Under the pieces are notes generated by a model. The model saw only the letters and a program-made list of their open reading frames with translations. It ran no database searches and was not told where the DNA came from. The position numbers and the translations under genes were made by a program. From Nitrosopumilus sp. (GTDB lineage Archaea; Thermoproteota; Nitrososphaeria; Nitrososphaerales; Nitrosopumilaceae), in contig OZ241981.1 in NCBI GenBank assembly GCA_965204345.1, positions 1,504,001 through 1,568,000 of the forward strand: a stretch of DNA of 64,000 nucleotides, in the 5' to 3' direction. Shown here in pieces: positions 1-64,000 of this stretch. The number at the start of each line of letters is the position of its first letter. Position 1 is the stretch's first letter.

Positions 1-77
1 GTAATACCATCTAACAATCCCATATCATTGAACTTTCTAATGGATTCTAAGTTAGCAGTATCAAGGAAAATCTTCAT
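1..77 (-). CDS. tal: Transaldolase / fructose-6-phosphate aldolase family, 5' end only (runs off the window)
   Basis: Manual translation MKIFLDTANLESIRKFNDMGLLDGIT matches the FSA/TalC N-terminus (FLDTAN...GIT). Overlaps the stop of the transketolase C-subunit gene. Confidence 0.85.
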   Translation of the reverse strand, partial: MKIFLDTANLESIRKFNDMGLLDGI

Positions 78-1048
78 AATTTTTTACTCCTAATTTCTTT
101 GACTTGTTTTGCAATATTAAAAGATGTTATTCCATGCTTCTCTAAGAGTAAGGGAATTTCATTATCTCTTGCTGATTCTCCAAACATATCTTGAACTCCG
201 ACTCTCTTGACAGGTACAGGATATGATTCAGAGACAGATTCTGCAACAGAGGAGCCCATTCCGCCAATAATGTTGTGCTCTTCAGCAGTTACAATACCGC
301 CAGTTTCTCTAGCGGCTTTTTCTAAAAGTTCGTGATCAATGGGTTTAACTGAAAACATGTCTAAAACCCTACAAGAAATTCCTTCCTGTTGTAATGATTC
401 GGCAGCTTCCAAAGCCATCCTAACAGTTATGCCACAGGCAGCAATAGTACAGTCAGAACCATCTCTCAAAGTAATGCCTTTACCAATTTGAAAGTCTTGA
501 GAGTCAGAATGAACAAGAGGGGTTTTGGATCTTGCCATTCTCATGTAGATTGGACCATATTCTTTTGCTATCAATGGAATCAATTTGGAAACTGCAACGG
601 TGTCAGCAGGAACTAGAACTCTAAAATTTGGGATCACTCTCATTATTGCTATATCTTCAATGGTTTGATGGGAGCCACCATCGGGTCCAACAGAGAGACC
701 CCCATGAGAAGTAACCAGTTTTACATTAAGACCTTTTTTTCCAGGCCGAGAAGGGTAAGCAATATTATTTCGAATTTGATCAACTGCTCTGCTAGGCAAA
801 AATATGGCATACGTGCTAACAAAGGAAATTTTTCCAGATACAGCAAGCCCTGCAGAAATGGTTACAAGATTTGTCTCAGCAATACCCACATTAAAAAATC
901 GCTCAGGGAATTCTTTTCCAAACTCAGAAATTTTTAACGAATCAGTTGTATCTGCACCTAAAACAACAACATTTGGGTTCTCTTTACCTACCTGGATTAA
1001 AGACTTTGAATATGCTGAACGCATATCAGTCATTACTGGTTCATTCAA
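74..1048 (-). CDS. Transketolase C-terminal (pyrimidine-binding) subunit
   Basis: FFNVGIAE, GPDGGSHQ and TAEEH motifs. Real start is probably TTG 1048 or ATG 1033, not 1120. Confidence 0.92.
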   Translation of the reverse strand: MNEPVMTDMRSAYSKSLIQVGKENPNVVVLGADTTDSLKISEFGKEFPERFFNVGIAETNLVTISAGLAVSGKISFVSTYAIFLPSRAVDQIRNNIAYPSRPGKKGLNVKLVTSHGGLSVGPDGGSHQTIEDIAIMRVIPNFRVLVPADTVAVSKLIPLIAKEYGPIYMRMARSKTPLVHSDSQDFQIGKGITLRDGSDCTIAACGITVRMALEAAESLQQEGISCRVLDMFSVKPIDHELLEKAARETGGIVTAEEHNIIGGMGSSVAESVSESYPVPVKRVGVQDMFGESARDNEIPLLLEKHGITSFNIAKQVKEIRSKKL

Positions 1049-2712
1049 ATGTATCCCATCTCCTGTGCAATTTTCTTGAATTGCTCTTGTTTTTCTCCAA
1101 TTACATGCAGTCCAATCCATTTATTTACTAGTTCAGAGCCGCCAAATTCCTTTGCCTTATCAAGCAAAATACGTCTTCTAGATTTCAAAATCTCAGTTCT
1201 AAAATCTTTGATTGCAGCCCGAACATCCTGTTGGCCAATTATTGCGCTTCCACCAACAAAAATACGTGCACCATCAGCAAAGACTGAACCAATATTGTCA
1301 AAATTTATGCCTCCATCAGCCTCAATATAGCCTGAAAAGTTATGTTCTTTGAGAATGGAATTTAGCGTGGCCATTTTTTCATGAGTTTTTTCAATGTATT
1401 TTTGACCAGATTTTCCAGGCACAACGGACATTACAATTAGTTGATCAAGGGATTGTAAAAATTTGTAAGACCATTCAGGTAATTCAGTGTCAGGATTTAT
1501 TGAAAAACCGACACCTACTTGATTTTGTTTTAACACATCATAGATTTCCCCAAAACTAGATTCGTCAGTTACTTCAGCATGAACAGTAATAATATCACTT
1601 CCGGCATCAATGTAGTCTTTGATATGTTTTACAGGCTCATTAATCATTAAATGAGTATCAAATGGAATAACAGTCAAAGGTCTTAGTTCTTTGATTTTAT
1701 TATGATCAAAAGTTTTTGTGGGTACAAACTGTCCGTCCATTACATCAAGATGAATGTAATCAGCCCGACCAGAAACACAACGCTTAACTTCATTTTCCAG
1801 ATTGGTCATATCTCCTGCTATGATGGACGGTGCAATCATAATTTGAGAATCTAACTCAAGATTAATGATCGGAACGACATCTAAATCAGGAGCCTTGCCA
1901 TGCCATTGGGGATCATCTTCCATATGCTCTACAGATTTTCCTTTTATGGTTCTAGAGATAATCATAGTAGGTACACCTTTTGTTGCTTTTGCTTTTGCAA
2001 TTGCAGCATCAATCTGCTCAATCCTGTGTCCGTCAATTTCAATAACATTCCAACCAAAAGATCTCCATTTGTCACCAGTTTTCCAGCGTGATGCATCTTT
2101 CCACATTTCAGAAAGATCATCACCTTCTAGTTTTTTATCAAGTGGCATAACTTTTTCAGTGTATGAATCCTGCTGAATGAAATTCCTATCAAGAAAAGCA
2201 GTTAGATTATCAACTTTATATTTTGAGGCAGCCATAGCAGCTTCCCAAACTTGTCCCTCATTAGATTCCCCATCACCCATTATTGTATAGACATGATAGT
2301 CCTTGGCATCCATTTTTGCAGCCAATGCAATTCCTATAGAGTAAGATAATCCTGTGCCTAAAGAACCTCCACAAAACTCAATTCCAGGACATTTAAAGTC
2401 AGGATGTCCTTGTAATTTACTGCCAAATTTTCGTAACGTTTCAAGTTCAGATTCTGGGAAATATCCCGCTACTGCCATATTGGAAAATAATCCGGGTGCA
2501 GCATGTCCTTTAGACAAAACTAGACGATCTCTGTCATCCCATTGAGGATTCTGAGGATCAAATTTTAGATACTTGTTAAACAGACACCCCAAAATTTCTG
2601 CCATAGAAAATGAGCCACCGGGATGACCAGAACCGGCTATGCTAGTTCCCTTAATCACTAATTTACGGGCCCTTAGAATGTTTTTTTTAATTTGATAATA
2701 ATCCAGTCTCAT
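1045..2712 (-). CDS. Fusion of transketolase N-terminal (TPP-binding) subunit and ribulose-phosphate 3-epimerase
   Basis: N-half has SGHPGG, LSKGHAAP, LQGHP and GDGE..EG motifs. C-half has IAPSII, HLDVMDGQFVP, DTHLM and DGGIN (Rpe motifs). Confidence 0.92.
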   Translation of the reverse strand: MRLDYYQIKKNILRARKLVIKGTSIAGSGHPGGSFSMAEILGCLFNKYLKFDPQNPQWDDRDRLVLSKGHAAPGLFSNMAVAGYFPESELETLRKFGSKLQGHPDFKCPGIEFCGGSLGTGLSYSIGIALAAKMDAKDYHVYTIMGDGESNEGQVWEAAMAASKYKVDNLTAFLDRNFIQQDSYTEKVMPLDKKLEGDDLSEMWKDASRWKTGDKWRSFGWNVIEIDGHRIEQIDAAIAKAKATKGVPTMIISRTIKGKSVEHMEDDPQWHGKAPDLDVVPIINLELDSQIMIAPSIIAGDMTNLENEVKRCVSGRADYIHLDVMDGQFVPTKTFDHNKIKELRPLTVIPFDTHLMINEPVKHIKDYIDAGSDIITVHAEVTDESSFGEIYDVLKQNQVGVGFSINPDTELPEWSYKFLQSLDQLIVMSVVPGKSGQKYIEKTHEKMATLNSILKEHNFSGYIEADGGINFDNIGSVFADGARIFVGGSAIIGQQDVRAAIKDFRTEILKSRRRILLDKAKEFGGSELVNKWIGLHVIGEKQEQFKKIAQEMGYI

Positions 2713-2836
2713 CTCTTATATTATTTGAAAATTACATAAAAACCTACACGTAAAAGCAAAGATTAATTTTGAAATTTATATGTGTAGCAGATCTAAAAAA
2801 TGTGAGCCGGGTAATTAGGACGATAAAGAAAGTTCT

Positions 2837-3230
2837 ACTATACCCATTCATAAATTTCAAAAATTCAGATAACGGTTTTTTGCTCCAAGGTTTTGCATTC
2901 CATTCTTTACAAGTCTCATAAAACTCCCATTCTGATTTATCTTTTTGAGGATGAGGCACTATCATCTCTTTAAATTCTGCAAGATTCCGATCTACAGGAC
3001 GTATGTATTTCCCATCTGATTAGCGTTTCATTTTTCATTGCAAATGGAATGACCTGCATACTCTGGATTTAAGATCATTGGCAGCACACCTAAAAACATC
3101 TTTAGTTTCTTTTAGAAATTTACATCCGTTATTTTTTTGTTTTAAGGGATCCATCAAGCCTTCCTTTAATTACTAAAGAATAGGTCCTTGACTCCATAAA
3201 TTTCCAAAATTTTTTTATTTATTTATTCAT
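2837..3230 (-). pseudogene. Eroded gene remnant, possibly YkgJ-like Cys-cluster protein
   Basis: Broken minus-strand frames contain GCKFLKETKDVFRC...SRVCRSF (C-x-FL...C...CRxF pattern). Stops and frameshifts present; AT-rich. Confidence 0.3.
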
Positions 3231-3519
3231 AGAGATGCAGTTCCTAATCCAAGTGCAAGTCGCCGGGTATCATCAGCGTTAACAGATATCCATATTACTT
3301 GCAACAATCAGCATGACGTGAACTACAAGGAAATTCCCCACGGCGTGGTAGATGAGAACTTGAAAGTATTTCCGACTAATTTCACAAGTAATCAAAGTAA
3401 ATTTCAGATATCAAGCTTGTAAAATTTTCCTTTGATCGCTATTATCAACAGCCTAGTTCCAAATAGCATCAATATGTCACATAGTAAATCTAAATAATGC
3501 TCTAAAAATAGAATTCACA

Positions 3520-4998
3520 GTGAAAATTAAAACAAACAGTTCATCAAAACAGAGAACAAGTCTCCTATGTGGATTTGTCTTAGAAAATTCAAACAAAGTT
3601 CTAGGATTGCCAAAATTTGACGCTAAAACAACTTTTGCAATTAATCAGTCTCTAAAAGACATGGAAGGAAAAATGGGGCGATTAAATATTATTCCATCGC
3701 ATGGAAAAGGCCCCATACAAAGAATCCTTCTTGCAGGCATTGGCAAAAAAGAAAATCTGACAAAAGACACAATTAGATTTGTTTCAGGAAAAATTGCTCA
3801 AAAAGCAAGGGAACTAAAACTAAAAGAATTTTCAATCATATCTCCGCCAAATTTTGTTACTGAACCAATCTCTGCTGTATCTCAAATTGTGGAGGGTTCT
3901 AAAATGGCACTATACAAATTTGAAAAATTTAAAACAGAAAAAGTGGAAACATCTCCCGATCTTACAATTATTGTATCAAAATCAAGCAAGATTTCAAAAG
4001 CCATTAAAACCGCAGACATTGTTGCAGATGGTGCAATATTTACCAAAAGTGTTGCAAATTTGCCGCCAAACGAATGTACTCCCACAACATTAGCAAATTT
4101 TGCAAAAAACATGTCTAAAAAAAATAAAATGAAATGCAGTATTGTTTCAGAACCTGAATTAAAAAAGAGGGGTTTTGGAGGAATATCCGCAGTAGGTCAA
4201 GGAAGTAAAAATCAGCCAAAATTGATTGTTTTAGAACACATGCAAGGATCAAAAAATGAGAAACCCATTGTTCTTGTGGGAAAAGCTGTAACGTTTGATA
4301 CGGGAGGCATCTCATTAAAACCAGGAGCCGCAATGGATGAAATGAAATTTGACAAATGCGGAGGATGTACTGTCCTTGGCATAATGAAAACAATTTCAGA
4401 ACTAAAGTTACCAGTCAATGTTGTGGGAATTGTTCCTTCTGTTGAAAATATGCCCGGAGGGGAATCATATAGGCCAGGGGACATTATAAAATTATACAGT
4501 GGTAAAACTGCGGAAATTCTAAATACGGATGCAGAAGGAAGATTGATTTTAGCTGATGCATTGTCATATGGAGAAAGAAAATACTCTCCAAAAGCAATTA
4601 TTGATTTTGCAACTCTGACAGGGGCATGCATAGTGGCATTAGGTAACAATGTGGCAGCAATCGTATCAAATAATGATAAGCTATCTAAAAAAATCAAAGA
4701 GGCATCTGATAGAACCACCGAAGAAGTTTGGGAACTTCCATTAAACCGAGATTACATGGATATGATCAAATCAGACGTAGCAGATATGAAAAACATTGGA
4801 ATAGGCAGGGCAGCTGGAACAATTACTGCTGCGGCATTTTTGAGAAACGCAATTGAGGATACGCCATGGGTACACGTAGACATTGCAGGTGCAGCTTGGA
4901 CACAGGGCGCCACCAAAGAAAAATCATACAATCCAAAAGGTGCAACGGGATTTGGTGTAAGATTGATTTTAGATTATTTACAAAATTTAAAAAACTAA
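3520..4998 (+). CDS. pepA: Leucyl aminopeptidase (M17)
   Basis: VGKAVTFDTGG, MKFDKCG, NTDAEGRL and ATLTGA motifs. Confidence 0.95.
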   Translation: MKIKTNSSSKQRTSLLCGFVLENSNKVLGLPKFDAKTTFAINQSLKDMEGKMGRLNIIPSHGKGPIQRILLAGIGKKENLTKDTIRFVSGKIAQKARELKLKEFSIISPPNFVTEPISAVSQIVEGSKMALYKFEKFKTEKVETSPDLTIIVSKSSKISKAIKTADIVADGAIFTKSVANLPPNECTPTTLANFAKNMSKKNKMKCSIVSEPELKKRGFGGISAVGQGSKNQPKLIVLEHMQGSKNEKPIVLVGKAVTFDTGGISLKPGAAMDEMKFDKCGGCTVLGIMKTISELKLPVNVVGIVPSVENMPGGESYRPGDIIKLYSGKTAEILNTDAEGRLILADALSYGERKYSPKAIIDFATLTGACIVALGNNVAAIVSNNDKLSKKIKEASDRTTEEVWELPLNRDYMDMIKSDVADMKNIGIGRAAGTITAAAFLRNAIEDTPWVHVDIAGAAWTQGATKEKSYNPKGATGFGVRLILDYLQNLKN

Positions 4999-5123
4999 TA
5001 GCCCCTACTATTTCTGTCAGGAGTTCCAACACTTGGATTTCTCCAGCCGTGCTTCTCCATCATGTGGTTTAGCAATCTAATATCATTGTCACATGCTTCC
5101 CCACATACACTACAATCCGGCAT
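4995..5123 (-). CDS. Small C2H2 zinc-finger protein (42 aa), not in the ORF track
   Basis: Manual translation MPDCSVCGEACDNDIRLLNHMMEKHGWRNPSVGTPDRNSRGY* has C-x2-C-x12-H-x4-H. Confidence 0.7.
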   Translation of the reverse strand: MPDCSVCGEACDNDIRLLNHMMEKHGWRNPSVGTPDRNSRGY

Positions 5124-5183
5124 ATTGAATTCACATCAATGCAATTAATTCAATATTAAAAGATTGATTGTAAACTGAAAAAA

Positions 5184-5299
5184 TGCCAGCACCGTTGCTT
5201 CCCAAGAGCTCTCGCATCTTAGTAGCACAACGGCGACATCAGGTTTGACTTCCAAGTTCGGAATGGGATTGGGTCGCACCCTAACGCTATGGCCGGCTT
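5184..5299 (-). rRNA. rrf: 5S rRNA
   Basis: Reverse complement reads GCCGGCCATAGCG...CCCATTCCGAAC...GAAGTCAAACC...GTGCTGGC, with complementary ends and a T-rich tail. Confidence 0.93.
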
Positions 5300-5392
5300 G
5301 AAATTATATGTTAAATTCTCATCTATTAACCTAACGCCAGATTTGAAATGGACTCAAAATAGGTATAAAGCAAAGCAAATAGCGAGTACATC

Positions 5393-7180
5393 ATGACACA
5401 TAGGGTAGCAGTTTTAGATCAGGATCTATGTCAGCCACAAAAATGTGGCTTGGAATGTATAAAATACTGTCCAGTTAACAAATCTGGCGCAGAATGTGTC
5501 ATAATCAGCGAAGAGTCAAAAAAAGCCCAAATTGATGAGGATGTTTGTAATGGATGTGGAATATGTGTCAAGGTATGTCCGTTTGATGCAATAACTATTG
5601 TCAATTTAGCAAGTGAATTAGCTACAGACAAAATTCATCAGTATGGAACAAACTCGTTTAGACTTTACAAACTGCCCACACCAAAAAAAGGGGAGGTGGT
5701 AGGACTGCTAGGTAGAAACGGCATGGGGAAGAGTACCGTAGTAAATATTCTCTCAGGCAATTTAAAACCAAATTTAGGCAGGTATGAAAATCCTCCAGAG
5801 TGGGATGAAATTTTAAAGCATTATAGCGGGACAGAACTTAAGCAGCATTTTGAAAAGATAGAACAGAAACAAATTCGTGCATCAATAAAACCACAGCAAG
5901 TACATCATATTGCACAGGCATTTGATGGTACGGGAAACGAACTTCTTGACAAATATGATGAACGGGGAGTTGCAAGAAATCTAATCAAAGAATTGGGATT
6001 AGAGAATTCTATGGAACAAAGTTTGGCCGAACTTAGTGGGGGTGAGTTACAGAGAATTGCAGTTGCCGCTGCTGCATCCAAAGATACAGAATTTTACTTT
6101 TTTGATGAGCCATCATCATACAACGATGTTTTTCAACGAACAGGTGTTGCACGAGTTATACAAAACCTGGCAAAACTTGGAAAGAGTGTAATGGTAGTAG
6201 AGCATGATTTAACCCTGTTGGATTTTCTAAGTGATTATATCGAAGTATTGTATGGAGAGCCCTCAGCTTACGGAATCGTCTCAAATATCTTATCGACCAA
6301 AATAGGAATCAACGTATTTCTTGATGGGTATTTGCCAAATGAAAACGTTAGATTTAGAGACAAGAAATTTTCATTTGATGTATCATCATCAGCTACGGAT
6401 ATCTTTCAGGAGGGAAGCGAGGTTGTTACTTATCCAAAACTAGGAAAAAAATATTCGACATTTTCAGTTGTAATCGAACCTGGAAAAATAAGAAAGGGCG
6501 AAGTTTTAGGCATAATGGGTGCCAATGCATTAGGTAAAACGACAATGATGAAAATGATTGCAGGTGTTGAAAAACCAGATTCAGGCAACATTGATAAAAA
6601 AATCAAAATAGCATACAAACCGCAATATCTTCAAAACGATCTTGACGTAGAAGTAATCTCAGTATTGGATAAGGCAAATGGAAATCCCATCGAAGGAAGT
6701 ATGGAAGAGGAACAGATACTTGATCCATTAAAGATTAAAAAACTCTACAACAAATCCATCAAGAATCTTTCCGGAGGAGAACTTCAAAAGGTAGCAGTTG
6801 CATCGTGTCTGCTACAAAAAGTAGATTTGTATGCATTAGATGAGCCCTCGGCATTTTTAGATGTAGAAGATAGAATTGCAGTAGCAAAATTCTTACAAAA
6901 ATTTGTCCGTTCGTTTGGAAAGTCGGCAATCATAATTGATCACGATTTGCAATTAATGGATCTTGTTTCAGATACAATGGTAATATTTGAGGGAGAATCA
7001 GGATCTGCAGGCGTAGCAACATCACCAATGCCAAAAGCCGATGCAATGAACAGATTTCTAAAGTCATTGGACATGTCATTTAGAAGAGATGAAAAAAGCC
7101 TAAGACCACGTGTAAATAAACTAGAAAGCAGGCTAGACAAGGATCAAAAAACAACTGGAAACTTCTATTACAAGCATTGA
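5393..7180 (+). CDS. rli: Ribosome recycling ATPase ABCE1/RLI
   Basis: N-terminal 2x[4Fe-4S] Cys motifs and two ABC domains (GRNGMGKS, GANALGKT, LSGGELQ). Confidence 0.96.
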   Translation: MTHRVAVLDQDLCQPQKCGLECIKYCPVNKSGAECVIISEESKKAQIDEDVCNGCGICVKVCPFDAITIVNLASELATDKIHQYGTNSFRLYKLPTPKKGEVVGLLGRNGMGKSTVVNILSGNLKPNLGRYENPPEWDEILKHYSGTELKQHFEKIEQKQIRASIKPQQVHHIAQAFDGTGNELLDKYDERGVARNLIKELGLENSMEQSLAELSGGELQRIAVAAAASKDTEFYFFDEPSSYNDVFQRTGVARVIQNLAKLGKSVMVVEHDLTLLDFLSDYIEVLYGEPSAYGIVSNILSTKIGINVFLDGYLPNENVRFRDKKFSFDVSSSATDIFQEGSEVVTYPKLGKKYSTFSVVIEPGKIRKGEVLGIMGANALGKTTMMKMIAGVEKPDSGNIDKKIKIAYKPQYLQNDLDVEVISVLDKANGNPIEGSMEEEQILDPLKIKKLYNKSIKNLSGGELQKVAVASCLLQKVDLYALDEPSAFLDVEDRIAVAKFLQKFVRSFGKSAIIIDHDLQLMDLVSDTMVIFEGESGSAGVATSPMPKADAMNRFLKSLDMSFRRDEKSLRPRVNKLESRLDKDQKTTGNFYYKH

Positions 7181-8013
7181 CTCGAATGTTAAAAAAAGCA
7201 CTAGAAAACGTGCTTACAGAAAAAGAAAATGATGAATTAATTTCAGCGTTTGATCAGATTGGAGAAATAATAATTGTCAGAATTCCAGATTCGCTGTTAT
7301 CAAAAAAGGAAATTATAGGAAAAACGCTGTTAGATAAAGTAAAGATTGTCAGAAGCGTGTTCTATCAGGCCTCAGCAGTAGAGGGGGATTTTCGTACCAG
7401 AGACCTAGAAATTCTTGCAGGCGAAGATAATACAGAGACTCAATACAAAGAATTTGGCTGTAAATTTACAGTTGACGTCAAAAATGCGTTTTTTTCACCC
7501 AGACTATCTACAGAAAGAGAAAGAATTGCCACCTTGATTGAGGATGGAGAAACAGTGACTAACATGTTTGGAGGAATTGGAATGTTTTCCATAATGGCTG
7601 CTAAAAAGAAAAAGTGTACAGTGTATAGCTTGGACATCAATCCTACTGCTTCGAGATTATGTGAAACAAATGTTGGATTAAACAAGTTAGCAGGAAGTGT
7701 GATTTCAATAAATGGAGACGCGTCTGAAATCATCAAAGATCAATTAGCTGATAAATCAGATAGAACACTGATGTTATTGCCTGAGAGCTCTGATAAATTT
7801 CTGGAATCTGCAGTTAATACAACAAAAAGTGGGGGAATAATTCACTATTACTCACACATACACGCAGATAAAAAAACAAGTGCTGGGAAACTTTCAGAAG
7901 AGCATTATTTACAAGTCACACCGGTAAAATCAGAAATTCTAAACTCAAAAATTGTCAGACCAGTTGGACCTAGATATTACCAAACAGTTGTAGATGTAAA
8001 AATTTCCAAGTAA
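7177..8013 (+). CDS. Trm5/TYW2-family tRNA SAM-dependent methyltransferase
   Basis: FDQIG, FFSPRLSTER and MFGGIG motifs. Confidence 0.88.
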   Translation: MTRMLKKALENVLTEKENDELISAFDQIGEIIIVRIPDSLLSKKEIIGKTLLDKVKIVRSVFYQASAVEGDFRTRDLEILAGEDNTETQYKEFGCKFTVDVKNAFFSPRLSTERERIATLIEDGETVTNMFGGIGMFSIMAAKKKKCTVYSLDINPTASRLCETNVGLNKLAGSVISINGDASEIIKDQLADKSDRTLMLLPESSDKFLESAVNTTKSGGIIHYYSHIHADKKTSAGKLSEEHYLQVTPVKSEILNSKIVRPVGPRYYQTVVDVKISK

Positions 8014-8014
8014 A

Positions 8015-8233
8015 TCAATCATCAGAAGTGATTGAGGCAGGAGAGGGTTTTGTCGTTGCCATTACATAACCAATCCATGCAATAACCCCTAAAATTCCTC
8101 CGGCAATCATTAAAACAGATAGCTGTAGTACAATAGGACTCCATTCAGACAGCATTAGCAGGTATGCATAAAGGAAGAAACCCCCAATACATAGAATAAA
8201 AATTGTAATTCCCATTCCTTTTCGCTTGTCCAT
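8015..8233 (-). CDS. Small two-TM membrane protein
   Basis: Two hydrophobic segments followed by WIGYVMATTKP; fits between neighbouring genes. Confidence 0.7.
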   Translation of the reverse strand: MDKRKGMGITIFILCIGGFFLYAYLLMLSEWSPIVLQLSVLMIAGGILGVIAWIGYVMATTKPSPASITSDD

Positions 8234-8258
8234 GGCGAAGAATTTTTTTGTGAGTTAT

Positions 8259-8768
8259 TTATTGCTTTGAACTATCCAGTTCAATTGCCATAAGATATGC
8301 ATCTTCGCCATCTCGATAATACGCGTTTAATTGTTGTCGTATTACAAAACCAAATTTTTCATACAGTCGTACAGCATCAGTATTGCTACATCTTACTTCC
8401 AAATAGAACTCATCACATTTTCGTAGTTTGATGCCATTGACAGACTCTTCAACAAGGGCATTACCAATGCCTTTTTTTCGATACTCATCAAGCACGGCAA
8501 TAGAAACTACATGTCCTTTTTTGACAAACCCTAATTTTTTAAAATTAGAAAAGCCAAATTCAGTTTTACACATGATATATCCGACATGCTTTCCTCCAAT
8601 TTCTGCAACGATGAAGGCCTCGGGAAGCTCTGCAAGTAAACTCTCGTAAAAGTAATCAGAATAGTGCTCAGGCAGTGTTTTTAGATTAATTTCCATTACA
8701 GAAATTAGATCGCTTGGTTCTGCCCTTCTAATATTGCAATCTCCCAGTTGCCTAAGAATAACTTGCAT
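8259..8768 (-). CDS. N-terminal protein acetyltransferase (Ard1/RimI GNAT)
   Basis: LPEHY, GHVVSIAV..YRKKGIG, LEVRCSN and YYRDGEDAY motifs. Confidence 0.92.
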   Translation of the reverse strand: MQVILRQLGDCNIRRAEPSDLISVMEINLKTLPEHYSDYFYESLLAELPEAFIVAEIGGKHVGYIMCKTEFGFSNFKKLGFVKKGHVVSIAVLDEYRKKGIGNALVEESVNGIKLRKCDEFYLEVRCSNTDAVRLYEKFGFVIRQQLNAYYRDGEDAYLMAIELDSSKQ

Positions 8769-8841
8769 GATTGTGTATGATAACATCAATATTTAATTTT
8801 AAACCAAAAGACCATTTAATGGAAAAAAACAGTCTTAAAGA

Positions 8842-9948
8842 ATGGAGGATTCTTCACAAGAAGACATTATCTCACTAGTCAATTCCATGTTTAGTGTCAG
8901 TGATTTTAGCAAAACGGAATTTTCATTAGAATTTAGAATAGAGGATACGGATTTCAAATCAAAATTTGAAAATTTAGCAAGAAAATTAGAAAATATGAGA
9001 TATGTCGGCAAATTAGAAAAAATAGAGGGCGTACTCTACATTATAATCCAGAAATTTTCTCCGGCAAAACAACGAAGATGGATGAATACATCGTGGACTC
9101 CAAGAATACTATTTGCAATAGTCATTTCATTTGTGATGGTTGACGGATACTATAGAACGTCAGGAACCAATTCGATTATAGAGATTGGTGATCCCTTGGA
9201 GATGGCAGCAGTATACACATTATCATTATTGGGAATCCTAGGAGTCCATGAGCTTGGTCATATTGTGGCTGCCAAAGTACATGGCTTGAAAACAAGCTGG
9301 CCATTTTTCATTCCGGGTCTTCCTGTCATAGGAATACCAACGTTTGGGGCATTTATCCAATCAAAAGGACTAACGGTTAATCGGGAAATCCTGTTTGATG
9401 TGGCTATTGCAGGTCCTATTGCAGGACTGATAATTGCAGTCATTGTTTCAATTTATGGGGCATATACTGCGCCAATTTTAGAGCCAGAAATTGCAAGTAG
9501 ATTGTTTGAAGACTCTAGGTTAAGTGAATGGAGTCAGGGAGAGCCGTTGTTAATGACTGCCAGCTTGGCATTGTTTGGCAAAGGCGGGGAAGGACATCAA
9601 GTCATCATGACGCCAATAATGTTTGCAGCGTGGATTGGATTCTTGATTACATTTTTGAACTTGTTACCGGCATGGCAGTTGGATGGGGGTCATATGGCAA
9701 GAACATTGCTGGGAATCAAACTGCATAGATACGCAACATATGGAAGCTTGGCGATCCTTGTTCTGTTAAACTATTGGCTGATGGCAATCTTGATTTTCGC
9801 AATGAGTTCAAGAAATCCTAGTGCAACACCATTAGATGACATTTCGCCGCTTTCGCGAAATAGAAAACTTGCATATGCTGGAATTATAGGTTTAGCAATT
9901 TTATGTGCGCCATTACCAACTAGCTTTTTGCCAGGCATCCTACCTTAA
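8842..9948 (+). CDS. Site-2 protease (M50) membrane metalloprotease
   Basis: HELGH, AGP and NLLPAWQLDGG motifs; multiple TM segments. Confidence 0.93.
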   Translation: MEDSSQEDIISLVNSMFSVSDFSKTEFSLEFRIEDTDFKSKFENLARKLENMRYVGKLEKIEGVLYIIIQKFSPAKQRRWMNTSWTPRILFAIVISFVMVDGYYRTSGTNSIIEIGDPLEMAAVYTLSLLGILGVHELGHIVAAKVHGLKTSWPFFIPGLPVIGIPTFGAFIQSKGLTVNREILFDVAIAGPIAGLIIAVIVSIYGAYTAPILEPEIASRLFEDSRLSEWSQGEPLLMTASLALFGKGGEGHQVIMTPIMFAAWIGFLITFLNLLPAWQLDGGHMARTLLGIKLHRYATYGSLAILVLLNYWLMAILIFAMSSRNPSATPLDDISPLSRNRKLAYAGIIGLAILCAPLPTSFLPGILP

Positions 9949-11025
9949 CAGTAATCTTGCACCATCAGTAACTACTGAAACTTTTTGACGTGCGCCTTGG
10001 GTTTTTAAGATATAATCCATAGAATATTTTATGCCAGGCATGGAAATCATGTTTAGCTTTTTGGCATAAAATTCAGGCAGAATCGAGATTAGTCCTATTT
10101 GAAAATTCTTTTGTATTTCTGAAAGGAACAGCAAATCCTCCATTCCGTCAATGTACTTGCTTGGATTTCGCAGGTGCTCTAAAGTTAACCTGTCTTCAAG
10201 ATGTTGTTGCAGTGCGTCAGACCCCAGTCCACCCTTGCACTCAGCTACTAAAATGGCAAGGCCATCTTTTTTGATTGCACTAGCGCAATTCCACAAAGAA
10301 GAAAGCGAGCCCCCAAGATTGTCGTTGCTTGCATCTTTTCCAGTACTGACTACCATGGTCTTATGCTGACCAACATCCTTGATGGAATTTGACTCTAAAA
10401 TTTTTGTCGATGAGATTGTTTCTGAGGGATGCCCAATTGTAAAATCAACTATGCCTTCAGAATTTGCAATTACCTCAATTCCCTGTATTTCAAAGCTGTC
10501 TGTGAATTTTTTTGCCTCTGTTAGACTTTCAGGATGCTGTCCAGGTACAGGCAGATGTCCGTGTCTTTTTGCATATGCTGATAGCATAGAATCCTGCCCA
10601 AATTTTTTGATGAGACGTGTAGATATGGTCTCATATCCGAACAATCCGTTAAATTCCATCTCCCCCATAAACACAAGATTTGAATTTGAAATATCTGAAT
10701 CATCCTCAAATTCATTAATGGAGCTCCCCTCAGGCAGTCCGGATTTTATTAGGTTTAGGATTTTTTTGTCAGTGAAAATTTTCGGAAAAGGCTTTGATTT
10801 TTGTTCACATAGGGCAAACAATGAGGAGATGATTTTTTGAATGGATTTGGAATTGTGCAATACAACAATCTCCATAGGCCTTGATAAGTCAAGGGTGCTT
10901 AGTTTTTCATTGATCTCCAAATCGTCTAAAACTTTACCCTCAGAATCAATCTTCTGCTCTAAATTTTCTGCCTTTATATCCAAAACTACATCAGTAATAC
11001 CATAGTTTAACCAAATTTCAGGCAT
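9940..11025 (-). CDS. LarA/DUF2088-like (lactate racemase-related) protein, divergent
   Basis: N-terminal I.L.YG pattern and C-terminal GLAILVAECKGGLG resemble LarA; catalytic residues not evident. Confidence 0.5.
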   Translation of the reverse strand: MPEIWLNYGITDVVLDIKAENLEQKIDSEGKVLDDLEINEKLSTLDLSRPMEIVVLHNSKSIQKIISSLFALCEQKSKPFPKIFTDKKILNLIKSGLPEGSSINEFEDDSDISNSNLVFMGEMEFNGLFGYETISTRLIKKFGQDSMLSAYAKRHGHLPVPGQHPESLTEAKKFTDSFEIQGIEVIANSEGIVDFTIGHPSETISSTKILESNSIKDVGQHKTMVVSTGKDASNDNLGGSLSSLWNCASAIKKDGLAILVAECKGGLGSDALQQHLEDRLTLEHLRNPSKYIDGMEDLLFLSEIQKNFQIGLISILPEFYAKKLNMISMPGIKYSMDYILKTQGARQKVSVVTDGARLLLR

Positions 11026-11075
11026 GATTATTACACAATACAAAACAAAATAAATCAAGTGTAGTTAATTTTTGT

Positions 11076-11681
11076 ATGGAATTTGTAAAAGAGTTTGCAA
11101 CCTTTTTGCATGAAAAAGGCATCATAAAATTTGGGGATTTTACACTTGCCAGCGGAAAAAAGAGTTCATACTATGTGGATTTGAGATTAGTTCCAAGCTA
11201 TCCCCTAGAGTTTAGAAAAATGATAAAATATCTTGAAAATCAGATTGTTCAGGATATTGGATTGGATAACTTTGATTCAATAGTGTCAGTTCCCACGGGA
11301 GGCTTGGTTATTGCATCGGCATTAGCAGTTGAGACTGTAAAACCGCTAATCTATGTAAGAAGCAAACCAAAGGATTATGGAACATCAAAGTCAGTTGAGG
11401 GGAAAATTCATGACAACATGAGAGCTGTCATGATTGATGATGTCGCAACCACAGGAGGTTCAGTCCTTAATGCAATAGGAACTCTAAAAAAAGTCAATGT
11501 TGATGTCAAGGACGCATATGTCATTGTAAACCGTATGGAAGGAGCTGATAAGGCACTTTTGGAATTGGGAGTGAAAACACATTCAATTCTAAATATCTTA
11601 CAAATCACAGAAGCACTGTATGAGCAGAATCTTTTAGATGAAACAGTCCTAGAAAAAGTAAAAGAACAAATCCACAAGTGA
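11076..11681 (+). CDS. pyrE: Orotate phosphoribosyltransferase
   Basis: GDFTLASGKKSSYYVDLR and PRPP motif VMIDDVATTGGS. Confidence 0.95.
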   Translation: MEFVKEFATFLHEKGIIKFGDFTLASGKKSSYYVDLRLVPSYPLEFRKMIKYLENQIVQDIGLDNFDSIVSVPTGGLVIASALAVETVKPLIYVRSKPKDYGTSKSVEGKIHDNMRAVMIDDVATTGGSVLNAIGTLKKVNVDVKDAYVIVNRMEGADKALLELGVKTHSILNILQITEALYEQNLLDETVLEKVKEQIHK

Positions 11682-11794
11682 GTTTTTGGCAGCTCAGACA
11701 AATGCCTTCCAATCATCAATTCAGATATAACTCTGATTCTTCATTGCAGCCAGATAGCTTTTAATCTGCTCATTTTAAAACTAATTGAAAATAA

Positions 11795-11868
11795 TGGGCC
11801 CGAAGGGCTTCGATCCCTTGGCTCACCGGTTATGAGCCGGTTACTCTACCAAGCTGAGTTACGGGCCC
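11795..11868 (-). tRNA. tRNA with CAT anticodon, probably tRNA-Ile2 (agmatidine-modified) rather than Met
   Basis: Cloverleaf GGGCCCG...CTCATAA...CGGGCCCA. The GGGCCCG acceptor stem is Ile-like and there is no initiator A1:U72 pair. Confidence 0.88.
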
Positions 11869-11909
11869 TACGCAAGGGAATTTTTTCTCAGGTATAAAAT
11901 GTTATGAGA

Positions 11910-12542
11910 TTAGCAGTATTCCTCGTAGCAGCTATCCAGTAGCAGATTTTGTGCCAAAATTGACCTGTCTGCAATTTCAATCAGGCTGTCTGTACTGACT
12001 GGGGATTTCTCAAGAATGCTTCTCCATGATGCAGCGTGTCTAATGTCGGCCTCAGTATGGAGCTTAAAGTATTCTGTAGCCTCATCACTTGTCATTCCGT
12101 AGAATTCTGACAAACCGTCAAGCTTTGTTTGGCTGATTTTTGGAATTTCTTTTTCAAAGGCATACATTGCACATGCACCCCCATCAAAAGTATCCATTAG
12201 CTGATTCAAATCAGATACTGCTTTTTGTGTCTTGGCAGTCCCTGAGTATGAAGTCAGTTCGTCCTCAGATATTCCAAGTTGGCCGGCAAAAACAATCCAT
12301 GGTCTAATGTGATCTGACTCTTCCTGCTGGTTTTCGACTAGTTCACTGACAGTAGACTCGGGAGATTTTTCAATGATGGGAGTCATAAAAGACGGAACTG
12401 CTTTTACAAGCTGAAAGTACTCTTTAGAATAGCCTGCAAGGGATTCCCGTGTCAATTTTCCATCAGACCACATTTGGTAAAATGGATGCTTTAGCAAACT
12501 TTTTTCTTCAATCATCTCGTCAATTTTTTGTATTATATTCAT
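11910..12542 (-). CDS. Heme-oxygenase-like diiron protein (PqqC/TenA/CADD family)
   Basis: LLKHPFYQMW, EESDH and YFKLHTEADIRH motifs. Confidence 0.85.
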   Translation of the reverse strand: MNIIQKIDEMIEEKSLLKHPFYQMWSDGKLTRESLAGYSKEYFQLVKAVPSFMTPIIEKSPESTVSELVENQQEESDHIRPWIVFAGQLGISEDELTSYSGTAKTQKAVSDLNQLMDTFDGGACAMYAFEKEIPKISQTKLDGLSEFYGMTSDEATEYFKLHTEADIRHAASWRSILEKSPVSTDSLIEIADRSILAQNLLLDSCYEEYC

Positions 12543-12621
12543 GATTGACCTGCAATATCGCCAATAAAAAATCTTTGTGGTTTACAAAAGATTTTATGAT
12601 GATAATGCAGAATTTTCGTGG

Positions 12622-12700
12622 GTTCCAGTGGTGTAGACCGGTCAAGCATTTTGCCCTTTCAAGGCAAAGATCCCGGGTTCAAATCCCGGCTGGAGCACCA
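12622..12700 (+). tRNA. tRNA-Glu(TTC)
   Basis: GTTCCAG/CTGGAGC acceptor stem, anticodon loop CTTTCAA, GTTCAAATC T-arm, encoded CCA. Confidence 0.95.
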
Positions 12701-12727
12701 AGATTTATTTACGTATGGTAAATTTTT

Positions 12728-13594
12728 TTGATCAGGCCCATCTTGGACAGGAAAAATATTGAGGTTAATCCTTTGCTTGAAACCTACGGCAAATACATTC
12801 AGCGAATCAATCAGGCTTTGGATGATGAGCTTGCAGTTTACTCTGAATCTGAATTTATTGAGCCCCTAAAGTATTCCTTGGATGGAGGAAAGCGAATCAG
12901 GCCCATTATTTTGAATTTGGCGGCTGAGAGCGTGGGCAAAATTGATGAGAATGTACTATCAGCTTCGTGTGCAGTTGAATTTCTTCACATGGAGTCAATC
13001 ATACATGATGATATTATCGACGAGGAAACCATGAGAAGGCAAAAGGAGCCATTTCACGTCAAATATGGCTATAATACCAGTGTGCTGACAGGGGATTTTG
13101 TTTTAGGATTGATTCTTGCAATATCATCCAGACTGGACAATGCTAGAATTACAAAAGACCTAGCAACCACTGCTATGCTGATGAGTGAGGGGGAAATAAT
13201 TGAAGGCAGGCTGGAAAACAGCAAGGATGTAACGTTTGATGACTATCTAAAAGTAATTGAATACAAAACAGCAGTGGCATTTCAAGTTGCATCCAGAATA
13301 GGAGGAATCATTGCAAACGGCACTGAGGAACAAATCGAAGCCTTGACTGAGTACGGAAAGAATTTGGGAATTGCATATCAAATAAGAGATGATCTGCTAG
13401 ATTGGAAAAATGAAGACAAGTTATTTAATTTGTTGATAAAGAAGAGCTCAGACCCCAGAGATGTTTTTAACAAGATGGAGGAATTACTAAAAGAATATTC
13501 CGAAAAGGCAAGAACCAGTCTGAGAAAAATTCCAGAGACGGATGCAAAAACAAACCTGGATAACTTGATTAAATTTACCTCGTTTAAGGCATAA
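12728..13594 (+). CDS. Polyprenyl (GGPP-type) diphosphate synthase
   Basis: GGKRIRP, IHDDIID..RR, YKTA and YQIRDDLLD motifs. Start may be TTG 12743. Confidence 0.93.
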   Translation: MIRPILDRKNIEVNPLLETYGKYIQRINQALDDELAVYSESEFIEPLKYSLDGGKRIRPIILNLAAESVGKIDENVLSASCAVEFLHMESIIHDDIIDEETMRRQKEPFHVKYGYNTSVLTGDFVLGLILAISSRLDNARITKDLATTAMLMSEGEIIEGRLENSKDVTFDDYLKVIEYKTAVAFQVASRIGGIIANGTEEQIEALTEYGKNLGIAYQIRDDLLDWKNEDKLFNLLIKKSSDPRDVFNKMEELLKEYSEKARTSLRKIPETDAKTNLDNLIKFTSFKA

Positions 13595-15068
13595 GATCTG
13601 AGCTAATTACCGGCGTTGCAAATTCTACAAATTTCAGTAATGGTTCTGGGTATACGCCGAATCCTACCAGGAAGATAGTTGAGAAGATCATTACAGCAAT
13701 GATGGACTTTGGTTCTGCAACTCGTTTTTCTGTCTCTCCTTCAAAGTACATCTTTCTTGTAATCCAACCATAGTATGCAAGAGATAGTGCACTGTTAAGA
13801 ACGCCGGCAATTGCAAGCCATGGTGCCCACCATAATGCAGAACTAGCATCCAAGGCACTGCCAAACAGCATCAACTTACTCCAAAATCCTGAAAGCGGAG
13901 GCACGCCAGCCAAGGCAAAGAGGGCAATGACCAAACCTAATGCGGTAATTGGCATTCTTCGTCCAAGTCCTTTTAGTTTGTCAATATGTGTAACTGCGAG
14001 AGTTGTAACAATGCCGGCAATTGCAATAAAGGCCGCACCCTTCATCACGGCGTGATTCATTATTTGGTACAGCGAACCTTGCAGTCCAAGCGAACTGTGT
14101 GGTGCCACTGCAAGCCCGATCAAAATGTATCCTGCATGGGCAATGCTAGAGTATGCCAGCATTCTGGAAATATTTTTTTGCATAATTGCTGCAACATTTC
14201 CAATTGTCATGGTCATTACTGCGATAATTCCAAGGGCCAAAGTCCAGTCAAGATTTAGTACCACCATTCCAAGAACTACAATTCTGATTGTTGCGGCAAA
14301 TCCTGCTTTTTTGGTTGCAGCTGCTAAAAGAGCAGTAATTGTTGGCGGAGCGCCCTCATAGGTATCTGGCAGCCACTGATGGAACGGTACTAGACCCATC
14401 TTGAATCCGAATCCTGCGATGAACATTCCGACTGAAAGCAGTGCAAGAGGAAGCAGTGATGGATCAAGCGTTGAATAGCCTTGAATCACCTCGCCAATAT
14501 TTGTAGAACCGGTCAATCCATAGGATATTGAAATACCATAAACTATGATTGCAGAGGACATCGCACCAAATAGGAAGTATTTCAGGGCTGCCTCATTTGA
14601 GCTTGGATTCTTTTTCATGTAACCTACCAAAATGTATGTCGGAATACTCATCAATTCCCATGCAACAAACAGCATTATCAAATCAGTAGAGTACGCAACT
14701 AGGATCATGCCTATTGTCGCAAGTAAAATCAGGGAATAGTATACGGCAGGAGAGTTGTGTTTTCTCATATAGTTAAAAGAGCCGACAGTTGTGAATACGG
14801 CAACAATTAACATTGCAAGTGCAAAGAATCCGCCAAATGCGTCATCTACAACCACATCCTCTGAAAACAGGGCTGAGGAGGCTATATTTTCACTATAAAA
14901 CTGGTATCCGACATAGCCCATTGATACAATTAGTGCTGCAAATGCAATTACTGCATAAAATGAGTTTGAACCCTGCTCTTTTCTTGCAATACTGATAATT
15001 GGAAGCAGGATTCCCACCGTTCCCAAAATTGCAATTAATACCAGCGGAGTAGAAGTAATCTCGATCAT
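13584..15068 (-). CDS. nuoN: Complex I subunit N
   Basis: EAALKYF, GFKMGLVPFHQWLPDTYEGAP and RMLAYSSIAHAGY motifs. Confidence 0.95.
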   Translation of the reverse strand: MIEITSTPLVLIAILGTVGILLPIISIARKEQGSNSFYAVIAFAALIVSMGYVGYQFYSENIASSALFSEDVVVDDAFGGFFALAMLIVAVFTTVGSFNYMRKHNSPAVYYSLILLATIGMILVAYSTDLIMLFVAWELMSIPTYILVGYMKKNPSSNEAALKYFLFGAMSSAIIVYGISISYGLTGSTNIGEVIQGYSTLDPSLLPLALLSVGMFIAGFGFKMGLVPFHQWLPDTYEGAPPTITALLAAATKKAGFAATIRIVVLGMVVLNLDWTLALGIIAVMTMTIGNVAAIMQKNISRMLAYSSIAHAGYILIGLAVAPHSSLGLQGSLYQIMNHAVMKGAAFIAIAGIVTTLAVTHIDKLKGLGRRMPITALGLVIALFALAGVPPLSGFWSKLMLFGSALDASSALWWAPWLAIAGVLNSALSLAYYGWITRKMYFEGETEKRVAEPKSIIAVMIFSTIFLVGFGVYPEPLLKFVEFATPVISSDLMP

Positions 15069-15080
15069 TTCATAATTCTC

Positions 15081-17165
15081 CTATATCAGCAACATCAGAA
15101 CTACGAATAGTAATCCTGCTCCAAATACGAATAGATATGACTGTGAAACACCGGTCTGGGTTCCTTGGACAACTTTGGCACTCCAGCCGACTGCTTTTTG
15201 AACCCCGGCATTCATACCGTAATCAATAGCGGTCTTTTCAAAGTATCGGAAGATTCCTCTTGCTAGCCACAGTGGGGCTACAACAAAGAGCCAGTAGATT
15301 ATTGCATTTAGGTACCACCTGTTTAAGAATAGTTTGTGAATTGAGTAAAATACAATGTTTGAGTTGACAAACTTTACTGGATCTACCCATCTTCCGATAT
15401 AGAATATGTAGCCTAGACCAATGCCTGTAGCAAACGCCACTAGTGATGAGCCAAGTGCAACCGGGTTGAGGCCCTGCAGGAATTCCGGCAGGATTGATGC
15501 CTCATTGGCAGCTGCTGCATGAGTGCTGTGAATGCCAAACGAATGCTCAAGATATTCCTCAAATAGGTGATGCAACCCTTCTTCGGCAGATAGTCCAATA
15601 AGTCCAATTCCGATTGTAAGAACTGCAAGTATTCCGTATGGAACCCACATTGATACTGATGCCTCGTGGATATGATGCCCTTCCTCTTCCATCTTTTCAA
15701 TATGCCTGCTCTTCTTTCCAAAGAAGACCATTCCAATCATTCTTGTTGTATAAAATGCAGTGATAATGGCAGTAAGTACGGCAATAATGTATAGGGGCAT
15801 TGCCCATTCATTTCCAGACTCATAAACTGCAGCAAATATTGCATCCTTACTCCAGAAACCAGTTGTGATAAATGGCGCACCCATCAGACCTAGACCTGCT
15901 GCCCACATGAACGCATAGGTCTTCTTCATATGCTTTCGCAAGCCGCCCATATCAGTCATGAATCTAGAACCGACAATATGCAACAATGAGCCTGCTGCCA
16001 TGAATAGTGAGGCCTTAAACATTGCATGGGAAATCAAGTGGAAAAATCCTGCTGTATAACCATCAACATATTGATAGGACAATCCTGCAACACCTAGTGC
16101 CATCATCATATAGCCGATTTGGGAACCGGTGGAATAGGCAAGAACCTTCTTAATTTCTGGGTTAACCATGCCTTGTGTTGCAAGTAATAGTGCAGTGATT
16201 GCGCCAACCCAGGCAACAATTTCAAAGAATTGATCAGCCATAATTCCGGCAGCACCCAATGCAAATACAAGCGGGCCAATTCTTGCAACCAGGAAAACAC
16301 CTGCTTTTACCATTGTTGCTGCGTGAATCAATGCAGATACTGCAGTAGGACCAGTCATTGCTTCTAACAGCCACTCGTTTAGTGGGAATTGTGCAGACTT
16401 TCCTATGGCACCGCCAAACAGTAAAACAAATGCCGGTACCAACAATCCCTGGGCAGCCATTGCAGTAGCCCAATCAGTAGAACCCATTAATTCCTTAAAT
16501 CCAAATGTTCCAGCAAACAAAAATATCAAAAGCATGCCTGCAATCATCATTACATCACCAACTTTGGTCATGATGAATGCCTTCATTCCTGCATGTGTTG
16601 GCGCATAGTAGTCTAGCATGCCAAGAACGGTTCTTCCCTCTGTACCAACATGATCCTTCTTTTTATCACGATACCAAAAGCTGATCAAAGCATATGATGC
16701 AAGACCCACCCCTTCCCATCCAAAGAAGACCTGCAGGAGGTTGTCAGATAATACGATTAGCTGCATTGAACCAATAAAGAACATCATCCAGAACCAGAAT
16801 CGTGTAATGTCCTTGTCACCCTTCATGTAGCCGGTGCTGTAAATCATAATCAGAAATGAGATCCACGCAACAACATTTGCCATGATAATCGAAAGGGGAT
16901 CTGCCAAGACTCCTGCCTTGAGACCAATTGCCTCAATCCACATTACCTGATCATGTATTTCATGAGCCTCCAAGGCCATCGGAAGCATTGTTGCAGCAGA
17001 CAGTGCACTCATCAAAGCAAATCCTACTGCAACCAATCCTGTTGCATTCTTTGATAATTTTCCAATTCCTGGCATAATCATGGCAGCAACAAATGGCAAA
17101 ATCCAAACCAGCCAAGCACTAGCTGCTCCAACTTCAAATGGTAAGCCTATGGTCTCTGTTGCCAT
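15081..17165 (-). CDS. nuoL: Complex I subunit L
   Basis: GWEGVG, GKSAQFPL..WL..AM.GPTAVSALIHAATMV and GFWSKD motifs. Confidence 0.95.
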   Translation of the reverse strand: MATETIGLPFEVGAASAWLVWILPFVAAMIMPGIGKLSKNATGLVAVGFALMSALSAATMLPMALEAHEIHDQVMWIEAIGLKAGVLADPLSIIMANVVAWISFLIMIYSTGYMKGDKDITRFWFWMMFFIGSMQLIVLSDNLLQVFFGWEGVGLASYALISFWYRDKKKDHVGTEGRTVLGMLDYYAPTHAGMKAFIMTKVGDVMMIAGMLLIFLFAGTFGFKELMGSTDWATAMAAQGLLVPAFVLLFGGAIGKSAQFPLNEWLLEAMTGPTAVSALIHAATMVKAGVFLVARIGPLVFALGAAGIMADQFFEIVAWVGAITALLLATQGMVNPEIKKVLAYSTGSQIGYMMMALGVAGLSYQYVDGYTAGFFHLISHAMFKASLFMAAGSLLHIVGSRFMTDMGGLRKHMKKTYAFMWAAGLGLMGAPFITTGFWSKDAIFAAVYESGNEWAMPLYIIAVLTAIITAFYTTRMIGMVFFGKKSRHIEKMEEEGHHIHEASVSMWVPYGILAVLTIGIGLIGLSAEEGLHHLFEEYLEHSFGIHSTHAAAANEASILPEFLQGLNPVALGSSLVAFATGIGLGYIFYIGRWVDPVKFVNSNIVFYSIHKLFLNRWYLNAIIYWLFVVAPLWLARGIFRYFEKTAIDYGMNAGVQKAVGWSAKVVQGTQTGVSQSYLFVFGAGLLFVVLMLLI

Positions 17166-17168
17166 TAT

Positions 17169-18722
17169 CTAGACCCCTAACACCCCATTCATGTATGGAA
17201 TGATTGTCTTTAAGAAAATATCTGGATAAATGCCAACCACTATTGAGAATCCTGCCAGTACCATCATTGGTGCCGTCATGTACCAGCTTCCCTCCCGTAC
17301 TTTTTCAAGATGTTCGGGAGTCTTTCCAAAGAATACACGTTTTAGCATCCAAAGCATGTAGGACATTGTCAGGGCAGTTGCAACAAGACCCAAACCAAAA
17401 GTTACAGCCCTTAGCGTTGAGCCTTCCTCAATGGCAGTCTCTAAAGCGCCAAAGAATAGGGGCCATTCGCCCATAAACCCACTTGTTGGTGGAACTCCCA
17501 TGATGGTTAATGCACCAATTACTGCACATACAGCAGTTATTGGCATCTTTCCTGCCAGTCCGCCTAGTTTTGAGATACTTTTAGTTCCCACCTTGACTAT
17601 GATAATTCCTGCCATCATAAACAGAATGCCTTTTCCAATTGCATGTGTTACATACATCATCTCTGCACCGGCAAGGCCAAGTACGGATATCGAGCCGATG
17701 CCAAACAGAATGTAACCCATCTGGCTAATACTAGAATAAGCAAGCAAGCGTTTTAGATCGTCTTGCATCAACGCCATGGCACCGCCATAAATCATTGTAA
17801 CGAGTCCCCAGACGTGCAACCAGATTGAAAGTTCTGCAAATGTTAGGGGTAGAAATTCTACAATTAGTCTGAAAACGCCATAGGCACCAATTCCGATCAT
17901 GGCAGGAGATAACAGTGCACTGATAGGTGTCGGTGCTGAACCGTGAACGTATGGAAGCCAAACATGGAACATAAAGACTGCAAGTTTAACCCCAAGTCCT
18001 ATTGCAATTGCAACAGCAGAATACATTGCAATATCGGCAGGGATTTCGGATTCTCGTATGTCTGCAAAGTCAAAGCTGCCAAGTGTCAGACCAATCATCA
18101 AAAAGCCCAGCAGTAAGACTACTGCACCTGCATGAGTCCAAAACAAGAACATCAGACCAATCTTTCTTCTAGGACCGTCACCCCAAAGTGCCACCAAAAA
18201 GAAACCTGGAATCAGCATGACCTCAAAGAAGATGTAAAATTCTATCAGGTTAGTCGAAAGAACTGTGCCTAGCATACCCATTGCAAAGACAAGATATAGT
18301 GCAAAGTAAAGTCCGGATTTTGCATTTACATAGCTTGTAAGGGAGGAGGATTCTACAACTGAGGTCTGTCCGCTGCCAGACGAATTAAGGTTCCTTTCTT
18401 CCTCAAACTGTTCGTGAAATTTGTGAATCATGTATGGCTTTGAGTAAATTGCCAGGATTGTTGACAACACATAAATCATTATTGCAAATGGAGAGGCTAG
18501 CCCATCTAACAAGAAACCAAACTCACCAAACTGTTCAGTCCATGGATAATGCTCTTCTACTGTTCCAGACAGGGCCGCATTAATTACAAGTATTGTCGTG
18601 TATAACAAAATGGCAAATGTAAACCACATTGCAGGTGTAGGTCCCGCCTTTCTTCCAATAACGTATGCTACTGGTGATAAAAGTAGTGGCAAGAAAACTG
18701 CCTGTAATAGCGCATATTCCAT
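17169..18722 (-). CDS. nuoM: Complex I subunit M
   Basis: FYIFFE, HVWLPYVHGSAP and DLKRLLAYSSISQMG motifs. Confidence 0.95.
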   Translation of the reverse strand: MEYALLQAVFLPLLLSPVAYVIGRKAGPTPAMWFTFAILLYTTILVINAALSGTVEEHYPWTEQFGEFGFLLDGLASPFAIMIYVLSTILAIYSKPYMIHKFHEQFEEERNLNSSGSGQTSVVESSSLTSYVNAKSGLYFALYLVFAMGMLGTVLSTNLIEFYIFFEVMLIPGFFLVALWGDGPRRKIGLMFLFWTHAGAVVLLLGFLMIGLTLGSFDFADIRESEIPADIAMYSAVAIAIGLGVKLAVFMFHVWLPYVHGSAPTPISALLSPAMIGIGAYGVFRLIVEFLPLTFAELSIWLHVWGLVTMIYGGAMALMQDDLKRLLAYSSISQMGYILFGIGSISVLGLAGAEMMYVTHAIGKGILFMMAGIIIVKVGTKSISKLGGLAGKMPITAVCAVIGALTIMGVPPTSGFMGEWPLFFGALETAIEEGSTLRAVTFGLGLVATALTMSYMLWMLKRVFFGKTPEHLEKVREGSWYMTAPMMVLAGFSIVVGIYPDIFLKTIIPYMNGVLGV

Positions 18723-19027
18723 TATCCTTTCAAACTCCTAAAGTCTGCAATATCGACATTTTGATACATACGGTAGGCTACTATGATCAAAGACAAACCC
18801 ACTGCAACTTCTGCTGCAGCGATTGCAATTGAGAACAGTGCCATGCTTTGACCTCCACTGTGTGGCAAAAATCTGCCAAATGCAACGATATTGAGATTTG
18901 CCGCATTGATAATTATTTCAACTGCAAATAACATTCGAATGAAGTTACGCTTAACTGCAAGGCCATAAATTCCGATGCCAAGCAAAGCAACGGACACTAG
19001 TGTAAAATCAACTAACTCGTTGGTCAT
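18722..19027 (-). CDS. nuoK: Complex I subunit K
   Basis: VEIIINAANLN and AAAEVAVGL motifs. Confidence 0.93.
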   Translation of the reverse strand: MTNELVDFTLVSVALLGIGIYGLAVKRNFIRMLFAVEIIINAANLNIVAFGRFLPHSGGQSMALFSIAIAAAEVAVGLSLIIVAYRMYQNVDIADFRSLKG

Positions 19028-19520
19028 TCTCCACATCCTCTCGCTTAGCTAAAACCAATGCACCGGTAACAGAGCCTGCCAAAATCAGTCCCATTAGAAT
19101 TAATGCAGGCCAATAATAGGTTACAAAGTCAGTACCAATATCCCTAAAGTCAGTAGCAGGCTCATCAGTGGTAATTGTTTTGATTCCAGAGTCCAGGAAT
19201 ACTGCGCCCAAAGATACCATCACCACAAACATTAGTCCAAGACCTGCAAACTTTCTTCGCCTGTCTTCAATTTTCTTGAAGATTAGTTCCCTTTTTACTA
19301 ACATTACGGTAAACAAAATCAGAACAGCTATGGAACCGACATAAACGGCCAATTGGAATAATGCAACAAATGGAGCATCAAGCAAAAAGAAAAACCCTGC
19401 AATACCGCCCAAAGTTCCCATCAAAGCAATGGAACCATAAATCAGTGATCTTAGTTCAAGGGCTGCAATTGCTGAACCGATTGTAATTACAGTTAATGCA
19501 AGAAATGCAGCATCAGCCAT
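19008..19520 (-). CDS. nuoJ: Complex I subunit J
   Basis: QLAVYVGSIAVLILFTVML motif and operon position. Confidence 0.92.
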   Translation of the reverse strand: MADAAFLALTVITIGSAIAALELRSLIYGSIALMGTLGGIAGFFFLLDAPFVALFQLAVYVGSIAVLILFTVMLVKRELIFKKIEDRRRKFAGLGLMFVVMVSLGAVFLDSGIKTITTDEPATDFRDIGTDFVTYYWPALILMGLILAGSVTGALVLAKREDVENDQRVS

Positions 19521-20010
19521 GTGTTGCACCTCTATCAGATATTTGGATCTCGCTGTCCTGTGCAATGTATGGCTTGACCTGAAGTTGGGCAGGCGTGTAA
19601 ATCAAGCCTTCCTTGGAAAATGAGGATAATTCATAGTCATTAGTCATGTAAAGTGCATAAAACGGACATGCGTCAACACAAAGACCGCAGAAAACACATT
19701 TTCCGTAATCAATTTGAGGCATTATGGATTTTTTGTTTTGTTTTTGCTCTTCGGGAACCTTGACCATTGCAATTGCCTCGGCAACGCCCTCACATGCAAT
19801 TGAGCATAACTGACATCCTGTACAGTGATCATGGAATAGCATATGGCGTCCTTTCAATCCCGCAATACCCACGCCAGTTGACGGATCAAACTGGTATCCG
19901 TCGCCAACAAACTTTAGTTTTTCCTCAGGATAGCGAAGAGTAAATCGTTTTGTTGCAATATGTTTAATTCCTGAATTTAATGCACGTATGATTCCAGTTG
20001 CAGTTCCCAT
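19513..20010 (-). CDS. nuoI: Complex I subunit I (2x[4Fe-4S])
   Basis: TLRYPEE, CTGCQLC and CVFCGLCVDACP motifs. Confidence 0.94.
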   Translation of the reverse strand: MGTATGIIRALNSGIKHIATKRFTLRYPEEKLKFVGDGYQFDPSTGVGIAGLKGRHMLFHDHCTGCQLCSIACEGVAEAIAMVKVPEEQKQNKKSIMPQIDYGKCVFCGLCVDACPFYALYMTNDYELSSFSKEGLIYTPAQLQVKPYIAQDSEIQISDRGATHG

Positions 20011-21308
20011 TATTGTAGCCCTCCCGGTCCTAGCACTCCAGCGTAAAGCAAACCGAGTGCAATAAAGATGTTAACGAATGCCAGTCCGATTAACTTGGTC
20101 CAGCCAAGACTTAGTAGCATGTCAATTCTAATTCTTGGGAAGACGCCTCGTGGCAGCAAGATGAAGAATATGACTGCAACAGTCTTTAGGACAAACCAAA
20201 GTGTGCCATTAAGCATTGCTTGATCAAATAACGGCAATCCTGGGAACGGTCCTACAGTAACAGGACCCATCTCAATTCCCTCAAGAAGTTCTGCTGGGAA
20301 TGGGGGAACAACCATGGGGCCATTCCAGCCGCCTAGGAAAATTACAACAAACAAGCCGGCAAACGCATACAGTTTGAGATACGTTCCTAGCTGAACAAGG
20401 CCATACATCATTCCAGATAACTCAGTTAGCCATCCGGCCACAATCTCACTCTCTGCTTCGGGCAGATCAAACGGAATTCTTTCCAACTCTGCAAGCATTG
20501 TGATAAAAAATACAATTGCACCAACTGGCAAAAATACAATCCATGGGAAGCTAGACTGGCTTGCAGCAATTTCAGACAAGTTAAGCGAGCCAGTCAACAT
20601 TACAACTCCCAATAAGGATAAAATCAACGGAATCTCAAATGAAACCATTTGGAATAGCGCCCTGATTCCGCCAATGAATGGGAACTTGCTATTTGCAGAC
20701 CAAGCAGAAAGAATTGTGATAATTGGGAAAAATCCAATAACTGCAAAGACACCAAGCAGTCCCATCTCCACATCTGCGACTACCCAGCCTGGTGCAACGG
20801 GAATAAACGCAACAAATGATGCTGCAGCAGCTACAAACAGTACAGGAGCCGCCCAGAAAATAGGCTTGTCGGCCTTTGCAGGAATGATAATTTCCTTTGA
20901 GATTAATTTCAGGCCGTCACCCATTAGTTGCAAGATGCCTTCAAACTTGCCACAGTAAAAGGGACCTACCCTTAACTGTAACTTTGCAAGCATTTTTCTC
21001 TCAACAAAGATTGTTGCAGCTGCTAGCAATGCAGCAAATCCAAATCCAGGAAATGCCATTACTCTGAACATATCAGTTGCCATAAAGGCGTGAACTATCG
21101 GAAGAACGCGTGAGGGATCTGCCAACCAGGTAAATGCAAGAAATGGCGTAAGCAGTTCACCGTCAATAACAGGCATCTCAACTACAAATAGAACCATCAT
21201 TACTGCTGGAATGCCAATCAAAACAGCTATCAAAACTATCCAAAATACATTATCAAGCAGTGATTTGATGAATTCACTTAGCTTAAAGTTTGGTGCAATA
21301 ACAGACAT
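20010..21308 (-). CDS. nuoH: Complex I subunit H
   Basis: ERKMLAKLQLRVGP, RIPFDLPEAESE and PRIRIDM motifs. Confidence 0.95.
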   Translation of the reverse strand: MSVIAPNFKLSEFIKSLLDNVFWIVLIAVLIGIPAVMMVLFVVEMPVIDGELLTPFLAFTWLADPSRVLPIVHAFMATDMFRVMAFPGFGFAALLAAATIFVERKMLAKLQLRVGPFYCGKFEGILQLMGDGLKLISKEIIIPAKADKPIFWAAPVLFVAAAASFVAFIPVAPGWVVADVEMGLLGVFAVIGFFPIITILSAWSANSKFPFIGGIRALFQMVSFEIPLILSLLGVVMLTGSLNLSEIAASQSSFPWIVFLPVGAIVFFITMLAELERIPFDLPEAESEIVAGWLTELSGMMYGLVQLGTYLKLYAFAGLFVVIFLGGWNGPMVVPPFPAELLEGIEMGPVTVGPFPGLPLFDQAMLNGTLWFVLKTVAVIFFILLPRGVFPRIRIDMLLSLGWTKLIGLAFVNIFIALGLLYAGVLGPGGLQ

Positions 21309-22444
21309 TATCGGTCAGCCTCCACCGGCCAGTAATTCAGACTCCAATAAACAGATGGCATGTTGCCAAGTTTTTCACCTCTGAGGAGGTTTGGCAAGGC
21401 AATGAGATTTCTAAAAGACGGCACACTCATCTTTACCCTGTATGGCTCCACCTTGCCATCAGAGACAATGTAGCAACCCAAGGAACCCCTGCCTGATTCC
21501 ACGCGTTTGTACACAGAATCAAGGCCCTTGCCTTTTGGATTTGGTTTTAGTTTGGTTCTAACAGAGCCTGACTTTGGCATTTTTTGCAATGCCTGTCTGA
21601 TGATGTTGCAGCTTTCTAACATGTCAAGCCACGGGACTTTGGATCTTGCATAAGAATCCCCTTCTTTCATCACATTGGTATGAACGTCTAGCTCATCGTA
21701 GACATCGTATGGCTCCTTTACTCTGAGATCATAATCCACACCGCTGGCACGTAATACAGAGCCGGTGGTACCGTATCTAATTGCATCCTGCCTTGACAGA
21801 ATTCCGGTATCTCTGGTTCTTGAAATCAGAATGGGATTGTCATAAAATACCGCAGCATACTCTTTGATACGCTTCTCAAAATAGTTGACCTGACGCAGGC
21901 AGACATCCTCAAAGTTTGGAGGCAAATCATTTCTGACTCCGCCTGGAATAAAGTGGGCATGTGTTACCCTGGCACCGGTCATCTTTTCCATAAGATCAAT
22001 TAAGAGCTCACGATCACCGGCAGGCCACATAAACATAGTCGAGTGTCCCAAGAAGATTCCATAGATTGCGAGCCAGTACATGATGTAGATACATCGGTTT
22101 AGTTCAGATGCAATGACTCTAACGTATTTTGCACGCTCTGGAACTTCTATCCCAAGCAGCTCTTCTGCGCCCAAGACATATGGATAAAGCACATTACACG
22201 AATCATGAATTACCGGTCTTTCCAAATGGGGGATATTTAGAATATAATTTCTGTACTCTGCCATCTTTTCTTCTCCACGATGGACATATCCTGGATCTGG
22301 ATCACATGCAACAATATAATCACCGTCAATCTGTACAACAATTCTCATATGGCCAGAACCTGGATGCTGCGGTCCGACGTTGAGAGTCATTATTCTTTCA
22401 TCGACTTTTTGGAGTGCCAATCCGGGTGGTAAATTCATAGTCAT
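21308..22444 (-). CDS. nuoD: Complex I subunit D
   Basis: NVGPQHPGSGH and GYVHRGEEK motifs; C-terminal EADR. Confidence 0.95.
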   Translation of the reverse strand: MTMNLPPGLALQKVDERIMTLNVGPQHPGSGHMRIVVQIDGDYIVACDPDPGYVHRGEEKMAEYRNYILNIPHLERPVIHDSCNVLYPYVLGAEELLGIEVPERAKYVRVIASELNRCIYIMYWLAIYGIFLGHSTMFMWPAGDRELLIDLMEKMTGARVTHAHFIPGGVRNDLPPNFEDVCLRQVNYFEKRIKEYAAVFYDNPILISRTRDTGILSRQDAIRYGTTGSVLRASGVDYDLRVKEPYDVYDELDVHTNVMKEGDSYARSKVPWLDMLESCNIIRQALQKMPKSGSVRTKLKPNPKGKGLDSVYKRVESGRGSLGCYIVSDGKVEPYRVKMSVPSFRNLIALPNLLRGEKLGNMPSVYWSLNYWPVEADR

Positions 22445-22446
22445 CT

Positions 22447-23046
22447 CTATCTGCCCTTTATTGCAAAGTCCTTTCTAAGCGGTGGTAAATCTGCCCAGTC
22501 TTCTGGCAAGAGCAGTCGTCTGTTGTCAGGATGGCCTTCAAAGTACACGCCTAACATCTCAAAAACTTCTCTTTCATGAAATTCTACACTGTAAAATACG
22601 TCCCTAAGGGTTGGAAGTTTGGTGGCATCATTTCCGGGAATTGGATTTGTCTCTCTTTGTGCCCTTGTAGCCAAAACTAGAATCTGTCTTGCTAATGAGG
22701 AATCAGTGTATGATCCTATGTGGTACACAACCTCAATTTCGTTATCTGCAGGATAATCTACACCTGATACAGATTCAACATGGTCATAATTTAGTCCGTC
22801 ACGAATGAACTCGGCAACATCGTGAACATCTTCCCTGCTTACGTTAATTCTGACTCTGTCCTCTTTTACAAATCCCACTTTGACTTTATCACCAAATTTT
22901 TCAACAATTTTCTCAGAAATCCCCTTTTCAAACGCAGGTAACTCCACAGGAGGCGCTTCGGGTTTCTTTGGCGCAGGTTTGGGTGGAGGCGGCGCTTTTA
23001 CTTCAGGCTTGGCATCTGCAGGAGGATTTTCTGTTTTAGTACTCAT
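22447..23046 (-). CDS. nuoC: Complex I subunit C
   Basis: EREVFEMLGVYFEGHPD and PLRKDF motifs. Confidence 0.94.
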   Translation of the reverse strand: MSTKTENPPADAKPEVKAPPPPKPAPKKPEAPPVELPAFEKGISEKIVEKFGDKVKVGFVKEDRVRINVSREDVHDVAEFIRDGLNYDHVESVSGVDYPADNEIEVVYHIGSYTDSSLARQILVLATRAQRETNPIPGNDATKLPTLRDVFYSVEFHEREVFEMLGVYFEGHPDNRRLLLPEDWADLPPLRKDFAIKGR

Positions 23047-23570
23047 TATACAAACTTCCTAGCCTTCATTCTCTTGATCTTTTCTTGCAATAGCATACAT
23101 CCTTGGATGAGAGTTTCAGGTCTAGGTGGGCAACCCGGAACATAGACATCAACTGGAATAACTCCGTCAATTCCCGGAAGTACGTTGTACGAATCAAAAT
23201 ACAAGCCTCCAGTAATTGCACAAGCTCCCATGGCAATCACATACTTTGGTTCTGGCATTTGATCATAAACTAGCCTGAGACGTGGCGCCATTTTTCTTGT
23301 AATGGTTCCCTGAACAACTACAAGATCACATTGTCTAAGTGAACCAAACGCTTCGATGATACCAAATCTTTCAACATCATATCGCGGACTAGATGCTGCA
23401 CCAAATTCTACACTGCAGCAAGCTGTTTCAATGTGGACAGGCCAGAGCGACCAAATTCTACCCCAGTTAATGGCATAGCCCAATGGTTTATCAATTGCTT
23501 TTTCTAAAATGTCTCCTAGCTTTCCTACAAAGACATTTGCATTTTCTGGTGTTACCAAATCTTTGAGCAA
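23046..23570 (-). CDS. nuoB: Complex I subunit B
   Basis: TACCSVE, MGACAITGG and VPGCPPRPE motifs. Confidence 0.95.
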   Translation of the reverse strand: MLKDLVTPENANVFVGKLGDILEKAIDKPLGYAINWGRIWSLWPVHIETACCSVEFGAASSPRYDVERFGIIEAFGSLRQCDLVVVQGTITRKMAPRLRLVYDQMPEPKYVIAMGACAITGGLYFDSYNVLPGIDGVIPVDVYVPGCPPRPETLIQGCMLLQEKIKRMKARKFV

Positions 23571-23610
23571 TCTTATCCCCTATCCTCGTAAATGCCATTT
23601 ATATAAAAAA

Positions 23611-23985
23611 CTACCATATCCTTCTTCTCCCTGACTGATATAATGCAAATGCCATTGCACCAAACATAATTGCCAAGAATCCCATCATTGGCAGGGTTGC
23701 CATCTTTGGAATCTCTAGGAGGGCACTCCCCCATGCATACAAGAAAATTGCCATGACATCAAATACGACAAACATGAGAATATACGGGTAATACTGCATC
23801 ATAAAATGGGTCCTTCCCTCTCCTGTTGGGACTTGGCCACATTCCATTGGCAAAAATTTTACCGGATTGCTTCGTTTTCGGGGAGAGATCATTCTTGAAA
23901 TAACCAGAGCTGGAGCCATAGCTACTATACCAAACGCAAACATCAACACAACGGTACTATAATTGCCCGCTAATTCCCCGACCAA
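23611..23985 (-). CDS. nuoA: Complex I subunit A
   Basis: ECG and YYPYILMFVVFDV motifs; three TM segments. Confidence 0.93.
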   Translation of the reverse strand: MVGELAGNYSTVVLMFAFGIVAMAPALVISRMISPRKRSNPVKFLPMECGQVPTGEGRTHFMMQYYPYILMFVVFDVMAIFLYAWGSALLEIPKMATLPMMGFLAIMFGAMAFALYQSGRRRIW

Positions 23986-24098
23986 TTTAGCTTTTCACCC
24001 TAATTTTTGTATAAAAAGGTATGTTTCGTTTTTAGATCAAAATCTGAAAAAAATCATTTTTGAAAAGGACTTAATAGGATAACATCAGCAATGCGATC

Positions 24099-24563
24099 AT
24101 GTCACTAAATGTAGGGGATGCCGCTCCGGGATTTGAGCTTCCAGATACCGAATTGAAATTACGGACTCTGGATGAATTTAAAGGCGGAAAAATCGTCCTG
24201 TCATTTATAGTCGCAGCAAGTTCCCCTGTATGTGAGGCAGAACTTTGTACGTTTAGGGATTCTTGGAAAGAAATTTCAGACACGGGTGCCAAAGTGATTG
24301 CAATCAGCAATGACGGCCCTTTTGCAAACAAGGCATTTGCAGAAAAACACAGCTTTAACTTTCCATTATTGGGCGATTATACAAGTAAAACAATTCGGGA
24401 CTATGGTATCTTGATGCCTGACTTGCTTCACATCAAAGACTACAATGCAGCAAAGCGTTCTGTATTCATAGTTAACGAGGATGGAAAAATTGGTTACAAA
24501 TGGGTTTCAGAGGATCCATTAAAAGAACCAGATTATGACGAAATTAAAAATTTCTTAAAATAA
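24099..24563 (+). CDS. Peroxiredoxin (AhpC/TSA, BCP-like)
   Basis: VGDAAPGFELPD, PVCEAELC and AKRSVFIV motifs. Confidence 0.9.
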   Translation: MSLNVGDAAPGFELPDTELKLRTLDEFKGGKIVLSFIVAASSPVCEAELCTFRDSWKEISDTGAKVIAISNDGPFANKAFAEKHSFNFPLLGDYTSKTIRDYGILMPDLLHIKDYNAAKRSVFIVNEDGKIGYKWVSEDPLKEPDYDEIKNFLK

Positions 24564-24575
24564 AAGACAAAAACC

Positions 24576-25088
24576 TTATTCCAGGTCGGTAATGACGTCA
24601 CCCTTGGCGACAGTTACACCTTCCTTGATTTTGAGATTTCTAACAACGCCATCCTTGTGTGCTTTTACTGCAACTTGCATCTTCATGGATTCCAAAGTAC
24701 AGACAACATCCCCCTTTTTGACTGAGTCATCCTCGGCAACTGCAATGGATACAACTTTGCCTGGAATCTGACTTTTTAGTGCCAGTTGGGCGCTACTAGT
24801 ACCGCCGCCGGAGTTTTTGAAGACAATCTCATCAAAATGCGTGTTCATGTTTAGCGTAATTGGAACATGATCAACTACAAGATTCATCTGATTGGTCAGG
24901 GTTTGAAGATATTTTGCCTTGTGATACTGCTGGTCTAGGATAAATTCGATTCCCCCTGCATCCATGTTGATAATTCTTAGCTGATGTTCCTTGTCGTTTA
25001 TCCTAATTACGTAATCATTGTTGCCCAAGTTTTCAACAATTCTCCCCTCAAATGATTTCTCAGCATCAGATATCTTATAGTCCATCAA
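24576..25088 (-). CDS. accB: Biotin carboxyl carrier subunit of acetyl/propionyl-CoA carboxylase
   Basis: ESMKM biotinylation motif; in operon with accC and pccB. Confidence 0.92.
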   Translation of the reverse strand: MMDYKISDAEKSFEGRIVENLGNNDYVIRINDKEHQLRIINMDAGGIEFILDQQYHKAKYLQTLTNQMNLVVDHVPITLNMNTHFDEIVFKNSGGGTSSAQLALKSQIPGKVVSIAVAEDDSVKKGDVVCTLESMKMQVAVKAHKDGVVRNLKIKEGVTVAKGDVITDLE

Positions 25089-25091
25089 TCA

Positions 25092-26582
25092 TCAATCCAG
25101 TTTGTTTTTCCACGTTGCAGCAGTACCGGTACTGCTGTTTTGAACTCTGTCTTTAAAGTATTCAGAATAAATTACGGCTGCAGCCACTGCTGCCTTGCCC
25201 TTCTCCTCCCTTTCCCTCTTGAGATCCCCCGATAACCTGTTAATCATATCGTAACGCTTCAAAAAGTCAGTTGAAAGTTCTCCCTTTTTGTATTCCTCAG
25301 AGCTTAGAATTGTTTTGTAAAGGGGAATGGATGTCTCTACGCCCTGAACGTACATGTCATTTAATGCAGTAAGCATCCTTGTTCTGGATTCCTCAAATGT
25401 TGGTCCCCATGTACAGAGTTTTGCCATCAACGAATCATAAAATGGGGATACTGTGCACCCTGGATAAAGATACGTGTCACATCTGACGTTTGGTCCTGCA
25501 GGAATGGTTACGTCCGGAACAGGTCCCGTTGAAGGTGCAAAGTCCAAAAATGTATCTTCTGCATTGATCCTGCACTCGATGGCATATCCGTTCATCTTTA
25601 GATCTTTTTGTTTGAATGGAAGCGGTTCCCCATTTGCAATATCAATTTGCAGTTTAACAAAGTCCAACCCCGAGACCATCTCACTGATGGGATGCTCTAC
25701 CTGGAGCCTTGCGTTAATCTCAATGAAATAAAATTCCCCAGAATCTGCTCTTAGGAATTCTGCCGTGCCAAGATTGGTATAATCAACGGCGTTTGCTGCC
25801 TTGACAACCAATTCGCCAATCTCTTCTCTTTTTGCTTCATCGACTACGGGAGACGGGGTCTGTTCAATTAATTTTTGATTCCGTCGTTGAATGGAGCATT
25901 CCCTCTCAAAGAGATGCACTGCGTTTCCGTGATGATCCCTGCACATTTGGTACTCTATGTGCCTTGTCTTTTCCAGGAATTTTTCAACAATGATTGCAGA
26001 TTTTCCAACAGCGGCAATGGATTCAGATGTTACTGTTTTAAAGCCCTCCTGCAGTTCCTTGTCAGTAGTAACTAGCCTGATTCCACGACCTCCGCCGCCA
26101 TAGACTGATTTTAAAAGTACGGGATAACCTATCTCATTTGCAATTTTTTCTGCCTCGTCTGCATCCTTTACCAGCCCCGGACTTCCGGGTACTGTTGGAA
26201 CTTGGGCTTTTAGCATTGCAGCTTTGCATTCCATCTTGTCGCCGCACAGGTTCATAGAGTCCGCAGAAGGCCCGATGAAATTGATCTTATTTTTTTCACA
26301 CAGTCTTGCAAAGTCGTCATTTTCAGAAAGAAAGCCATATCCTGGATGTATGGCATCTGCGCCTGCAGATAACATAACCTGAAGAATCTTTTCTTGGTTT
26401 AGATATGACTTTGCAGGAGCTGCCTCTCCAATATGATAAGACTCGTCGGCTTTCTTAACATGCAACGAGTTGTAATCCTCATCAGAATATACTGCAACAG
26501 TCTTGATTCCCAGCGCATTGCATGTTCTGATTACCCTAAGAGCAATCTCCCCTCTGTTTGCGATTAGTACCTTTTCAATCAT
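25092..26582 (-). CDS. accC: Biotin carboxylase subunit (3-hydroxypropionate/4-hydroxybutyrate cycle)
   Basis: ANRGEIA, HPGYGFLSEN, GGGGRG, ERECSIQRRNQK and RLQVEH motifs. Confidence 0.96.
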   Translation of the reverse strand: MIEKVLIANRGEIALRVIRTCNALGIKTVAVYSDEDYNSLHVKKADESYHIGEAAPAKSYLNQEKILQVMLSAGADAIHPGYGFLSENDDFARLCEKNKINFIGPSADSMNLCGDKMECKAAMLKAQVPTVPGSPGLVKDADEAEKIANEIGYPVLLKSVYGGGGRGIRLVTTDKELQEGFKTVTSESIAAVGKSAIIVEKFLEKTRHIEYQMCRDHHGNAVHLFERECSIQRRNQKLIEQTPSPVVDEAKREEIGELVVKAANAVDYTNLGTAEFLRADSGEFYFIEINARLQVEHPISEMVSGLDFVKLQIDIANGEPLPFKQKDLKMNGYAIECRINAEDTFLDFAPSTGPVPDVTIPAGPNVRCDTYLYPGCTVSPFYDSLMAKLCTWGPTFEESRTRMLTALNDMYVQGVETSIPLYKTILSSEEYKKGELSTDFLKRYDMINRLSGDLKREREEKGKAAVAAAVIYSEYFKDRVQNSSTGTAATWKNKLD

Positions 26583-26588
26583 GCCTGA

Positions 26589-28136
26589 TCACAAATTGAT
26601 ATTTCCATGTTTGCGCGGAAGTTGTTTTTCTCGTTTGTTTGCAAGCATTTCAAGTGCCTTTATCAGCATAGGTCTTGTTTGAGCAGGATCAATGACATTA
26701 TCTACGGTTCCATGAGAGGCTGCAACATAAGGATTTTCAAATTTTTCTGCAAACTCGTCAATTAACTGCTTTTTTAGCGATTCAGGATCATCTGCTGCCT
26801 CTATCTCTTTTCTGGACATGATTTTGACGGCAGCTTCTCCGCCTAGTACGGCACATCTTGCAGTTGGCCAGGCATAATTGACATCAGTTCTGAGATTTTT
26901 GCTTCCCATTGCAATGTATGCACCGCCATATGCCTTTCCAATTACCAAGGTTATTCGAGGAACGGTTGCCTCACAATACGCATAAAGCAGTTTGCTGCCA
27001 TGTCTGATGATTCCGTTATGCTCTTGGTTTGAACCCGGCATGTATCCGGGAGTATCTACCAAAGTGATTATTGGAATGTTAAAGGAATCACAAAACCTGA
27101 TAAAACGCGCCGCCTTGTTTGACGAATCAATGTCAAGCGCACCGGCAAGATGCATTGGGTTGTTGGCAATAATTCCTACTACCTGTCCGTTCATTCTTCC
27201 GTAACCCACTACAACATTTGGCGCAAAGAGTTCGTGTACTTCAAAGAATTCATGACTGTCTACAATCGAATTGATGATCTCCTTCATGTCATAAGGCTGT
27301 AAGGGATTTTCAGGAATAATGTTGATGAGACTGTGATCCAATCTGTTTGGATCATCGTCATTTTTGGTTTTTGGCGGCTGTTCGGTGTTGTTTTGCGGAA
27401 GAAATGAGATTAATTTTTTTATGTAATCCATACACTCGTATTCGTTTTGTGCAACAAAATGTGCAACGCCACTCTTTGAACCATGCGTCATTGCCCCGCC
27501 AAGATCATCAAATGAAATTTCCTCACCTAGCACAGTCTTTACTACATCGGGGCCTGTAACAAACATGGTTCCCACTTTTTCTACCATGATGACAAAGTCA
27601 GTCATTGCAGGAGAATAAACAGAACCGCCTGCAGAGGGTCCAATGCTTGCAGTAATTTGTGGGACGACTCCAGAAGCTAATTGATTGTGATAAAAGATGT
27701 CTGCAAATCCGTCAAGACTCATTATGCCTTCTTGGATTCTAGCTCCGCCAGAATCCATAATTCCAATTATTGGACACCCGGTTCTGACTGCATGATCCAT
27801 CAGTTTGGTAATCTTTTTGGCACCCATCTGACTTAGGGTTCCACCCAGCACGGTAAAATCATAGGCAAAAACAAAGATCTGTCTTCCATTGACGCTTCCA
27901 TAGCCGCAAACCACGCCATCACTATAGAATTTTTTCTTCTGCATGTCATATTCGTGGTAATGATGCGTAGTCAATGGATCAATTTCAGTAAACGTGCCCT
28001 CATCAAGCAAAAGATTGATTCTCTCACGGGCAGTCAGTTTTCCCTTGTCATGCTGGGCCTTGATTCGATCTTGGCCCCCGCCTTGTAGTGCGATGTTGTT
28101 TTTTTTGGTATATTCTTCAATCTTTTCAGAATGCAC
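26589..28136 (-). CDS. pccB: Acyl-CoA carboxylase carboxyltransferase subunit
   Basis: GKLTARERI, DSGGARIQEG, KAYGGAY and KHGNINL motifs. Likely GTG start at 28136. Confidence 0.95.
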   Translation of the reverse strand: MHSEKIEEYTKKNNIALQGGGQDRIKAQHDKGKLTARERINLLLDEGTFTEIDPLTTHHYHEYDMQKKKFYSDGVVCGYGSVNGRQIFVFAYDFTVLGGTLSQMGAKKITKLMDHAVRTGCPIIGIMDSGGARIQEGIMSLDGFADIFYHNQLASGVVPQITASIGPSAGGSVYSPAMTDFVIMVEKVGTMFVTGPDVVKTVLGEEISFDDLGGAMTHGSKSGVAHFVAQNEYECMDYIKKLISFLPQNNTEQPPKTKNDDDPNRLDHSLINIIPENPLQPYDMKEIINSIVDSHEFFEVHELFAPNVVVGYGRMNGQVVGIIANNPMHLAGALDIDSSNKAARFIRFCDSFNIPIITLVDTPGYMPGSNQEHNGIIRHGSKLLYAYCEATVPRITLVIGKAYGGAYIAMGSKNLRTDVNYAWPTARCAVLGGEAAVKIMSRKEIEAADDPESLKKQLIDEFAEKFENPYVAASHGTVDNVIDPAQTRPMLIKALEMLANKREKQLPRKHGNINL

Positions 28137-28236
28137 AGTATCTAAACCAAACATGGTTTCATATATTAATTTAGTTTGAAAATAGACACGTGCAAGATTT
28201 TTACAAAAATCTGCTGATCGTTGTTTTTTTAGAATT

Positions 28237-28548
28237 TCAAGTGTTAAGAATTGGGAATTTCTTGCTGACAAACTTTTGATATGTGCTAAAAGCATCCTTT
28301 TCCTCACTACATCTCTTACATATGCATAATTGAGAGACGTTTGGAATGTCACAATTTTCTAGAAATTCACATTGAGGGCATCCGGCAGGCCCTCCACACA
28401 CGATACACTGTAATTCGTCAGTTTGGGCACATTTCTCATGTTTTACGCCCAGTCCTTTTGCCCAAAGGCCAATCTCATTAACAGATATCTTCCCGTTGCA
28501 AACAATGCAGGTACCGGGAAATTTCATGGGAATTTTTCTCCAACTCAT
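28237..28548 (-). CDS. Small Cys-rich putative zinc-binding protein
   Basis: CIVC, HEKC, CIVC, CPQC and CICKRC motifs; overlaps the RFC stop codon. Confidence 0.75.
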   Translation of the reverse strand: MSWRKIPMKFPGTCIVCNGKISVNEIGLWAKGLGVKHEKCAQTDELQCIVCGGPAGCPQCEFLENCDIPNVSQLCICKRCSEEKDAFSTYQKFVSKKFPILNT

Positions 28549-29702
28549 TTTATCAATTCAATCTCCTTCTCAATGATATCCCCAAAAGTTTCCTCTAATT
28601 CCAACTCAAGCGTCTTATTTTTGATGCAAAATAAGACATATGGCAAGCACAGGGTAACAAAAGAACTAGAGGACAGGTGCAGTTTTCTTGCCATAACAGA
28701 CGACAGTGATCTTATTTTTGCACCATCCCAGCGGATTCGATTCAGTAATGGCCACGATAGATTGTATTGGGAATACCTGACTCTATCATCATTCTGGTAT
28801 AGTTTTACTAGGATATCATTCAAGTACCGAAGCAGTCTCCAGTTTTGGGTTTGCATAATCCTCCCAAAAAGCATGTCGGCACTAGATAATATCTTTAAAT
28901 ATTTTGCAAGAGCAGTACTGTCCAACTCGCTTGTTATTATGCTAGAATAAAATGCGTTAATCTTTTCTCTGGGATCAATCTGCATCGCATAAAGAACACT
29001 CTTGGCCTCCTCAGCTGAATTTGCTTTAAAGAACGCATTTACTCCGTCTGCAACGTTAATCCTCTCAAAAGACTGATCAGTCTGTGGATTAAATCCGGTA
29101 ACCAAAGACTGTGCAAGGTTAATCATTGAGCGAATATCCCCTTTTGATTTGTCAATAACCTTGATTAGGGCGCCCGGACTCAGCTTTGCACTCTGTTTTT
29201 TTAAGATGTTTTCAAGATAGACTCGCAGTAATCTGGGAGGAATTTTTTTGAACCGGATTGTTTTGACCACTTTTTTGATACCTTTCATTTTATCAGAGGC
29301 ATCACTATTTGCAGCAAGAACTATGGGTACGGTGGGCTCTTTTAGAATATCTACAAGTGCAGATGCCCCACCATAGTCACTACGACCGTGAATTCCATCG
29401 ACTTCGTCTACAAAAATCATGGGAATTCCCATAACGCTGACATTGGCCAAGACAGGCGTAAGAATCTCGTTTATTCTTGACTTGCTTCTCACATCGCTGG
29501 CATTAAGCCCGATCATGTCATACCCAAACTGCTTGGCAACAAGATATGCAATTGTAGTTTTTCCAGTACCTGGAGGACCAACTAAAAGTAGGGGCTTTGT
29601 ACCCCTTTTCCACTTGACAAACCACTCAGTAATAGCCGCACGTGCATCCTCATTTCCCACCATATCAGAAATTATCTGAGGTCGGTATTTTTCAGACCAC
29701 AT
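28545..29702 (-). CDS. rfcL: Replication factor C large subunit
   Basis: MWSEKYRP, GPPGTGKTT, LNASDVRS, DEVD and GDIR motifs. Confidence 0.9.
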   Translation of the reverse strand: MWSEKYRPQIISDMVGNEDARAAITEWFVKWKRGTKPLLLVGPPGTGKTTIAYLVAKQFGYDMIGLNASDVRSKSRINEILTPVLANVSVMGIPMIFVDEVDGIHGRSDYGGASALVDILKEPTVPIVLAANSDASDKMKGIKKVVKTIRFKKIPPRLLRVYLENILKKQSAKLSPGALIKVIDKSKGDIRSMINLAQSLVTGFNPQTDQSFERINVADGVNAFFKANSAEEAKSVLYAMQIDPREKINAFYSSIITSELDSTALAKYLKILSSADMLFGRIMQTQNWRLLRYLNDILVKLYQNDDRVRYSQYNLSWPLLNRIRWDGAKIRSLSSVMARKLHLSSSSFVTLCLPYVLFCIKNKTLELELEETFGDIIEKEIELIK

Positions 29703-29710
29703 CAATGCAA

Positions 29711-30826
29711 TCACTTGGGAAGTTTGGATTGATATTCGGCCCACTTGCCGGCCTTTTGTAATTTGTTATACCAATATTGATTGTAATGCTCTACAGTCAG
29801 AAACAAAAATTCCAAGAATTCCTTGTGAGAAAAATCATCAGGCAACAATTCAAGTGTAAGTCGTGCATCCTGTAAATACAGATTGCTTTTCTCCAGCGTA
29901 ACTTCAAATCCTTTTTTCACATCACCAGCTAACAATGAATAATAAAGCGGCCAGGAAGGTATTTTTACAAATCCGTTTTTAATAGAGTCCTCGATCTCAT
30001 TTCCACACCCAACGCCTTCGGCGGCTCGTGCCATCCCCAAATAGAAAATTTCACCTAGTGGCCTTTCTGCCAAAGCCATGTTTTTCCCGGCCGTTCCCAT
30101 TACTGCACGATACTTTTTGTAAGAGAGGGACATCTCTTCCTCAGTAATTTCAGCAGGCCTTGACTTTAATTTTTCATCCAGGTATTGGCCAACTCTTGCA
30201 TCCTCAAAACCGGCCTCAAACTCTTTTAGTACTTGCTCACCGCCCTTGGAGATCTTGTCCCTAGCCAATCTCAAAATATACGGATTCATTAGCTTATAGT
30301 CATCCAGGAATTCCAAATCCTCATCCTTGTCTACAATCCTGTCCATAGGCTCGCTTAGATCAATTGCCATGATGTGTCCCTCAACCATATCCTGCTTTAA
30401 TTGCGGATCATCTCTTTTAGAATATTCTGCTGCTGCATCAAACAATCCGTTAAAGACAGGAAAAGTCATCTTTACAAAATTTGAATTTAGTATTCGATTT
30501 ACCCTGTCTTGCATGACATCAGGGCTTTCCAATTTTGATTTTATAGGCTCAATTTCAGATGCGTTTAGGATAATTTCAGTAGAGCCAACTTCGTTGCCAA
30601 ATGCCTGCTGAGTTGCATTGGGATCAGTATCGGATTTTATCTCATGCAACAGGCCTTGGGCAAATCTTTGTGCAAAAGATGTAAACTGATCTTCTGTCTC
30701 TTCTTTGTATCTGTTAAACAACTTGAAGCCCTTTGACTTGAACAGAGCTTGTTTGAGAATCTGCTTTCCAGGCTTTGTACTCATCAAAGATTCCTTACTG
30801 ATTACGGACTCATCCTTGCCACTCAC
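29711..30826 (-). CDS. Conserved hypothetical protein (helical)
   Basis: Long ORF with core-genome-like composition, co-oriented with rfcL; no motif recognised. Confidence 0.7.
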   Translation of the reverse strand: MSGKDESVISKESLMSTKPGKQILKQALFKSKGFKLFNRYKEETEDQFTSFAQRFAQGLLHEIKSDTDPNATQQAFGNEVGSTEIILNASEIEPIKSKLESPDVMQDRVNRILNSNFVKMTFPVFNGLFDAAAEYSKRDDPQLKQDMVEGHIMAIDLSEPMDRIVDKDEDLEFLDDYKLMNPYILRLARDKISKGGEQVLKEFEAGFEDARVGQYLDEKLKSRPAEITEEEMSLSYKKYRAVMGTAGKNMALAERPLGEIFYLGMARAAEGVGCGNEIEDSIKNGFVKIPSWPLYYSLLAGDVKKGFEVTLEKSNLYLQDARLTLELLPDDFSHKEFLEFLFLTVEHYNQYWYNKLQKAGKWAEYQSKLPK

Positions 30827-30909
30827 AAGCGTTAAGCTTCCTTATTGTTATTTATGCTTTCAAGCTAAATATTTTCTTCACTTAAATTACGAGTGGCCGG
30901 TTTTGCATT

Positions 30910-31713
30910 ATGGAAGTGATCGAAATTCTTCGTGAGGCTTCAAACAAAATTTATGAAAATGTAAAGGATCTTGCAGGTACAGACGATGCTGCTGCCGGAG
31001 ACTTTGGGATTGGAGCAGGCGGAGATGTTTCCAGAAACATAGACATTATTGCTGAAAAGACAGTGTTGGACTATCTCAAGGAAATTGATTTTCAATGCAT
31101 AGTTTTAGGCGAGGAGTGCGGACGAGTGGAGCTATCAGAGAATCCGAGGGGATTTGTGATCATGGATGCAATAGACGGGTCTGCAAATGCAGTGCGAGGA
31201 GTCCCATTTTTTTGCAGTTCTCTTGCCTTTGCAACAGAAGACAAACTCAGTTCTATTACAGATGGAGTCATTACAAATCTCTCAAACGGTGAGATGTATT
31301 GGGCATCAGAGAACAAGGGGGCCTTTTTTGATAACCGGCAAATCAAAGTTCACAAAAAAGATCCCATCTACAAAATAGTTGGAATCAACACATCTGGTGC
31401 AACAGCTGATCTTATGAGAAAACTACATCCCATATTTGAGAACCATAACCACACAAGACATTTTGGTGCAAATGCCCTGGAGATGGCGCTGTTTGCAAGA
31501 GGATTGATGGATATTTTTATTGACTTGCGAGATAAAATTAGGGTTCAAGATATTGCGGCAGGCTATGTAATTGTCAAAGAGGCTGGAGGGCTGCTGTTGG
31601 ATGCGGATTTGAACCCGCTTGATGCGGACCTAAGCTATGAGACAAGGGTTTCATTTATCGCAGCTGCCAATCAGCAAATTCTTGATGAAATAATCTCACA
31701 AATTAAAAAATGA
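30910..31713 (+). CDS. Inositol monophosphatase / FBPase family
   Basis: GEE, DAIDGSAN and DIAAG motifs. Confidence 0.9.
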   Translation: MEVIEILREASNKIYENVKDLAGTDDAAAGDFGIGAGGDVSRNIDIIAEKTVLDYLKEIDFQCIVLGEECGRVELSENPRGFVIMDAIDGSANAVRGVPFFCSSLAFATEDKLSSITDGVITNLSNGEMYWASENKGAFFDNRQIKVHKKDPIYKIVGINTSGATADLMRKLHPIFENHNHTRHFGANALEMALFARGLMDIFIDLRDKIRVQDIAAGYVIVKEAGGLLLDADLNPLDADLSYETRVSFIAAANQQILDEIISQIKK

Positions 31714-31836
31714 TTTTTCAGAATTAAGGGATATGCACAGTCTGTGATATGATTGGTATTATGTGACCTGATCAGATTTTTTCAATCATCTCATAAGAGA
31801 AATATATTTAACCAAAGTCAGGAAAAAACTTTTTGT

Positions 31837-32679
31837 ATGGTAACTGAGGTCAAAGCAAAGGTAGTCTACAGGGAGCTGCTAAAAGAAGATCTAGTAATCA
31901 TACGGCTGGTTCCAGAAAACGGGGTGCCAGAATACAAAACAGGCCAGTTTTTAACAATAGGACTCCCTATTCCTGCAGAAAAAAAAGTTGTAAGAAGGGC
32001 ATATTCGATTGCATCGCACGCAGAAAACAGGGATTATTTTGAATTTGTAATTAGATGGGTAAGAAAACCGCTGCCAGGCCGTGTAACGACTGAATTATTC
32101 TATCTGAGCGTTGGCGATGAGGTATCTCTTGGAGATCCAACCGGAGCTGCATTACAAATCAGTGACAAGTTACCTGACGGAGAAAAAGACAACAGAAGAA
32201 TAATCTGTGTGGGTGGGGGCACAGGACTGGCACCGTTTATTGCATTTGCAAAACACTTTCACGATACAGATGACAAGCGAGAAATAATCGTATTGCATGG
32301 CGCAAGTTACGTAGATGAGTTAAGCTACAAGCGTCTTTTAACGGATTTGGAATTAGAAAGTGAAAAAAGAGGAAGGGATCAATGGAACTTTAGATACAGA
32401 GCTGCAATAAGCAGGCCAAAGGAATTTTTCAACAGATCATGGTCTGGTCATGTAGGCAGGGTAGAGTCATTTTTCAAGCCTGATAAGAAATCAGGGCTGT
32501 CCCCGGTAGAGGAAATGGTGGGAGAAGAGCTTACTCCGGAAAATTCAATCATATACATTTGTGGATACCAAGGAACAATTGACGGTGTAATTGAACACCT
32601 TGGTCCAAAGGGATTTGTTACAGAGCATGAAAAAAAACCGGACGGAAGTTTTGGAATAAAGTTCGAGTCGTACGGATAG
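31837..32679 (+). CDS. Ferredoxin-NADP+ reductase (FNR-like)
   Basis: RRAYSIAS, GGGTGLAPF and YICG motifs; C-terminal ESY. Confidence 0.9.
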   Translation: MVTEVKAKVVYRELLKEDLVIIRLVPENGVPEYKTGQFLTIGLPIPAEKKVVRRAYSIASHAENRDYFEFVIRWVRKPLPGRVTTELFYLSVGDEVSLGDPTGAALQISDKLPDGEKDNRRIICVGGGTGLAPFIAFAKHFHDTDDKREIIVLHGASYVDELSYKRLLTDLELESEKRGRDQWNFRYRAAISRPKEFFNRSWSGHVGRVESFFKPDKKSGLSPVEEMVGEELTPENSIIYICGYQGTIDGVIEHLGPKGFVTEHEKKPDGSFGIKFESYG

Positions 32680-32810
32680 GAACCTTTGATAAACTAACTG
32701 CTGATCTTCATTTCTGGGAATTTCAATTGTTTTAGGTCAGGTTATCACACTTGTAAATGATTTTAGAATACACCTGTGGATTTTTATATTGAGTATATTT
32801 TCCCCAAAGT

Positions 32811-32978
32811 ATGGTCAAACTCAAGTGTAGTGATTATGGATTTGAGTGTGACTTTGTATCTGATGGGGAGCTGGAGACTGTGCTAGATGATTTTAGAAAT
32901 CATACAGAAGAAGAGCATGGAATAGATTACTCTAAAGAAGCAGTCATGCAGTTTATCCTAAGAAAACAGAAATTATAA
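32811..32978 (+). CDS. Small metal-binding protein (DUF1059-like), not in the ORF track
   Basis: Manual translation MVKLKCSDYGFECDFVSDGE...FRNHTEEEHGIDY...QKL* has the C-x-D-x-G-x2-C...H-x4-H pattern. Confidence 0.8.
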   Translation: MVKLKCSDYGFECDFVSDGELETVLDDFRNHTEEEHGIDYSKEAVMQFILRKQKL

Positions 32979-32983
32979 TAAAA

Positions 32984-34072
32984 CTAGGCATCCAGCTTTC
33001 TCATTCTAGCAGATAAAACCGGAAGTTCCTTGTCTATGATTTTTTCCACGGCAGGCACAAGTCCGGCCCTTGCCTTGACACTTTCCTCATAAAGCTCCGT
33101 AATTTGATCTCTGAATAATAACTTGATTCCGGGAAGCGCAGTTATGCCCTCATCAACAGTCCTTGGATCAGATAAATCCAGAATTAAGGTGCCTTTTTTC
33201 TTTTCTTCCATCACTAGCTTGATCCTATCAAATGTAATCAAAAAGTAATCAGAAGTAGTTGCAACAAAAATTATGTCATATTTATCAAATCCTGCCAATA
33301 CATCGTTAAAATCCACAGGAGTACCGCCAAGAATGGTTGTAAACCCGGTAGCACGCCCAATACTTCTGCTTGTGACATCAAAGGCAACCTCCTTTTTATT
33401 CAGAGTCTTTGCAAGCATTGCGGCAGGCTCACCGGTACCAATTACGAGCACCTTTTTCTTGGAATCCAGACCCGCCTTTTCATCAACAAGCTTTACTGCA
33501 ACATCACCCAAAGAAATCACATTTTTTGAGATTCCTGTGGTATCCCTCATTCGTATGGCAAGTCTGATCACACTGTCAAATAATTTATTGAGAATGTTTC
33601 CAGATACTCCTGCATCCTTTGCTTTTGCTAGGGATTGTACAATCTCATCAAAGACTTCCTGTTTGCCGACTACTACAGAATCCAGACCCGATGCCAATCG
33701 CAGCAAATGCAAATAGACGTCATCGCCTTTGTAGACTTCAAGCGTTTGATCAAAATGATCAATATCAATTTGCTCTAACGAGGATAAAGACACCCATGTG
33801 TCTTTTATTTTGTTTAACACAAGCGTTTTTCCCTCTTCCCTTCTAGCGTCTGGAGAGTCATCAGTTTCAACATTGCTAACAGTGAATATTTCGACCCTGC
33901 TTGCCGTCTGGATAATAATACATTCATCAACACCGGGAATTTTTTTGAATTCCTCGCATGCTGCATTGACATCCTTGAAGGTAAATTTGGAGAGTGTGTG
34001 CAGAGGAATATTTTTGAAAGTTACCCTGGCATTCATTACATCAAAAGATACGCGGCCCAAAACATCACCCAT
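32984..34072 (-). CDS. Glutamyl-tRNA reductase-like protein (HemA paralog lacking the catalytic Cys)
   Basis: HLLRLASGLDS, IGTGE and DLSDPRTVD match HemA, but the canonical TCNR motif reads TASR. Confidence 0.8.
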   Translation of the reverse strand: MGDVLGRVSFDVMNARVTFKNIPLHTLSKFTFKDVNAACEEFKKIPGVDECIIIQTASRVEIFTVSNVETDDSPDARREEGKTLVLNKIKDTWVSLSSLEQIDIDHFDQTLEVYKGDDVYLHLLRLASGLDSVVVGKQEVFDEIVQSLAKAKDAGVSGNILNKLFDSVIRLAIRMRDTTGISKNVISLGDVAVKLVDEKAGLDSKKKVLVIGTGEPAAMLAKTLNKKEVAFDVTSRSIGRATGFTTILGGTPVDFNDVLAGFDKYDIIFVATTSDYFLITFDRIKLVMEEKKKGTLILDLSDPRTVDEGITALPGIKLLFRDQITELYEESVKARAGLVPAVEKIIDKELPVLSARMRKLDA

Positions 34073-34878
34073 TATGCGCTAATTTTATCCCGTCCGCCCT
34101 TGGCTGTTCTAAAAACATTCATACCGATATAGAAATTCTCATGCAATGATTCCAAATAAGTAATCTCATTCTTTGTGTCCTGAATTTCTTTCTCAGTGGC
34201 ATCAGGATCGTCTTTTAATTGTTTTAATTTCTGCCTAGTCTCCTCTAAAAATGAGCTAACGCCACGTTCATAATTTGAAACGCCCTCAAATTCGGGACTA
34301 AGAACATTTTCTGGAACATAGGCAGGAGTCTGATCCTGCGGGATCTCTGCCTTTCTTGTAAGCGATTCTTGCTCATCTGCAGAAAGTATGGGTCTTGGAA
34401 ATCTGTCTTTTTTATCTAGGAAGAATTCCGGCTCGCCCATATCACGTCTGAAAATTTCTTCACCCTGTCTTTTGAAAGTATGATCAGACTTTTTGGTCGC
34501 ATCTGCCTTAACTTCAGCAGCAATTGCTTTGTATTCTTCCTCGGCTGCTGCCTCTGCCTGTTCTTTAGCTGCCTTTGCTTTTGCAAGGGCCTCTTTGACT
34601 GCACGTTCGGCCTCTTCTACGGCCTTGGCAGCGGCTTCTGCCTTTAATGTCGCATCCTCAGCCGCTTTTGCATCATCAGCTGTTTTTTCAGCCGCTTTTG
34701 CAGTTGCATCCTCAGCCGCTTTTGCATCTTCAGCTGCTTTTTCAGCCGCTTTTGCAGTTGCATCCTCAGCCGCTTTTGCATCCTCAGCCGCTTTTGCAGT
34801 TGCATCCTCAGCCGCTTTTTCAGAGGCTGAATCTTTAGTTGGTTTTACTTTAGACTCTTTTTTCTCTTCAGACAACAA
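34072..34878 (-). CDS. Ala/Glu/Lys-rich repeat protein (coiled-coil)
   Basis: N-terminal tandem AAEDATAK/AAEDAK/AAEK repeats followed by a unique C-terminal region. Confidence 0.75.
   Translation of the reverse strand: MLSEEKKESKVKPTKDSASEKAAEDATAKAAEDAKAAEDATAKAAEKAAEDAKAAEDATAKAAEKTADDAKAAEDATLKAEAAAKAVEEAERAVKEALAKAKAAKEQAEAAAEEEYKAIAAEVKADATKKSDHTFKRQGEEIFRRDMGEPEFFLDKKDRFPRPILSADEQESLTRKAEIPQDQTPAYVPENVLSPEFEGVSNYERGVSSFLEETRQKLKQLKDDPDATEKEIQDTKNEITYLESLHENFYIGMNVFRTAKGGRDKISA
34650..34822. repeat. Coding tandem repeats (CAGCCGCTTTTGCA / GCATCCTCAGCCGCTTTT units)
   Basis: Multiple near-identical 12-24 bp in-frame units. Confidence 0.85.
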
Positions 34879-35001
34879 ATTTCACTAAAATTCCCTGAAT
34901 TTTAATATTTTTGTGAGACAGTTAAATGACATCGTTTAGAGGATATGTTATGTTGTTCTGATCGGCTACAAAATGATTCTAAATATTGAAAATGAAAATA
35001 A

Positions 35002-35020
35002 TGGCACCCTCGGTGGGATT
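35002..35020 (-). repeat. att-like copy 1 of tRNA-Asp 3' end
   Basis: TGGCACCCTCGGTGGGATT vs TGGCGCCCTCGGCGGGATT at 50351-50369: 17/19. Confidence 0.75.
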
Positions 35021-35305
35021 CAATATTTTTGTTTAAATCCCCAAACTATGATTACGTATAAAAAAATTCATTTAAATCGATTTTTGTACTTTATCAATTC
35101 AGATCGTCATCATTAAATCTACTTCTACTCATTGCACTAAAGCCTGTAATTGGTCAAACTCCACTAAGTTTGGTTTTCATTTTGTGGATCTTTTACTTTG
35201 AATTATTGGATTTAGCGCAGAACTACGCTCTCATCACTGATTTTTACTTAAAAAGAAACCATTCATTTTCAATAAATACAATCTAAAAAGCATGTTTTGT
35301 TGGAA

Positions 35306-35590
35306 TTACACCTTTTCTTCACCTTTGGTTTTAGTAGCAACATCAATTGTTATGGGTTCTGCTGTAGATGTAACAATATCAACTGCATATGCACACAAAT
35401 CAACGGGTATGGGATTACTCACACTCCAAGTAATTTCACCAACAGTATTTATTTCAAAATTCAGATGTGGATAAGCATTTGCAAATATTTTTTGATATTA
35501 TGGAATTAATTCCATATTTGATTCGTCTATAGTAATTAATAATACAGAAGAATCCATTGAACCAACTAGCTGTTCCTCCAAGCTTTTCAT
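35306..35590 (-). pseudogene. Eroded ORF with an internal stop
   Basis: MKSLEEQLVG...MELIP*YQKIFANAYPHLNF...KGEEKV* reads in a single frame with one TAA. Confidence 0.35.
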
Positions 35591-35917
35591 ATTTAGGACA
35601 TGATGGTTCTTTTTTATTTTTCAATTTATTTTTACAATGTATACATCGATAAAAAGATCAAGTCTAATTTTCTAATCGAAGATTCTAAAGACTATGCAGC
35701 ATTTTGTAACTCTTTTTTGGAGAGATCATCAGAATTATCATTTTGAACACAACAATGAATAACATTTGTTTCTCTCTCACGTAAAACAACAATCTTAATT
35801 TTTGAGATTAATTTGGCATTATCCACTATGTCATCTATTTCATGATCAAATGGATTATCCTATTGATGAGGTGACAATTAAAAAGAATTAAGAGATATAG
35901 GATTTAAACAAAGCTGA

Positions 35918-35939
35918 TGGCACTCTCAGCGGAATTTGA
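35918..35939 (-). repeat. att-like copy 2 of tRNA-Asp 3' end
   Basis: TGGCACTCTCAGCGGAATTTGA: 18/22 to 50351-50372. The flank TAGGATTTAAACAAA also resembles TAGGAATTTAAACAAA next to the tRNA. Confidence 0.7.
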
Positions 35940-35957
35940 TGCTTTCAAGTCGGCCCT

Positions 35958-36059
35958 CTGGATGGATTGCACCTGAAATTTCTATTGGATTAGGGGGGGG
36001 GAAAACCCTGCATCGCCTTTCAAACCCTGGATGGATTGCACCTGAAATTTCTATTGGAT
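35958..36059. repeat. Perfect 33-bp direct repeat pair with a 36-bp spacer containing a G9 tract
   Basis: CTGGATGGATTGCACCTGAAATTTCTATTGGAT at 35958-35990 and 36027-36059. Confidence 0.9.
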
Positions 36060-36510
36060 AAATTGGTTTTTGACAAGCAAAACTAAGAAATTTTTGGATA
36101 TTTGATAATTTCTCTTGAAATTCAAAAATGATCTTGATTCGTTAAATTCCATACTCAATACTATTCTCTAACGAATTTCTTACTTTTTCTCCCCAATATA
36201 TTCAAAATGAGAGTCATTCCAAAGAAAATAGATAATGAGAATTTCTCACCAAGTTCAAATTTAATTTCTTTAGGTTGAATATGTTTGATATTAAAAACAT
36301 CTTTTTTTATTTGTTCAATACCTACATCAAATCCTGACAATCTTCCTACTCATCAAAATATGTTAGATGTGAATTAACCTAAGAGTAATTTTACCACAGC
36401 CCTCTGCATAGCATGGGTATTGTATGTAGAACTATCAGAAATAAAGTATAAGCATTACAAAGGCAGGAAAAATGTCCATAAGTTATCGCATCTCGGTGGT
36501 TATTGATGGC

Positions 36511-38362
36511 TTAGAATAGTCGTTTCTGACTTCTTTCTATATTTTTCATGCCTATTTTCTTTTTCCTTGATTTTTTGCTCTTTTTAGTTTTCTTGGATGC
36601 TTTTGAGACAATTTTTTCTTCCTTTGATTTATCCAGATTTAGTTTTGGTTGTTTACCCCATACCATCTTTTCTAGCTCTGCTCTCAATCTCATCGTCTCG
36701 ATTGAGACAGTTGTTACTTTTCGTAACAGATCTATCACATGTTCCTTATGATCTGCAAATTTGTACGTGTTGAATTTTTTCCTAATTTTGGGATCATCAC
36801 ACGATTTGGCGTGGATCATGTTTTTGGATTCTTTGTAGAATTCCAGAATCCATTCCAGTGCACACCTTGAGCTGAACTTGTATCTGAGGGCATCGTCTGG
36901 TATGTCTTCCAACATGGTCTGTTCATCTATTACTATTTTTGATAGTTTGTCCTCTTCCTTGGATTTCTTTAGACTTAATTTGACGCGGTTTTTCTTGGTT
37001 TTTTTGTCAGTTCGCTTTAGAGGATATGGTTTAGCACTTTCGAATCCAACATGAAGATCATAGAGTTTTTTGCCTATCCCAACCCATTCCATGAAATTTT
37101 CTGCCAAGGGTATTCTCGGGAATTTTCGTTGCAGATTGAACATATATTTTTCTGAATATTTTGGGTCATTGAATATGGCATATGTGTAATAGAATATGTC
37201 CTCATAAGTTATTTTACTACTTTTGTAATATGTTTGAAATAATTTTAAACCAAACTCTGTGATATTACTGTATCGTTTATTATTATCTCCATACATGTAA
37301 AGTGGAATACATTGTGCGCCAGGAATACAATCGTTTGAAGTTATTTTATTCGTTGCCAATGTTTGAAATAATATGTTAGTTTTTGGATTTACAAAACATA
37401 TTATCTTATTTGAATTTTGATCTGGAAATATCTGCGGAAATTTTCTTAACCAATCGATTATTATTTTGTCAAAGTATTGATATTTTACTACGAACGGTCT
37501 ATACATTGTCTTTTGAATATTTGTTTTGGTGTAAGATAAGCGATTACCGCGCAATAAATGATTTAATCCGCCTCTAGTCCATTTTATTGTTTTGTCTATC
37601 TCTTTCCCAATTTCTTTTACAGACTTTGTTGTATTTTCATATGTAACAATTTGACGATTATAAAATGTGAAAAAATATTTGATTTTATTTTCTAATCTTT
37701 TTTTATCAAAACTATATACCCAATCGTCTTTGGATGACATCGTTCCCATTGAAAGCAATTCAAACAGGGAATTCTCATCATACGCCACAGGAACCAACTC
37801 ATCAAAATCATTATTGGTCTGGTTAAGCCAATTAGCCTCCTTGTCAGGCATTATTTGCCTTAGTGATAGTGTAGAAAGCGAGTTGTCCGCAAGCCATTTG
37901 AGCTTCTCTTCTCTTTTCATATCGTCATCGACTTGTGTATAATAGATCTTAGATACCTTTTCACCAGTTTTAATAAAGAAGGAGATTGTGATGCCTATCT
38001 TCGCTTTACTTCCAAATACTTTTCCACCTTGTTTTCTCCAATTGGTTACATTTTGATTTCCTTTTAAATTTACAGTATAGATGTAATCAAATTCCTCATA
38101 TACTGCTCTCCTAAAACCGTCATCTGACTTTGCATCAAGAAAAGAATTATTGCTAATAAACACAACCATGCCATTTTTCTTGATACGCTCACTTGACCAC
38201 TTAAGAAACCGTTTGTACATGTCATACTTGGTGCTACCTTTTTTCACATTGGTATTGCTCCAAGTCTTTTCGATTTTTTGGTCAATGTCAGGATATTTGT
38301 CTGCAGGGTTAGCATCATTGAAGGATACCTGTATCGCGTTGTACGGCGGGTTTCCCAAGACC
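36511..38362 (-). CDS. Alternative (probably silent) 3' cassette of the Type ISP/IIG-like methyltransferase-specificity gene; 5'-truncated, starts at the GNPPY motif
   Basis: Intact 615-codon frame, inverted relative to 44550-46413 and a mosaic of identical and divergent blocks against it. Lacks the N-terminus and the SAM-binding motif I. Confidence 0.9.
38056..38362. repeat. Inverted repeat block 1, left arm (307 bp)
   Basis: Perfect reverse complement of 44550-44856 by manual alignment. Confidence 0.93.
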
Positions 38363-38366
38363 TGTC

Positions 38367-39530
38367 TTAATGGTGTGTGAGTATAGCCAGAATGCAGTCA
38401 ATCTGCTTCGGTGTAGCCTGATCTATCATCTCTTGTATTCGTTGCTTTTGCTCCAATTTGGGAATCTCACTAACTTGATCCAGATATTTCTCAGATCGTG
38501 CAAAAGCATTACTCATCTCGTTTACTAGAATTACAGGAAGTATTCCCTTGTTTGTAGTATATCTTGATTCTATGGTTCCTTTGTGTCCCATAAAGAAGGT
38601 ACGAAAATCATGTGCCATCTTTCCACGAGATTCTGCGATTAACAGTTGTGTATCAAAATATGCACGTAATACATAAGGCCTCCATGTAAATTTTGGTCTG
38701 AAAGTCTGACGTATTCTATCGCTTATGCGCTGTGTTGGAAGGAATGCCTTTTTTGATCTACGCCAAGTGTGTGTTGCTCGGTGGTCATTTGGAGATATTA
38801 CCGGTGAGTGTCCACACAGATCCTCCCCACATGCCAGCCTGTCGTTTAGATACGTCACAAGATGTTCTGTTGCAGATCTTGTGGAAAATGTAAAGTATTG
38901 ATGTCCAGCTTTTGACAGCTCACGTCTTACTATGATTTTATTTGGTAACTGATTGCACTTTACTTTCCCATGACATATTGTAATATCTGGAAGATCTCTT
39001 ATCTGTAAACCATCAGTTCCTCTATAGTTTCCAATTACTCCCGGTCTTAGACCTGATTTAGCCATCAGAGAAATCATTACAGATTCCCTCAAATCGGTTT
39101 TACGGTATATGTCTAACATCTCACTTGCATCTGGCACTCGTTCGTTCTGTAATGTAGGGGAAAAACCGAGTGATGCTACTCTTACTTTCCTTCTTACCAT
39201 TACGTCAAAATGTCTGAACCATGATTTTACGGTGTTTATATGATCTTCAATGTAACCGGGAGAATAATTGTGAGATTCCATCATTGTTATATGATCCTCC
39301 AGTAGATCGGTTGCAGTTCTTAGATCATTTACCGCTAGATCTGCAAGATGTGCAGGGTTAGTATGGTGCATCTCGCAGAACCTTCCCAGCTTTCGAAGAC
39401 GTCCTTCAGCTGTAAGCGGACTTCCACGTACCATGTTGTCATACCATCTTTTGACATCTTGATCCTGAAGCAGTTTAGATTTTTTGTGTTTGATTGAGCT
39501 AGCTTTTGTACATGATTTGTGAGTTGTCAT
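38367..39530 (-). CDS. Tyrosine recombinase/integrase (candidate invertase)
   Basis: Catalytic set: R (SGLRPG), K (LSKAG), YxxR in place of HxxR (YVLR), H (MGHKG), Y (SRYTT). Confidence 0.88.
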   Translation of the reverse strand: MTTHKSCTKASSIKHKKSKLLQDQDVKRWYDNMVRGSPLTAEGRLRKLGRFCEMHHTNPAHLADLAVNDLRTATDLLEDHITMMESHNYSPGYIEDHINTVKSWFRHFDVMVRRKVRVASLGFSPTLQNERVPDASEMLDIYRKTDLRESVMISLMAKSGLRPGVIGNYRGTDGLQIRDLPDITICHGKVKCNQLPNKIIVRRELSKAGHQYFTFSTRSATEHLVTYLNDRLACGEDLCGHSPVISPNDHRATHTWRRSKKAFLPTQRISDRIRQTFRPKFTWRPYVLRAYFDTQLLIAESRGKMAHDFRTFFMGHKGTIESRYTTNKGILPVILVNEMSNAFARSEKYLDQVSEIPKLEQKQRIQEMIDQATPKQIDCILAILTHH

Positions 39531-39880
39531 ACATATGGGTTTTAAACTAGCAACTTAATTCCGTTACCCAAGAAATTACTCTCTGTTTATAAAAAAACAT
39601 CACGCAACATGCATATTAGAATCATTATTGCTGTTTGATATCCACCCAAACCCATATGACCTCAGAATATCGTTTATCCCACACAAGATTTGTTTGTCTA
39701 TACACGACTATGCAAGAATTGAACTCCCAATAGGTGAACATATTAAGAATTATCCGCCAAAGAAAAAATAACCATGATAGTCAACAGAAGGCCAACGTCA
39801 TTCACATCACAAGGCATGCCAAAAAAATACAAAATATCTGTTGAAATGTTGAGATTAAAAAGGAGGCCATATAACCTAAA

Positions 39881-42800
39881 ATGAGTAATATGTCTGATGA
39901 AGAATGTCACATAGACAACGAAGACATAATAGACAATGAACATCACATACTCATCGATCATCTTCGTTCTGCCTTGCCAGAAACCAAGAGAGCAAGTATT
40001 GCTGTAGGTTATTTTTTCATCTCGGGATTTTCTGAAATTATGGACAGCTTAGCAAGAATAGAGAACAGTGAAGATCCAAACGACATGATACGCCTGCTAA
40101 TATCCCCCACCACAAACCGTGCTACAGCTGAGGCTCTACTTGCTAGCAATGAGAATTTGGATTCCGTTCGAAAAAATATATCAGTAAAAGAAACCACTGA
40201 TGAGCAGGAAGTAGGAATCATGAAAGACCAAGTGAAAAAAACTTTGGAATACATGCCTCAGACAACAAAAGATCAAGTAGCTGCCAAAAAGATCAGAGAA
40301 TTAATTCAAAAGAAAAAGCTACAGGTAAAGGTATACACCAGAGAACAACTACATGCAAAAGCATACATCTTTGAGCTTGATAACACCATAGCTCCACGGA
40401 TGGCAATAGTTGGATCCAGCAATCTTTCAATATCTGGAATAAAGGAACATACTGAATTAAATTTAAAGACCAAGAATGATGCAAATGTCAAAGGTCTGCT
40501 ACAGTGGTTTGATTGTCATTGGAATGATAAAAGTTGTAAGGAATTTACAGAAGAGATTGCAGATATTTTAGATCGATCATGGACAGGCAATGACAACACT
40601 CCTGAAGATGTATACGGCAAGGCATCCTTGTATGAACATGAAAAATTAATAGGTCATGGAGTTGACGGTGAGTCTAATGGAACTAAGGAACTGTTTGACT
40701 TTCAAAATAAGGCTGTCAGTGAGGCACTTACAAAACTCGATAATTACAATGGCGTGATCATTGCAGATGTGGTTGGCACAGGCAAGTCATATATTGGTAG
40801 TGAGATACTGAAGCGTCTCAAGGATTATCAACACGCAAAACCTTTGGTGATCTGTCCTCCACATCTAATTGAAATGTGGAGAAATCTTTTGCGCGATTTT
40901 GACATTTATGGAGAAGTAGAATCCAGATTTAAAATAGGTATGGATGATAATGTGTTACGTCGTTATACACATTGTGATGTGATACTGATAGATGAGAGCC
41001 ATAACTTTAGACATCACGATACCAATGCATATCAAGCACTGTCTGCATTTATGGAAGAAAAGACCGATGAGGCAAAAATGATAATGCTTACTGCCACACC
41101 AATATCCAACACCATACACGATCTTAAAAACCAGCTAAAGCTATTTCCTACAGAGGGTGTTGAAAGAATACCGCCTGTTGGATCTACCAAATTGGATGAG
41201 TACTTTAAAGGACTAGAAAGTGCAACCAGAGAGGTCAGTCCAGAAGGGGTAATCAAGATCCAAGAACTGTTAAAACATGTACTAATACGCAGAACTCGAA
41301 CCCAGATCATAAAAAAATACGCAAAACGTGATGGTAATAGATATTATATGGACATGAAAGAAGGACGTAAATATTTTCCAAAACGAAAGCTGCAAAATCC
41401 AGAGGAATATGATGCAGATAAGGTATACAACAATGCCTTTGCACAGATAGAAAATGCAATAGAATCACTTCATCTAGCAAGATATGTTCCAGGAAAATAT
41501 ATCAAAGATGAATTTCTCACAGATACAAGATATGCTGATCTTGTAAACATCTCAAGACCAATGTCTGGCATAGTCAGAACATCCCTACTGAAACGAATGG
41601 AAAGCAGCCTAAAGGCCTTTGATACTAGTATCAACAACTACCAGAAAGGATACAGACTATTTAAAAAACAATTAGAGAAGGGTAGAATTCCAATTGGAAA
41701 GGAATTCAAGGATGTAATATACAAAAAGATGGATGATGATTATGATGACAAAGATTATGATGAAGATATTGCAAACATCAAATCAAAATATGATATCAAG
41801 GCATTTGATGTGGATTTGTGGAAAAAAGAGATTGATGAGGATCTTAGCAAGTTTGCTGAAATTGTAGGCCATCTACGAGGTGAGGAATTTACAAAACGAG
41901 ATGACAAACTTCACAAGCTCCGAGATCTGATCAAAGACAAGGATGAAAAGATCTTAATATTCTCAGAATCAGCAGAAACTGTCAAATACATTTATGATTA
42001 CCTGAAAGATGAGCTCCCAAAAGATAGAAAGATAGAAAAGATTGACTCCAAGGTGGATCAAAAGACAAAAACATCGCTAGTGGAGAGATTTGATCCCAAG
42101 AACAACAATGCGGCTGATAAAATACCCGAAAACAAAGAGATTGACATACTGGTAAGCACTGATGTTTTATCAGAAGGAGTAAATCTGCATGCTGGCAAAA
42201 CCGTAATCAACTATGACTTTCACTGGAATCCGGTACGACTCATTCAAAGAGTCGGAAGACTGGACAGGATTGGTTCAGAGCATCCGATAATCGATATTTT
42301 CAATTTTCTACCTACAACAAAAATTGACATAGCACTATCATTACAGGAAAGAGTATCTGAAAAAATTAGAACAATTCGTAGAATAATTGGTTCTGACCAA
42401 CAAATATTGGTGGCAACAGAAGACATTGATGAAAAAGGCATATCGCCAATATACAATCCTGATGACAATGATGACATATCAGATCCAGAGATACAGAGTG
42501 GCATTTTCGACATAGAGGAAACAGATTCTGAAAAACATGCAGATGATATAAGCCAAGATAAGGAGAAGAAAAATTATTTTGACAATTTACCGTTTGGAAT
42601 AAGGGCAGTAACTGGTTCAGACAAGCTCATAATAGCATGCGAGGCAGAAGGATCAATTTTGGATCAAGACGGAAGGGGTAATCTCGGTACAGCATTTAGA
42701 AAGCATTATGAAATAACAAAAAATGGAAATCTGAATTCCATAACTCCATCATCTTTTCTCAAACAGATTGGTAACAACATCAACCATACAGGAAAATGTG

Positions 42801-43252
42801 ATGACTTGCAGTACAATGATTTAGTAGGCATTGCGTGGAAACGGTTCGTACGGGATATGAAAAATGAATCAGTCCGAAATACAGAGCGTAAACATCAGAT
42901 ATTTTTTGATAAAAAATTGACACGTATTGCAACACATGATAGGTCTCTTGCAGAACGTGCAAAGAAACTAAAACCGTTTGTGACTGCTGAAAAGTCCGCC
43001 ATGCTAGCATCACGAGCTACACTTGCAGAACGTGCAAAGAAACTAAAACCGTTTGTGACATCTAGAATGAGGCACACACATCAGCCTTATAGAAGCCTGT
43101 CTGAGTTGCACAGACAGATTGACAAAGACGTTTCAATGAATGATGCTACGATAATTGATGAACTTGAAAAAATCCAAAAAAAATACGGCCACATCAAATA
43201 TACAAAGACCATCAAAAAGCCCAGAATATTATACAGTATGATGGTGAGCTAA
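39881..43252 (+). CDS. PLD-family nuclease + SF2 (SNF2-like) helicase, putative restriction/motor subunit
   Basis: AVGYF, HAKAYIFE...GSSNLS (PLD HKD-like), Walker A VGTGKS, DESH, LTATP, SEGVNL and QRVGRLDR motifs. Confidence 0.9.
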   Translation: MSNMSDEECHIDNEDIIDNEHHILIDHLRSALPETKRASIAVGYFFISGFSEIMDSLARIENSEDPNDMIRLLISPTTNRATAEALLASNENLDSVRKNISVKETTDEQEVGIMKDQVKKTLEYMPQTTKDQVAAKKIRELIQKKKLQVKVYTREQLHAKAYIFELDNTIAPRMAIVGSSNLSISGIKEHTELNLKTKNDANVKGLLQWFDCHWNDKSCKEFTEEIADILDRSWTGNDNTPEDVYGKASLYEHEKLIGHGVDGESNGTKELFDFQNKAVSEALTKLDNYNGVIIADVVGTGKSYIGSEILKRLKDYQHAKPLVICPPHLIEMWRNLLRDFDIYGEVESRFKIGMDDNVLRRYTHCDVILIDESHNFRHHDTNAYQALSAFMEEKTDEAKMIMLTATPISNTIHDLKNQLKLFPTEGVERIPPVGSTKLDEYFKGLESATREVSPEGVIKIQELLKHVLIRRTRTQIIKKYAKRDGNRYYMDMKEGRKYFPKRKLQNPEEYDADKVYNNAFAQIENAIESLHLARYVPGKYIKDEFLTDTRYADLVNISRPMSGIVRTSLLKRMESSLKAFDTSINNYQKGYRLFKKQLEKGRIPIGKEFKDVIYKKMDDDYDDKDYDEDIANIKSKYDIKAFDVDLWKKEIDEDLSKFAEIVGHLRGEEFTKRDDKLHKLRDLIKDKDEKILIFSESAETVKYIYDYLKDELPKDRKIEKIDSKVDQKTKTSLVERFDPKNNNAADKIPENKEIDILVSTDVLSEGVNLHAGKTVINYDFHWNPVRLIQRVGRLDRIGSEHPIIDIFNFLPTTKIDIALSLQERVSEKIRTIRRIIGSDQQILVATEDIDEKGISPIYNPDDNDDISDPEIQSGIFDIEETDSEKHADDISQDKEKKNYFDNLPFGIRAVTGSDKLIIACEAEGSILDQDGRGNLGTAFRKHYEITKNGNLNSITPSSFLKQIGNNINHTGKCDDLQYNDLVGIAWKRFVRDMKNESVRNTERKHQIFFDKKLTRIATHDRSLAERAKKLKPFVTAEKSAMLASRATLAERAKKLKPFVTSRMRHTHQPYRSLSELHRQIDKDVSMNDATIIDELEKIQKKYGHIKYTKTIKKPRILYSMMVS
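42947..43059 (+). repeat. In-frame 38-bp direct repeat with a 37-bp spacer in the helicase C-terminus
   Basis: CTTGCAGAACGTGCAAAGAAACTAAAACCGTTTGTGAC at 42947-42984 and 43022-43059; LAERAKKLKPFVT appears twice. Confidence 0.92.
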
Positions 43253-46200
43253 TGAGTTTTGATGAGCACATAAAACCACTGCAAAGAGATTTTCAGAATG
43301 TAGGGTACACTACAATCCGGGAACCGTGGGATACCAGCAGACTTTGCAACGAAGACGCTGTGATAGATGTGGAAATAATTGCAAGGAAGGATTATTTCAA
43401 TATTTTGTATCTTGAGGCAGAATCAAATTGGAGGGGATTATCCAGTCAAGTAGCCCAAAAAAACACAAATCCCTGTATGGTGATTACCCGATACGGCGAT
43501 ACACATCACATCTTTACTACAATGAGAGATCACGGAACTTTGCATGCAAAGCCTCGACATGTCATATTGAGGACAGAGATTAAAAAAGAGTTGATTGTCA
43601 AATTCATTCACGAGATTAAGGTTAACGTAAATGATGAACACATAGAAGTTGACACAAAAGTACAAAATGCATTTGATAAATTCACTGCATACCAACAGGC
43701 CATTGATGAATTTGCTGAGAATCTTGAAAAAGCGATAAAAAATACACGTGCTATAATAGTCAAGTCATCAAAAGACAGCAAAGACTATGATGTAGAAGCT
43801 GCAAAATTTCTAGACATGTGTCGCAAGGTAATTAGCGATAAGCTAGAACCAAACGACATTACAGAAATGTTATTGCAACATGTCCTAACATACAGAATTT
43901 TTGCCCTGATATATGATGAACACAAGCTTCATACTACAAATGCAGTTGCACGATCTCTCGAAGGATTGATCAACATACTTGGCATGGATGTAAAAGAGAT
44001 TAATGCAAACTATAGTACAATAGAGCTTGTCGCAGAGTCTATCACTGATGCTACAGAAAAACAGGATTTTCTAAAGCAGGTATATGAAACATTTTATGCA
44101 AAGTATGATCCAAAAAACAAGGACAGTTGGGGAATAGCATACACGCCATCAGAAGTAGTAGACTTTATGGTAAAGTCTACAGAACAATTACTTGAGAAAC
44201 ATTTTGGAAGAAATCTCTCTGATGACAATGTCACAATACTTGATCCTGCAACTGGAACCGGAACATTTGTGACATCCGTTTTGAGACATACAAAACCGAC
44301 ATCGCTTGAATCAAAATACAACAATGATATTTTTGCAAATGACATATCTATACTTGCGTATTACATCGCAGCTCTAAACATAGAGAATACCTATCAGGAA
44401 ATAACAGGCAAGATTAAAGAATTTGAGAATATTTGTTGGATGGATACTCTTACAAGCGGTACAAAAGATTTTGGTAAATTAAGCTCATATTTTGACGGAC
44501 AAGACAACGTAAAGCGCATATCAAGGCAACAAACAAAGGACATATGTGTGGTCTTGGGAAACCCGCCGTACAACGCGATACAGGTATCCTTCAATGATGC
44601 TAACCCTGCAGACAAATATCCTGACATTGACCAAAAAATCGAAAAGACTTGGAGCAATACCAATGTGAAAAAAGGTAGCACCAAGTATGACATGTACAAA
44701 CGGTTTCTTAAGTGGTCAAGTGAGCGTATCAAGAAAAATGGCATGGTTGTGTTTATTAGCAATAATTCTTTTCTTGATGCAAAGTCAGATGACGGTTTTA
44801 GGAGAGCAGTATATGAGGAATTTGATTACATCTATACTGTAAATTTAAAAGGAAATGCAAGAACATCTGGTGAGCTACGACGAGAACAAGCAGGCAATGT
44901 ATTTCGAGATACTATCAAGGTAGGAATCACCATATCGTTCTTCGTTAAAACTAGTGAGAATAAATCAGAGATTCATTATACTGAGATAGATAACTACCTA
45001 AAAAGCGAAGAGAAGCTCAAATGGCTTGCGGACAACTCGCTTTCTACACTATCACTAAGGCAAATAATGCCTGACAAGGAGGCTAATTGGCTTAACCAGA
45101 CCAATAATGATTTTGATGAGTTGGTTCCTGTGGTAAATGATGTCAACTCTGTATTTAAGAAGTTTTCATACGGTTCTCAATCAAATCGAGATGAATGGGT
45201 ATATGATTTTGATAAAAAAAGATTAGAAAATAAAATCAAATATTTTTCCACATTTTATAATCGTCAAATTGTTACATATGAAAATACAACAAAGTCTGTA
45301 AAAGAAATTGGGAAAGAGGTAGACAAAACAATAAAATGGACTAGAGGTGGATTAAATCATTTATTGCGCGGTAATCGCTTATCTTACACCAAAACAAATA
45401 TTCAAAAGACAATGTATAGGCCGTTCGTAGTAAAATATCAATACTTTGACAAAATAATAATCGAGTGGTTAAGAAAATTTCCTAGTATATTCCAAGATTC
45501 CAAGCCAAACATGTTAATTGGATTTCCAAATCCCAAGACTAACATACCATTCCATACATTAGTAGCTGATAAAATTATGGACACAGGCTCTGTTCTTGAT
45601 ACACAATGTATTCCACTTTACATGTATGGAGATAATAACAAACGATACAGTAATATCACAGAGTTTGGTCTAAAATTATTTCAAACATATTACAAAAGTA
45701 GCAAAATAACTTATGAGGACATATTCTATTACACATATGCCATATTCAATGACCCAAAATATTCAGAAAAATATATGTTCAATCTGCAACGAAAATTCCC
45801 GAGAATGCCATTGGCAGAAAATTTCATGGAATGGGTTGGGATAGGTAAAAAACTCTATGATCTTCATGTGGGGTTCGAAAGTGCTAAACCATATCCCCTA
45901 AAGCGAATCGACAAAAAAACCAACAAAAATAACGTCAAATTAAGCCTAAAGAAATCAAAAATAATGATCGATAATCAGACAATTCTTGAAGATATTCCAA
46001 ATCAGGCATTACAATACAAGTTTAGCTCAAAATGTGCACTAGAATGGATTTTGGAATTCTATAAGGAATCAAAAAATCAAATATCAGACAAGTCATGTGA
46101 TGATCCCAAAATTAGGAAAAAATTCAACACATACAAGTTTGCTGATTACAAGGAACATGTGATAGATCTGTTACGAAGAGTAACAACCGTCTCAGTCGAA

Positions 46201-46413
46201 ACTATGAGATTGAGAACAGAATTAGAAAATATGCCTTGGGGCAAACAACCAAAACTAAATCTGGATAAATCAAAAGGAGAACAAACTATCTCAAAAGTAT
46301 TCAAGAAAACTAAAAAGAGCAAAAAAGTAGCAAAAAAAACCCGCAAGAAAACAAAACAGGCAGCCGGTATGCAAGAAACACTTGACGACCATGGTCAAAA
46401 AAGGCTGCTCTAA
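43252..46413 (+). CDS. N6-adenine DNA methyltransferase with Type ISP-like C-terminal specificity domain (complete allele)
   Basis: YTPSEVVDFMV, ILDPATGTGTF (motif I) and GNPPY (motif IV). NLKGN, RDEWVY, YRPF, IFYYTYAIF...Y...L...PR.P and ALEWI are typical of Type ISP C-terminal domains. Coupled to the helicase through TAATG. Confidence 0.9.
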   Translation: MSFDEHIKPLQRDFQNVGYTTIREPWDTSRLCNEDAVIDVEIIARKDYFNILYLEAESNWRGLSSQVAQKNTNPCMVITRYGDTHHIFTTMRDHGTLHAKPRHVILRTEIKKELIVKFIHEIKVNVNDEHIEVDTKVQNAFDKFTAYQQAIDEFAENLEKAIKNTRAIIVKSSKDSKDYDVEAAKFLDMCRKVISDKLEPNDITEMLLQHVLTYRIFALIYDEHKLHTTNAVARSLEGLINILGMDVKEINANYSTIELVAESITDATEKQDFLKQVYETFYAKYDPKNKDSWGIAYTPSEVVDFMVKSTEQLLEKHFGRNLSDDNVTILDPATGTGTFVTSVLRHTKPTSLESKYNNDIFANDISILAYYIAALNIENTYQEITGKIKEFENICWMDTLTSGTKDFGKLSSYFDGQDNVKRISRQQTKDICVVLGNPPYNAIQVSFNDANPADKYPDIDQKIEKTWSNTNVKKGSTKYDMYKRFLKWSSERIKKNGMVVFISNNSFLDAKSDDGFRRAVYEEFDYIYTVNLKGNARTSGELRREQAGNVFRDTIKVGITISFFVKTSENKSEIHYTEIDNYLKSEEKLKWLADNSLSTLSLRQIMPDKEANWLNQTNNDFDELVPVVNDVNSVFKKFSYGSQSNRDEWVYDFDKKRLENKIKYFSTFYNRQIVTYENTTKSVKEIGKEVDKTIKWTRGGLNHLLRGNRLSYTKTNIQKTMYRPFVVKYQYFDKIIIEWLRKFPSIFQDSKPNMLIGFPNPKTNIPFHTLVADKIMDTGSVLDTQCIPLYMYGDNNKRYSNITEFGLKLFQTYYKSSKITYEDIFYYTYAIFNDPKYSEKYMFNLQRKFPRMPLAENFMEWVGIGKKLYDLHVGFESAKPYPLKRIDKKTNKNNVKLSLKKSKIMIDNQTILEDIPNQALQYKFSSKCALEWILEFYKESKNQISDKSCDDPKIRKKFNTYKFADYKEHVIDLLRRVTTVSVETMRLRTELENMPWGKQPKLNLDKSKGEQTISKVFKKTKKSKKVAKKTRKKTKQAAGMQETLDDHGQKRLL
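44550..44856. repeat. Inverted repeat block 1, right arm (307 bp)
   Basis: Perfect reverse complement of 38056-38362. Confidence 0.93.
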
Positions 46414-47049
46414 CCTAGAATCTCTGTACTAAGCCATCAGAATATGACTTGCTATTTTTGAGGAATTTTGGAGAAAATTTAGATCCCCGCCTAGATTTAA
46501 TGGTGAAAATTTCATATACTGTTTTCTGAAGTGTCCTATGATGTACTAATGTTCAAATTTTTGTAGAAAGACATGACGATTAAGGACTTTCAGAGGTAAA
46601 ACCATCAAATGAAATCATCAGAGAAAAAAATAGTTATCAGTAATTCTGCTAGCAGGGGCAAATGGCAGGCGTTTTCTAATTGCAGTTTTTTCTTATCTCA
46701 CAAAACCGCTAATCTGCCTTTTTCTTTATGCGTAATGATTTTTTTATTTTATGCGTAAAAACCCTCTTTACCTCAATCCGTCGATTTCTATATGCGTAAC
46801 AAGGGAGGTAACGATTTTCCGTAAAGTCAAGAAAGTTTACGATATGTTACCGTTAACTTGTAATTTTATTTGTTATACTTTCACACCAATCAAAATTAAT
46901 GATATTCCCAAGTGATCTCTTTAGTACTATTGCATCATTCCCAAAAAAAGAATCTTTGGACAGATTACAACCAGTAGGGTATGCCATGCAATAGAAAGAT
47001 GGGTCAAGAGCCTCCGATCCCCTGAAAAGATAACCTAATATGCCCCATC

Positions 47050-47400
47050 ATAGTATGCAAAGTTATCAGTACCAAACATTCTCAGGCTGTTCATTACAGG
47101 CGATAATATGTTATATTTTCACTTTAGCCAAAGAGAATTTTATATCATCAAGATTTGCAGGAATACAACAGATTCAAGCATAATGAAACTCAATCTTGTT
47201 TCTGATAGGAATATCTGTAAGATTGTTGAAAAATTAGGTTTTACAAAAATTCATCAATAAGAAGTCATGTGAGATATGTTCATTCTGATGGTCGTAAGAC
47301 AGTTGTTCTGGTGTATGGTAATGAAATGTTAGGTAGAGGTTTGATTAATGAAATTTCAAGGACAAGACTGGTAGAAGGAACGATTTATTCTAAGTTGGAT
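47050..47400 (+). pseudogene. Degenerate hicB-hicA toxin-antitoxin pair
   Basis: From ATG 47183: MKLNLVSDRNICKIVEKLGFTKIHQ*, then frameshifted SHVRYVHSDGRKTVV...GRGLINEI (HicA pattern). The upstream remnant ends FAGIQQIQA* and overlaps through TAATG (HicB-like). Confidence 0.7.
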
Positions 47401-47894
47401 TATCTGATTGAATACCCATTATTTACAGATTCAAAATGGAGAAATCTTTCACAAATAGTAGATTGTGTAGCTTTTGTATCAGGAAGAAATTCAGGAGAAA
47501 TACAATATTAATACACACCACAAATTGGGACAGATATTATGACATGATAGAAAAGAAATTCCGCAAAGTCAATGGAACTCATCATAGTTATAGATTAAAG
47601 ATTTTTCCAAAATAGAAAGGTTAGGGGAGAAACTCCGCATCACCTTCCCAATGTGACCTAGGTCATTCGCTAATTAAACTAGCAATTGCTGCTTTAAATA
47701 ATTATATTATATGGTAATTACCAACAAAGTAATTTATTTAGATTAACAAACTCGGCATGGAGATTAGTTTGAAAAATCTTATGATGTACATATATTCAAA
47801 TCCCATTTAGGAGATTAAACAATTCAAATTATCATTATGAGTAAAATTTGAACCTAAAAACGATGTAGGAAGCATGGATATGAACAAAAATTAA

Positions 47895-47914
47895 TGGGCC
47901 CTCGTTAGGATTTG
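47895..47914 (-). repeat. att-like copy 3 of tRNA-Asp 3' end
   Basis: TGG-GCCCTCGTTAGGATTTG vs TGGCGCCCTCGGCGGGATTTG (17/21). Preceded by AACAAAAATTAA, like AACAAAATTAG at the tRNA. Confidence 0.6.
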
Positions 47915-48164
47915 TCAAATCTGTCTACTCTTCTCATTTATTTATGGCTAGAAAATTCAAAATTACGTTATAGATCAAAAGCTAGTTCGTAAGAGTTTAA
48001 AGAAATATCAAAGTATCATATTGTATGTATACGCAGGGTAAAACACACACCGTTATGATAGAACAAGACAAAGACGGTTTGCAATATTGTCCATTATGAG
48101 GGACACGTTGCATTGCAAAGAACAGCAACAGCATAAGAAAAATTACAGCAATATTTTATATCAG

Positions 48165-48998
48165 CTAGACTTTGATTAGCGTTGATTTTTTATTCTGTAT
48201 TTTAGTGATGCAGAAATTGGCAAATTCTTTTTCGGTATATTCCACTTCCTTTAGGACACTGTTGACCTTGGTGACTGTTGGGTATTGATCATATGTCCTG
48301 CCTTTGATTGTACGTCCTCCAGACTTTGGTCTGATTCCTCCCCATTGTTTGAAAAAAACACAAACCTTTTGCTTTTTGCATTGTTTTATGATATCTAGAA
48401 TCCACTTTTCTTCTACTTTGCGGTAACCTGGGCCACTTTCTCCTCCAATGATAACCCAGTCAATGTTTTTCAGATTTAGTTGGCCAACTGAACCAATCAA
48501 CGGCTCTATGCTCAAAAATCTTGTATGACATTTTACTTTCCGTAAATCATCAACTCTCCATTTGTAGTCTCGGTTTTCGACACTCACTCCCATCCAAATA
48601 TGTGGAGGTATTTTTTCTCCAAAGTAATCTCTAAACAGTTTTGAGAATTCAAGCATGACATGAGAACGTTTTGTCAGGACCTGATAGAAATGATGATCTG
48701 CTCGTAGCATGGTGTGAAAACAGCTGCCAATGTATTCCATTCTGGATTTTTCATGAAACAAATCCGACATGCTGTTTACAAAAACTTTCTTGCTTTTCTT
48801 CCAAGTCAAAGGTAATTCCAAGTCATCAGGCTGTTCTGTAAACTCAAAATTATTTTTGTATTTTTTTACTCCCATTGCTTTTAGTCTTTTTGAAAGTTTT
48901 TCAGCATAACAATTTGCACAACCGGGAGATATCTTGGTGCACCCTGTTGTAGGATTCCACGTTGCCTCTGTCCATTCAATGGCGGAATTGTTTGCCAT
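48165..48998 (-). CDS. DUF5131 / phage Gp37-Gp68 family three-Cys-motif protein (radical SAM-like)
   Basis: IEWTEATWNPTTGCTKISPGCANCYAE, FVNSMSDLFH, WVIIGGESG and FFKQWGG motifs. Confidence 0.92.
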   Translation of the reverse strand: MANNSAIEWTEATWNPTTGCTKISPGCANCYAEKLSKRLKAMGVKKYKNNFEFTEQPDDLELPLTWKKSKKVFVNSMSDLFHEKSRMEYIGSCFHTMLRADHHFYQVLTKRSHVMLEFSKLFRDYFGEKIPPHIWMGVSVENRDYKWRVDDLRKVKCHTRFLSIEPLIGSVGQLNLKNIDWVIIGGESGPGYRKVEEKWILDIIKQCKKQKVCVFFKQWGGIRPKSGGRTIKGRTYDQYPTVTKVNSVLKEVEYTEKEFANFCITKIQNKKSTLIKV

Positions 48999-49139
48999 AT
49001 TTTTATCAGATCTATACTATTACTAAAATATTCATTTTGTAGATTGCGTTAAATTTTGACTATGGGTGCACGTATGTTCCACTGCGAAAATAAATAGCTC
49101 TAAAAAAATTAATATCATTGAATCATCACAAGGTATTAC

Positions 49140-50102
49140 TTGCCGAACAAATTTTCTATAACTGACAGCATCAAGCGAGCAAGAACAAGTTTTTCACACA
49201 TTTACAATGACGGTTTGGAAAAATCCATCGGAGATATCTGGTCCATCAAGAAATTTCTCTTGCTTGACTATTACATGCCTGTTTTCATATCTATCGTAAG
49301 CAACAATAATTTCAAGGAATTTTATTATGCAGATCCTTTTTGCGGTTCGGGAAAGTTTGCAGATTTTAAGGATCCTATCTTGAAAAAAGAATCTTTTCCA
49401 GGTTCTGCGCTAATTGGAGCACTAAATGCATCATGTTTGGGATATACCGGCTGTATTTTCTCTGATACTAATTCGGCTTATGTTGATTCATTTAATGCTC
49501 GCTTGGAGAAAAGTAAGATTATTCCAAATAATATTTCTTACAAGGCAGACACTATGGACTTTGAAAATACTGTAAAGAAAATCTTGGCGATGAGAAAATA
49601 TCAGGTTGCAATTCTTGTTTTGATAGACCCTGCTGCATATGTTCCGATTAAGTGGCATCTTATGGAGAAGTTATCTAAAGAGATTGGCGTAGACATTATC
49701 CTTAATTTTTACACTCACAGAATAGCACAGAATGTTTCTGCTACAAAGAAAAACAAGAGTGTAGAAAAGAATCTTGATGAGTTTTTTGGCGATGATTCTT
49801 GGAAGAAAATCAGAGACGGTCCAAGGTCCTCTTCTTTGGGAGAAAAATTGCTAGCACTTTACTTGGAAAAGATTCGTGTAGCATCTAAAAAAAATGTAAT
49901 AGATATAGGGGTGTACAAAGAGGGATCTCAGAAACTGTATGATTTGATTGTAATTACAAGAAGTCATGCAGGTGCAAAAGTAATAACAGATGCAAAAGAA
50001 GTGATGAGAAACGCTACTACTGAAGCTATAAAGCGTGAGCTCAAGACTCAGATTACGTCACAGACAAGACTCTTTTCTAATTCATCAAAAGACTTTGCGT
50101 AA
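49140..50102 (+). CDS. tcmP: Three-Cys-motif partner protein (TcmP-like, methyltransferase fold)
   Basis: WSIKK..LL.YY, YADPFCGSG, GSAL, LIDP and FFG..SW motifs; adjacent to DUF5131, its usual partner. Confidence 0.8.
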   Translation: MPNKFSITDSIKRARTSFSHIYNDGLEKSIGDIWSIKKFLLLDYYMPVFISIVSNNNFKEFYYADPFCGSGKFADFKDPILKKESFPGSALIGALNASCLGYTGCIFSDTNSAYVDSFNARLEKSKIIPNNISYKADTMDFENTVKKILAMRKYQVAILVLIDPAAYVPIKWHLMEKLSKEIGVDIILNFYTHRIAQNVSATKKNKSVEKNLDEFFGDDSWKKIRDGPRSSSLGEKLLALYLEKIRVASKKNVIDIGVYKEGSQKLYDLIVITRSHAGAKVITDAKEVMRNATTEAIKRELKTQITSQTRLFSNSSKDFA

Positions 50103-50350
50103 AAAGATATGATTGTGGATAAGAGAAGATCTGCAAAAGAACAGCAAAAAAGGGATTCTAGTAAATTTTGATGATCTGATCACCGGAAATTAACAGCAAA
50201 TTGCAAGAGATGATTTTCTTAAAAATTACCAAGTTTTAATCATCAAAAAATCTCAAAGTACAACTCAGAGATTACTAAATATGTGAATTATGACATAGAT
50301 CACCAAAATTTACCAGAACCGGATTGAGCTAGGAATTTAAACAAAATTAG

Positions 50351-50428
50351 TGGCGCCCTCGGCGGGATTTGAACACGCGTCTCAGCCGTGACAGGGCCGA
50401 ATTCTAGACCGGGCTATACTACAAGGGC
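50351..50428 (-). tRNA. tRNA-Asp(GTC)
   Basis: GCCCTTG...CTGTCAC...GTTCAAATCCCGCCGAGGGCGCCA cloverleaf with encoded CCA. Confidence 0.95.
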
Positions 50429-50524
50429 ACAAGTTGTTTGAAATAAAATGCCCGATTAAAAGTTTCTGTCATAACAAAATCTTTTGTAAAAGACTAAATT
50501 ATACAGTAAAGGCATTTTTTACGA

Positions 50525-50598
50525 GGGTCTATGGCGCAGCCAGGTAGCGCACCGGACTTTTAATCCGGTTGTCAAGGGTCCGAATCCCTTTAGACCCG
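50525..50598 (+). tRNA. tRNA-Lys(TTT)
   Basis: GGGTCTA/TAGACCC acceptor stem; CCGGA-CTTTTAA-TCCGG anticodon arm. Confidence 0.93.
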
Positions 50599-52156
50599 CT
50601 TCTCTTTTATCTCATTTTCAAGGCTCAAAAGTACCATGATGACCGATTGAAATCTATAGTAGTCTTGTAGGACATAGTATAATCATGTCAAAGACGTTCA
50701 AACTTTCAATAGATGATCGTATAACTTAGCACTAGGAGAATCTACGCGTTTTTTTATATCCTTTTTACCGCAGTCTATCTTTAAAATAGCATTATTTTTC
50801 AAATTTTTTATTTGATTTTAAGATGATATACCTTTTCAATGAAAGGAATTGCATTTTTTATATCGTCTTTATTATTGATTTCAGACATATAATCACCAAT
50901 TCCCCAGTGACCAATTTTTTCTCCATTTTTTTTACGCATGTATCTAACAAATTTTGATTCAGGCATAATGTCTTTCTTGCTTGTAGAATAACAGCATTTC
51001 AGTTTGACCGTAGATATCTCAAGTGTACATATTGCAGAGCCATTAGTATTAGAATAGAATCCACCATACCTACTTTTTTGTTTAAATTCTAAATCAGGAA
51101 ATTTTTCCAAAATACGATTTTTCATTAACTTGTATAATCTTCTTGCAGATTCTTTTGGTATTCTGTTTCGAAAATATTTTCCGGCAAGATAATCATCTTC
51201 AGAATATTCATCCAGTCTTTGAGGACGATTTGTTTTTGTTTTTGAGGAATCTATTCTACTTTTCTGAATTTTTTCTAGGATTATAATGTCATCTTCAAAT
51301 CGACTAATCTTGTATAGATCAATTGGATCCTTTGTTCTGTTTGCAGACCGTAGTTGATGTAGGGTGAATTCTGGTGCAATAATGATCACCTTTGATTCTT
51401 CCCATTCAACATCATTCATCTTGAGTGATTTACTTTTTTCATTATTGTATAACAAAAGAAAAGCTTCTTTTTTATCTTCCAACAAATCAAGATATGCCAT
51501 TCCTTGATCTAATACTCCTCCATGTTTGATGTTCTTGTATTCAATTATGACAAAAGAGTTTGATTCTTTGTTGAATGCAACAGAATCAATCCTTAAACCA
51601 TCCAAAGAAAATTCAGTATAAATAAATTCCAATTCAGGGAAAATTATTTCAATATTTCTTTCAACTAATGTTTGAATCATCTTTTCATAGTCAAATGCCC
51701 TCTTTTTATCACCGATTTCTTTAATGCCCGTAAATCCGGATGGTTTAGATTGAAAAATCATTACACCCATATGAAAATATGAAATTTTAATTTTTTATAA
51801 ATAGATCGATTGAATTCACTAAAGAGATTCATTAATCTATACATTCTGAAAGATTTGAAATCATCGTATAAGATTTGAAATCAATATACTCACAAACTAA
51901 AACCAGATGAACTATTGATCAAGAGTTTAGAAAATAGGTTAGAATTACGGACAGAAAAATCCAGAACAATTAGAGACAAATACTTTTTTTGCTTCCTCAA
52001 TATGTTTACAAGGATTAGAATATGTCTTAGGTGCCATTCCAAAAAATCAATAATTTATTAGATCATCAAATAGCCTCTATCTAAAACAGTAGGTGCTCTA
52101 TTTCATGAAATGAATTTGAAACAGGCAATATCAGAGCAAATAATCCGTTTAGACCC
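50583..52156. mobile_element. Mini-island at the tRNA-Lys 3' end
   Basis: AATCCCTTTAGACCC (50583-50597) recurs as AATCCGTTTAGACCC (52142-52156), 14/15, bracketing an AT-rich nuclease gene. Confidence 0.6.
50808..51770 (-). CDS. PD-(D/E)xK nuclease (NucS/DUF91-like) with DUF5655-like C-terminal domain
   Basis: E..IQ, RIDSVAF..IIEYK, DQGMAY and IIIAPEF motifs; C-terminal GHWGIGD. Confidence 0.75.
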   Translation of the reverse strand: MGVMIFQSKPSGFTGIKEIGDKKRAFDYEKMIQTLVERNIEIIFPELEFIYTEFSLDGLRIDSVAFNKESNSFVIIEYKNIKHGGVLDQGMAYLDLLEDKKEAFLLLYNNEKSKSLKMNDVEWEESKVIIIAPEFTLHQLRSANRTKDPIDLYKISRFEDDIIILEKIQKSRIDSSKTKTNRPQRLDEYSEDDYLAGKYFRNRIPKESARRLYKLMKNRILEKFPDLEFKQKSRYGGFYSNTNGSAICTLEISTVKLKCCYSTSKKDIMPESKFVRYMRKKNGEKIGHWGIGDYMSEINNKDDIKNAIPFIEKVYHLKIK

Positions 52157-52171
52157 TCTCTCTTACTTTAA

Positions 52172-53632
52172 TCATCCAATAATTTTCTGGACTTGTTTTT
52201 CTAGGGAACTAATTGATGAGATGATCTTGTTTTCCCGATCAGATACATCTGTTCGGTACTGGTTGATTTTTTGAGTTCTCTCAGAAATCATCCTTTTTTG
52301 CTCATCATATCCAGACGAACCGTGTGATCTTCTATCCTTAAGGGAGGAAACAACAGTTGTTGTACTGATGATTCCTGAGACAATTTTAGGATCAACCTTG
52401 GTACCCTCTACTGATTTTTTGATTTGCTGCAAAGTCAGCTTTGATATGGGTTTTTTTGAACCGTGTGCTAACTGAACCAAAATTCCTGAAATTTTATGGG
52501 TGACCCTAAACGGAATGCCTTGCTGAACCAGTTTTTCAGCTATATCCAATGCGATAAGATTGCTGGATTCTGTGGTCCTTTTCATCTGTTTTTCATTTAC
52601 CTTTAAAGTTAACAGAATAGATTTTAAAATCAGCAGCGCACTAATGGAAATCTCTGATGTGGACCAGATTGATGACTTTATCTGCTGTAAATCACGTCCG
52701 TATCCGGATGCCAGGCCTTTAACAGTAGTTAAAATCGCAGTCAAATTCCCAATAACCTCGGCAGTCTTGCCCCTGGTCAGTTCCAAGATATCGGGATTCT
52801 TTTTTTGAGGCATTACGCTTGAAGGAGACGTAAACTCATCTGAGAGCTCAATAAACGAAAACTCAGAGGTAGACCAGATTACAAAGTCTTCGGATATCTT
52901 GCTTAGATTAGTCATCAGAATAGAAACCATTGCAACATATTCTGCTACAAAATCACGCGTACTAGTAGCATCAATAGAGTTCTCAACAAGACTGTCAAAA
53001 CCCAGCATCCTTGCTGTACTGTGTCTGTCAATTGGAATGCTTGTTCCACCTACGGGCCCTGCGCCAAGGGGACTCTGATTTACTCTCCCAAACGTTCCAA
53101 ACAGTCTTTCAAAGTCTCGCGTTAGTACATCAGCATGTGCTAAAAGATAATGAGAAAACAGGCCTGCCTGAGCCTGCTGAAGGTGTGTGTACAATGGCAT
53201 GATTGTTTTTTGGTGATTTTTAGCCACAGAAACAAGGGCCTCAATGGTATCTAAAAGGCAGTTACATAGAGTATTGATATCATCTCTGATCTTCATTCGT
53301 ATGTCCAAAACAACTTGATCGTTGCGGGATCTTGCAGTATGCATCTTGCCGCCGCTTGCCATGCCAGCTTTCTTTATTACCAACGTCTCAATTAGCTCAT
53401 GAATATCCTCAGCGCCAGACGCTGCATCAAGTTTCTCATTTTTTAAGCTCTCTAAGGCAGATAAAATTTTTTTGGCATCATTTTTTGTAATAATGTTGTT
53501 TTGAAACAACATCAGGGAATGAGCCTGACTTCCAAGAATATCATATAGTGAGATTTGAGAGTCATCATTAATAGAGGAAACATAATCCAGAGTAATCTCA
53601 CTCAGACCGGTACCAAGACGGGAACGATACAT
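52172..53632 (-). CDS. argH: Argininosuccinate lyase
   Basis: EDIH, HTARSRNDQ, YTHLQQAQ and SSVMPQKKNPD motifs. Confidence 0.96.
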   Translation of the reverse strand: MYRSRLGTGLSEITLDYVSSINDDSQISLYDILGSQAHSLMLFQNNIITKNDAKKILSALESLKNEKLDAASGAEDIHELIETLVIKKAGMASGGKMHTARSRNDQVVLDIRMKIRDDINTLCNCLLDTIEALVSVAKNHQKTIMPLYTHLQQAQAGLFSHYLLAHADVLTRDFERLFGTFGRVNQSPLGAGPVGGTSIPIDRHSTARMLGFDSLVENSIDATSTRDFVAEYVAMVSILMTNLSKISEDFVIWSTSEFSFIELSDEFTSPSSVMPQKKNPDILELTRGKTAEVIGNLTAILTTVKGLASGYGRDLQQIKSSIWSTSEISISALLILKSILLTLKVNEKQMKRTTESSNLIALDIAEKLVQQGIPFRVTHKISGILVQLAHGSKKPISKLTLQQIKKSVEGTKVDPKIVSGIISTTTVVSSLKDRRSHGSSGYDEQKRMISERTQKINQYRTDVSDRENKIISSISSLEKQVQKIIG

Positions 53633-53681
53633 TATCTAAGGTTCTAAAATGGTTATATATAGGATCGTTGGTTCTGACGAC

Positions 53682-54005
53682 ATGAGCCAAGATATCAAAC
53701 AGATGCGAGTAAAAATATTTGACGAGTTATCCAAGATTGTAGATCCTGAAATCAATACGTCAATTGTAGAGCTGGAACTAATTGATGAGGTTGACATCAA
53801 CGACAGCAATGTCAAAGTTGACTTGCATCTTACCAGTCCGTTCTGTCCGGCAGTATTTGGTTTTAAGATTTGCCAGGATGTTCACGACAACCTGCTTAAA
53901 GTGGAAGGGGTCAATGACGTTAAGGTAAATGTCTCAAATCACTTTATGGCAGAACAGATTAACAATCAGGTAAACAACAGCCCAAATCCAAAAAAATTAG
54001 GCTAG
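53682..54005 (+). CDS. DUF59/SufT (MIP18) Fe-S assembly protein
   Basis: VDPEINTSIVELELI and LTSPFCP motifs. Confidence 0.9.
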   Translation: MSQDIKQMRVKIFDELSKIVDPEINTSIVELELIDEVDINDSNVKVDLHLTSPFCPAVFGFKICQDVHDNLLKVEGVNDVKVNVSNHFMAEQINNQVNNSPNPKKLG

Positions 54006-54769
54006 TCTCTAAAACCCAGCATGTAACCCCGGAGTAACTGGATTCCCATTGCAGGGTCAACACCCTTTGGACATACCTGACTGCAAGAACCGGCAAAGTG
54101 ACATCTCCAAATTCCATGAGAGTCATCAATTATCTTTAATCTGGAATCCTTTCCCTTGTCCCTGCTGTCAGCAACGTAACGATATGCCTGGGCCAGTGCC
54201 TGAGGCCCGACAAAAGACGAATCAGTAGCCATTGTAGGACATGCAGAGTTGCACAAACCGCATTTGATACAGTTTGCAAATTGTATGTACTGCTCAACCT
54301 CTTCAGGAGACTGTAGGAACTCTTTTTCATCTGAGACTAGTTCTGTGCCATCACGAATCAAAAACGGTTTGATCTTCTGGTGCGTGTCAAATAATTTTTC
54401 AAACTTGACTGCAAGATCACGGATAACTGGAAAATTGTTCATAGGTTCGACAGTTACGACATTTGAGTTTAGCTCGCTAATTTTTGTAAAGCATGCAAGC
54501 CTGGGCTTTCCGTTAATCATCATTCCGCATGAGCCACACGTGGCCTGCCTGCAAGAATAACGGACTGCCACTGAATGATCAAGGTGCTTCTTTACATCAA
54601 GAATTGCCTCAAGAACCGTTGTCCATTTCTCATACGGCACAGAAAACTCCATAAAACTCTTGGATTCGTCGTGTTCCGGATTGAACCTTGAGATTCTAAG
54701 GGTGACAGACTTTGCAGAAGACAGTGGCGTGGAGGTCTGCTCATCTGCAATACTTGCCAGCTGTGCCAT
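54002..54769 (-). CDS. sdhB: Succinate dehydrogenase Fe-S subunit
   Basis: SCRQATCGSC, CIKCGLCNSACP and CHFAGSCSQVCPKG motifs. Confidence 0.95.
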   Translation of the reverse strand: MAQLASIADEQTSTPLSSAKSVTLRISRFNPEHDESKSFMEFSVPYEKWTTVLEAILDVKKHLDHSVAVRYSCRQATCGSCGMMINGKPRLACFTKISELNSNVVTVEPMNNFPVIRDLAVKFEKLFDTHQKIKPFLIRDGTELVSDEKEFLQSPEEVEQYIQFANCIKCGLCNSACPTMATDSSFVGPQALAQAYRYVADSRDKGKDSRLKIIDDSHGIWRCHFAGSCSQVCPKGVDPAMGIQLLRGYMLGFRD

Positions 54770-54771
54770 TC

Positions 54772-55116
54772 CTATACTGCCCCCATGTTAGTCATAATAA
54801 TTGTTCTTGAACCGTAGGCTATTAACCCAATCATTGCAGCCAGGCAGCCATAAGAGACAGCTTTCTCATAGGTTCTTCCCTGTCTTAATTCCAACAAAAT
54901 AACCCTCAATCCATTGAATCCGTGAACAGAAAGCAAGATTAAGATTAGTTCAAGCATTATGGCATAGGGAATGAATCTGTAATTGGCAAGAACGCTTTCG
55001 TACTCTAAGGATTCTGCAAATCCCTGGGTTAGGCGCATCAAAATATGGACTGCCACCAGTGCAACAGCTGCCAAAGCCGTTCCATAGTGAATTTTCATTA
55101 TTGTGCTTTCTCTCAT
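54772..55116 (-). CDS. sdhD: Succinate dehydrogenase membrane anchor
   Basis: Three TM segments, HGFNGLRVIL motif and operon position. Confidence 0.85.
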   Translation of the reverse strand: MRESTIMKIHYGTALAAVALVAVHILMRLTQGFAESLEYESVLANYRFIPYAIMLELILILLSVHGFNGLRVILLELRQGRTYEKAVSYGCLAAMIGLIAYGSRTIIMTNMGAV

Positions 55117-55117
55117 G

Positions 55118-55549
55118 TTACTCACCAAACATTACCGCCAGACCATACATCATTGCAAGTGCTGCAAGGACTATTGCCGAATAGATGCCTATCTTGTGCC
55201 TATAGTTCTGTGATGCCGGATCATATGGATAGTCAGGTCTTGCAGGCCTTCCTACGCCGACTCCGCCGTGCCCTAGCATCACTCTAATTCCGTTTACCGT
55301 GTGAAATACACACATTCCAATGACTAGTGCCAAAAATACGTGTCCTTCTGTAGTCTGAGTCAGATCAAGAAACTCATTCCAGCCGACTCGTCCCCTCAGA
55401 ATATTGCTTGTCTCATAAATGTGGGCTACAAAATAGATCAACAATCCCAATCCGCTTAGTCTCATCAGCCAGTATGCAACACGCTCAATCCCGTATCGGG
55501 TTGGATTGGCCATTCCTTTGATGCCCTCTTTGTGTTCATCCTTGGTCAT
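55118..55549 (-). CDS. sdhC: Succinate dehydrogenase cytochrome b subunit
   Basis: RLSG..L..Y...H and FHTVNGIR motifs. Confidence 0.88.
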   Translation of the reverse strand: MTKDEHKEGIKGMANPTRYGIERVAYWLMRLSGLGLLIYFVAHIYETSNILRGRVGWNEFLDLTQTTEGHVFLALVIGMCVFHTVNGIRVMLGHGGVGVGRPARPDYPYDPASQNYRHKIGIYSAIVLAALAMMYGLAVMFGE

Positions 55550-55551
55550 TT

Positions 55552-57264
55552 CTAGTATTTCCTCTCCACTGGCTGATACTTTGTAATTGTGACCGGGTGG
55601 GTCTTCATAATTGGCACATCAGGATCATAATAAGCAAGGGTATGATGTAAAAAGTTGACATCATCACGTTTTGTATAATCAGTTCTTGCATGAGCGCCAC
55701 GAGACTCTCTTCTATTAATTGCACCAAGCAGCACAATCTCTGCCACCCTGAACATGGAATCAAGTTCCATCACGTTTGCAAAGTTGGTATTGTACTCTTT
55801 TGCCTTGTCATCTACATGTTTCCAGGCCTGCTGTTTTAATTCGCGGATTTTTTTAAGACCCTCAACCAGATCAGTCTCATTTCTGTAAACATATGCCTTG
55901 TCATTCATGGTATCTGTAAGCTGTTGTCTGACCTCATATGGATTGATGCCCCCGCCTCCCCGGAATATTCCGTCATAGATCCTCTTTTCTTCGGCTGCAA
56001 CCAGGTGATGTGGCCAGGGATTAGTCTGTGGATTGCTCCGGATGTAATCAACTGCCAACTCCCCTGTAATCTTTCCCCAAACGATGCATTCTGAAGTGGA
56101 GTTTGCACCCAGACGATTAGAGCCATGAACGCTGTTGCATGCAGCCTCGCCGGCAGCCCAGACTCCCTGGATTTCAGTTGCCCCATCAATGTTAGTATGA
56201 AGTCCGCCCATCATGTAATGGCAGACAGGCCGAATATCAAGCAAGTCAGTGGCAGGGTCCTGGCCTGAAAACTTTATGGATATTTCCCTGATTCCGCCCA
56301 GCTTCTCTTTGATTTTTTCATCCCCAAGATGTCTCAAATCAAGCTTCATACAATCAACACCTGTCTCATGTTTAAAGCCGCGACCTTCCTGAATTTCTGT
56401 CATAATTGATCTGGATACAATATCACGTGGAGCCAACTCCATTTTACCTGCCGCATATGTCCTCATAAATCGTTCACCCCTATTGTTAAGAAGATAGCCG
56501 CCTTCCCCCCTTGCACCTTCTGTAATTAAAATTCCAGATGGCAAAATTCCCGTCGGATGAAACTGGACAAACTCCATATCCTTGAGAGCAATGCCTGCAC
56601 GCAATCCCATATCCAAGCCATCAGGAGTAGAGGATAGGGCATAGGTTGAAAAGCTGTACAGCCGTCCGGCACCGCCGGTTGCAATGATTAGTGCCCTTCC
56701 CCTGATCTTGTAAAATATGCCAGAACCCAATTCAATTGCAGTGACTCCCATGAACCGCCTCCCGTCATGAACAATTGATGTTACAAACCATTCATTGAGA
56801 TATTCGATATTTTCAAATTTCTGACACGTGTCATACAGAGTCTGCATCTCAAAGAATCCTACCTTGTCAGATGCATAGGTTGCCCTAGGAAAGCTATAGC
56901 CGCCAAAATTTCGCTGATCAATTCTGCCATCACGCCTTCTAGACCATGGCATGCCCCAATGATCTAATTGATGAATTTCTTGGGGCGTTTCAACACACAA
57001 CCTTTCGGCAACGTCCTGATCTGCAAGAAAATCACTTCCTTTGACAGTATCATAAACGTGCGACTCTATTGTGTCGCCTTCATCCTCAAAAAGAACCGCG
57101 GCAGTTCCGCCCTCTGCAGAAACAGAATGAGAACGCATTACCTGTACCTTGGATACAATGCCAATTTTGAGATGGGGGCCCTTTCTTGCAGCAGCTATAG
57201 CTGCCCGCAGACCTGCAAGACCAGAACCACAAATAATCAGATCAAATTCGATAGACTCTGTCAT
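55552..57264 (-). CDS. sdhA: Succinate dehydrogenase flavoprotein
   Basis: GSGLAG, RSHSVSAEGG, QFHPTG, HYMMGG, HGSNRLG and ESRGAH motifs. Confidence 0.96.
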   Translation of the reverse strand: MTESIEFDLIICGSGLAGLRAAIAAARKGPHLKIGIVSKVQVMRSHSVSAEGGTAAVLFEDEGDTIESHVYDTVKGSDFLADQDVAERLCVETPQEIHQLDHWGMPWSRRRDGRIDQRNFGGYSFPRATYASDKVGFFEMQTLYDTCQKFENIEYLNEWFVTSIVHDGRRFMGVTAIELGSGIFYKIRGRALIIATGGAGRLYSFSTYALSSTPDGLDMGLRAGIALKDMEFVQFHPTGILPSGILITEGARGEGGYLLNNRGERFMRTYAAGKMELAPRDIVSRSIMTEIQEGRGFKHETGVDCMKLDLRHLGDEKIKEKLGGIREISIKFSGQDPATDLLDIRPVCHYMMGGLHTNIDGATEIQGVWAAGEAACNSVHGSNRLGANSTSECIVWGKITGELAVDYIRSNPQTNPWPHHLVAAEEKRIYDGIFRGGGGINPYEVRQQLTDTMNDKAYVYRNETDLVEGLKKIRELKQQAWKHVDDKAKEYNTNFANVMELDSMFRVAEIVLLGAINRRESRGAHARTDYTKRDDVNFLHHTLAYYDPDVPIMKTHPVTITKYQPVERKY

Positions 57265-57335
57265 TTTTCAGTCAAACTTGCTTGTGGCGGGATAAATATG
57301 TAGTAATTGCTAGGCAGCAATCAAAATATTAAAAT

Positions 57336-57361
57336 ATATCACTAGTGATATCACTAGTGAT
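57336..57361. promoter_or_regulatory. Tandem palindromes (ATCACTAGTGAT x2), putative PadR operator
   Basis: Perfect 12-bp palindromes at 57338-57349 and 57350-57361, overlapping the PadR start in the sdhA/padR divergent region. Confidence 0.6.
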
Positions 57362-57866
57362 GATCTCTGAATGGTTTGAAAGAGTAGGCAGCTCAGTCCC
57401 CAGGGGATTTTCGAGGTATTTCATTTTAGAATTGCTCAAAAAGACTCCGCATACCGGAAAAGAGATAATTGATTATGCAGTAAAACAAAGTAACGGGATT
57501 TGGAAACCATCACCCGGACTAATCTATCCGTTACTGGGGAGATTGTTAGATGAGGGACTAGTTGAGGAAACCAAGGATGGCAGATATCAGCTAACAAAAA
57601 AAGGAAGGGATACAGCAGATGATGTCGATAAAATAAACGATATTGTAAAGAAGCAGCTAGAGGTATTGTTCAGGCTAGGAAACGTGGGAAGATTCGTTGC
57701 AATAGATCTGCTAGAAAAGATTTCAACTATGGGCTCCATTGTAAGCTCTAATTTTGCAAACATGACCGAAGATGAAACCAAAAAATACAAACAATTTCTA
57801 GAGTCAGAACTAAAGAAGGTTCAAGAAAAAGGCACAAAGAAGAAAGATGACAAAGGTCAGGACTGA
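57360..57866 (+). CDS. PadR-family transcriptional regulator
   Basis: ILELLKKTPHTGKEI, WKPSPGLIYPLL and YQLTKKG motifs. Confidence 0.9.
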   Translation: MISEWFERVGSSVPRGFSRYFILELLKKTPHTGKEIIDYAVKQSNGIWKPSPGLIYPLLGRLLDEGLVEETKDGRYQLTKKGRDTADDVDKINDIVKKQLEVLFRLGNVGRFVAIDLLEKISTMGSIVSSNFANMTEDETKKYKQFLESELKKVQEKGTKKKDDKGQD

Positions 57867-57957
57867 ATACAAGCTGATTTCCGGCTCTTAAGAAGGCAGG
57901 CCATTTTTTTTAAATTCTGGATTAAAGTCATAAATAATTCAGAAGGGAAGCTCAAGT

Positions 57958-58824
57958 ATGAAAAATTTGAGGAATATGCTAAAGTCAAACAAACCGCTTG
58001 TAATACCCGGAGTCTATGATGCACTAGGTGCAAAAATTGCTCAAAAAGTGGGGTTTGATGCAATGTTTCAAACAGGCTATGGAACCTCTGCAACCCTGTT
58101 TGGAATGCCCGACTATGGGTTTATCGGAGCTACAGAAACAGTAGACAATGCCAGAAGAATATGCAGGGCAGTATCAGTACCGGTAATTGTTGACTCAGAC
58201 ACAGGATATGGAAACGCACTAAGCGTATGGAAATTGGTAAAAGAGTTGGAGACGGCAGGGGCAGCAGGCATCTTCCTAGAGGATCAAAGGTGGCCTAAAA
58301 GATGCGGACACATGCAAGGAAAAGAGGTGATTTCACAGGAGGAATATACAGAAAAATTATCAGCAGCAGTTGATGCAAGAGAAAACAAAGATTTCATAAT
58401 AGTTGCTAGGACAGACGCGAGGGCAACTGAGGGACTCGATGAGGCAATTCAGAGGAGCAAGCAAAACAAGGAGACAGGTGCCGATGTAATCTTTGTCGAA
58501 GCGCCAAAGTCACTAGATGAGATGAGAAAAATCGGAAGAGAGATCAGCGCACCGCTAGTTGCAAATATGATTGAGGGCGGAGCTACGCCGCTAAGCTCAG
58601 CTGACGTACTAAACAAAATGGGATTCAAGATAGTTCTGTATCCGCTGTCAGTATTATATGCCAGCACGTTTGCAACGATGAATATTCTAACCGAGTTAAA
58701 AAAGACAGGCAGCACCGCAAGGCATAAACGAAAAATTGTAAACTTTGATCAGTTCAACGACTTGGTGGAATTATCAAAGTTTAGGAACATGGAGAAGAGA
58801 TACGGAAAATCAAAAAGAGGATAA
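57958..58824 (+). CDS. Isocitrate lyase/PEP mutase family (methylisocitrate lyase-like)
   Basis: DSDTGYG, EDQ..PKRCGH and ARTDA motifs. Confidence 0.9.
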   Translation: MKNLRNMLKSNKPLVIPGVYDALGAKIAQKVGFDAMFQTGYGTSATLFGMPDYGFIGATETVDNARRICRAVSVPVIVDSDTGYGNALSVWKLVKELETAGAAGIFLEDQRWPKRCGHMQGKEVISQEEYTEKLSAAVDARENKDFIIVARTDARATEGLDEAIQRSKQNKETGADVIFVEAPKSLDEMRKIGREISAPLVANMIEGGATPLSSADVLNKMGFKIVLYPLSVLYASTFATMNILTELKKTGSTARHKRKIVNFDQFNDLVELSKFRNMEKRYGKSKRG

Positions 58825-58850
58825 AATAAAAAATTTCAAGTAAAGTACGA

Positions 58851-59138
58851 TTAAGACGTAACTCTCTTTACTTCAATTTCTATTGTTGAAACGTTTCTAG
58901 TTCTACCGTCTTGTGACTCTAGTGACTCTGAGCCAATCTTGATTTCGCCGATAGCGTAGCCTGCATTTTCAGTCTTTCTTGCGATGATTTGAGCTACATC
59001 CACAGCACGTCCAATGCTGAGTCCTCTAGCTTTGATGTTGACGGTAGGTAAGTTTGCCAGTTGAATTAGCGCTGATGTTACATATGCCATCAATGGTTTC
59101 TTACCAATGAATATGGTGTCTCTGGTTTCATTTGACAT
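58851..59138 (-). CDS. albA: Chromatin protein Alba
   Basis: IFIGKKPLMAYV, IKARGLSIGRAVDVA and VSTIEI motifs. Confidence 0.95.
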   Translation of the reverse strand: MSNETRDTIFIGKKPLMAYVTSALIQLANLPTVNIKARGLSIGRAVDVAQIIARKTENAGYAIGEIKIGSESLESQDGRTRNVSTIEIEVKRVTS

Positions 59139-59192
59139 GTCACGTTTGGTATTTAACGATAATTTAAAGCTAAAAGGATTTTTCAGAATTAA

Positions 59193-59792
59193 ATGAAAAA
59201 AATAGAAAAATTTGAACTAATATTAACCAGAAAAAATGAATTTATTCATAACTTGGAAGATATTTCAAAAGTTTTAGAGATGGGAAGCAGTCAAGAAAAA
59301 ATCGAGATTTTAGAGACTCTGGATAATGCCGATAATCCGGAGATTTTGGATAAAATAATCTCAAAACTAGATGATGATAGCATTGAGGTAAGGGGAGAGG
59401 CATTTAGTGCGCTTGTACTAAATAAAAACAAAATTTCAAATCTTTTAATCACGAGTCTGAATACCCCAAATAAAAACATCAAAGGTTTCGTACTGCTAGT
59501 ATTGGCAAACAGAAATGAAACGTCTGCAATTCCTCAAATAACAAAGATGGCAAAAGATGAACAACCAATGGTAAGATCATGTGCACTTGGAGCATTAGGG
59601 CATCTCAAGGCTCAAGAAGCTAAAGAGATCTTTGTAGAAGCTCTAGAAGACTCTGAGATCGAAGTAAGAAAAAGTGCATTACAGGCAATCATTGATTTGA
59701 AAATTCAAATCCCAGAAGAGAAGATAAAGGAAATTCTCAAAGAAAAGGATGCAGAAATAGAAAAAATGATCTGTCTATTAAAAAATAGGTGA
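59193..59792 (+). CDS. HEAT-repeat protein
   Basis: Repeated L.D....VR..A..AL units. Start may be further downstream. Confidence 0.85.
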   Translation: MKKIEKFELILTRKNEFIHNLEDISKVLEMGSSQEKIEILETLDNADNPEILDKIISKLDDDSIEVRGEAFSALVLNKNKISNLLITSLNTPNKNIKGFVLLVLANRNETSAIPQITKMAKDEQPMVRSCALGALGHLKAQEAKEIFVEALEDSEIEVRKSALQAIIDLKIQIPEEKIKEILKEKDAEIEKMICLLKNR

Positions 59793-59903
59793 ACCGGGAG
59801 GTCTCAACTTGCTCAGACACCACACACCTGCAATTCATGCAAACGCAATAGCAGCAGCAGGAATCCCAAGCAAAATAAATAACATTGCTGCTTCTGTTTT
59901 ACA

Positions 59904-61040
59904 ATGAAATGCACTATATGCGGACTAGTACTAGTTCTAGCAATTGGAGTTCTCGTACCTGTTGCATATGCTGATATGCTCTCACCACTAAAACAACTTG
60001 AAAGCGGCATACCTCTGTACCAAATACGGTGTAATGCTGAGAATACTACACTATTGCAGTCACCTAGTGGCAGACCAGCTTGCGTAACTATGGATACGTC
60101 AGACAAACTACTTGACAGAGGTTTTACTTTGGTCAAATCAGTACCACAAAACACGTCAACTGAATCATTGGATAGTTTGGAACCCGAAAAATTATACGAC
60201 ATGGATGTATACCATAGTTCTACCCATTTTAACATCCATGATTACACTTATGAATTTCGTGGTTTTCCTGTTGTCGGTGAAACTGGTGAGCTCATCTTAA
60301 CCATGACACATAAGATATTGGCCGATGATGCAATCAAGATACTTGGTTATGACGAAGATGGAAATCCAATCGAAGTTCCTGCAGTATATGGAGTGAATGC
60401 TCATCTATACCCTGTAAAACTGGACATAGCATTTCTTCCACCATCAACTATTAGGGTCTACGACATTGTATCAAACATTAACTCTGATGATCCTTTTGTG
60501 TTTTTGCCCTATGACCACACTACAGAAACCACGATTGCAGAGCCAGGCAAAACATATACCGTAAAGGCAAAAGTTGATGTGCTTGAAGAAGGATTTGTGT
60601 TTTTTTATGCCAAGGGTTTAGAAGGTGATTATGTGCAGACATCCTATGCAATTGGCAAAGATGAAACACTGGAATTCTGGGAATATGAAAAATATGACGA
60701 AACGTATCTTGATCATACACTTCGAAAACGTCCCGTAACTGGAGACAGTCAATCACAACTACCCGTTGATCAACTTGTTCCGCCGGAACCCAAGATAGCA
60801 CCAGAACCCACTACGCCGCGAAACCATGAAGAAGAATATGAAGAATGGAAAAACTACATAGCATCGTATCACTTGGAAGAAGAGTCTCCTTATGAAGACG
60901 TTCTAGAAGAGTTAGTTCAGTATGAATTTACAATTCAAAACATGAGGGAATTCTTTGCTAACAGGATGAATTACACTAATGCTGTAATTGATGAGCTAAT
61001 CAGTTCATTGCCTGATGATTATGGTGCTGGATCTAGATGA
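59904..61040 (+). CDS. Secreted/surface protein with a Nitrososphaerota-type SPLKQ...C...PACV domain
   Basis: Signal peptide (...VPVAYA) followed by SPLKQLESG..IRC..SGRPACV..L..RG; acidic C-terminus. Confidence 0.75.
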   Translation: MKCTICGLVLVLAIGVLVPVAYADMLSPLKQLESGIPLYQIRCNAENTTLLQSPSGRPACVTMDTSDKLLDRGFTLVKSVPQNTSTESLDSLEPEKLYDMDVYHSSTHFNIHDYTYEFRGFPVVGETGELILTMTHKILADDAIKILGYDEDGNPIEVPAVYGVNAHLYPVKLDIAFLPPSTIRVYDIVSNINSDDPFVFLPYDHTTETTIAEPGKTYTVKAKVDVLEEGFVFFYAKGLEGDYVQTSYAIGKDETLEFWEYEKYDETYLDHTLRKRPVTGDSQSQLPVDQLVPPEPKIAPEPTTPRNHEEEYEEWKNYIASYHLEEESPYEDVLEELVQYEFTIQNMREFFANRMNYTNAVIDELISSLPDDYGAGSR

Positions 61041-61930
61041 ATAAGACACAACAGGCGACACTACTTTCTACGATTCCAGTTATTCTAGTCATGCTTGCTG
61101 TGTATTATTTGCCTGTTTCTGATATGGATGAGAAGGAACAGACATCAGACACCATGGATTACAGTGTTCCAGGCGATGAGGACTCATTTTGTTTTCATCA
61201 TCCAATTCCCTCTCCATCTTTGCCATATTTCAAACTGCGAGAAAGTATCTGCGGTACTTGGGGGAATGTCACAAAAACCCTTTTGTCAAGAGGTACTTGT
61301 CAGGGCCAATATACTCCTGAATGCTACACCGAATCATTTTTAGACGATTATAATCTTGTGGATGATGCGCCTAGACGAACTTGTCAGGGCCAACATTATC
61401 CTACATGCTACATCGAATCATCGTCAGGTGAAATGTTGCTTTTTGCGCCTTCTGTGGGTCCCCCAGACTATCCTGCTTACCCTGATGAGGAATCATATTG
61501 TTATCACTATCCTGTTTGGTCAGACGGTGAATCAAAGGCAAGTATTTGCGGCACATGGGAAAATGTCACAAAGACTCTGATATCCAAATATCATTGTCAG
61601 GGTGAACGTCATTATGAATGTCCAATCGAGTCTGCATCAGGTGAGGTAACCCTCTTTTCACCTTTGTGGAGAACTATACAGCCTTCTTTTGATTATAATG
61701 ACGGTCCATTTTGTTATCATTACCCTCTTTTGCCAGATGCTGAACCACGAGAAAGCATTTGCGACAACACTTGGGTACGTGTTACAGCAACTCTTTTGTC
61801 AAGAGATCACTGCATAGGTGAGCCTGACTATACATGCAACATCGAATCATCGTCAGGACAAACAATTGCTTATTCGCCACTACTGAATCCCGAACAGTGG
61901 CACACCGCTAGTTGGAGATATGATGACTGA
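61037..61930 (+). CDS. Membrane-anchored Cys-rich repeat protein
   Basis: N-terminal TM segment and three copies of C(Y/F)H(Y/H)P...SIC..W..VT.TL.S...C.G....C..ES. Confidence 0.8.
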   Translation: MNKTQQATLLSTIPVILVMLAVYYLPVSDMDEKEQTSDTMDYSVPGDEDSFCFHHPIPSPSLPYFKLRESICGTWGNVTKTLLSRGTCQGQYTPECYTESFLDDYNLVDDAPRRTCQGQHYPTCYIESSSGEMLLFAPSVGPPDYPAYPDEESYCYHYPVWSDGESKASICGTWENVTKTLISKYHCQGERHYECPIESASGEVTLFSPLWRTIQPSFDYNDGPFCYHYPLLPDAEPRESICDNTWVRVTATLLSRDHCIGEPDYTCNIESSSGQTIAYSPLLNPEQWHTASWRYDD

Positions 61931-61997
61931 CTAGCCAGTAACTTTGATAGAGTTTACGCTTAATCACAATGGATGTAAATGTATACGCCTATGATCT

Positions 61998-62603
61998 CTA
62001 AAAGTTATTTTTGAGGTAGTTATTTACCAATGCTTCTCCTCTTTCTGCATTATTTAAATGAAATTCATCTTCATTTTTTTGTTCATCAATAATCTGTAAA
62101 AATAATCGACTTTTTGGCAATCCTGTAATCCAACTGTAAATATCACACTGATCAATAGCATATTGACGATTTTTTTTTAATCGTCTTCTCGAAGTAATGA
62201 ATTTTGCCTCAATTATGGTATCCTCATTTTTATCATCTAACATACCAGTTATGTAATACACATTTTCATTGAAGACAATACTTTTCTTTATGAAATCTTC
62301 TTTGAATCCTCTGCTCACAAAACCATTTGTTGCGTGTAAATATGAACCCATTTTCATTGAAGCTGCCTGTGATGATAATCTTCGGATACGATCTTCAAGT
62401 TCCTTTAATGTCATATCTCCGATTTTCTTTGTCTTATCTTCTTCATCCTTATAGTGAATATCAGCTAAAATAGTACTGACTGAAATGACTAGATGTTCAT
62501 GATTTGTTTCATCCAGATTAAACATAGGCCAAGTTCCATCTTCTGCAGATCGTCGAATTATCTCTTTATCGCATAAATGACAAGTTGTCCTAAAATCACC
62601 CAT
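61998..62603 (-). CDS. Putative PD-(D/E)xK (Cas4/RecB-like) nuclease with an N-terminal Zn-binding motif
   Basis: N-terminal CHLC...HEH, then G..LH, ITGMLD...IIEAK and Q...Y motifs. Confidence 0.6.
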   Translation of the reverse strand: MGDFRTTCHLCDKEIIRRSAEDGTWPMFNLDETNHEHLVISVSTILADIHYKDEEDKTKKIGDMTLKELEDRIRRLSSQAASMKMGSYLHATNGFVSRGFKEDFIKKSIVFNENVYYITGMLDDKNEDTIIEAKFITSRRRLKKNRQYAIDQCDIYSWITGLPKSRLFLQIIDEQKNEDEFHLNNAERGEALVNNYLKNNF

Positions 62604-62796
62604 ATTTTCAATATGTACATCAAATCTAAAAACATGATCCCATAAACTGTCAGAACATTTTTGATTGATCCAAAATTTCTACTTTAATTCAAAAATGTTC
62701 TGATAATCAGATTCTTAGGTCAATCTACTGTCACATCCGAATCAATTAATAAATCCTCATTAAGGTTAAATTTTGATACGTTTTCTTGTATCTTAG

Positions 62797-63351
62797 ATGG
62801 GATTAGATGTATTTGACGCAATTGCATTAACCCTGTATGCAAATGATAATGAAATTACAAACAAAACAACGGTACAAAAATTGGTGTATTTTCACACAGA
62901 GGTAATCAAAGACTTGGACATATCGAGTTACACTCATCATTTCTATGGACCATTTAATAGTGAAGTTTCAACTGCGCTAGAAGATATGTCTGAATTTTCT
63001 TATATTGATCAAAATATAATTTCTGGGTATTATGAAACTTATAACTACAAATTAACTGAAAATGGAATCAAATATGCTGAAACTGCACAACAAAAATATC
63101 CTGACGAATTTAACATAATCACTAAAACCCTCCAAATATGTAAAGAATATTGTGAATTGAAACCTACACCGTTATCGTATGCTGCAAAAGCACATTACAT
63201 TTTAGCAAACTCTAGTGATAAACTTCAAGATAAATACTCGGCAGGTGACGTAAAAACAATTGCAAAAGATTTTGATTGGAATATTTCAAAAGATGATGCA
63301 ATAACTGGACTTAAACTACTTCAAAACCTAAATCTTGTCTCTGCCTCATAG
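62797..63351 (+). CDS. wHTH protein of YwgA/SocA(DUF4065)-like antitoxin type
   Basis: TTVQKLVYF, HFYGPFNSEV and YKLTENG motifs. Confidence 0.6.
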   Translation: MGLDVFDAIALTLYANDNEITNKTTVQKLVYFHTEVIKDLDISSYTHHFYGPFNSEVSTALEDMSEFSYIDQNIISGYYETYNYKLTENGIKYAETAQQKYPDEFNIITKTLQICKEYCELKPTPLSYAAKAHYILANSSDKLQDKYSAGDVKTIAKDFDWNISKDDAITGLKLLQNLNLVSAS

Positions 63352-63773
63352 CTACTTTAGATCTAAAGCAATAAGAGATCTATTTTATGGTTTCATTGAT
63401 CTTTCTGAATTAGAAACAAAAGTAATTGATACTGAAATTTTTAGAAGACTCTAATTTATCAAACAGCTTTATCATGCTTATGCTGTATATCCTTCCTCAA
63501 TTCATGCTAGGTTTGAACACTTGCGAGGAACCAATTTTGTTTCTAATATTATGGCTAATGAATTAGGGTTTACCAAACATGATGGTTGGTTTGCCATGTG
63601 TTTGGCTTGTACAATCTGTCATTCTCCTATGAAATAATGATGACTTGCATAACACGGAAGATATGTATCCACTCTTGCAGATAATTTTCTGAAAAGATAT
63701 CATTACTTGGAAAAGATGAAACTTTGATACAAGATTTGTGCCTGAAAAACAGATATCCATTACTTTGAGAAAG

Positions 63774-63847
63774 TGGACCGGAAGGGATTTGAACCCTCGA
63801 TCCGATGCATGCCATGCACCTATCCTACCAGACTAGACGACCGGCCC
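63774..63847 (-). tRNA. tRNA-Ala(GGC)
   Basis: GGGCCGG...ATGGCAT...GTTCAAATCCCTTCCGGTCCA, with the G3:U70 Ala determinant. Confidence 0.93.
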
Positions 63848-64000
63848 AATAATCAGTATTCTGATTGAAATACGTTTTTCAAATTGGTTATTAACGTTTA
63901 GCGGTCTAAAAGAAAATCATCACATAGAACCAACACAATATATTTAACCTTGGAAATGCTGACTGAATCGTTATGGTAGTAGATAACAAGGCAACTGTCA

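Follow-up and report, generated by a model that had tools for sequence, protein, structure and literature searches.

A putative inversion shufflon exchanging single recognition loops of a Type ISP-like restriction-modification system in a Nitrosopumilaceae-like archaeon

Introduction

Almost all programmed gene-altering inversions catalogued so far are bacterial. In the Type I hsdS shufflons (pneumococcal SpnIII/ivr, Bacteroides fragilis; PMC7672463) silent inverted partial genes, several repeat pairs and a nearby tyrosine recombinase generate combinatorial alleles, presumably as bet-hedging against phages. In the BREX type 1 system of Lacticaseibacillus rhamnosus, nested inversions exchange the middle part of the large MTase gene pglX, and a recombinase lies beside the partial copy (PMC9881135). 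Table 3 of the same paper lists inversions of Cj0031-like Type II (Type IIG) restriction-modification (R-M) genes beside a PLD + SNF2-helicase CDS (CP083813.1, CP044495.1), and the paper reports coexisting variants, confirmed by long reads, at 22 loci, some of them with more than two variants. That inversion catalogue is restricted to bacteria, and PMC10028968, which covers 42 archaeal long-read sets, none of them thaumarchaeal, calls archaeal invertons “minimally investigated”. In the literature we searched, supplements aside, we found no case of an archaeal Type ISP/IIG R-M inversion.

Here we describe a locus in a 64,000-nt stretch of archaeal DNA (the window) whose host we call Nitrosopumilaceae-like, and which we read, with a probability of about 60%, as a two-gene, Type ISP-like R-M system whose specificity half is shuffled by inversion. 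The locus combines a full-length gene with a promoterless inverted partial copy, repeats that flank variable sequence, and an encoded recombinase with a putative action on those repeats. These features recall the hsdS shufflons, but hsdS systems shuffle whole TRDs of a separate S subunit, whereas here single loops of a fused chain (one in the MTase, two in the TRD) would be exchanged, and the inverted segment would span the recombinase gene, the motor-nuclease gene and the target gene's 5′ half. BREX pglX belongs to another defence system, and its single-inversion intermediates lack the C-terminus, whereas each single inversion here would still give a full-length gene. At the level of gene architecture the locus resembles the Cj0031-like loci, in which a PLD+SNF2 protein is likewise encoded beside a single-chain MTase-TRD protein and inverted repeats are shared with partial copies; it differs from them in its archaeal host, in a recombinase of the integrase family that is invisible to Pfam, and in that its coexisting variants are putative. 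What seems new, then, is an archaeal and finer version of a bacterial trick, in which single loops appear swappable between copies.

Results and Discussion

Layout of the locus and class of the enzyme

The gene order across the locus is inverted cassette, REC, HEL and MT, with the following features (coordinates in the window).

36511..38358, minus strand: silent cassette, a promoterless ORF of 615 aa (ORF list, Pfam, alignment to the full gene)
38367..39530, minus strand: REC, a predicted 387-aa tyrosine recombinase, inside the putative invertible core
39531..39880, no strand: REC/HEL intergenic region between divergent genes (gene layout and sequence), presumed to carry promoters that move with the invertible core
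39881..43252, plus strand: HEL, a 1123-aa PLD/HKD nuclease and SNF2 helicase
43252..46413, plus strand: MT, 1053 aa, with an N-terminal domain, ISP coupler, gamma-class N6A MTase and Type_ISP_C TRD; taken as the expressed copy

The cassette sits inverted 6.2 kb upstream of the MT copy and straight behind REC, its start lying 8 nt past the REC stop codon. Reading from motif IV (NPPY), it has the C-terminal half of the MTase domain but lacks the N-terminal one, and it includes the entire TRD; its Pfam matches are to Type_ISP_C (2.6e-73) and to profile positions 80-165 only of Eco57I. The HEL stop codon and the MT start codon overlap. HEL matches PLDc_2, SNF2-rel_dom and Helicase_C in Pfam (the nuclease being PLDc_2 / NgoFVII-type PLD) and C3a139 “HKD+Snf2” in PADLOC (1.3e-70). 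MT matches PF22240 (coupler), PF02384/PF07669 (MTase) and PF18135 (Type_ISP_C TRD) in Pfam, REase_MTase_IIG in PADLOC (1.2e-189), and 7lo5 (DrdV, 2.6e-191), LlaGI (6e-115) and LlaBIII (8e-115) among PDB sequences; its residues 1-145, which lie outside the DrdV alignment, have no Pfam family even at E<=10.

A preliminary description of this DNA had treated MT as a Type ISP enzyme, which was not borne out: nuclease and ATPase belong to a second protein, of PLD+SNF2 type, and among solved structures MT comes closest to DrdV, a Type IIL enzyme. [quoted passage not shown] DrdV (PDB 7lo5/7lvv) aligns with MT residues 146-991 over connector, MTase and TRD, and its base-contact positions transfer directly. 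DrdV carries a PD-ExK nuclease at its N-terminus, opposite the part of MT (residues 1-145) that does not align, and it has no motor partner.

The region from 35 to 52 kb is low in GC, holds further candidate defence genes and is adjoined by tRNA genes. Such surroundings would suit an explanation without programmed switching, which we consider quite improbable: that a mobile defence island, with REC as its integrase, carries the cassette as a partial paralogue, that the copies meet only through rare RadA-type recombination, gene conversion and import, and that selection keeps two specificities different. Thaumarchaeal integrated elements with R-M genes and XerC/D-type integrases (PMC6563490) speak for it, but no att-like direct repeat of >=13 nt was found linking the tRNA-Asp/Lys region to the island, apart from one chance match.

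Conserved blocks and variable segments

When the reverse-complemented cassette is set against the full gene without gaps, the shared part falls into four blocks (B1 to B4) and three variable segments (V1 to V3), followed by a tail.

38056..38362, minus strand: B1, cassette arm, 307 nt with 0 mismatches to the full-gene arm; Loop I (NPPY) and Loop II
44550..44856, plus strand: B1, full-gene arm, residues 433-535
37912..38055, minus strand: V1, cassette version, MTase Loop III, two codons shorter than the full-gene V1
44857..45006, plus strand: V1, full-gene version, residues 536-585, Loop III
37785..37911, minus strand: B2, cassette arm, 127 nt with 0 mismatches to the full-gene arm
45007..45133, plus strand: B2, full-gene arm, residues 586-627
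37712..37784, minus strand: V2, cassette version, TRD Loop IV
45134..45206, plus strand: V2, full-gene version, residues 628-652, Loop IV
37436..37711, minus strand: B3, cassette arm, 276 nt with 5 mismatches; helix H and Loop V
45207..45482, plus strand: B3, full-gene arm, residues 653-744
37317..37435, minus strand: V3, cassette version, TRD Loop VI
45483..45601, plus strand: V3, full-gene version, residues 745-784, Loop VI
36961..37316, minus strand: B4, cassette arm, 356 nt with 17 mismatches (36966..37316: 351 nt, 16 mismatches)
45602..45957, plus strand: B4, full-gene arm, residues 785-901 for 45602..45952
45953..46413, plus strand: tail of the full gene (“variable 4” of the preliminary description), guide subdomain (dS/dN and PMC4872093)

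A repeat search gave the same inverted pairs, and a MAFFT alignment shows the variable segments together with a 21-nt indel at 45953. The gapless comparison reproduces the block coordinates and counts given earlier, and the peptide differences quoted there are present in the translations. In B1 and B2 identity ends exactly at both edges.

The contrast between blocks and variable segments is far beyond chance. Nucleotide identity between the copies is 63% in V1, 57% in V2, 62.5% in V3 and 75-81% in the tail, and Nei-Gojobori dS is 1.27 in V1 (dN 0.39), 2.39 in V2 and 1.22 in V3 as against 0 in B1, 0 in B2, 0.059 in B3 and 0.19 in B4; judged by these distances, the variable segments are shown to be old and the blocks young. 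A dS of 0 across 434 nt indicates very recent exchange, which argues against the explanation without programmed switching. The blocks are homogenised within each genome: when this genome (G000) is compared with the syntenic locus of a second genus (G120), every quartet-informative block site groups the copies by genome, the amino-acid sites dividing 20/0/0 in B1, 10/0/0 in B2, 29/0/0 in B3 and 13/0/0 in B4.

How might such a pattern arise? In the mechanism we propose, HEL and MT would form the expressed operon and the cassette a silent, promoterless template. Reciprocal recombination between the copies inside any of B1 to B4 would invert everything between the crossover points, the inverted core carrying REC, the promoters, HEL and the 5′ part of MT, and would join the expressed 5′ part of MT to every cassette segment distal to the crossover. 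A series of such inversions, using different blocks, would then bring together V1, V2 and V3 in any combination, up to eight from two templates. We infer that the crossovers take place within populations as inversions, that at least the one in B1 is the work of REC, and that the hybrids retain activity but recognise altered target motifs. A more ambitious form of the proposal, a dedicated archaeal shufflon in which REC drives frequent multi-block inversions that reassort Loops III, IV and VI into up to eight specificities per cell lineage, is tentative and in our judgement rather doubtful. Crossovers in several blocks would reassort the loops even if switching were not programmed, and only rate and enzyme would then differ.

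An alternative that we consider unlikely is a binary switch, in which REC inverts at one site, the proximal edge of B1, so that V1 to V3 and the tail change places as one unit, only two alleles exist and B2 to B4 are by-products of gene conversion spreading outward. The fall of identity with distance from the core, noted in the preliminary description, is what this alternative would lead one to expect, and in this genome it holds. It does not hold as a general property, and its non-monotonic course elsewhere counts against the binary switch: at the syntenic locus in G120 a perfect block returns at the 3′ end and extends beyond the stop codon, and in a further relative, here called REL, the two copies of B3 have only 52% protein identity.

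Recognition loops and number of alleles

The base contacts of DrdV (bioRxiv 10.1101/2021.01.06.425610) and Loops I-VI of LlaGI (PMC4872093) were placed on MT via HMMER alignments. V1 corresponds to LlaGI Loop III and carries the equivalents of DrdV N548/R554/D564; V2 corresponds to Loop IV and carries that of N673 (N645 in the full gene vs S in the cassette); V3 corresponds to Loop VI and carries those of D803/K807 (G779/D783 in the full gene vs D/G in the cassette). The DrdV-contact positions thus placed differ between the copies in six cases out of six (three in V1, one in V2, two in V3), and the recognition elements common to both templates are Loops I and II (B1), helix H and Loop V (B3), except for E738D.

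Four variable segments had been expected to lie at the DNA interface and to give 2^4 = 16 alleles. V1, V2 and V3 do map there, as Loops III, IV and VI, but “variable 4” maps to the guide subdomain, which takes no part in target recognition (PMC4872093). With a dS of 1.05 and a dN of 0.11 over residues 902-1000 (dN/dS ~0.1), this tail looks like ordinary old divergence under purifying selection and carries no apparent recognition element. Sixteen alleles are therefore formally reachable as sequences, but as specificities there would be at most 2^3 = 8 loop combinations, because “variable 4” lies in the non-reading guide. Since changes of specificity often need compensating changes elsewhere (PMC4872093), some of the hybrids may have no activity.

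If the hybrids are active, this one 10-kb locus would provide an archaeal symbiont or plankton population with rotating restriction and methylation specificities, a form of bet-hedging against viruses that may also act as an epigenetic switch. The locus is also a natural experiment on the interchangeability of single Type ISP/IIL recognition loops, the engineering obstacle posed in PMC4872093. Should the dedicated shufflon prove true, it would be the first natural shuffling of R-M specificity at the level of loops and not domains, and ammonia-oxidising archaea would have their first example of a phase-variable methylome and defence system; the natural hybrids would offer a ready recognition code for engineering Type ISP/IIL enzymes.

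The recombinase

REC has no match in Pfam, NCBIfam, PHROG or PADLOC (Pfam Phage_integrase is absent even at E<=10), and phmmer/hmmsearch and profile searches against the PDB gave nothing or spurious TALE-repeat matches; only a fold search was informative. The AF2 model (pLDDT 85.4) has XerA 5hxy, IntI 2a3v, Cre and XerH as its top Foldseek matches, with probability 1.00, and 45 matches at E<=0.001, and on this model REC is predicted to be a two-domain tyrosine-recombinase fold (Cre/Xer/Int). Residues R162, K207, R289, H316 and Y324 are invariant across 33 sequences, with Y286 at the usual position of the first His, and probably represent the catalytic R-K-(H)-R-(H/W)-Y set.

Is REC a member of a dedicated invertase family? 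As a general statement we rejected this: the family comprises ~2000 archaeal “site-specific integrase” proteins, and an inverted repeat of >=30 nt was present at only nine of 71 relatives' loci. HEL and MT adjoin a REC relative at one of the 71 (L024), which is without a cassette. At another locus (L013), a REC relative that is 65% identical adjoins a Type I system in which hsdS is present twice, as inverted copies. This large family, mostly without flanking inverted repeats, favours the view of REC as an island integrase, as does the finding that five of the seven close relatives examined lie beside assorted R-M or Dnd genes, which is to be expected of island integrases. It is countered by at least eight of the closest REC homologues, which share a contig with a close MT/TRD homologue (a co-location that we deduced), and by the order cassette-REC-HEL-MT, which is kept in two genera with REC 78% identical.

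The position of REC bears on the binary switch as well. REC ends 4 nt from the edge of B1, and the G000 and G120 genes share their longest exact stretch of nucleotides, 43 nt with 100% third-position identity, across the start of B1, as would fit a conserved cis site. A core motif common to the four blocks was sought and not found (0 matches among 10-16-mers with 1-4 mismatches), so that a single common recombinase core in every block is not supported, which again suits a switch with one site. B2, however, is no less perfect than B1, and conservation between the genera is likewise seen in the first 29 nt of B2.

Natural recombinants and related loci

A natural case is REL, for which a full gene (P0123), a cassette (P0125) and a REC that is 98% identical (P0002) were grouped, by deduction, as one genome. 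Scored at the protein level and from an assembly, with diagnostic sites counted as full-type, cassette-type or neither, V1 gives 0/27/1 in the full gene and 26/1/1 in the cassette, V2 gives 12/1/1 and 1/12/2, and V3 gives 22/1/0 and 0/22/1, respectively. At this level the scores are shown to correspond to a reciprocal exchange of V1 alone between full gene and cassette, which implies one crossover in B1 and one in B2. A non-parental haplotype, set beforehand as a test of recombination, thus exists in the REL assembly, and the crossover needed in B2 argues against the binary switch. REL is no simple sister strain, since the N-terminus of its MT is only 81% identical to that of G000.

G120 not only keeps the gene order but also has perfect blocks at residues about 434-530, 590-630 and 690-750, the positions of B1 to B3 here. 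In G120 a second cassette starts at the B2 boundary, which we set aside as evidence of design since an IS fragment (DDE_Tnp_4) forms its 5′ end; the homology nonetheless starts inside the conserved B2 element.

Among eight full/cassette pairs, four combine 99% identity in B1 and 98-100% in B2 with 46-54% in V1. Family-wide (119/120 homologues), V1 correlates with the other segments at rho 0.13-0.24 and the other segments with one another at 0.23-0.52, and 34 of 7021 pairs have V1 >=90% and V3 <=60% identical, so V1 assorts almost independently across the family, which the binary switch would not lead one to expect.

A canonical Type ISP gene in another genome, G123 (Mrr_cat_2 + ResIII + coupler), is accompanied by an inverted TRD cassette whose repeats measure 770 nt and 486 nt, and the 17 kb examined there contain no REC-like recombinase. 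For such loci general homologous recombination may therefore be enough, a point in favour of exchange that is not programmed.

The search of 40 relatives gave one further genome with the gene, and that of 400 family genomes gave 34, of which only G120 is syntenic. Metagenome contigs yielded 80 loci, all at <=42% identity and with an inverted repeat of >=60 nt in two; the REL DNA was not among them.

Evidence from sequencing runs

Could the mosaic, or the REL difference, come from collapsed or chimeric assembly of the alleles of two strains? Metagenome assemblers can mis-phase over repeats of 127-307 nt, and a minor second cassette haplotype, which may be a second strain, is present in two runs (depth 28 of 188 in X5 and 80 of 210 in X7). 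We regard such an artefact as highly improbable all the same. The window is part of a 2.04-Mb contig, and the layout recurs in a separate genome, G120. Ten matching runs were available as Logan contigs, of which X1, X2, X5 and X7 were compared with the window; among the pieces listed for X5 and X7, each differs from it by 0-1 letters, and over all pieces compared the differing places number only 5 in X5 and 4 in X7. In X5 the B1 contig has a depth of 298, with unique flanks at 139.5 and 149.5, and this approximately double depth is expected of two real copies and indicates no assembly collapse. Contigs of these runs end at the blocks and so leave V1, V2 and V3 unlinked to the flanks.

With regard to REL itself, an arbitrary resolution of collapsed B1/B2 repeats by a graph assembler would yield the same “reciprocal swap”.

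In the runs, loose contig ends at 45166 and 45236/37682 run into sequence absent from the genome. Two kinds of contig joint were considered as inversion junctions and rejected: one in X1 on “opposite strands” (37296 to 45850), and one in X5 and X7 that “skips 227”. Both kinds of joint are best read as a putative cassette haplotype with a stretch of ~224 nt in B4 that is unlike both window copies. This haplotype matches the REL cassette, which is divergent at ~residues 790-864 and one codon shorter there, and it also agrees with the N-to-Y change at 37335.

Gene content of the locus

The locus consists of an expressed full gene (MT), an inverted, promoterless partial copy of it (the cassette) and the two genes REC and HEL, arranged in the window as follows:

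36511-38358, minus strand: cassette reading frame, with Type_ISP_C and, of the Eco57I methyltransferase (MTase) profile, just the final portion; starts at NPPY
38367-39530, minus strand: REC, tyrosine-recombinase fold by model
39881-43252, plus strand: HEL, PLD/HKD nuclease and SNF2 helicase (PADLOC name 'HKD+Snf2')
43252-46413, plus strand: MT, with ISP coupler, N6-adenine MTase and Type_ISP_C

The stop codon of HEL overlaps the start codon of MT. [quoted passage not shown] As the classes are defined, the different nuclease and split genes separate the system from Type ISP, and it is probably not Type IIL either. The source genome, G000, has archaeal rRNA genes, and the nearest homologues come from records named Nitrosopumilus, Nitrosopumilaceae or Cenarchaeum. 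Elsewhere in this genome, at C1:1374830-1377424, a further and unrelated Type ISP-like gene fills an open frame of 1592 aa; it shares 32% identity with MT and looks like the canonical single-chain form.

Shared blocks and recognition loops

When the reverse-complemented cassette was compared with the full gene without gaps, the four near-identical blocks (B1-B4) fell exactly where the preliminary description had placed them, and a repeat search and a MAFFT alignment agreed. At both ends of B1 and of B2 identity breaks off exactly, and between blocks it is 57-63% at the nucleotide level. In the MTase, DrdV contacts bases through N448, Q485, K486, K488, N548, R554 and D564, and in the target recognition domain (TRD) through N673, R721, Y764, D803 and K807 (bioRxiv 10.1101/2021.01.06.425610); PMC4872093 assigns Loops I-III of LlaGI/LlaBIII to the MTase, and helix H together with Loops IV-VI to the TRD. 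Both sets were transferred to MT through sequence alignments to the solved relatives. LlaGI residue numbers were taken as chain index + 164, inferred from the described deletion of residues 2-165 and the chain length of 1406; as a cross-check, NPPY lands in Loop I and the DrdV contacts land in the same loops.

Blocks, divergent segments (V1-V3) and recognition elements (cassette / full gene coordinates; dS by Nei-Gojobori)
B1: 38056-38362 / 44550-44856; 307 nt, 0 mismatches; dS 0; Loops I and II; N448, Q485, K486, K488 equivalents identical in the two copies
V1: dS 1.27; Loop III (residues 533-556); N548, R554, D564 equivalents R/R/D versus N/W/S
B2: 37785-37911 / 45007-45133; 127 nt, 0 mismatches; dS 0
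V2: dS 2.39; Loop IV (640-647); N673 equivalent N (full gene) versus S (cassette)
B3: 37436-37711 / 45207-45482; 276 nt, 5 mismatches; dS 0.059; helix H and Loop V; R721, Y764 equivalents; same in both copies except E738D
V3: dS 1.22; Loop VI (776-786); D803, K807 equivalents G/D (full gene) versus D/G (cassette)
B4: 36961-37316 / 45602-45957; 356 nt, 17 mismatches; dS 0.19
Tail: residues 902-1000; dS 1.05, dN 0.11

The low dS of the blocks against the high dS of V1-V3 (dN 0.39-0.48) and of the tail shows that the full gene and cassette are old alleles, in which the blocks are islands recently made alike. The tail had been proposed as a fourth variable recognition element; it maps to the guide subdomain, which according to PMC4872093 takes no part in LlaGI/LlaBIII recognition, so that the recognition modules that matter are three, not four. 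The outward decay of identity described earlier is seen in G000 but not in a genome of another genus (G120) or in the assembly of a relative (REL), and thus is not general.

Proposed reassortment of recognition modules

The REL full gene (P0123), cassette (P0125) and REC (P0002, 98% identical) are all listed on an equal-sized longest contig. Sites at which the two G000 copies differ were scored in REL as full-type/cassette-type/neither. In V1 the REL full gene gave 0/27/1 and its cassette 26/1/1, against 12/1/1 and 1/12/2 in V2 and 22/1/0 and 0/22/1 in V3. An inversion in B1 and then another in B2 would produce just such a reciprocal swap of V1 alone. These are protein-level data from another group's assembly, and collapsed repeats that had been resolved arbitrarily would look just like such an exchange. 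The MT N-termini of REL and G000 are only 81% identical.

G120 keeps the order cassette-REC (78%)-HEL-MT. Its copies are identical over residues ~434-530, ~590-630 and ~690-750, divergent in between, and identical again from ~930 through and beyond the stop codon. All informative block sites group the G000 and G120 copies by genome; by-genome/positional/crossed counts, small in both cases, are 0/1/5 in V1, favouring the crossed grouping, and 0/3/0 at the end of V3, favouring the positional one. Across 119/120 homologues, V1 identity correlates with that of other segments at rho 0.13-0.24, and the other segments among themselves at 0.23-0.52. V1 at >=90% with V3 at <=60% occurs in 34/7021 pairs, the reverse in 5 and both at >=90% in 6, counts from a database clustered at 90% identity and so stripped of near-identical proteins. 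Identical B1 and B2 with divergent V1 occur in 4/8 full/cassette pairs, paired by inference from equal-sized contigs.

What, then, becomes of the proposal that specificity is shuffled combinatorially? For V1, reassortment is supported at the sequence level by the REL swap and the family-wide assortment, and for V2 and V3 it is plausible; the fourth module drops out. At the population level the proposal is unproven. Contigs assembled from public sequencing runs break at the blocks, and runs X5 and X7 contain a minor cassette haplotype (depth 28 of 188 and 80 of 210) that is the only form seen in X1 and X2. Spanning 37069-37381, it has a ~224-nt stretch unlike both window copies and changes at 37335 and 37351, and its B4 stretch matches the REL cassette protein type. 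It shows that the locus is polymorphic, and may simply be a second strain. X5/X7 contigs leaving the locus at 45166 and 45236 / 37682 run into sequence absent from the assembled genome.

Insertion sequences have entered the G120 locus (L109, C2:750000-769900), where a DDE transposase frame (8402-9745) separates HEL from REC and a transposase fragment is fused to cassette 2 (3444-5045). The sole same-genus orthologue among 40 relatives (G015:C68:19555-22667) is spread over two neighbouring frames, one aligning with query residues 1-613 and the other with 603-1033, and is probably frameshifted.

The source of the crossovers

REC had no match in Pfam, NCBIfam, PHROG, PADLOC or PDB sequences. Its AlphaFold model (33 homologues, pLDDT 85.4) matches XerA, IntI, Cre, XerH at Foldseek probability 1.00, and R162, K207, R289, H316 and Y324 are invariant in the 33 sequences. 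That REC acts at least at B1 is, in our judgement, just short of an even chance. In two genera REC keeps a fixed place beside the cassette, at least eight of its closest homologues lie on equal-sized contigs with a close MT/TRD homologue, and a 65% relative (L013) adjoins a Type I system whose hsdS is present as two inverted copies. In addition, where the MT genes of G000 and G120 match exactly at the nucleotide level, the longest stretches lie at block edges (44533-44577 and 45018-45046): one of 43 nt crosses the B1 start (L109 near 14650-14695; 100% identity at third-codon positions) and one of 29 nt lies at the B2 start (L109 near 15140-15170), again with silent positions included, and inside the latter homology of G120 cassette 2 begins. 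These two elements are candidate cis sites. However, the REC family has ~2000 members annotated as integrases, and 5/7 close relatives examined have R-M or Dnd genes of various kinds as neighbours, the setting expected of island integrases. HEL and MT accompany only 1/71 REC-relative loci, that one without a cassette, and an inverted repeat (>=30 nt) occurs in 9/71. No motif is common to all four blocks (10-16-mers, 1-4 mismatches), and the Type ISP cassette of genome G123, whose repeats are long and perfect, has no REC-like gene in the 17 kb read. That homology-driven recombination alone makes the crossovers is a tenable reading, which we hold at rather less than even odds.

Related loci and novelty

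The G123 locus (C1:2078000-2095000) has a canonical Type ISP gene (Mrr_cat_2, ResIII and coupler / MTase-TRD) split by an insertion sequence (DDE_Tnp_1), and in its inverted TRD-only cassette a variable stretch lies between two shared repeats, one 770 nt long (99%) and the other 486 nt (100%). At L013 (OZ243974.1:1708264-1729394), where hsdM is split, the hsdS copies (6229-7503, minus strand; ~943-2112, plus strand) have inverted repeats 90% identical, and the locus may be an archaeal hsdS shufflon. Three further REC relatives (L071, L014, L012; 63-66% identical) neighbour, in that order, an MmeI-family Type IIL gene and DndB, Type I hsdS and hsdR, and an N6_N4 MTase. Within Nitrosopumilaceae, this clade of REC proteins goes along with R-M and defence modules.

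Inversion of R-M specificity is an already known kind of locus: PMC9881135 describes bacterial loci that share this gene architecture and whose inversions were confirmed by long reads. We found no archaeal Type ISP/IIG inversion locus in the literature searched, passages of PMC10028968, PMC7672463, PMC6563490 and PMC13076061 among it. The archaeal host, the recombinase family and the natural single-loop recombinant are new, as is, compared with the main-text accounts of bacterial loci, the demonstration that blocks bracket single recognition loops.

Downstream of MT lie a DUF5131 protein (48165-48998; PADLOC PDC-M41B/M30B), frames matching PDC-M41A (49140-50102) and PDC-S18 (50808-51770), and tRNA-Asp and tRNA-Lys (50351-50599). 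GC is 0.30-0.35 across much of 35-52 kb versus ~0.41 in the flanks; the low GC and the candidate defence genes (48165-51770) suggest a defence island. At 34640-34828, five in-register copies of a degenerate 81-nt direct repeat sit in tandem within a 268-aa frame (34072-34878, minus strand; no Pfam family) beside hemA.

Follow-up and report, generated by a model that had tools for sequence, protein, structure and literature searches.

Long-read-confirmed programmed inversions have been described for a Cj0031-like Type II restriction-modification gene of Bacteroides ovatus, in a scan whose scope, as published, did not extend to archaea (Milman, Yelin & Kishony 2023, PMC9881135). By the account given there, a PLD+SNF helicase gene lies immediately upstream of this gene (CP083813.1 5322008-5329826). 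The Type I hsdS shufflons (Streptococcus pneumoniae SpnD39III, Mycoplasma pulmonis, Bacteroides) and BREX PglX of Lacticaseibacillus rhamnosus carry, in the published descriptions, silent inverted partial copies (PMC7672463, PMC9881135), several repeat pairs that generate combinatorial alleles, an adjacent tyrosine recombinase, and variable parts that are target recognition elements; the locus presented here is like them in each of these respects. As far as our searches show, the literature holds no archaeal restriction-modification specificity shufflon. In this the original prediction for this DNA, which knew of no archaeal example, stands; that it also knew of no example combining a PLD-helicase with such a methyltransferase overstates the novelty, given the Bacteroides ovatus locus of Milman 2023.

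The window, that is, the whole stretch of 64,000 nucleotides that was analysed, contains in this order a silent cassette (-), a recombinase gene (-), a PLD+SNF2 gene (+) and a methyltransferase-specificity gene (+), an arrangement that is that of an invertible specificity cassette system. It is probable, in our view, that the PLD+SNF2 gene and the methyltransferase-specificity gene together form a restriction-modification system, and that inversion can switch its DNA specificity. The predicted gene layout and coordinates were reproduced by repeat search, open reading frames and domain matches (Table 1). The organism carries amoA, as expected of an ammonia oxidiser, and its relatives are named Nitrosopumilaceae, in agreement with an archaeal host.

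Table 1. Features of the invertible locus, in window coordinates
Feature	Position	Strand	Remarks
Silent 3' cassette	36511..38362	-	inverted intact copy of methyltransferase residues 435-1053
IR-B left arm	37785..37911	.	127 nt, 100%
IR-A left arm	38056..38362	.	307 nt, 100% identical to right arm
Recombinase	38367..39530	-	387 aa; tyrosine-recombinase fold in model; within invertible segment
Divergent intergenic region, recombinase vs PLD+SNF2 gene	39531..39880	.	sequence only; presumed promoters of both
PLD (HKD) nuclease + SNF2 helicase gene	39881..43252	+	1123 aa; Pfam, PADLOC
Expressed methyltransferase-specificity gene	43252..46413	+	1053 aa
IR-A right arm	44550..44856	.	methyltransferase residues 435-535 (NPPY to LKGN)
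V1	44857..45006	+	residues 536-585; cassette counterpart 37912-38055; 44% protein identity
IR-B right arm	45007..45133	.	methyltransferase residues 586-627
V2	45134..45206	+	residues 628-652; cassette counterpart 37712-37784
C2, near-identical	45207..45464	+	98% per 60-column window; cassette counterpart 37454-37711
V3	45465..45601	+	residues 738-783; cassette counterpart 37317-37453
C3, near-identical	45602..45845	+	97-98%; longest perfect run 104 nt; cassette counterpart 37073-37316
V4	45930..46088	+	residues about 893-945; 55-73% nt identity; cassette counterpart about 36809-36988

The partner gene encodes a PLD+SNF2 protein, as had been claimed, with Pfam matches to PLDc_2, RE_NgoFVII, SNF2-rel_dom and Helicase_C and a PADLOC match to 'HKD+Snf2' (1.3e-70), and the end of this gene overlaps the methyltransferase start by 1 base. 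The methyltransferase consists of an N-terminal nuclease-like domain, a coupler/connector, a gamma-class N6-adenine methyltransferase domain and a target recognition domain. It had been classed as Type ISP/IIG-like; homology to Type ISP enzymes is indeed found (E about 1e-115), but the protein is closer to the Type IIL enzyme DrdV, with residues 146-991 aligning with DrdV 149-1024 over the connector, methyltransferase and recognition domain (E 2.6e-191). In a structural model of the N-terminal domain, the DrdV N-terminal nuclease region was the second-best match (Z 6.0, rmsd 3.6, 103 aligned); in the presumed ExK motif, the Lys is not conserved, and the window protein has Glu at position 57. 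By analogy with Type ISP and IIL enzymes, the PLD-nuclease/SNF2-translocase and the DrdV-like protein probably act together.

The cassette is, as predicted, an intact inverted paralogue that lacks the N-terminal part. Its reading frame (36511-38358, -) spans 615 aa with zero internal stops and, over 586 aligned positions, has 83% identity to methyltransferase residues 435-1013; residues 1-434, which by Pfam comprise the coupler and the SAM-binding part, are absent, and its only Pfam matches are the Eco57I C-terminal part and Type_ISP_C. The recombinase stop codon (38369-38367) is followed by four bases (38366-38363) and then by the repeat, which opens at the cassette start with the third base of the VLGNPPY Val codon, reproducing the predicted start 4 bp past the recombinase stop. 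This silent copy is promoterless, 5'-truncated and located 6.2 kb from the 3' 1.86 kb of the methyltransferase gene. The arms of IR-A are 100% complementary over 307 nt and separated by 6187 nt, again as predicted, and the segment between them holds the recombinase gene, the divergent intergenic region, the PLD+SNF2 gene and the methyltransferase 5' half. Two points of this anatomy were absent from the original prediction. There is a second perfect inverted repeat (IR-B), and along the two copies stretches of identity take turns with strongly diverged blocks (V1-V4). More inverted blocks (81-94%) cover what remains of the cassette; perfect runs in C2 measure 41, 70, 28, 71 and 44 nt, and the cassette counterpart of V4 has a 7-codon insertion.

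Recombination at IR-A would invert the 6.2-kb segment, and with it the recombinase gene, the helicase gene, both presumed promoters and the methyltransferase 5' half, to which the other V1-V4 set would then be joined in frame. When 38363-44549 was flipped by script, the result was a hybrid reading frame of 1049 aa that runs without interruption to the cassette stop at 36511, which bears out the predicted in-frame fusion. Recombination at IR-B would swap everything distal to V1, so that with two perfect repeats at least four expressed alleles would be possible. In either orientation, a silent copy would lie just downstream of the recombinase gene. In DrdV, F562 and K567 are described at the flipped adenine, and D803 and K807 as contacting bases (bioRxiv 10.1101/2021.01.06.425610). 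V1 aligns with DrdV 547-596, with F562 and K567 opposite F551 and K556 of the window protein, and V3 contains the positions of D803 and K807, where the gene reads G779/D783 and the cassette D/G. Judged from this alignment, V1 and V3 correspond to DNA-contacting elements of the solved homologue. It is likely that the adjacent recombinase catalyses the inversions and that switching takes place within populations. The alleles would presumably methylate and restrict different motifs, and a sponge-associated ammonia oxidiser may gain from this a defence that viruses cannot escape.

The comparison of related genomes, proposed with the original prediction as a check, revealed a second genus with the same design and a sister strain with a swapped V1. 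In the other genus (genome G080, locus L001) the gene order is the same as in the window, and a perfect repeat of 308-311 nt ends at the same codon (LKGN), with other perfect blocks of 138, 191, 164, 120 and 217 nt. In a four-row alignment, IR-A of the window and of G080 differ at many positions, at which the two arms of each genome are identical to each other. The recombinase 3' end adjoins IR-A in both genera, with a gap of 4 nt in the window and an overlap in G080, where an IS element truncates a third cassette copy. Among the 301 (family), 401 (order) and 401 (phylum) genomes sampled, the architecture was found only in G000 and G080.

The sister strain is represented by a full-length protein (P0122), a cassette-only protein (P0227) and a recombinase (P0001) 98% identical to that of the window, each on a contig of 164739 nt and linked by this equal size. 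V1 of P0122 is 97% identical to the window cassette versus 44% to the window gene, and V1 of P0227 is 96% identical to the window gene versus 46% to the cassette, while V2, V3, V4 and the tail are unswapped (88-98% to the matching window copy versus 28-75% to the other). V1 has thus been reciprocally exchanged between expressed gene and cassette, exactly the outcome that two nested inversions would produce; expressed and silent copies have exchanged sequence in nature. Cassette-only ORFs make up 21 of the 120 best cassette homologues, and 6 of these 21 start at NPPY. Eight contigs, matched by equal size, are common to a full-length and a cassette-only protein in this set; outside G080, equal contig size serves as the proxy for co-location, in place of the DNA itself.

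Four public runs from three studies (X1, X2, X5, X7) were checked for read depth on assembled contigs, which cannot span the 307-nt repeat. In all four, the repeat was assembled as a unitig of its own, with roughly double the depth of the inner segment (298 versus 140-150 in X5, 257 versus 119-147 in X7, 149 versus 76-88 in X1, 7.2 versus about 3 in X2), and contigs carrying each of the two V1 versions occur at roughly single-copy depth in X5 and X7, so that the duplicate is real. For X1 and X2, one 307-nt unitig corresponds exactly to 38056-38362, with 9 differences from the window and about twice the flank depth, and the arms are therefore identical in those populations too. The repeat arms evolve in concert in four lineages.

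The tyrosine recombinase named in the original prediction is borne out by the fold of its AlphaFold model (mean pLDDT 85), for which the top Foldseek matches in PDB were XerA, integron integrase and Cre (E 3e-6 to 1e-4, probability 1.0). R162, K207, Y286, R289, H316 and Y324 are invariant in 51 homologues, and the nearest ESM Atlas clusters carry PF00589. Sequence searches of Pfam and PDB gave no match, even with a profile, and the protein is a member of an archaeal integrase family matching no Pfam model. This family appears not to be specific to the present system. Of 71 family loci in genome contigs, only L020 has an adjoining helicase and methyltransferase, and it is without cassette or repeat; weak or partial matches to these genes were seen at L013, L038 and L039, and at none of the 80 family loci in metagenomes was there any such match. 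The relatives L008 and L009 (64-65% identity) and L020 (55%) adjoin tRNA-Lys, like element integrases.

This distribution bears on the strongest alternative, in which the exchange proceeds by general homologous recombination or gene conversion between long repeats, the recombinase being an uninvolved integrase left by a mobile island. In its favour, the perfect repeats extend over 307 and 127 nt in the window and up to 308 nt in G080, IR-A and IR-B have no word of at least 9 nt in common, and no palindromic core conserved between the window and G080 was found, so that the repeats lend no support to site-specific action at both. The recombinase family is mostly unlinked to the system and adjoins tRNA-Lys in relatives, and the locus has a lower GC content than its surroundings (0.32-0.38 versus 0.40-0.44) and adjoins a tRNA-Asp/tRNA-Lys pair. 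We nevertheless regard this alternative as unlikely. The recombinase 3' end is placed at IR-A in two genera; recombinase homologues (64-98% identical) accompany methyltransferase or cassette homologues on eight contigs, by the proxy of equal size; a search at the other side of the island for an att-like repeat of the tRNA region was negative, its best match being 14 nt and elsewhere; and a recombinase gene lies beside the inversion targets in the bacterial loci as described in Milman 2023. The integrase IntpTN3 of Thermococcus nautili is reported to recombine identical segments as short as 104 bp and to cause chromosomal inversions (PMC8371274). One may speculate that the window recombinase has a similar, homology-dependent activity.

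It is very unlikely that read-through from the recombinase gene, together with an internal TTG/GTG start, leads to expression of the cassette as a free specificity-domain protein modulating the enzyme. The cassette does lie on the same strand 4 nt past the recombinase stop, with a possible TTG start at its opening, and gene callers predict such ORFs on many contigs. However, such a protein would lack the SAM-binding part and begin at motif IV, in mid catalytic domain, and in more distant relatives the cassette start lies downstream of NPPY or else 38 to 168 residues upstream, which fits repeat boundaries better than a conserved protein start; expression would, moreover, be compatible with a shufflon. 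Highly improbable, too, is the reading of the cassette as a pseudogene fragment in decay, left static by an old duplication and undergoing no inversion today. The assembly has a single orientation, and the IS-truncated copy in G080 implies that such loci do decay, but against this stand the 615 codons without a stop, the perfect 307 and 127 nt beside blocks only 44-50% identical in protein, the pattern kept in G080, X1 and X2 despite lineage differences in the repeat, and the reciprocal V1 exchange in the sister strain. An assembly artefact, in favour of which no point was found, is hardly credible in view of the double repeat depth in four runs from three studies, both V1 versions at roughly single-copy depth in X5 and X7, and the independent genome G080 with the same design.

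Read as a switchable restriction-modification system, the locus combines traits of several known ones. With Type ISP enzymes it shares a homologous coupler, methyltransferase and C-terminal specificity domain (Pfam ISP_coupler, Type_ISP_C; E about 1e-115) and the partnership of a helicase-nuclease with a methyltransferase, but each Type ISP enzyme is one polypeptide and has an Mrr-type nuclease, whereas here there are two polypeptides with a PLD/HKD nuclease and a SNF2-like motor. DrdV (Type IIL; PDB 7LO5/7LVV) aligns in connector, methyltransferase and recognition domain; as described, it acts alone and cuts with its own nuclease domain, whereas the window gene is in an operon with the PLD+SNF2 protein. 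In the published hsdS and PglX systems the switch affects a separate S subunit or the middle of PglX, whereas in the window the 3' 60% of a fused methyltransferase-specificity gene would be replaced, and the flipped segment, unlike theirs, carries the entire 5' part of the operon and the recombinase. The likeness to IntpTN3, drawn from its published description, is that of an archaeal tyrosine recombinase with inversions between long identical repeats without an evident core site. Closest is the Bacteroides ovatus Cj0031-like locus, in which, as published, the methyltransferase-specificity gene is likewise directly 3' of a phospholipase D + SNF helicase gene, with inverted repeats inside the methyltransferase gene and alternative 3' parts. 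This likeness is one of layout, by the published description, and the window recombinase comes from an archaeal integrase family without a Pfam model; the Bacteroides ovatus locus is bacterial and long-read-confirmed, whereas the window locus is archaeal and supported by comparison. Because inversions of the same gene pair, confirmed by long reads, are already on record for bacteria (Milman 2023), the present locus would be an archaeal instance of a known design rather than a new kind.

We consider it likely that this locus is a working inversion shufflon of restriction-modification (R-M) specificity. The features of such a system found here are one expressed full-length specificity gene and a silent, inverted, 5'-truncated copy of it, with in-frame inverted repeats (307 and 127 nt, 100%) between which an inversion yields an intact alternative gene. 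The perfect 307-bp inverted repeat, the gene layout and the truncated cassette described in the original prediction were all reproduced exactly, and so was the 4-bp gap between the recombinase stop and the VLGNPPY codons: the stop occupies 38369-38367, 4 nt follow, and the repeat IR-A then starts from the last base of the Val codon in VLGNPPY. In our repeat comparison the two IR-A arms are 100% complementary, inverted and 6187 nt apart, and further inverted blocks (81-94%) cover the rest of the cassette. The cassette aligns with residues 435-1013 of the full gene (83% identity, 586 aligned positions), residues 1-434 being absent from it. The predicted in-frame fusion of the 5' half to the other C-terminus was obtained by a scripted flip of 38363-44549, which gave an open 1049-aa hybrid terminating at the cassette stop.

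That the duplicate is an assembly artefact, a possibility raised with the original prediction, was ruled out. Contigs of four public sequencing runs from three studies (X1, X2, X5 and X7) were compared with 36400-44549, a stretch that holds one IR-A arm only. They break at the repeats, the unitig of the repeat stands separate with a depth roughly double that of the inner segment, and in X5 and X7 there are contigs for both versions of the diverged block V1, each at roughly single-copy depth. At 38332 in IR-A, 31 nt from its inner edge, X5 and X7 carry a minor T>C variant that amounts to 19% of the summed repeat depth (65/342 and 55/295, respectively), and C is the sole base in X1 and X2; no variant was seen in the 4.6-kb inner contig.

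A base-by-base comparison of the methyltransferase gene with the cassette, mapped in gene coordinates, revealed a modular design that goes beyond what had been recorded earlier, with a second perfect repeat (IR-B) and alternating conserved and diverged blocks. V1 is therefore flanked by two perfect repeats. An inversion at IR-A would exchange V1 through the tail, an inversion at IR-B would exchange V2 through the tail, and the two inversions together would exchange V1 alone, so that exchanges at IR-A, IR-B or both would generate at least four alleles.

Table. Genes of the locus and blocks of the methyltransferase-specificity gene (window coordinates; percentages compare the gene with the cassette)
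Feature	Coordinates	Strand	Remarks
Cassette	36511-38358	-	615 aa, no stop
Recombinase	38367-39530	-	387 aa
PLD+SNF2 gene	39881-43252	+	1123 aa
Methyltransferase-specificity gene	43252-46413	+	1053 aa; 1-base overlap with PLD+SNF2 gene
IR-A	44550-44856 (cassette arm 38056-38362)		307 nt, perfect
V1	44857-45006		44% protein identity
IR-B	45007-45133 (cassette arm 37785-37911)		127 nt, perfect
V2	45134-45206		44% protein identity
C2	45207-45464		98% nt
V3	45465-45601		50% protein identity
C3	45602-45845		97-98% nt; longest perfect run 104 nt
V4	about 45930-46088		55-73% nt
Tail	46329-46413		28% protein identity

Past exchange between the expressed and the silent copy is indicated by a swap of V1 and by repeat arms that change together. 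In a sister strain we found a full-length homologue of the methyltransferase (P0122, 1051 aa), a cassette-only homologue (P0227, 617 aa) and a 98%-identical recombinase, whose co-location was taken from their equal contig size (164739), a proxy used throughout, neighbouring DNA having been read for G080 only. V1 of P0122 matches the window cassette at 97% and the window gene at 44%, and V1 of P0227 matches the window gene at 96% and the window cassette at 46%; for V2, V3, V4 and the tail the assignment is the opposite. Since V1 lies between two perfect repeats, this reciprocal swap is what two nested inversions produce. A swap of the whole cassette can be dismissed for this strain: taken as a unit, the C-terminal half of P0122 matches the window gene at 91% and the cassette at 87%, and block by block only V1 is swapped. 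Residues 653-737 of P0227 match neither window copy (43-44%), so that strains also differ in their cassette repertoires.

The repeat arms evolve in concert in four lineages. In G080, a reference genome of another genus in the same family, the gene order is that of the window, a perfect repeat of 308-311 nt ends at the same codon as the window's IR-A, and there are further perfect blocks of 138, 191, 164, 120 and 217 nt. When aligned, IR-A of the window and of G080 differ at many positions, the arms being identical inside each genome. X1 and X2 each show the repeat as a lone unitig of 307 nt that covers exactly 38056-38362 at about twofold depth, with 9 differences from the window. In these four lineages, therefore, each has identical arms of its own and the repeat diverges from one lineage to the next. 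Among the 120 best cassette homologues, 21 are cassette-only ORFs, 6 of which begin at NPPY; by the contig-size proxy, eight contig sizes are common to a full-length and a cassette-only protein, and six to a cassette-only protein and a recombinase homologue.

By its modelled fold, the recombinase can be assigned to the tyrosine recombinases. The AlphaFold model (pLDDT 85) has a two-domain fold with a C-terminal catalytic domain of the integrase/Cre/Xer type, and Foldseek matched it to XerA (5hxy/4a8e), the integron integrase IntI (2a3v) and Cre (E 3e-6 to 1e-4, probability 1.0, TM 0.3-0.55). Six residues, R162, K207, Y286, R289, H316 and Y324, are invariant in 51 recombinase sequences and stand in the right order; by this order and by known motifs they are candidates for the catalytic R...K...(H/Y)xxR...H/W...Y set. 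Searches at E up to 10 gave no match to Pfam (Phage_integrase, PF00589, included) or to PDB sequences, and likewise none for a profile of the 51 sequences. Matches to Rbsn, IcmW and TAL-effector repeats were spurious. The ESM Atlas clusters nearest to the recombinase carry PF00589, which is a lead only.

The recombinase has 1961 homologues, the few named ones being called site-specific integrase or hypothetical protein of Nitrososphaerota, and the names of its relatives point to Nitrosopumilaceae, Nitrosopumilus and Cenarchaeum. In the genome_contigs collection there are 71 loci of the family, of which only L020 has an adjacent helicase and methyltransferase; L013, L038 and L039 have weak or partial matches to these two genes, and the cassette is absent from all 71. 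The best 80 of 197 metagenome loci with a relative have no methyltransferase, helicase or repeat of at least 60 nt. Among these 80, in L079-L155, the recombinase-family gene often starts within about 100-400 nt of a contig end. One complete genome (OZ243974.1) has at least five copies (L009, L023, L025, L026 and L031). The wider family seems to occur in several copies or next to repeats. In L008 and L009 a relative of 64-65% identity ends 120-140 nt away from paired tRNA genes, tRNA-Lys(ttt) and tRNA-Asp(gtc) (11296-11541 and 11270-11621, respectively), and the relative in L020 (55%) has a tRNA-Lys(ttt) 1.4 kb off, at 12413-12486. In the window the same tRNA-Lys/tRNA-Asp pair is found at 50351-50599, about 4 kb past the methyltransferase gene. 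This shared neighbourhood suggests that the recombinase descends from integrases of tRNA-targeting elements. With the family untied to the R-M system and with tRNA-Lys among its neighbours, the lineage looks like one of element integrases, of which one branch became linked to the shufflon.

That this recombinase catalyses the inversion is, as we judge it, the weakest link in the shufflon reading. The gene is adjacent to the repeats, an adjacency conserved in G080; in either genus IR-A directly adjoins the 3' end of the gene. It lies within the flipped segment, so the silent copy would be directly downstream of it in either state. Its closest homologues are on contigs equal in size to those of methyltransferase homologues. 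Against this role speak the loose tie of the wider family to the R-M system, the tRNA-Lys beside its relatives and the search for a core site shared by the repeats, which found none: IR-A and IR-B of the window have no word of at least 9 nt in common, the G080 repeats have only chance-level 9-10-mers in common, and the window and G080 share no conserved palindromic arms separated by a 5-10 nt spacer. The recombinase would then either act at IR-A only, with host recombination elsewhere, or act on sequence identity, as reported for IntpTN3 in a review (PMC8371274). One may speculate further that an archaea-specific element integrase was domesticated as an identity-guided invertase that needs no core site and drives a combinatorial, reversible switch of methylome and virus defence in a sponge symbiont, a scenario that we regard as rather improbable. 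According to it, the relatives beside tRNA-Lys would be the non-domesticated ones, and crossovers could take place at every near-identical block, so that a single cassette would yield up to 2^4 or more specificities. An identity-guided invertase would also explain why the exchange blocks are long perfect repeats without a shared motif. If this scenario is true, an ammonia-oxidising sponge symbiont would own such a switch in heritable form, and Nitrososphaerota would have, in this locus, their first demonstrated system of programmed inversion that alters genes.

Turning from the recombinase to the gene that the shufflon would alter, the full-length protein has Pfam matches to ISP_coupler, N6_Mtase/Eco57I and Type_ISP_C, and the cassette only to the C-terminal part of Eco57I and to Type_ISP_C. 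Among solved structures the nearest relative is DrdV, a Type IIL enzyme (7LO5; E 2.6e-191, residues 146-991). The variable blocks are putative DNA-recognition elements, as judged by the DrdV alignment alone, in which we located the residues named in the parts of the DrdV preprint used here. F562 and K567 are described there as stacking on and replacing the flipped adenine; their counterparts in V1 are F551 and K556, which are both conserved across copies and have neighbours that differ. For D803 and K807, which the preprint names as base contacts in the recognition domain, the aligned residues are G779 and D783 in V3, where the cassette has D and G. Two further DrdV contacts, K486 and K488, correspond to G475 and T477 in IR-A, which are constant within each genome and differ in G080. 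As V1 and V3 coincide with DNA contacts of DrdV, some of them differing between the copies, it is plausible that inversion alters specificity.

A second relative of the cassette occurs elsewhere in the window genome (G000:C1:1375721-1377292; 35% identity), within a 1592-aa open frame, a length typical of Type ISP enzymes made as a single chain. In another genome, G061, two 581-aa open frames (L003 4452-5975 and L004 8875-10395) are situated 23 kb apart on the same strand; they match the recognition half only (28% identity), and neither a methyltransferase 5' half nor a helicase lies close to them.

Among the 301 family-, 401 order- and 401 phylum-level genomes sampled, the full design was found only in the window genome, which carries amoA, and in G080. 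Plain versions without a cassette are present in G089, G574 and L020, and the order- and phylum-level searches added plain versions only (G574 and G483). At E <=1e-30 the cassette protein was found in none of 37 same-genus genomes sampled. The plasmid collection gave 166 records with relatives, none of which reaches 60% identity; the 15 listed of these 166 are at most 37% identical, and the annotation of most is that of an ordinary Type ISP enzyme. In one match, H15, the Type ISP gene adjoins a 'three-Cys-motif partner protein TcmP'.

In the window, the stretch 34000-52000 looks like an acquired island. Its GC content is 0.32-0.38, as against 0.40-0.44 in the flanks, the tRNA-Lys/tRNA-Asp pair stands at its edge, and there are no long ORFs in stretches of about 1.6 kb (34900-36500) and 1.75 kb (46413-48165) beside the locus. 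A search of 30000-48200 for an att-like repeat of the tRNA-Asp/tRNA-Lys region gave matches of 11-14 nt, none at a plausible island border and just one below E 0.39 (E 0.025). Upstream, 34072-34878 is a 268-aa ORF rich in Ala, Glu and Lys, with degenerate repeats of 12-54 nt spacing (AKAAEDA-like units) and no Pfam match; downstream, 48165-48998 is a DUF5131 gene (E 8.5e-88). The G080 locus (L001; 1078-2424, 3444-5045 and 8402-9745) has a DDE (IS240-type) transposase gene between the recombinase and helicase genes, and a third cassette copy in direct orientation (74-78% nt identity) that begins at cassette residue 153, carries a DDE_Tnp_4 fragment at its 5' end and is thus a copy shortened by an IS.

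Programmed inversions that alter genes have been thoroughly documented for bacteria, but archaea have hardly been explored for them. In the parts used here of a systematic survey that scanned bacteria only, long reads confirmed such inversions in 11 Type II R-M loci, among them Cj0031-like genes adjoining a PLD+SNF helicase gene (B. ovatus CP083813.1; CP044495.1), BREX PglX and DISARM DrmMI (Milman et al. 2023, PMC9881135). The claim that the pairing with a PLD-helicase is undescribed must therefore be given up. For archaea, a long-read preprint reports 12 putative invertons in only 42 archaeal sets, all Euryarchaeota or Crenarchaeota and none of the phylum studied here; the passages of it that we used name no R-M gene among them and cite, for archaea, a computational study of Type I systems (PMC10028968). 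A survey of paired-end reads, which included 6 archaeal data sets, detected no inversion in any of these (PMC5903667). Our full-text literature search, judged by title and start of abstract, returned no archaeal case of this kind. Given the bacterial precedent and this result, the locus would be new for archaea, with a mechanism already known: by its sequence it appears to be an archaeal case of a mechanism established in bacteria, and the first for archaea within the literature searched.

Little is known of virus defence and epigenetics in ammonia-oxidising archaea, for which this locus is a concrete, testable example that brings comparative evidence of switch use. A family of archaeal recombinases that escapes current domain libraries could also be studied here in a compact setting. 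In practice, loci of this type fragment short-read assemblies and can be mis-annotated as a truncated methylase beside an integrase.

The partner of the methyltransferase has a PLD/HKD nuclease domain (PLDc_2, RE_NgoFVII) and a SNF2-type helicase in Pfam, and its best PADLOC model is 'HKD+Snf2' (1.3e-70). The pairing of the two genes is kept in G080, G089, G574 and L020. Near its 3' terminus, at 42947-43059, the PLD+SNF2 gene contains a perfect direct repeat of 38 nt with 75 nt spacing that duplicates the peptide LAERAKKLKPFVT, and contigs of X5, X7 and X1 break there. Over the helicase core (40376-42204) the abundant strain of X1 (depth about 63-88) differs from the window, the difference being a joint that skips 1827 nt, together with loose ends; the minor strain of X1 (depth 14) is nearly identical to the window over the same stretch.

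How the system compares with known classes may be seen domain by domain. Of the Type IIL enzymes (DrdV, MmeI and BpuSI), DrdV has a connector, methyltransferase and recognition domain homologous to those of the window gene. Type IIL enzymes are stand-alone single chains, whereas the window gene overlaps the upstream PLD+SNF2 gene by one base. The N-terminal 155 residues (model pLDDT 88) had no Foldseek match at E <=0.001. In an exhaustive structural scan of 48,161 chains (VIA), the N-terminal regions of BpuSI (24-184; Z 6.6, rmsd 4.7, 129 aligned) and DrdV (27-142; Z 6.0, rmsd 3.6, 103 aligned) ranked first and second, both below Z 8; the matches are modest, yet both are to domains that hold the same place in homologous enzymes. 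In the presumed ExK motif the Lys is variable among homologues and is Glu in the window, and the N-terminal domain may therefore be inactive as a nuclease. With Type ISP enzymes the system shares the coupler, the gamma-class N6-adenine methyltransferase and the Type_ISP_C recognition domain (Pfam), and LlaGI and LlaBIII match the methyltransferase at E about 1e-115. A Type ISP enzyme is one polypeptide that unites nuclease, helicase, coupler, methyltransferase and recognition domain, whereas here these functions fall to two genes, and its motor bears an N-terminal Mrr-type (PD-(D/E)xK) nuclease, in place of which the window motor protein has a PLD/HKD domain. With two genes, a PLD/HKD nuclease and a paired operon, the system belongs neither to Type ISP nor to stand-alone Type IIL. 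A partner gene that supplies a PLD/HKD nuclease and a SNF2 helicase suggests instead that the system works as a Type ISP enzyme split in two, and we would class it as Type ISP-like, with two polypeptides and a different nuclease.
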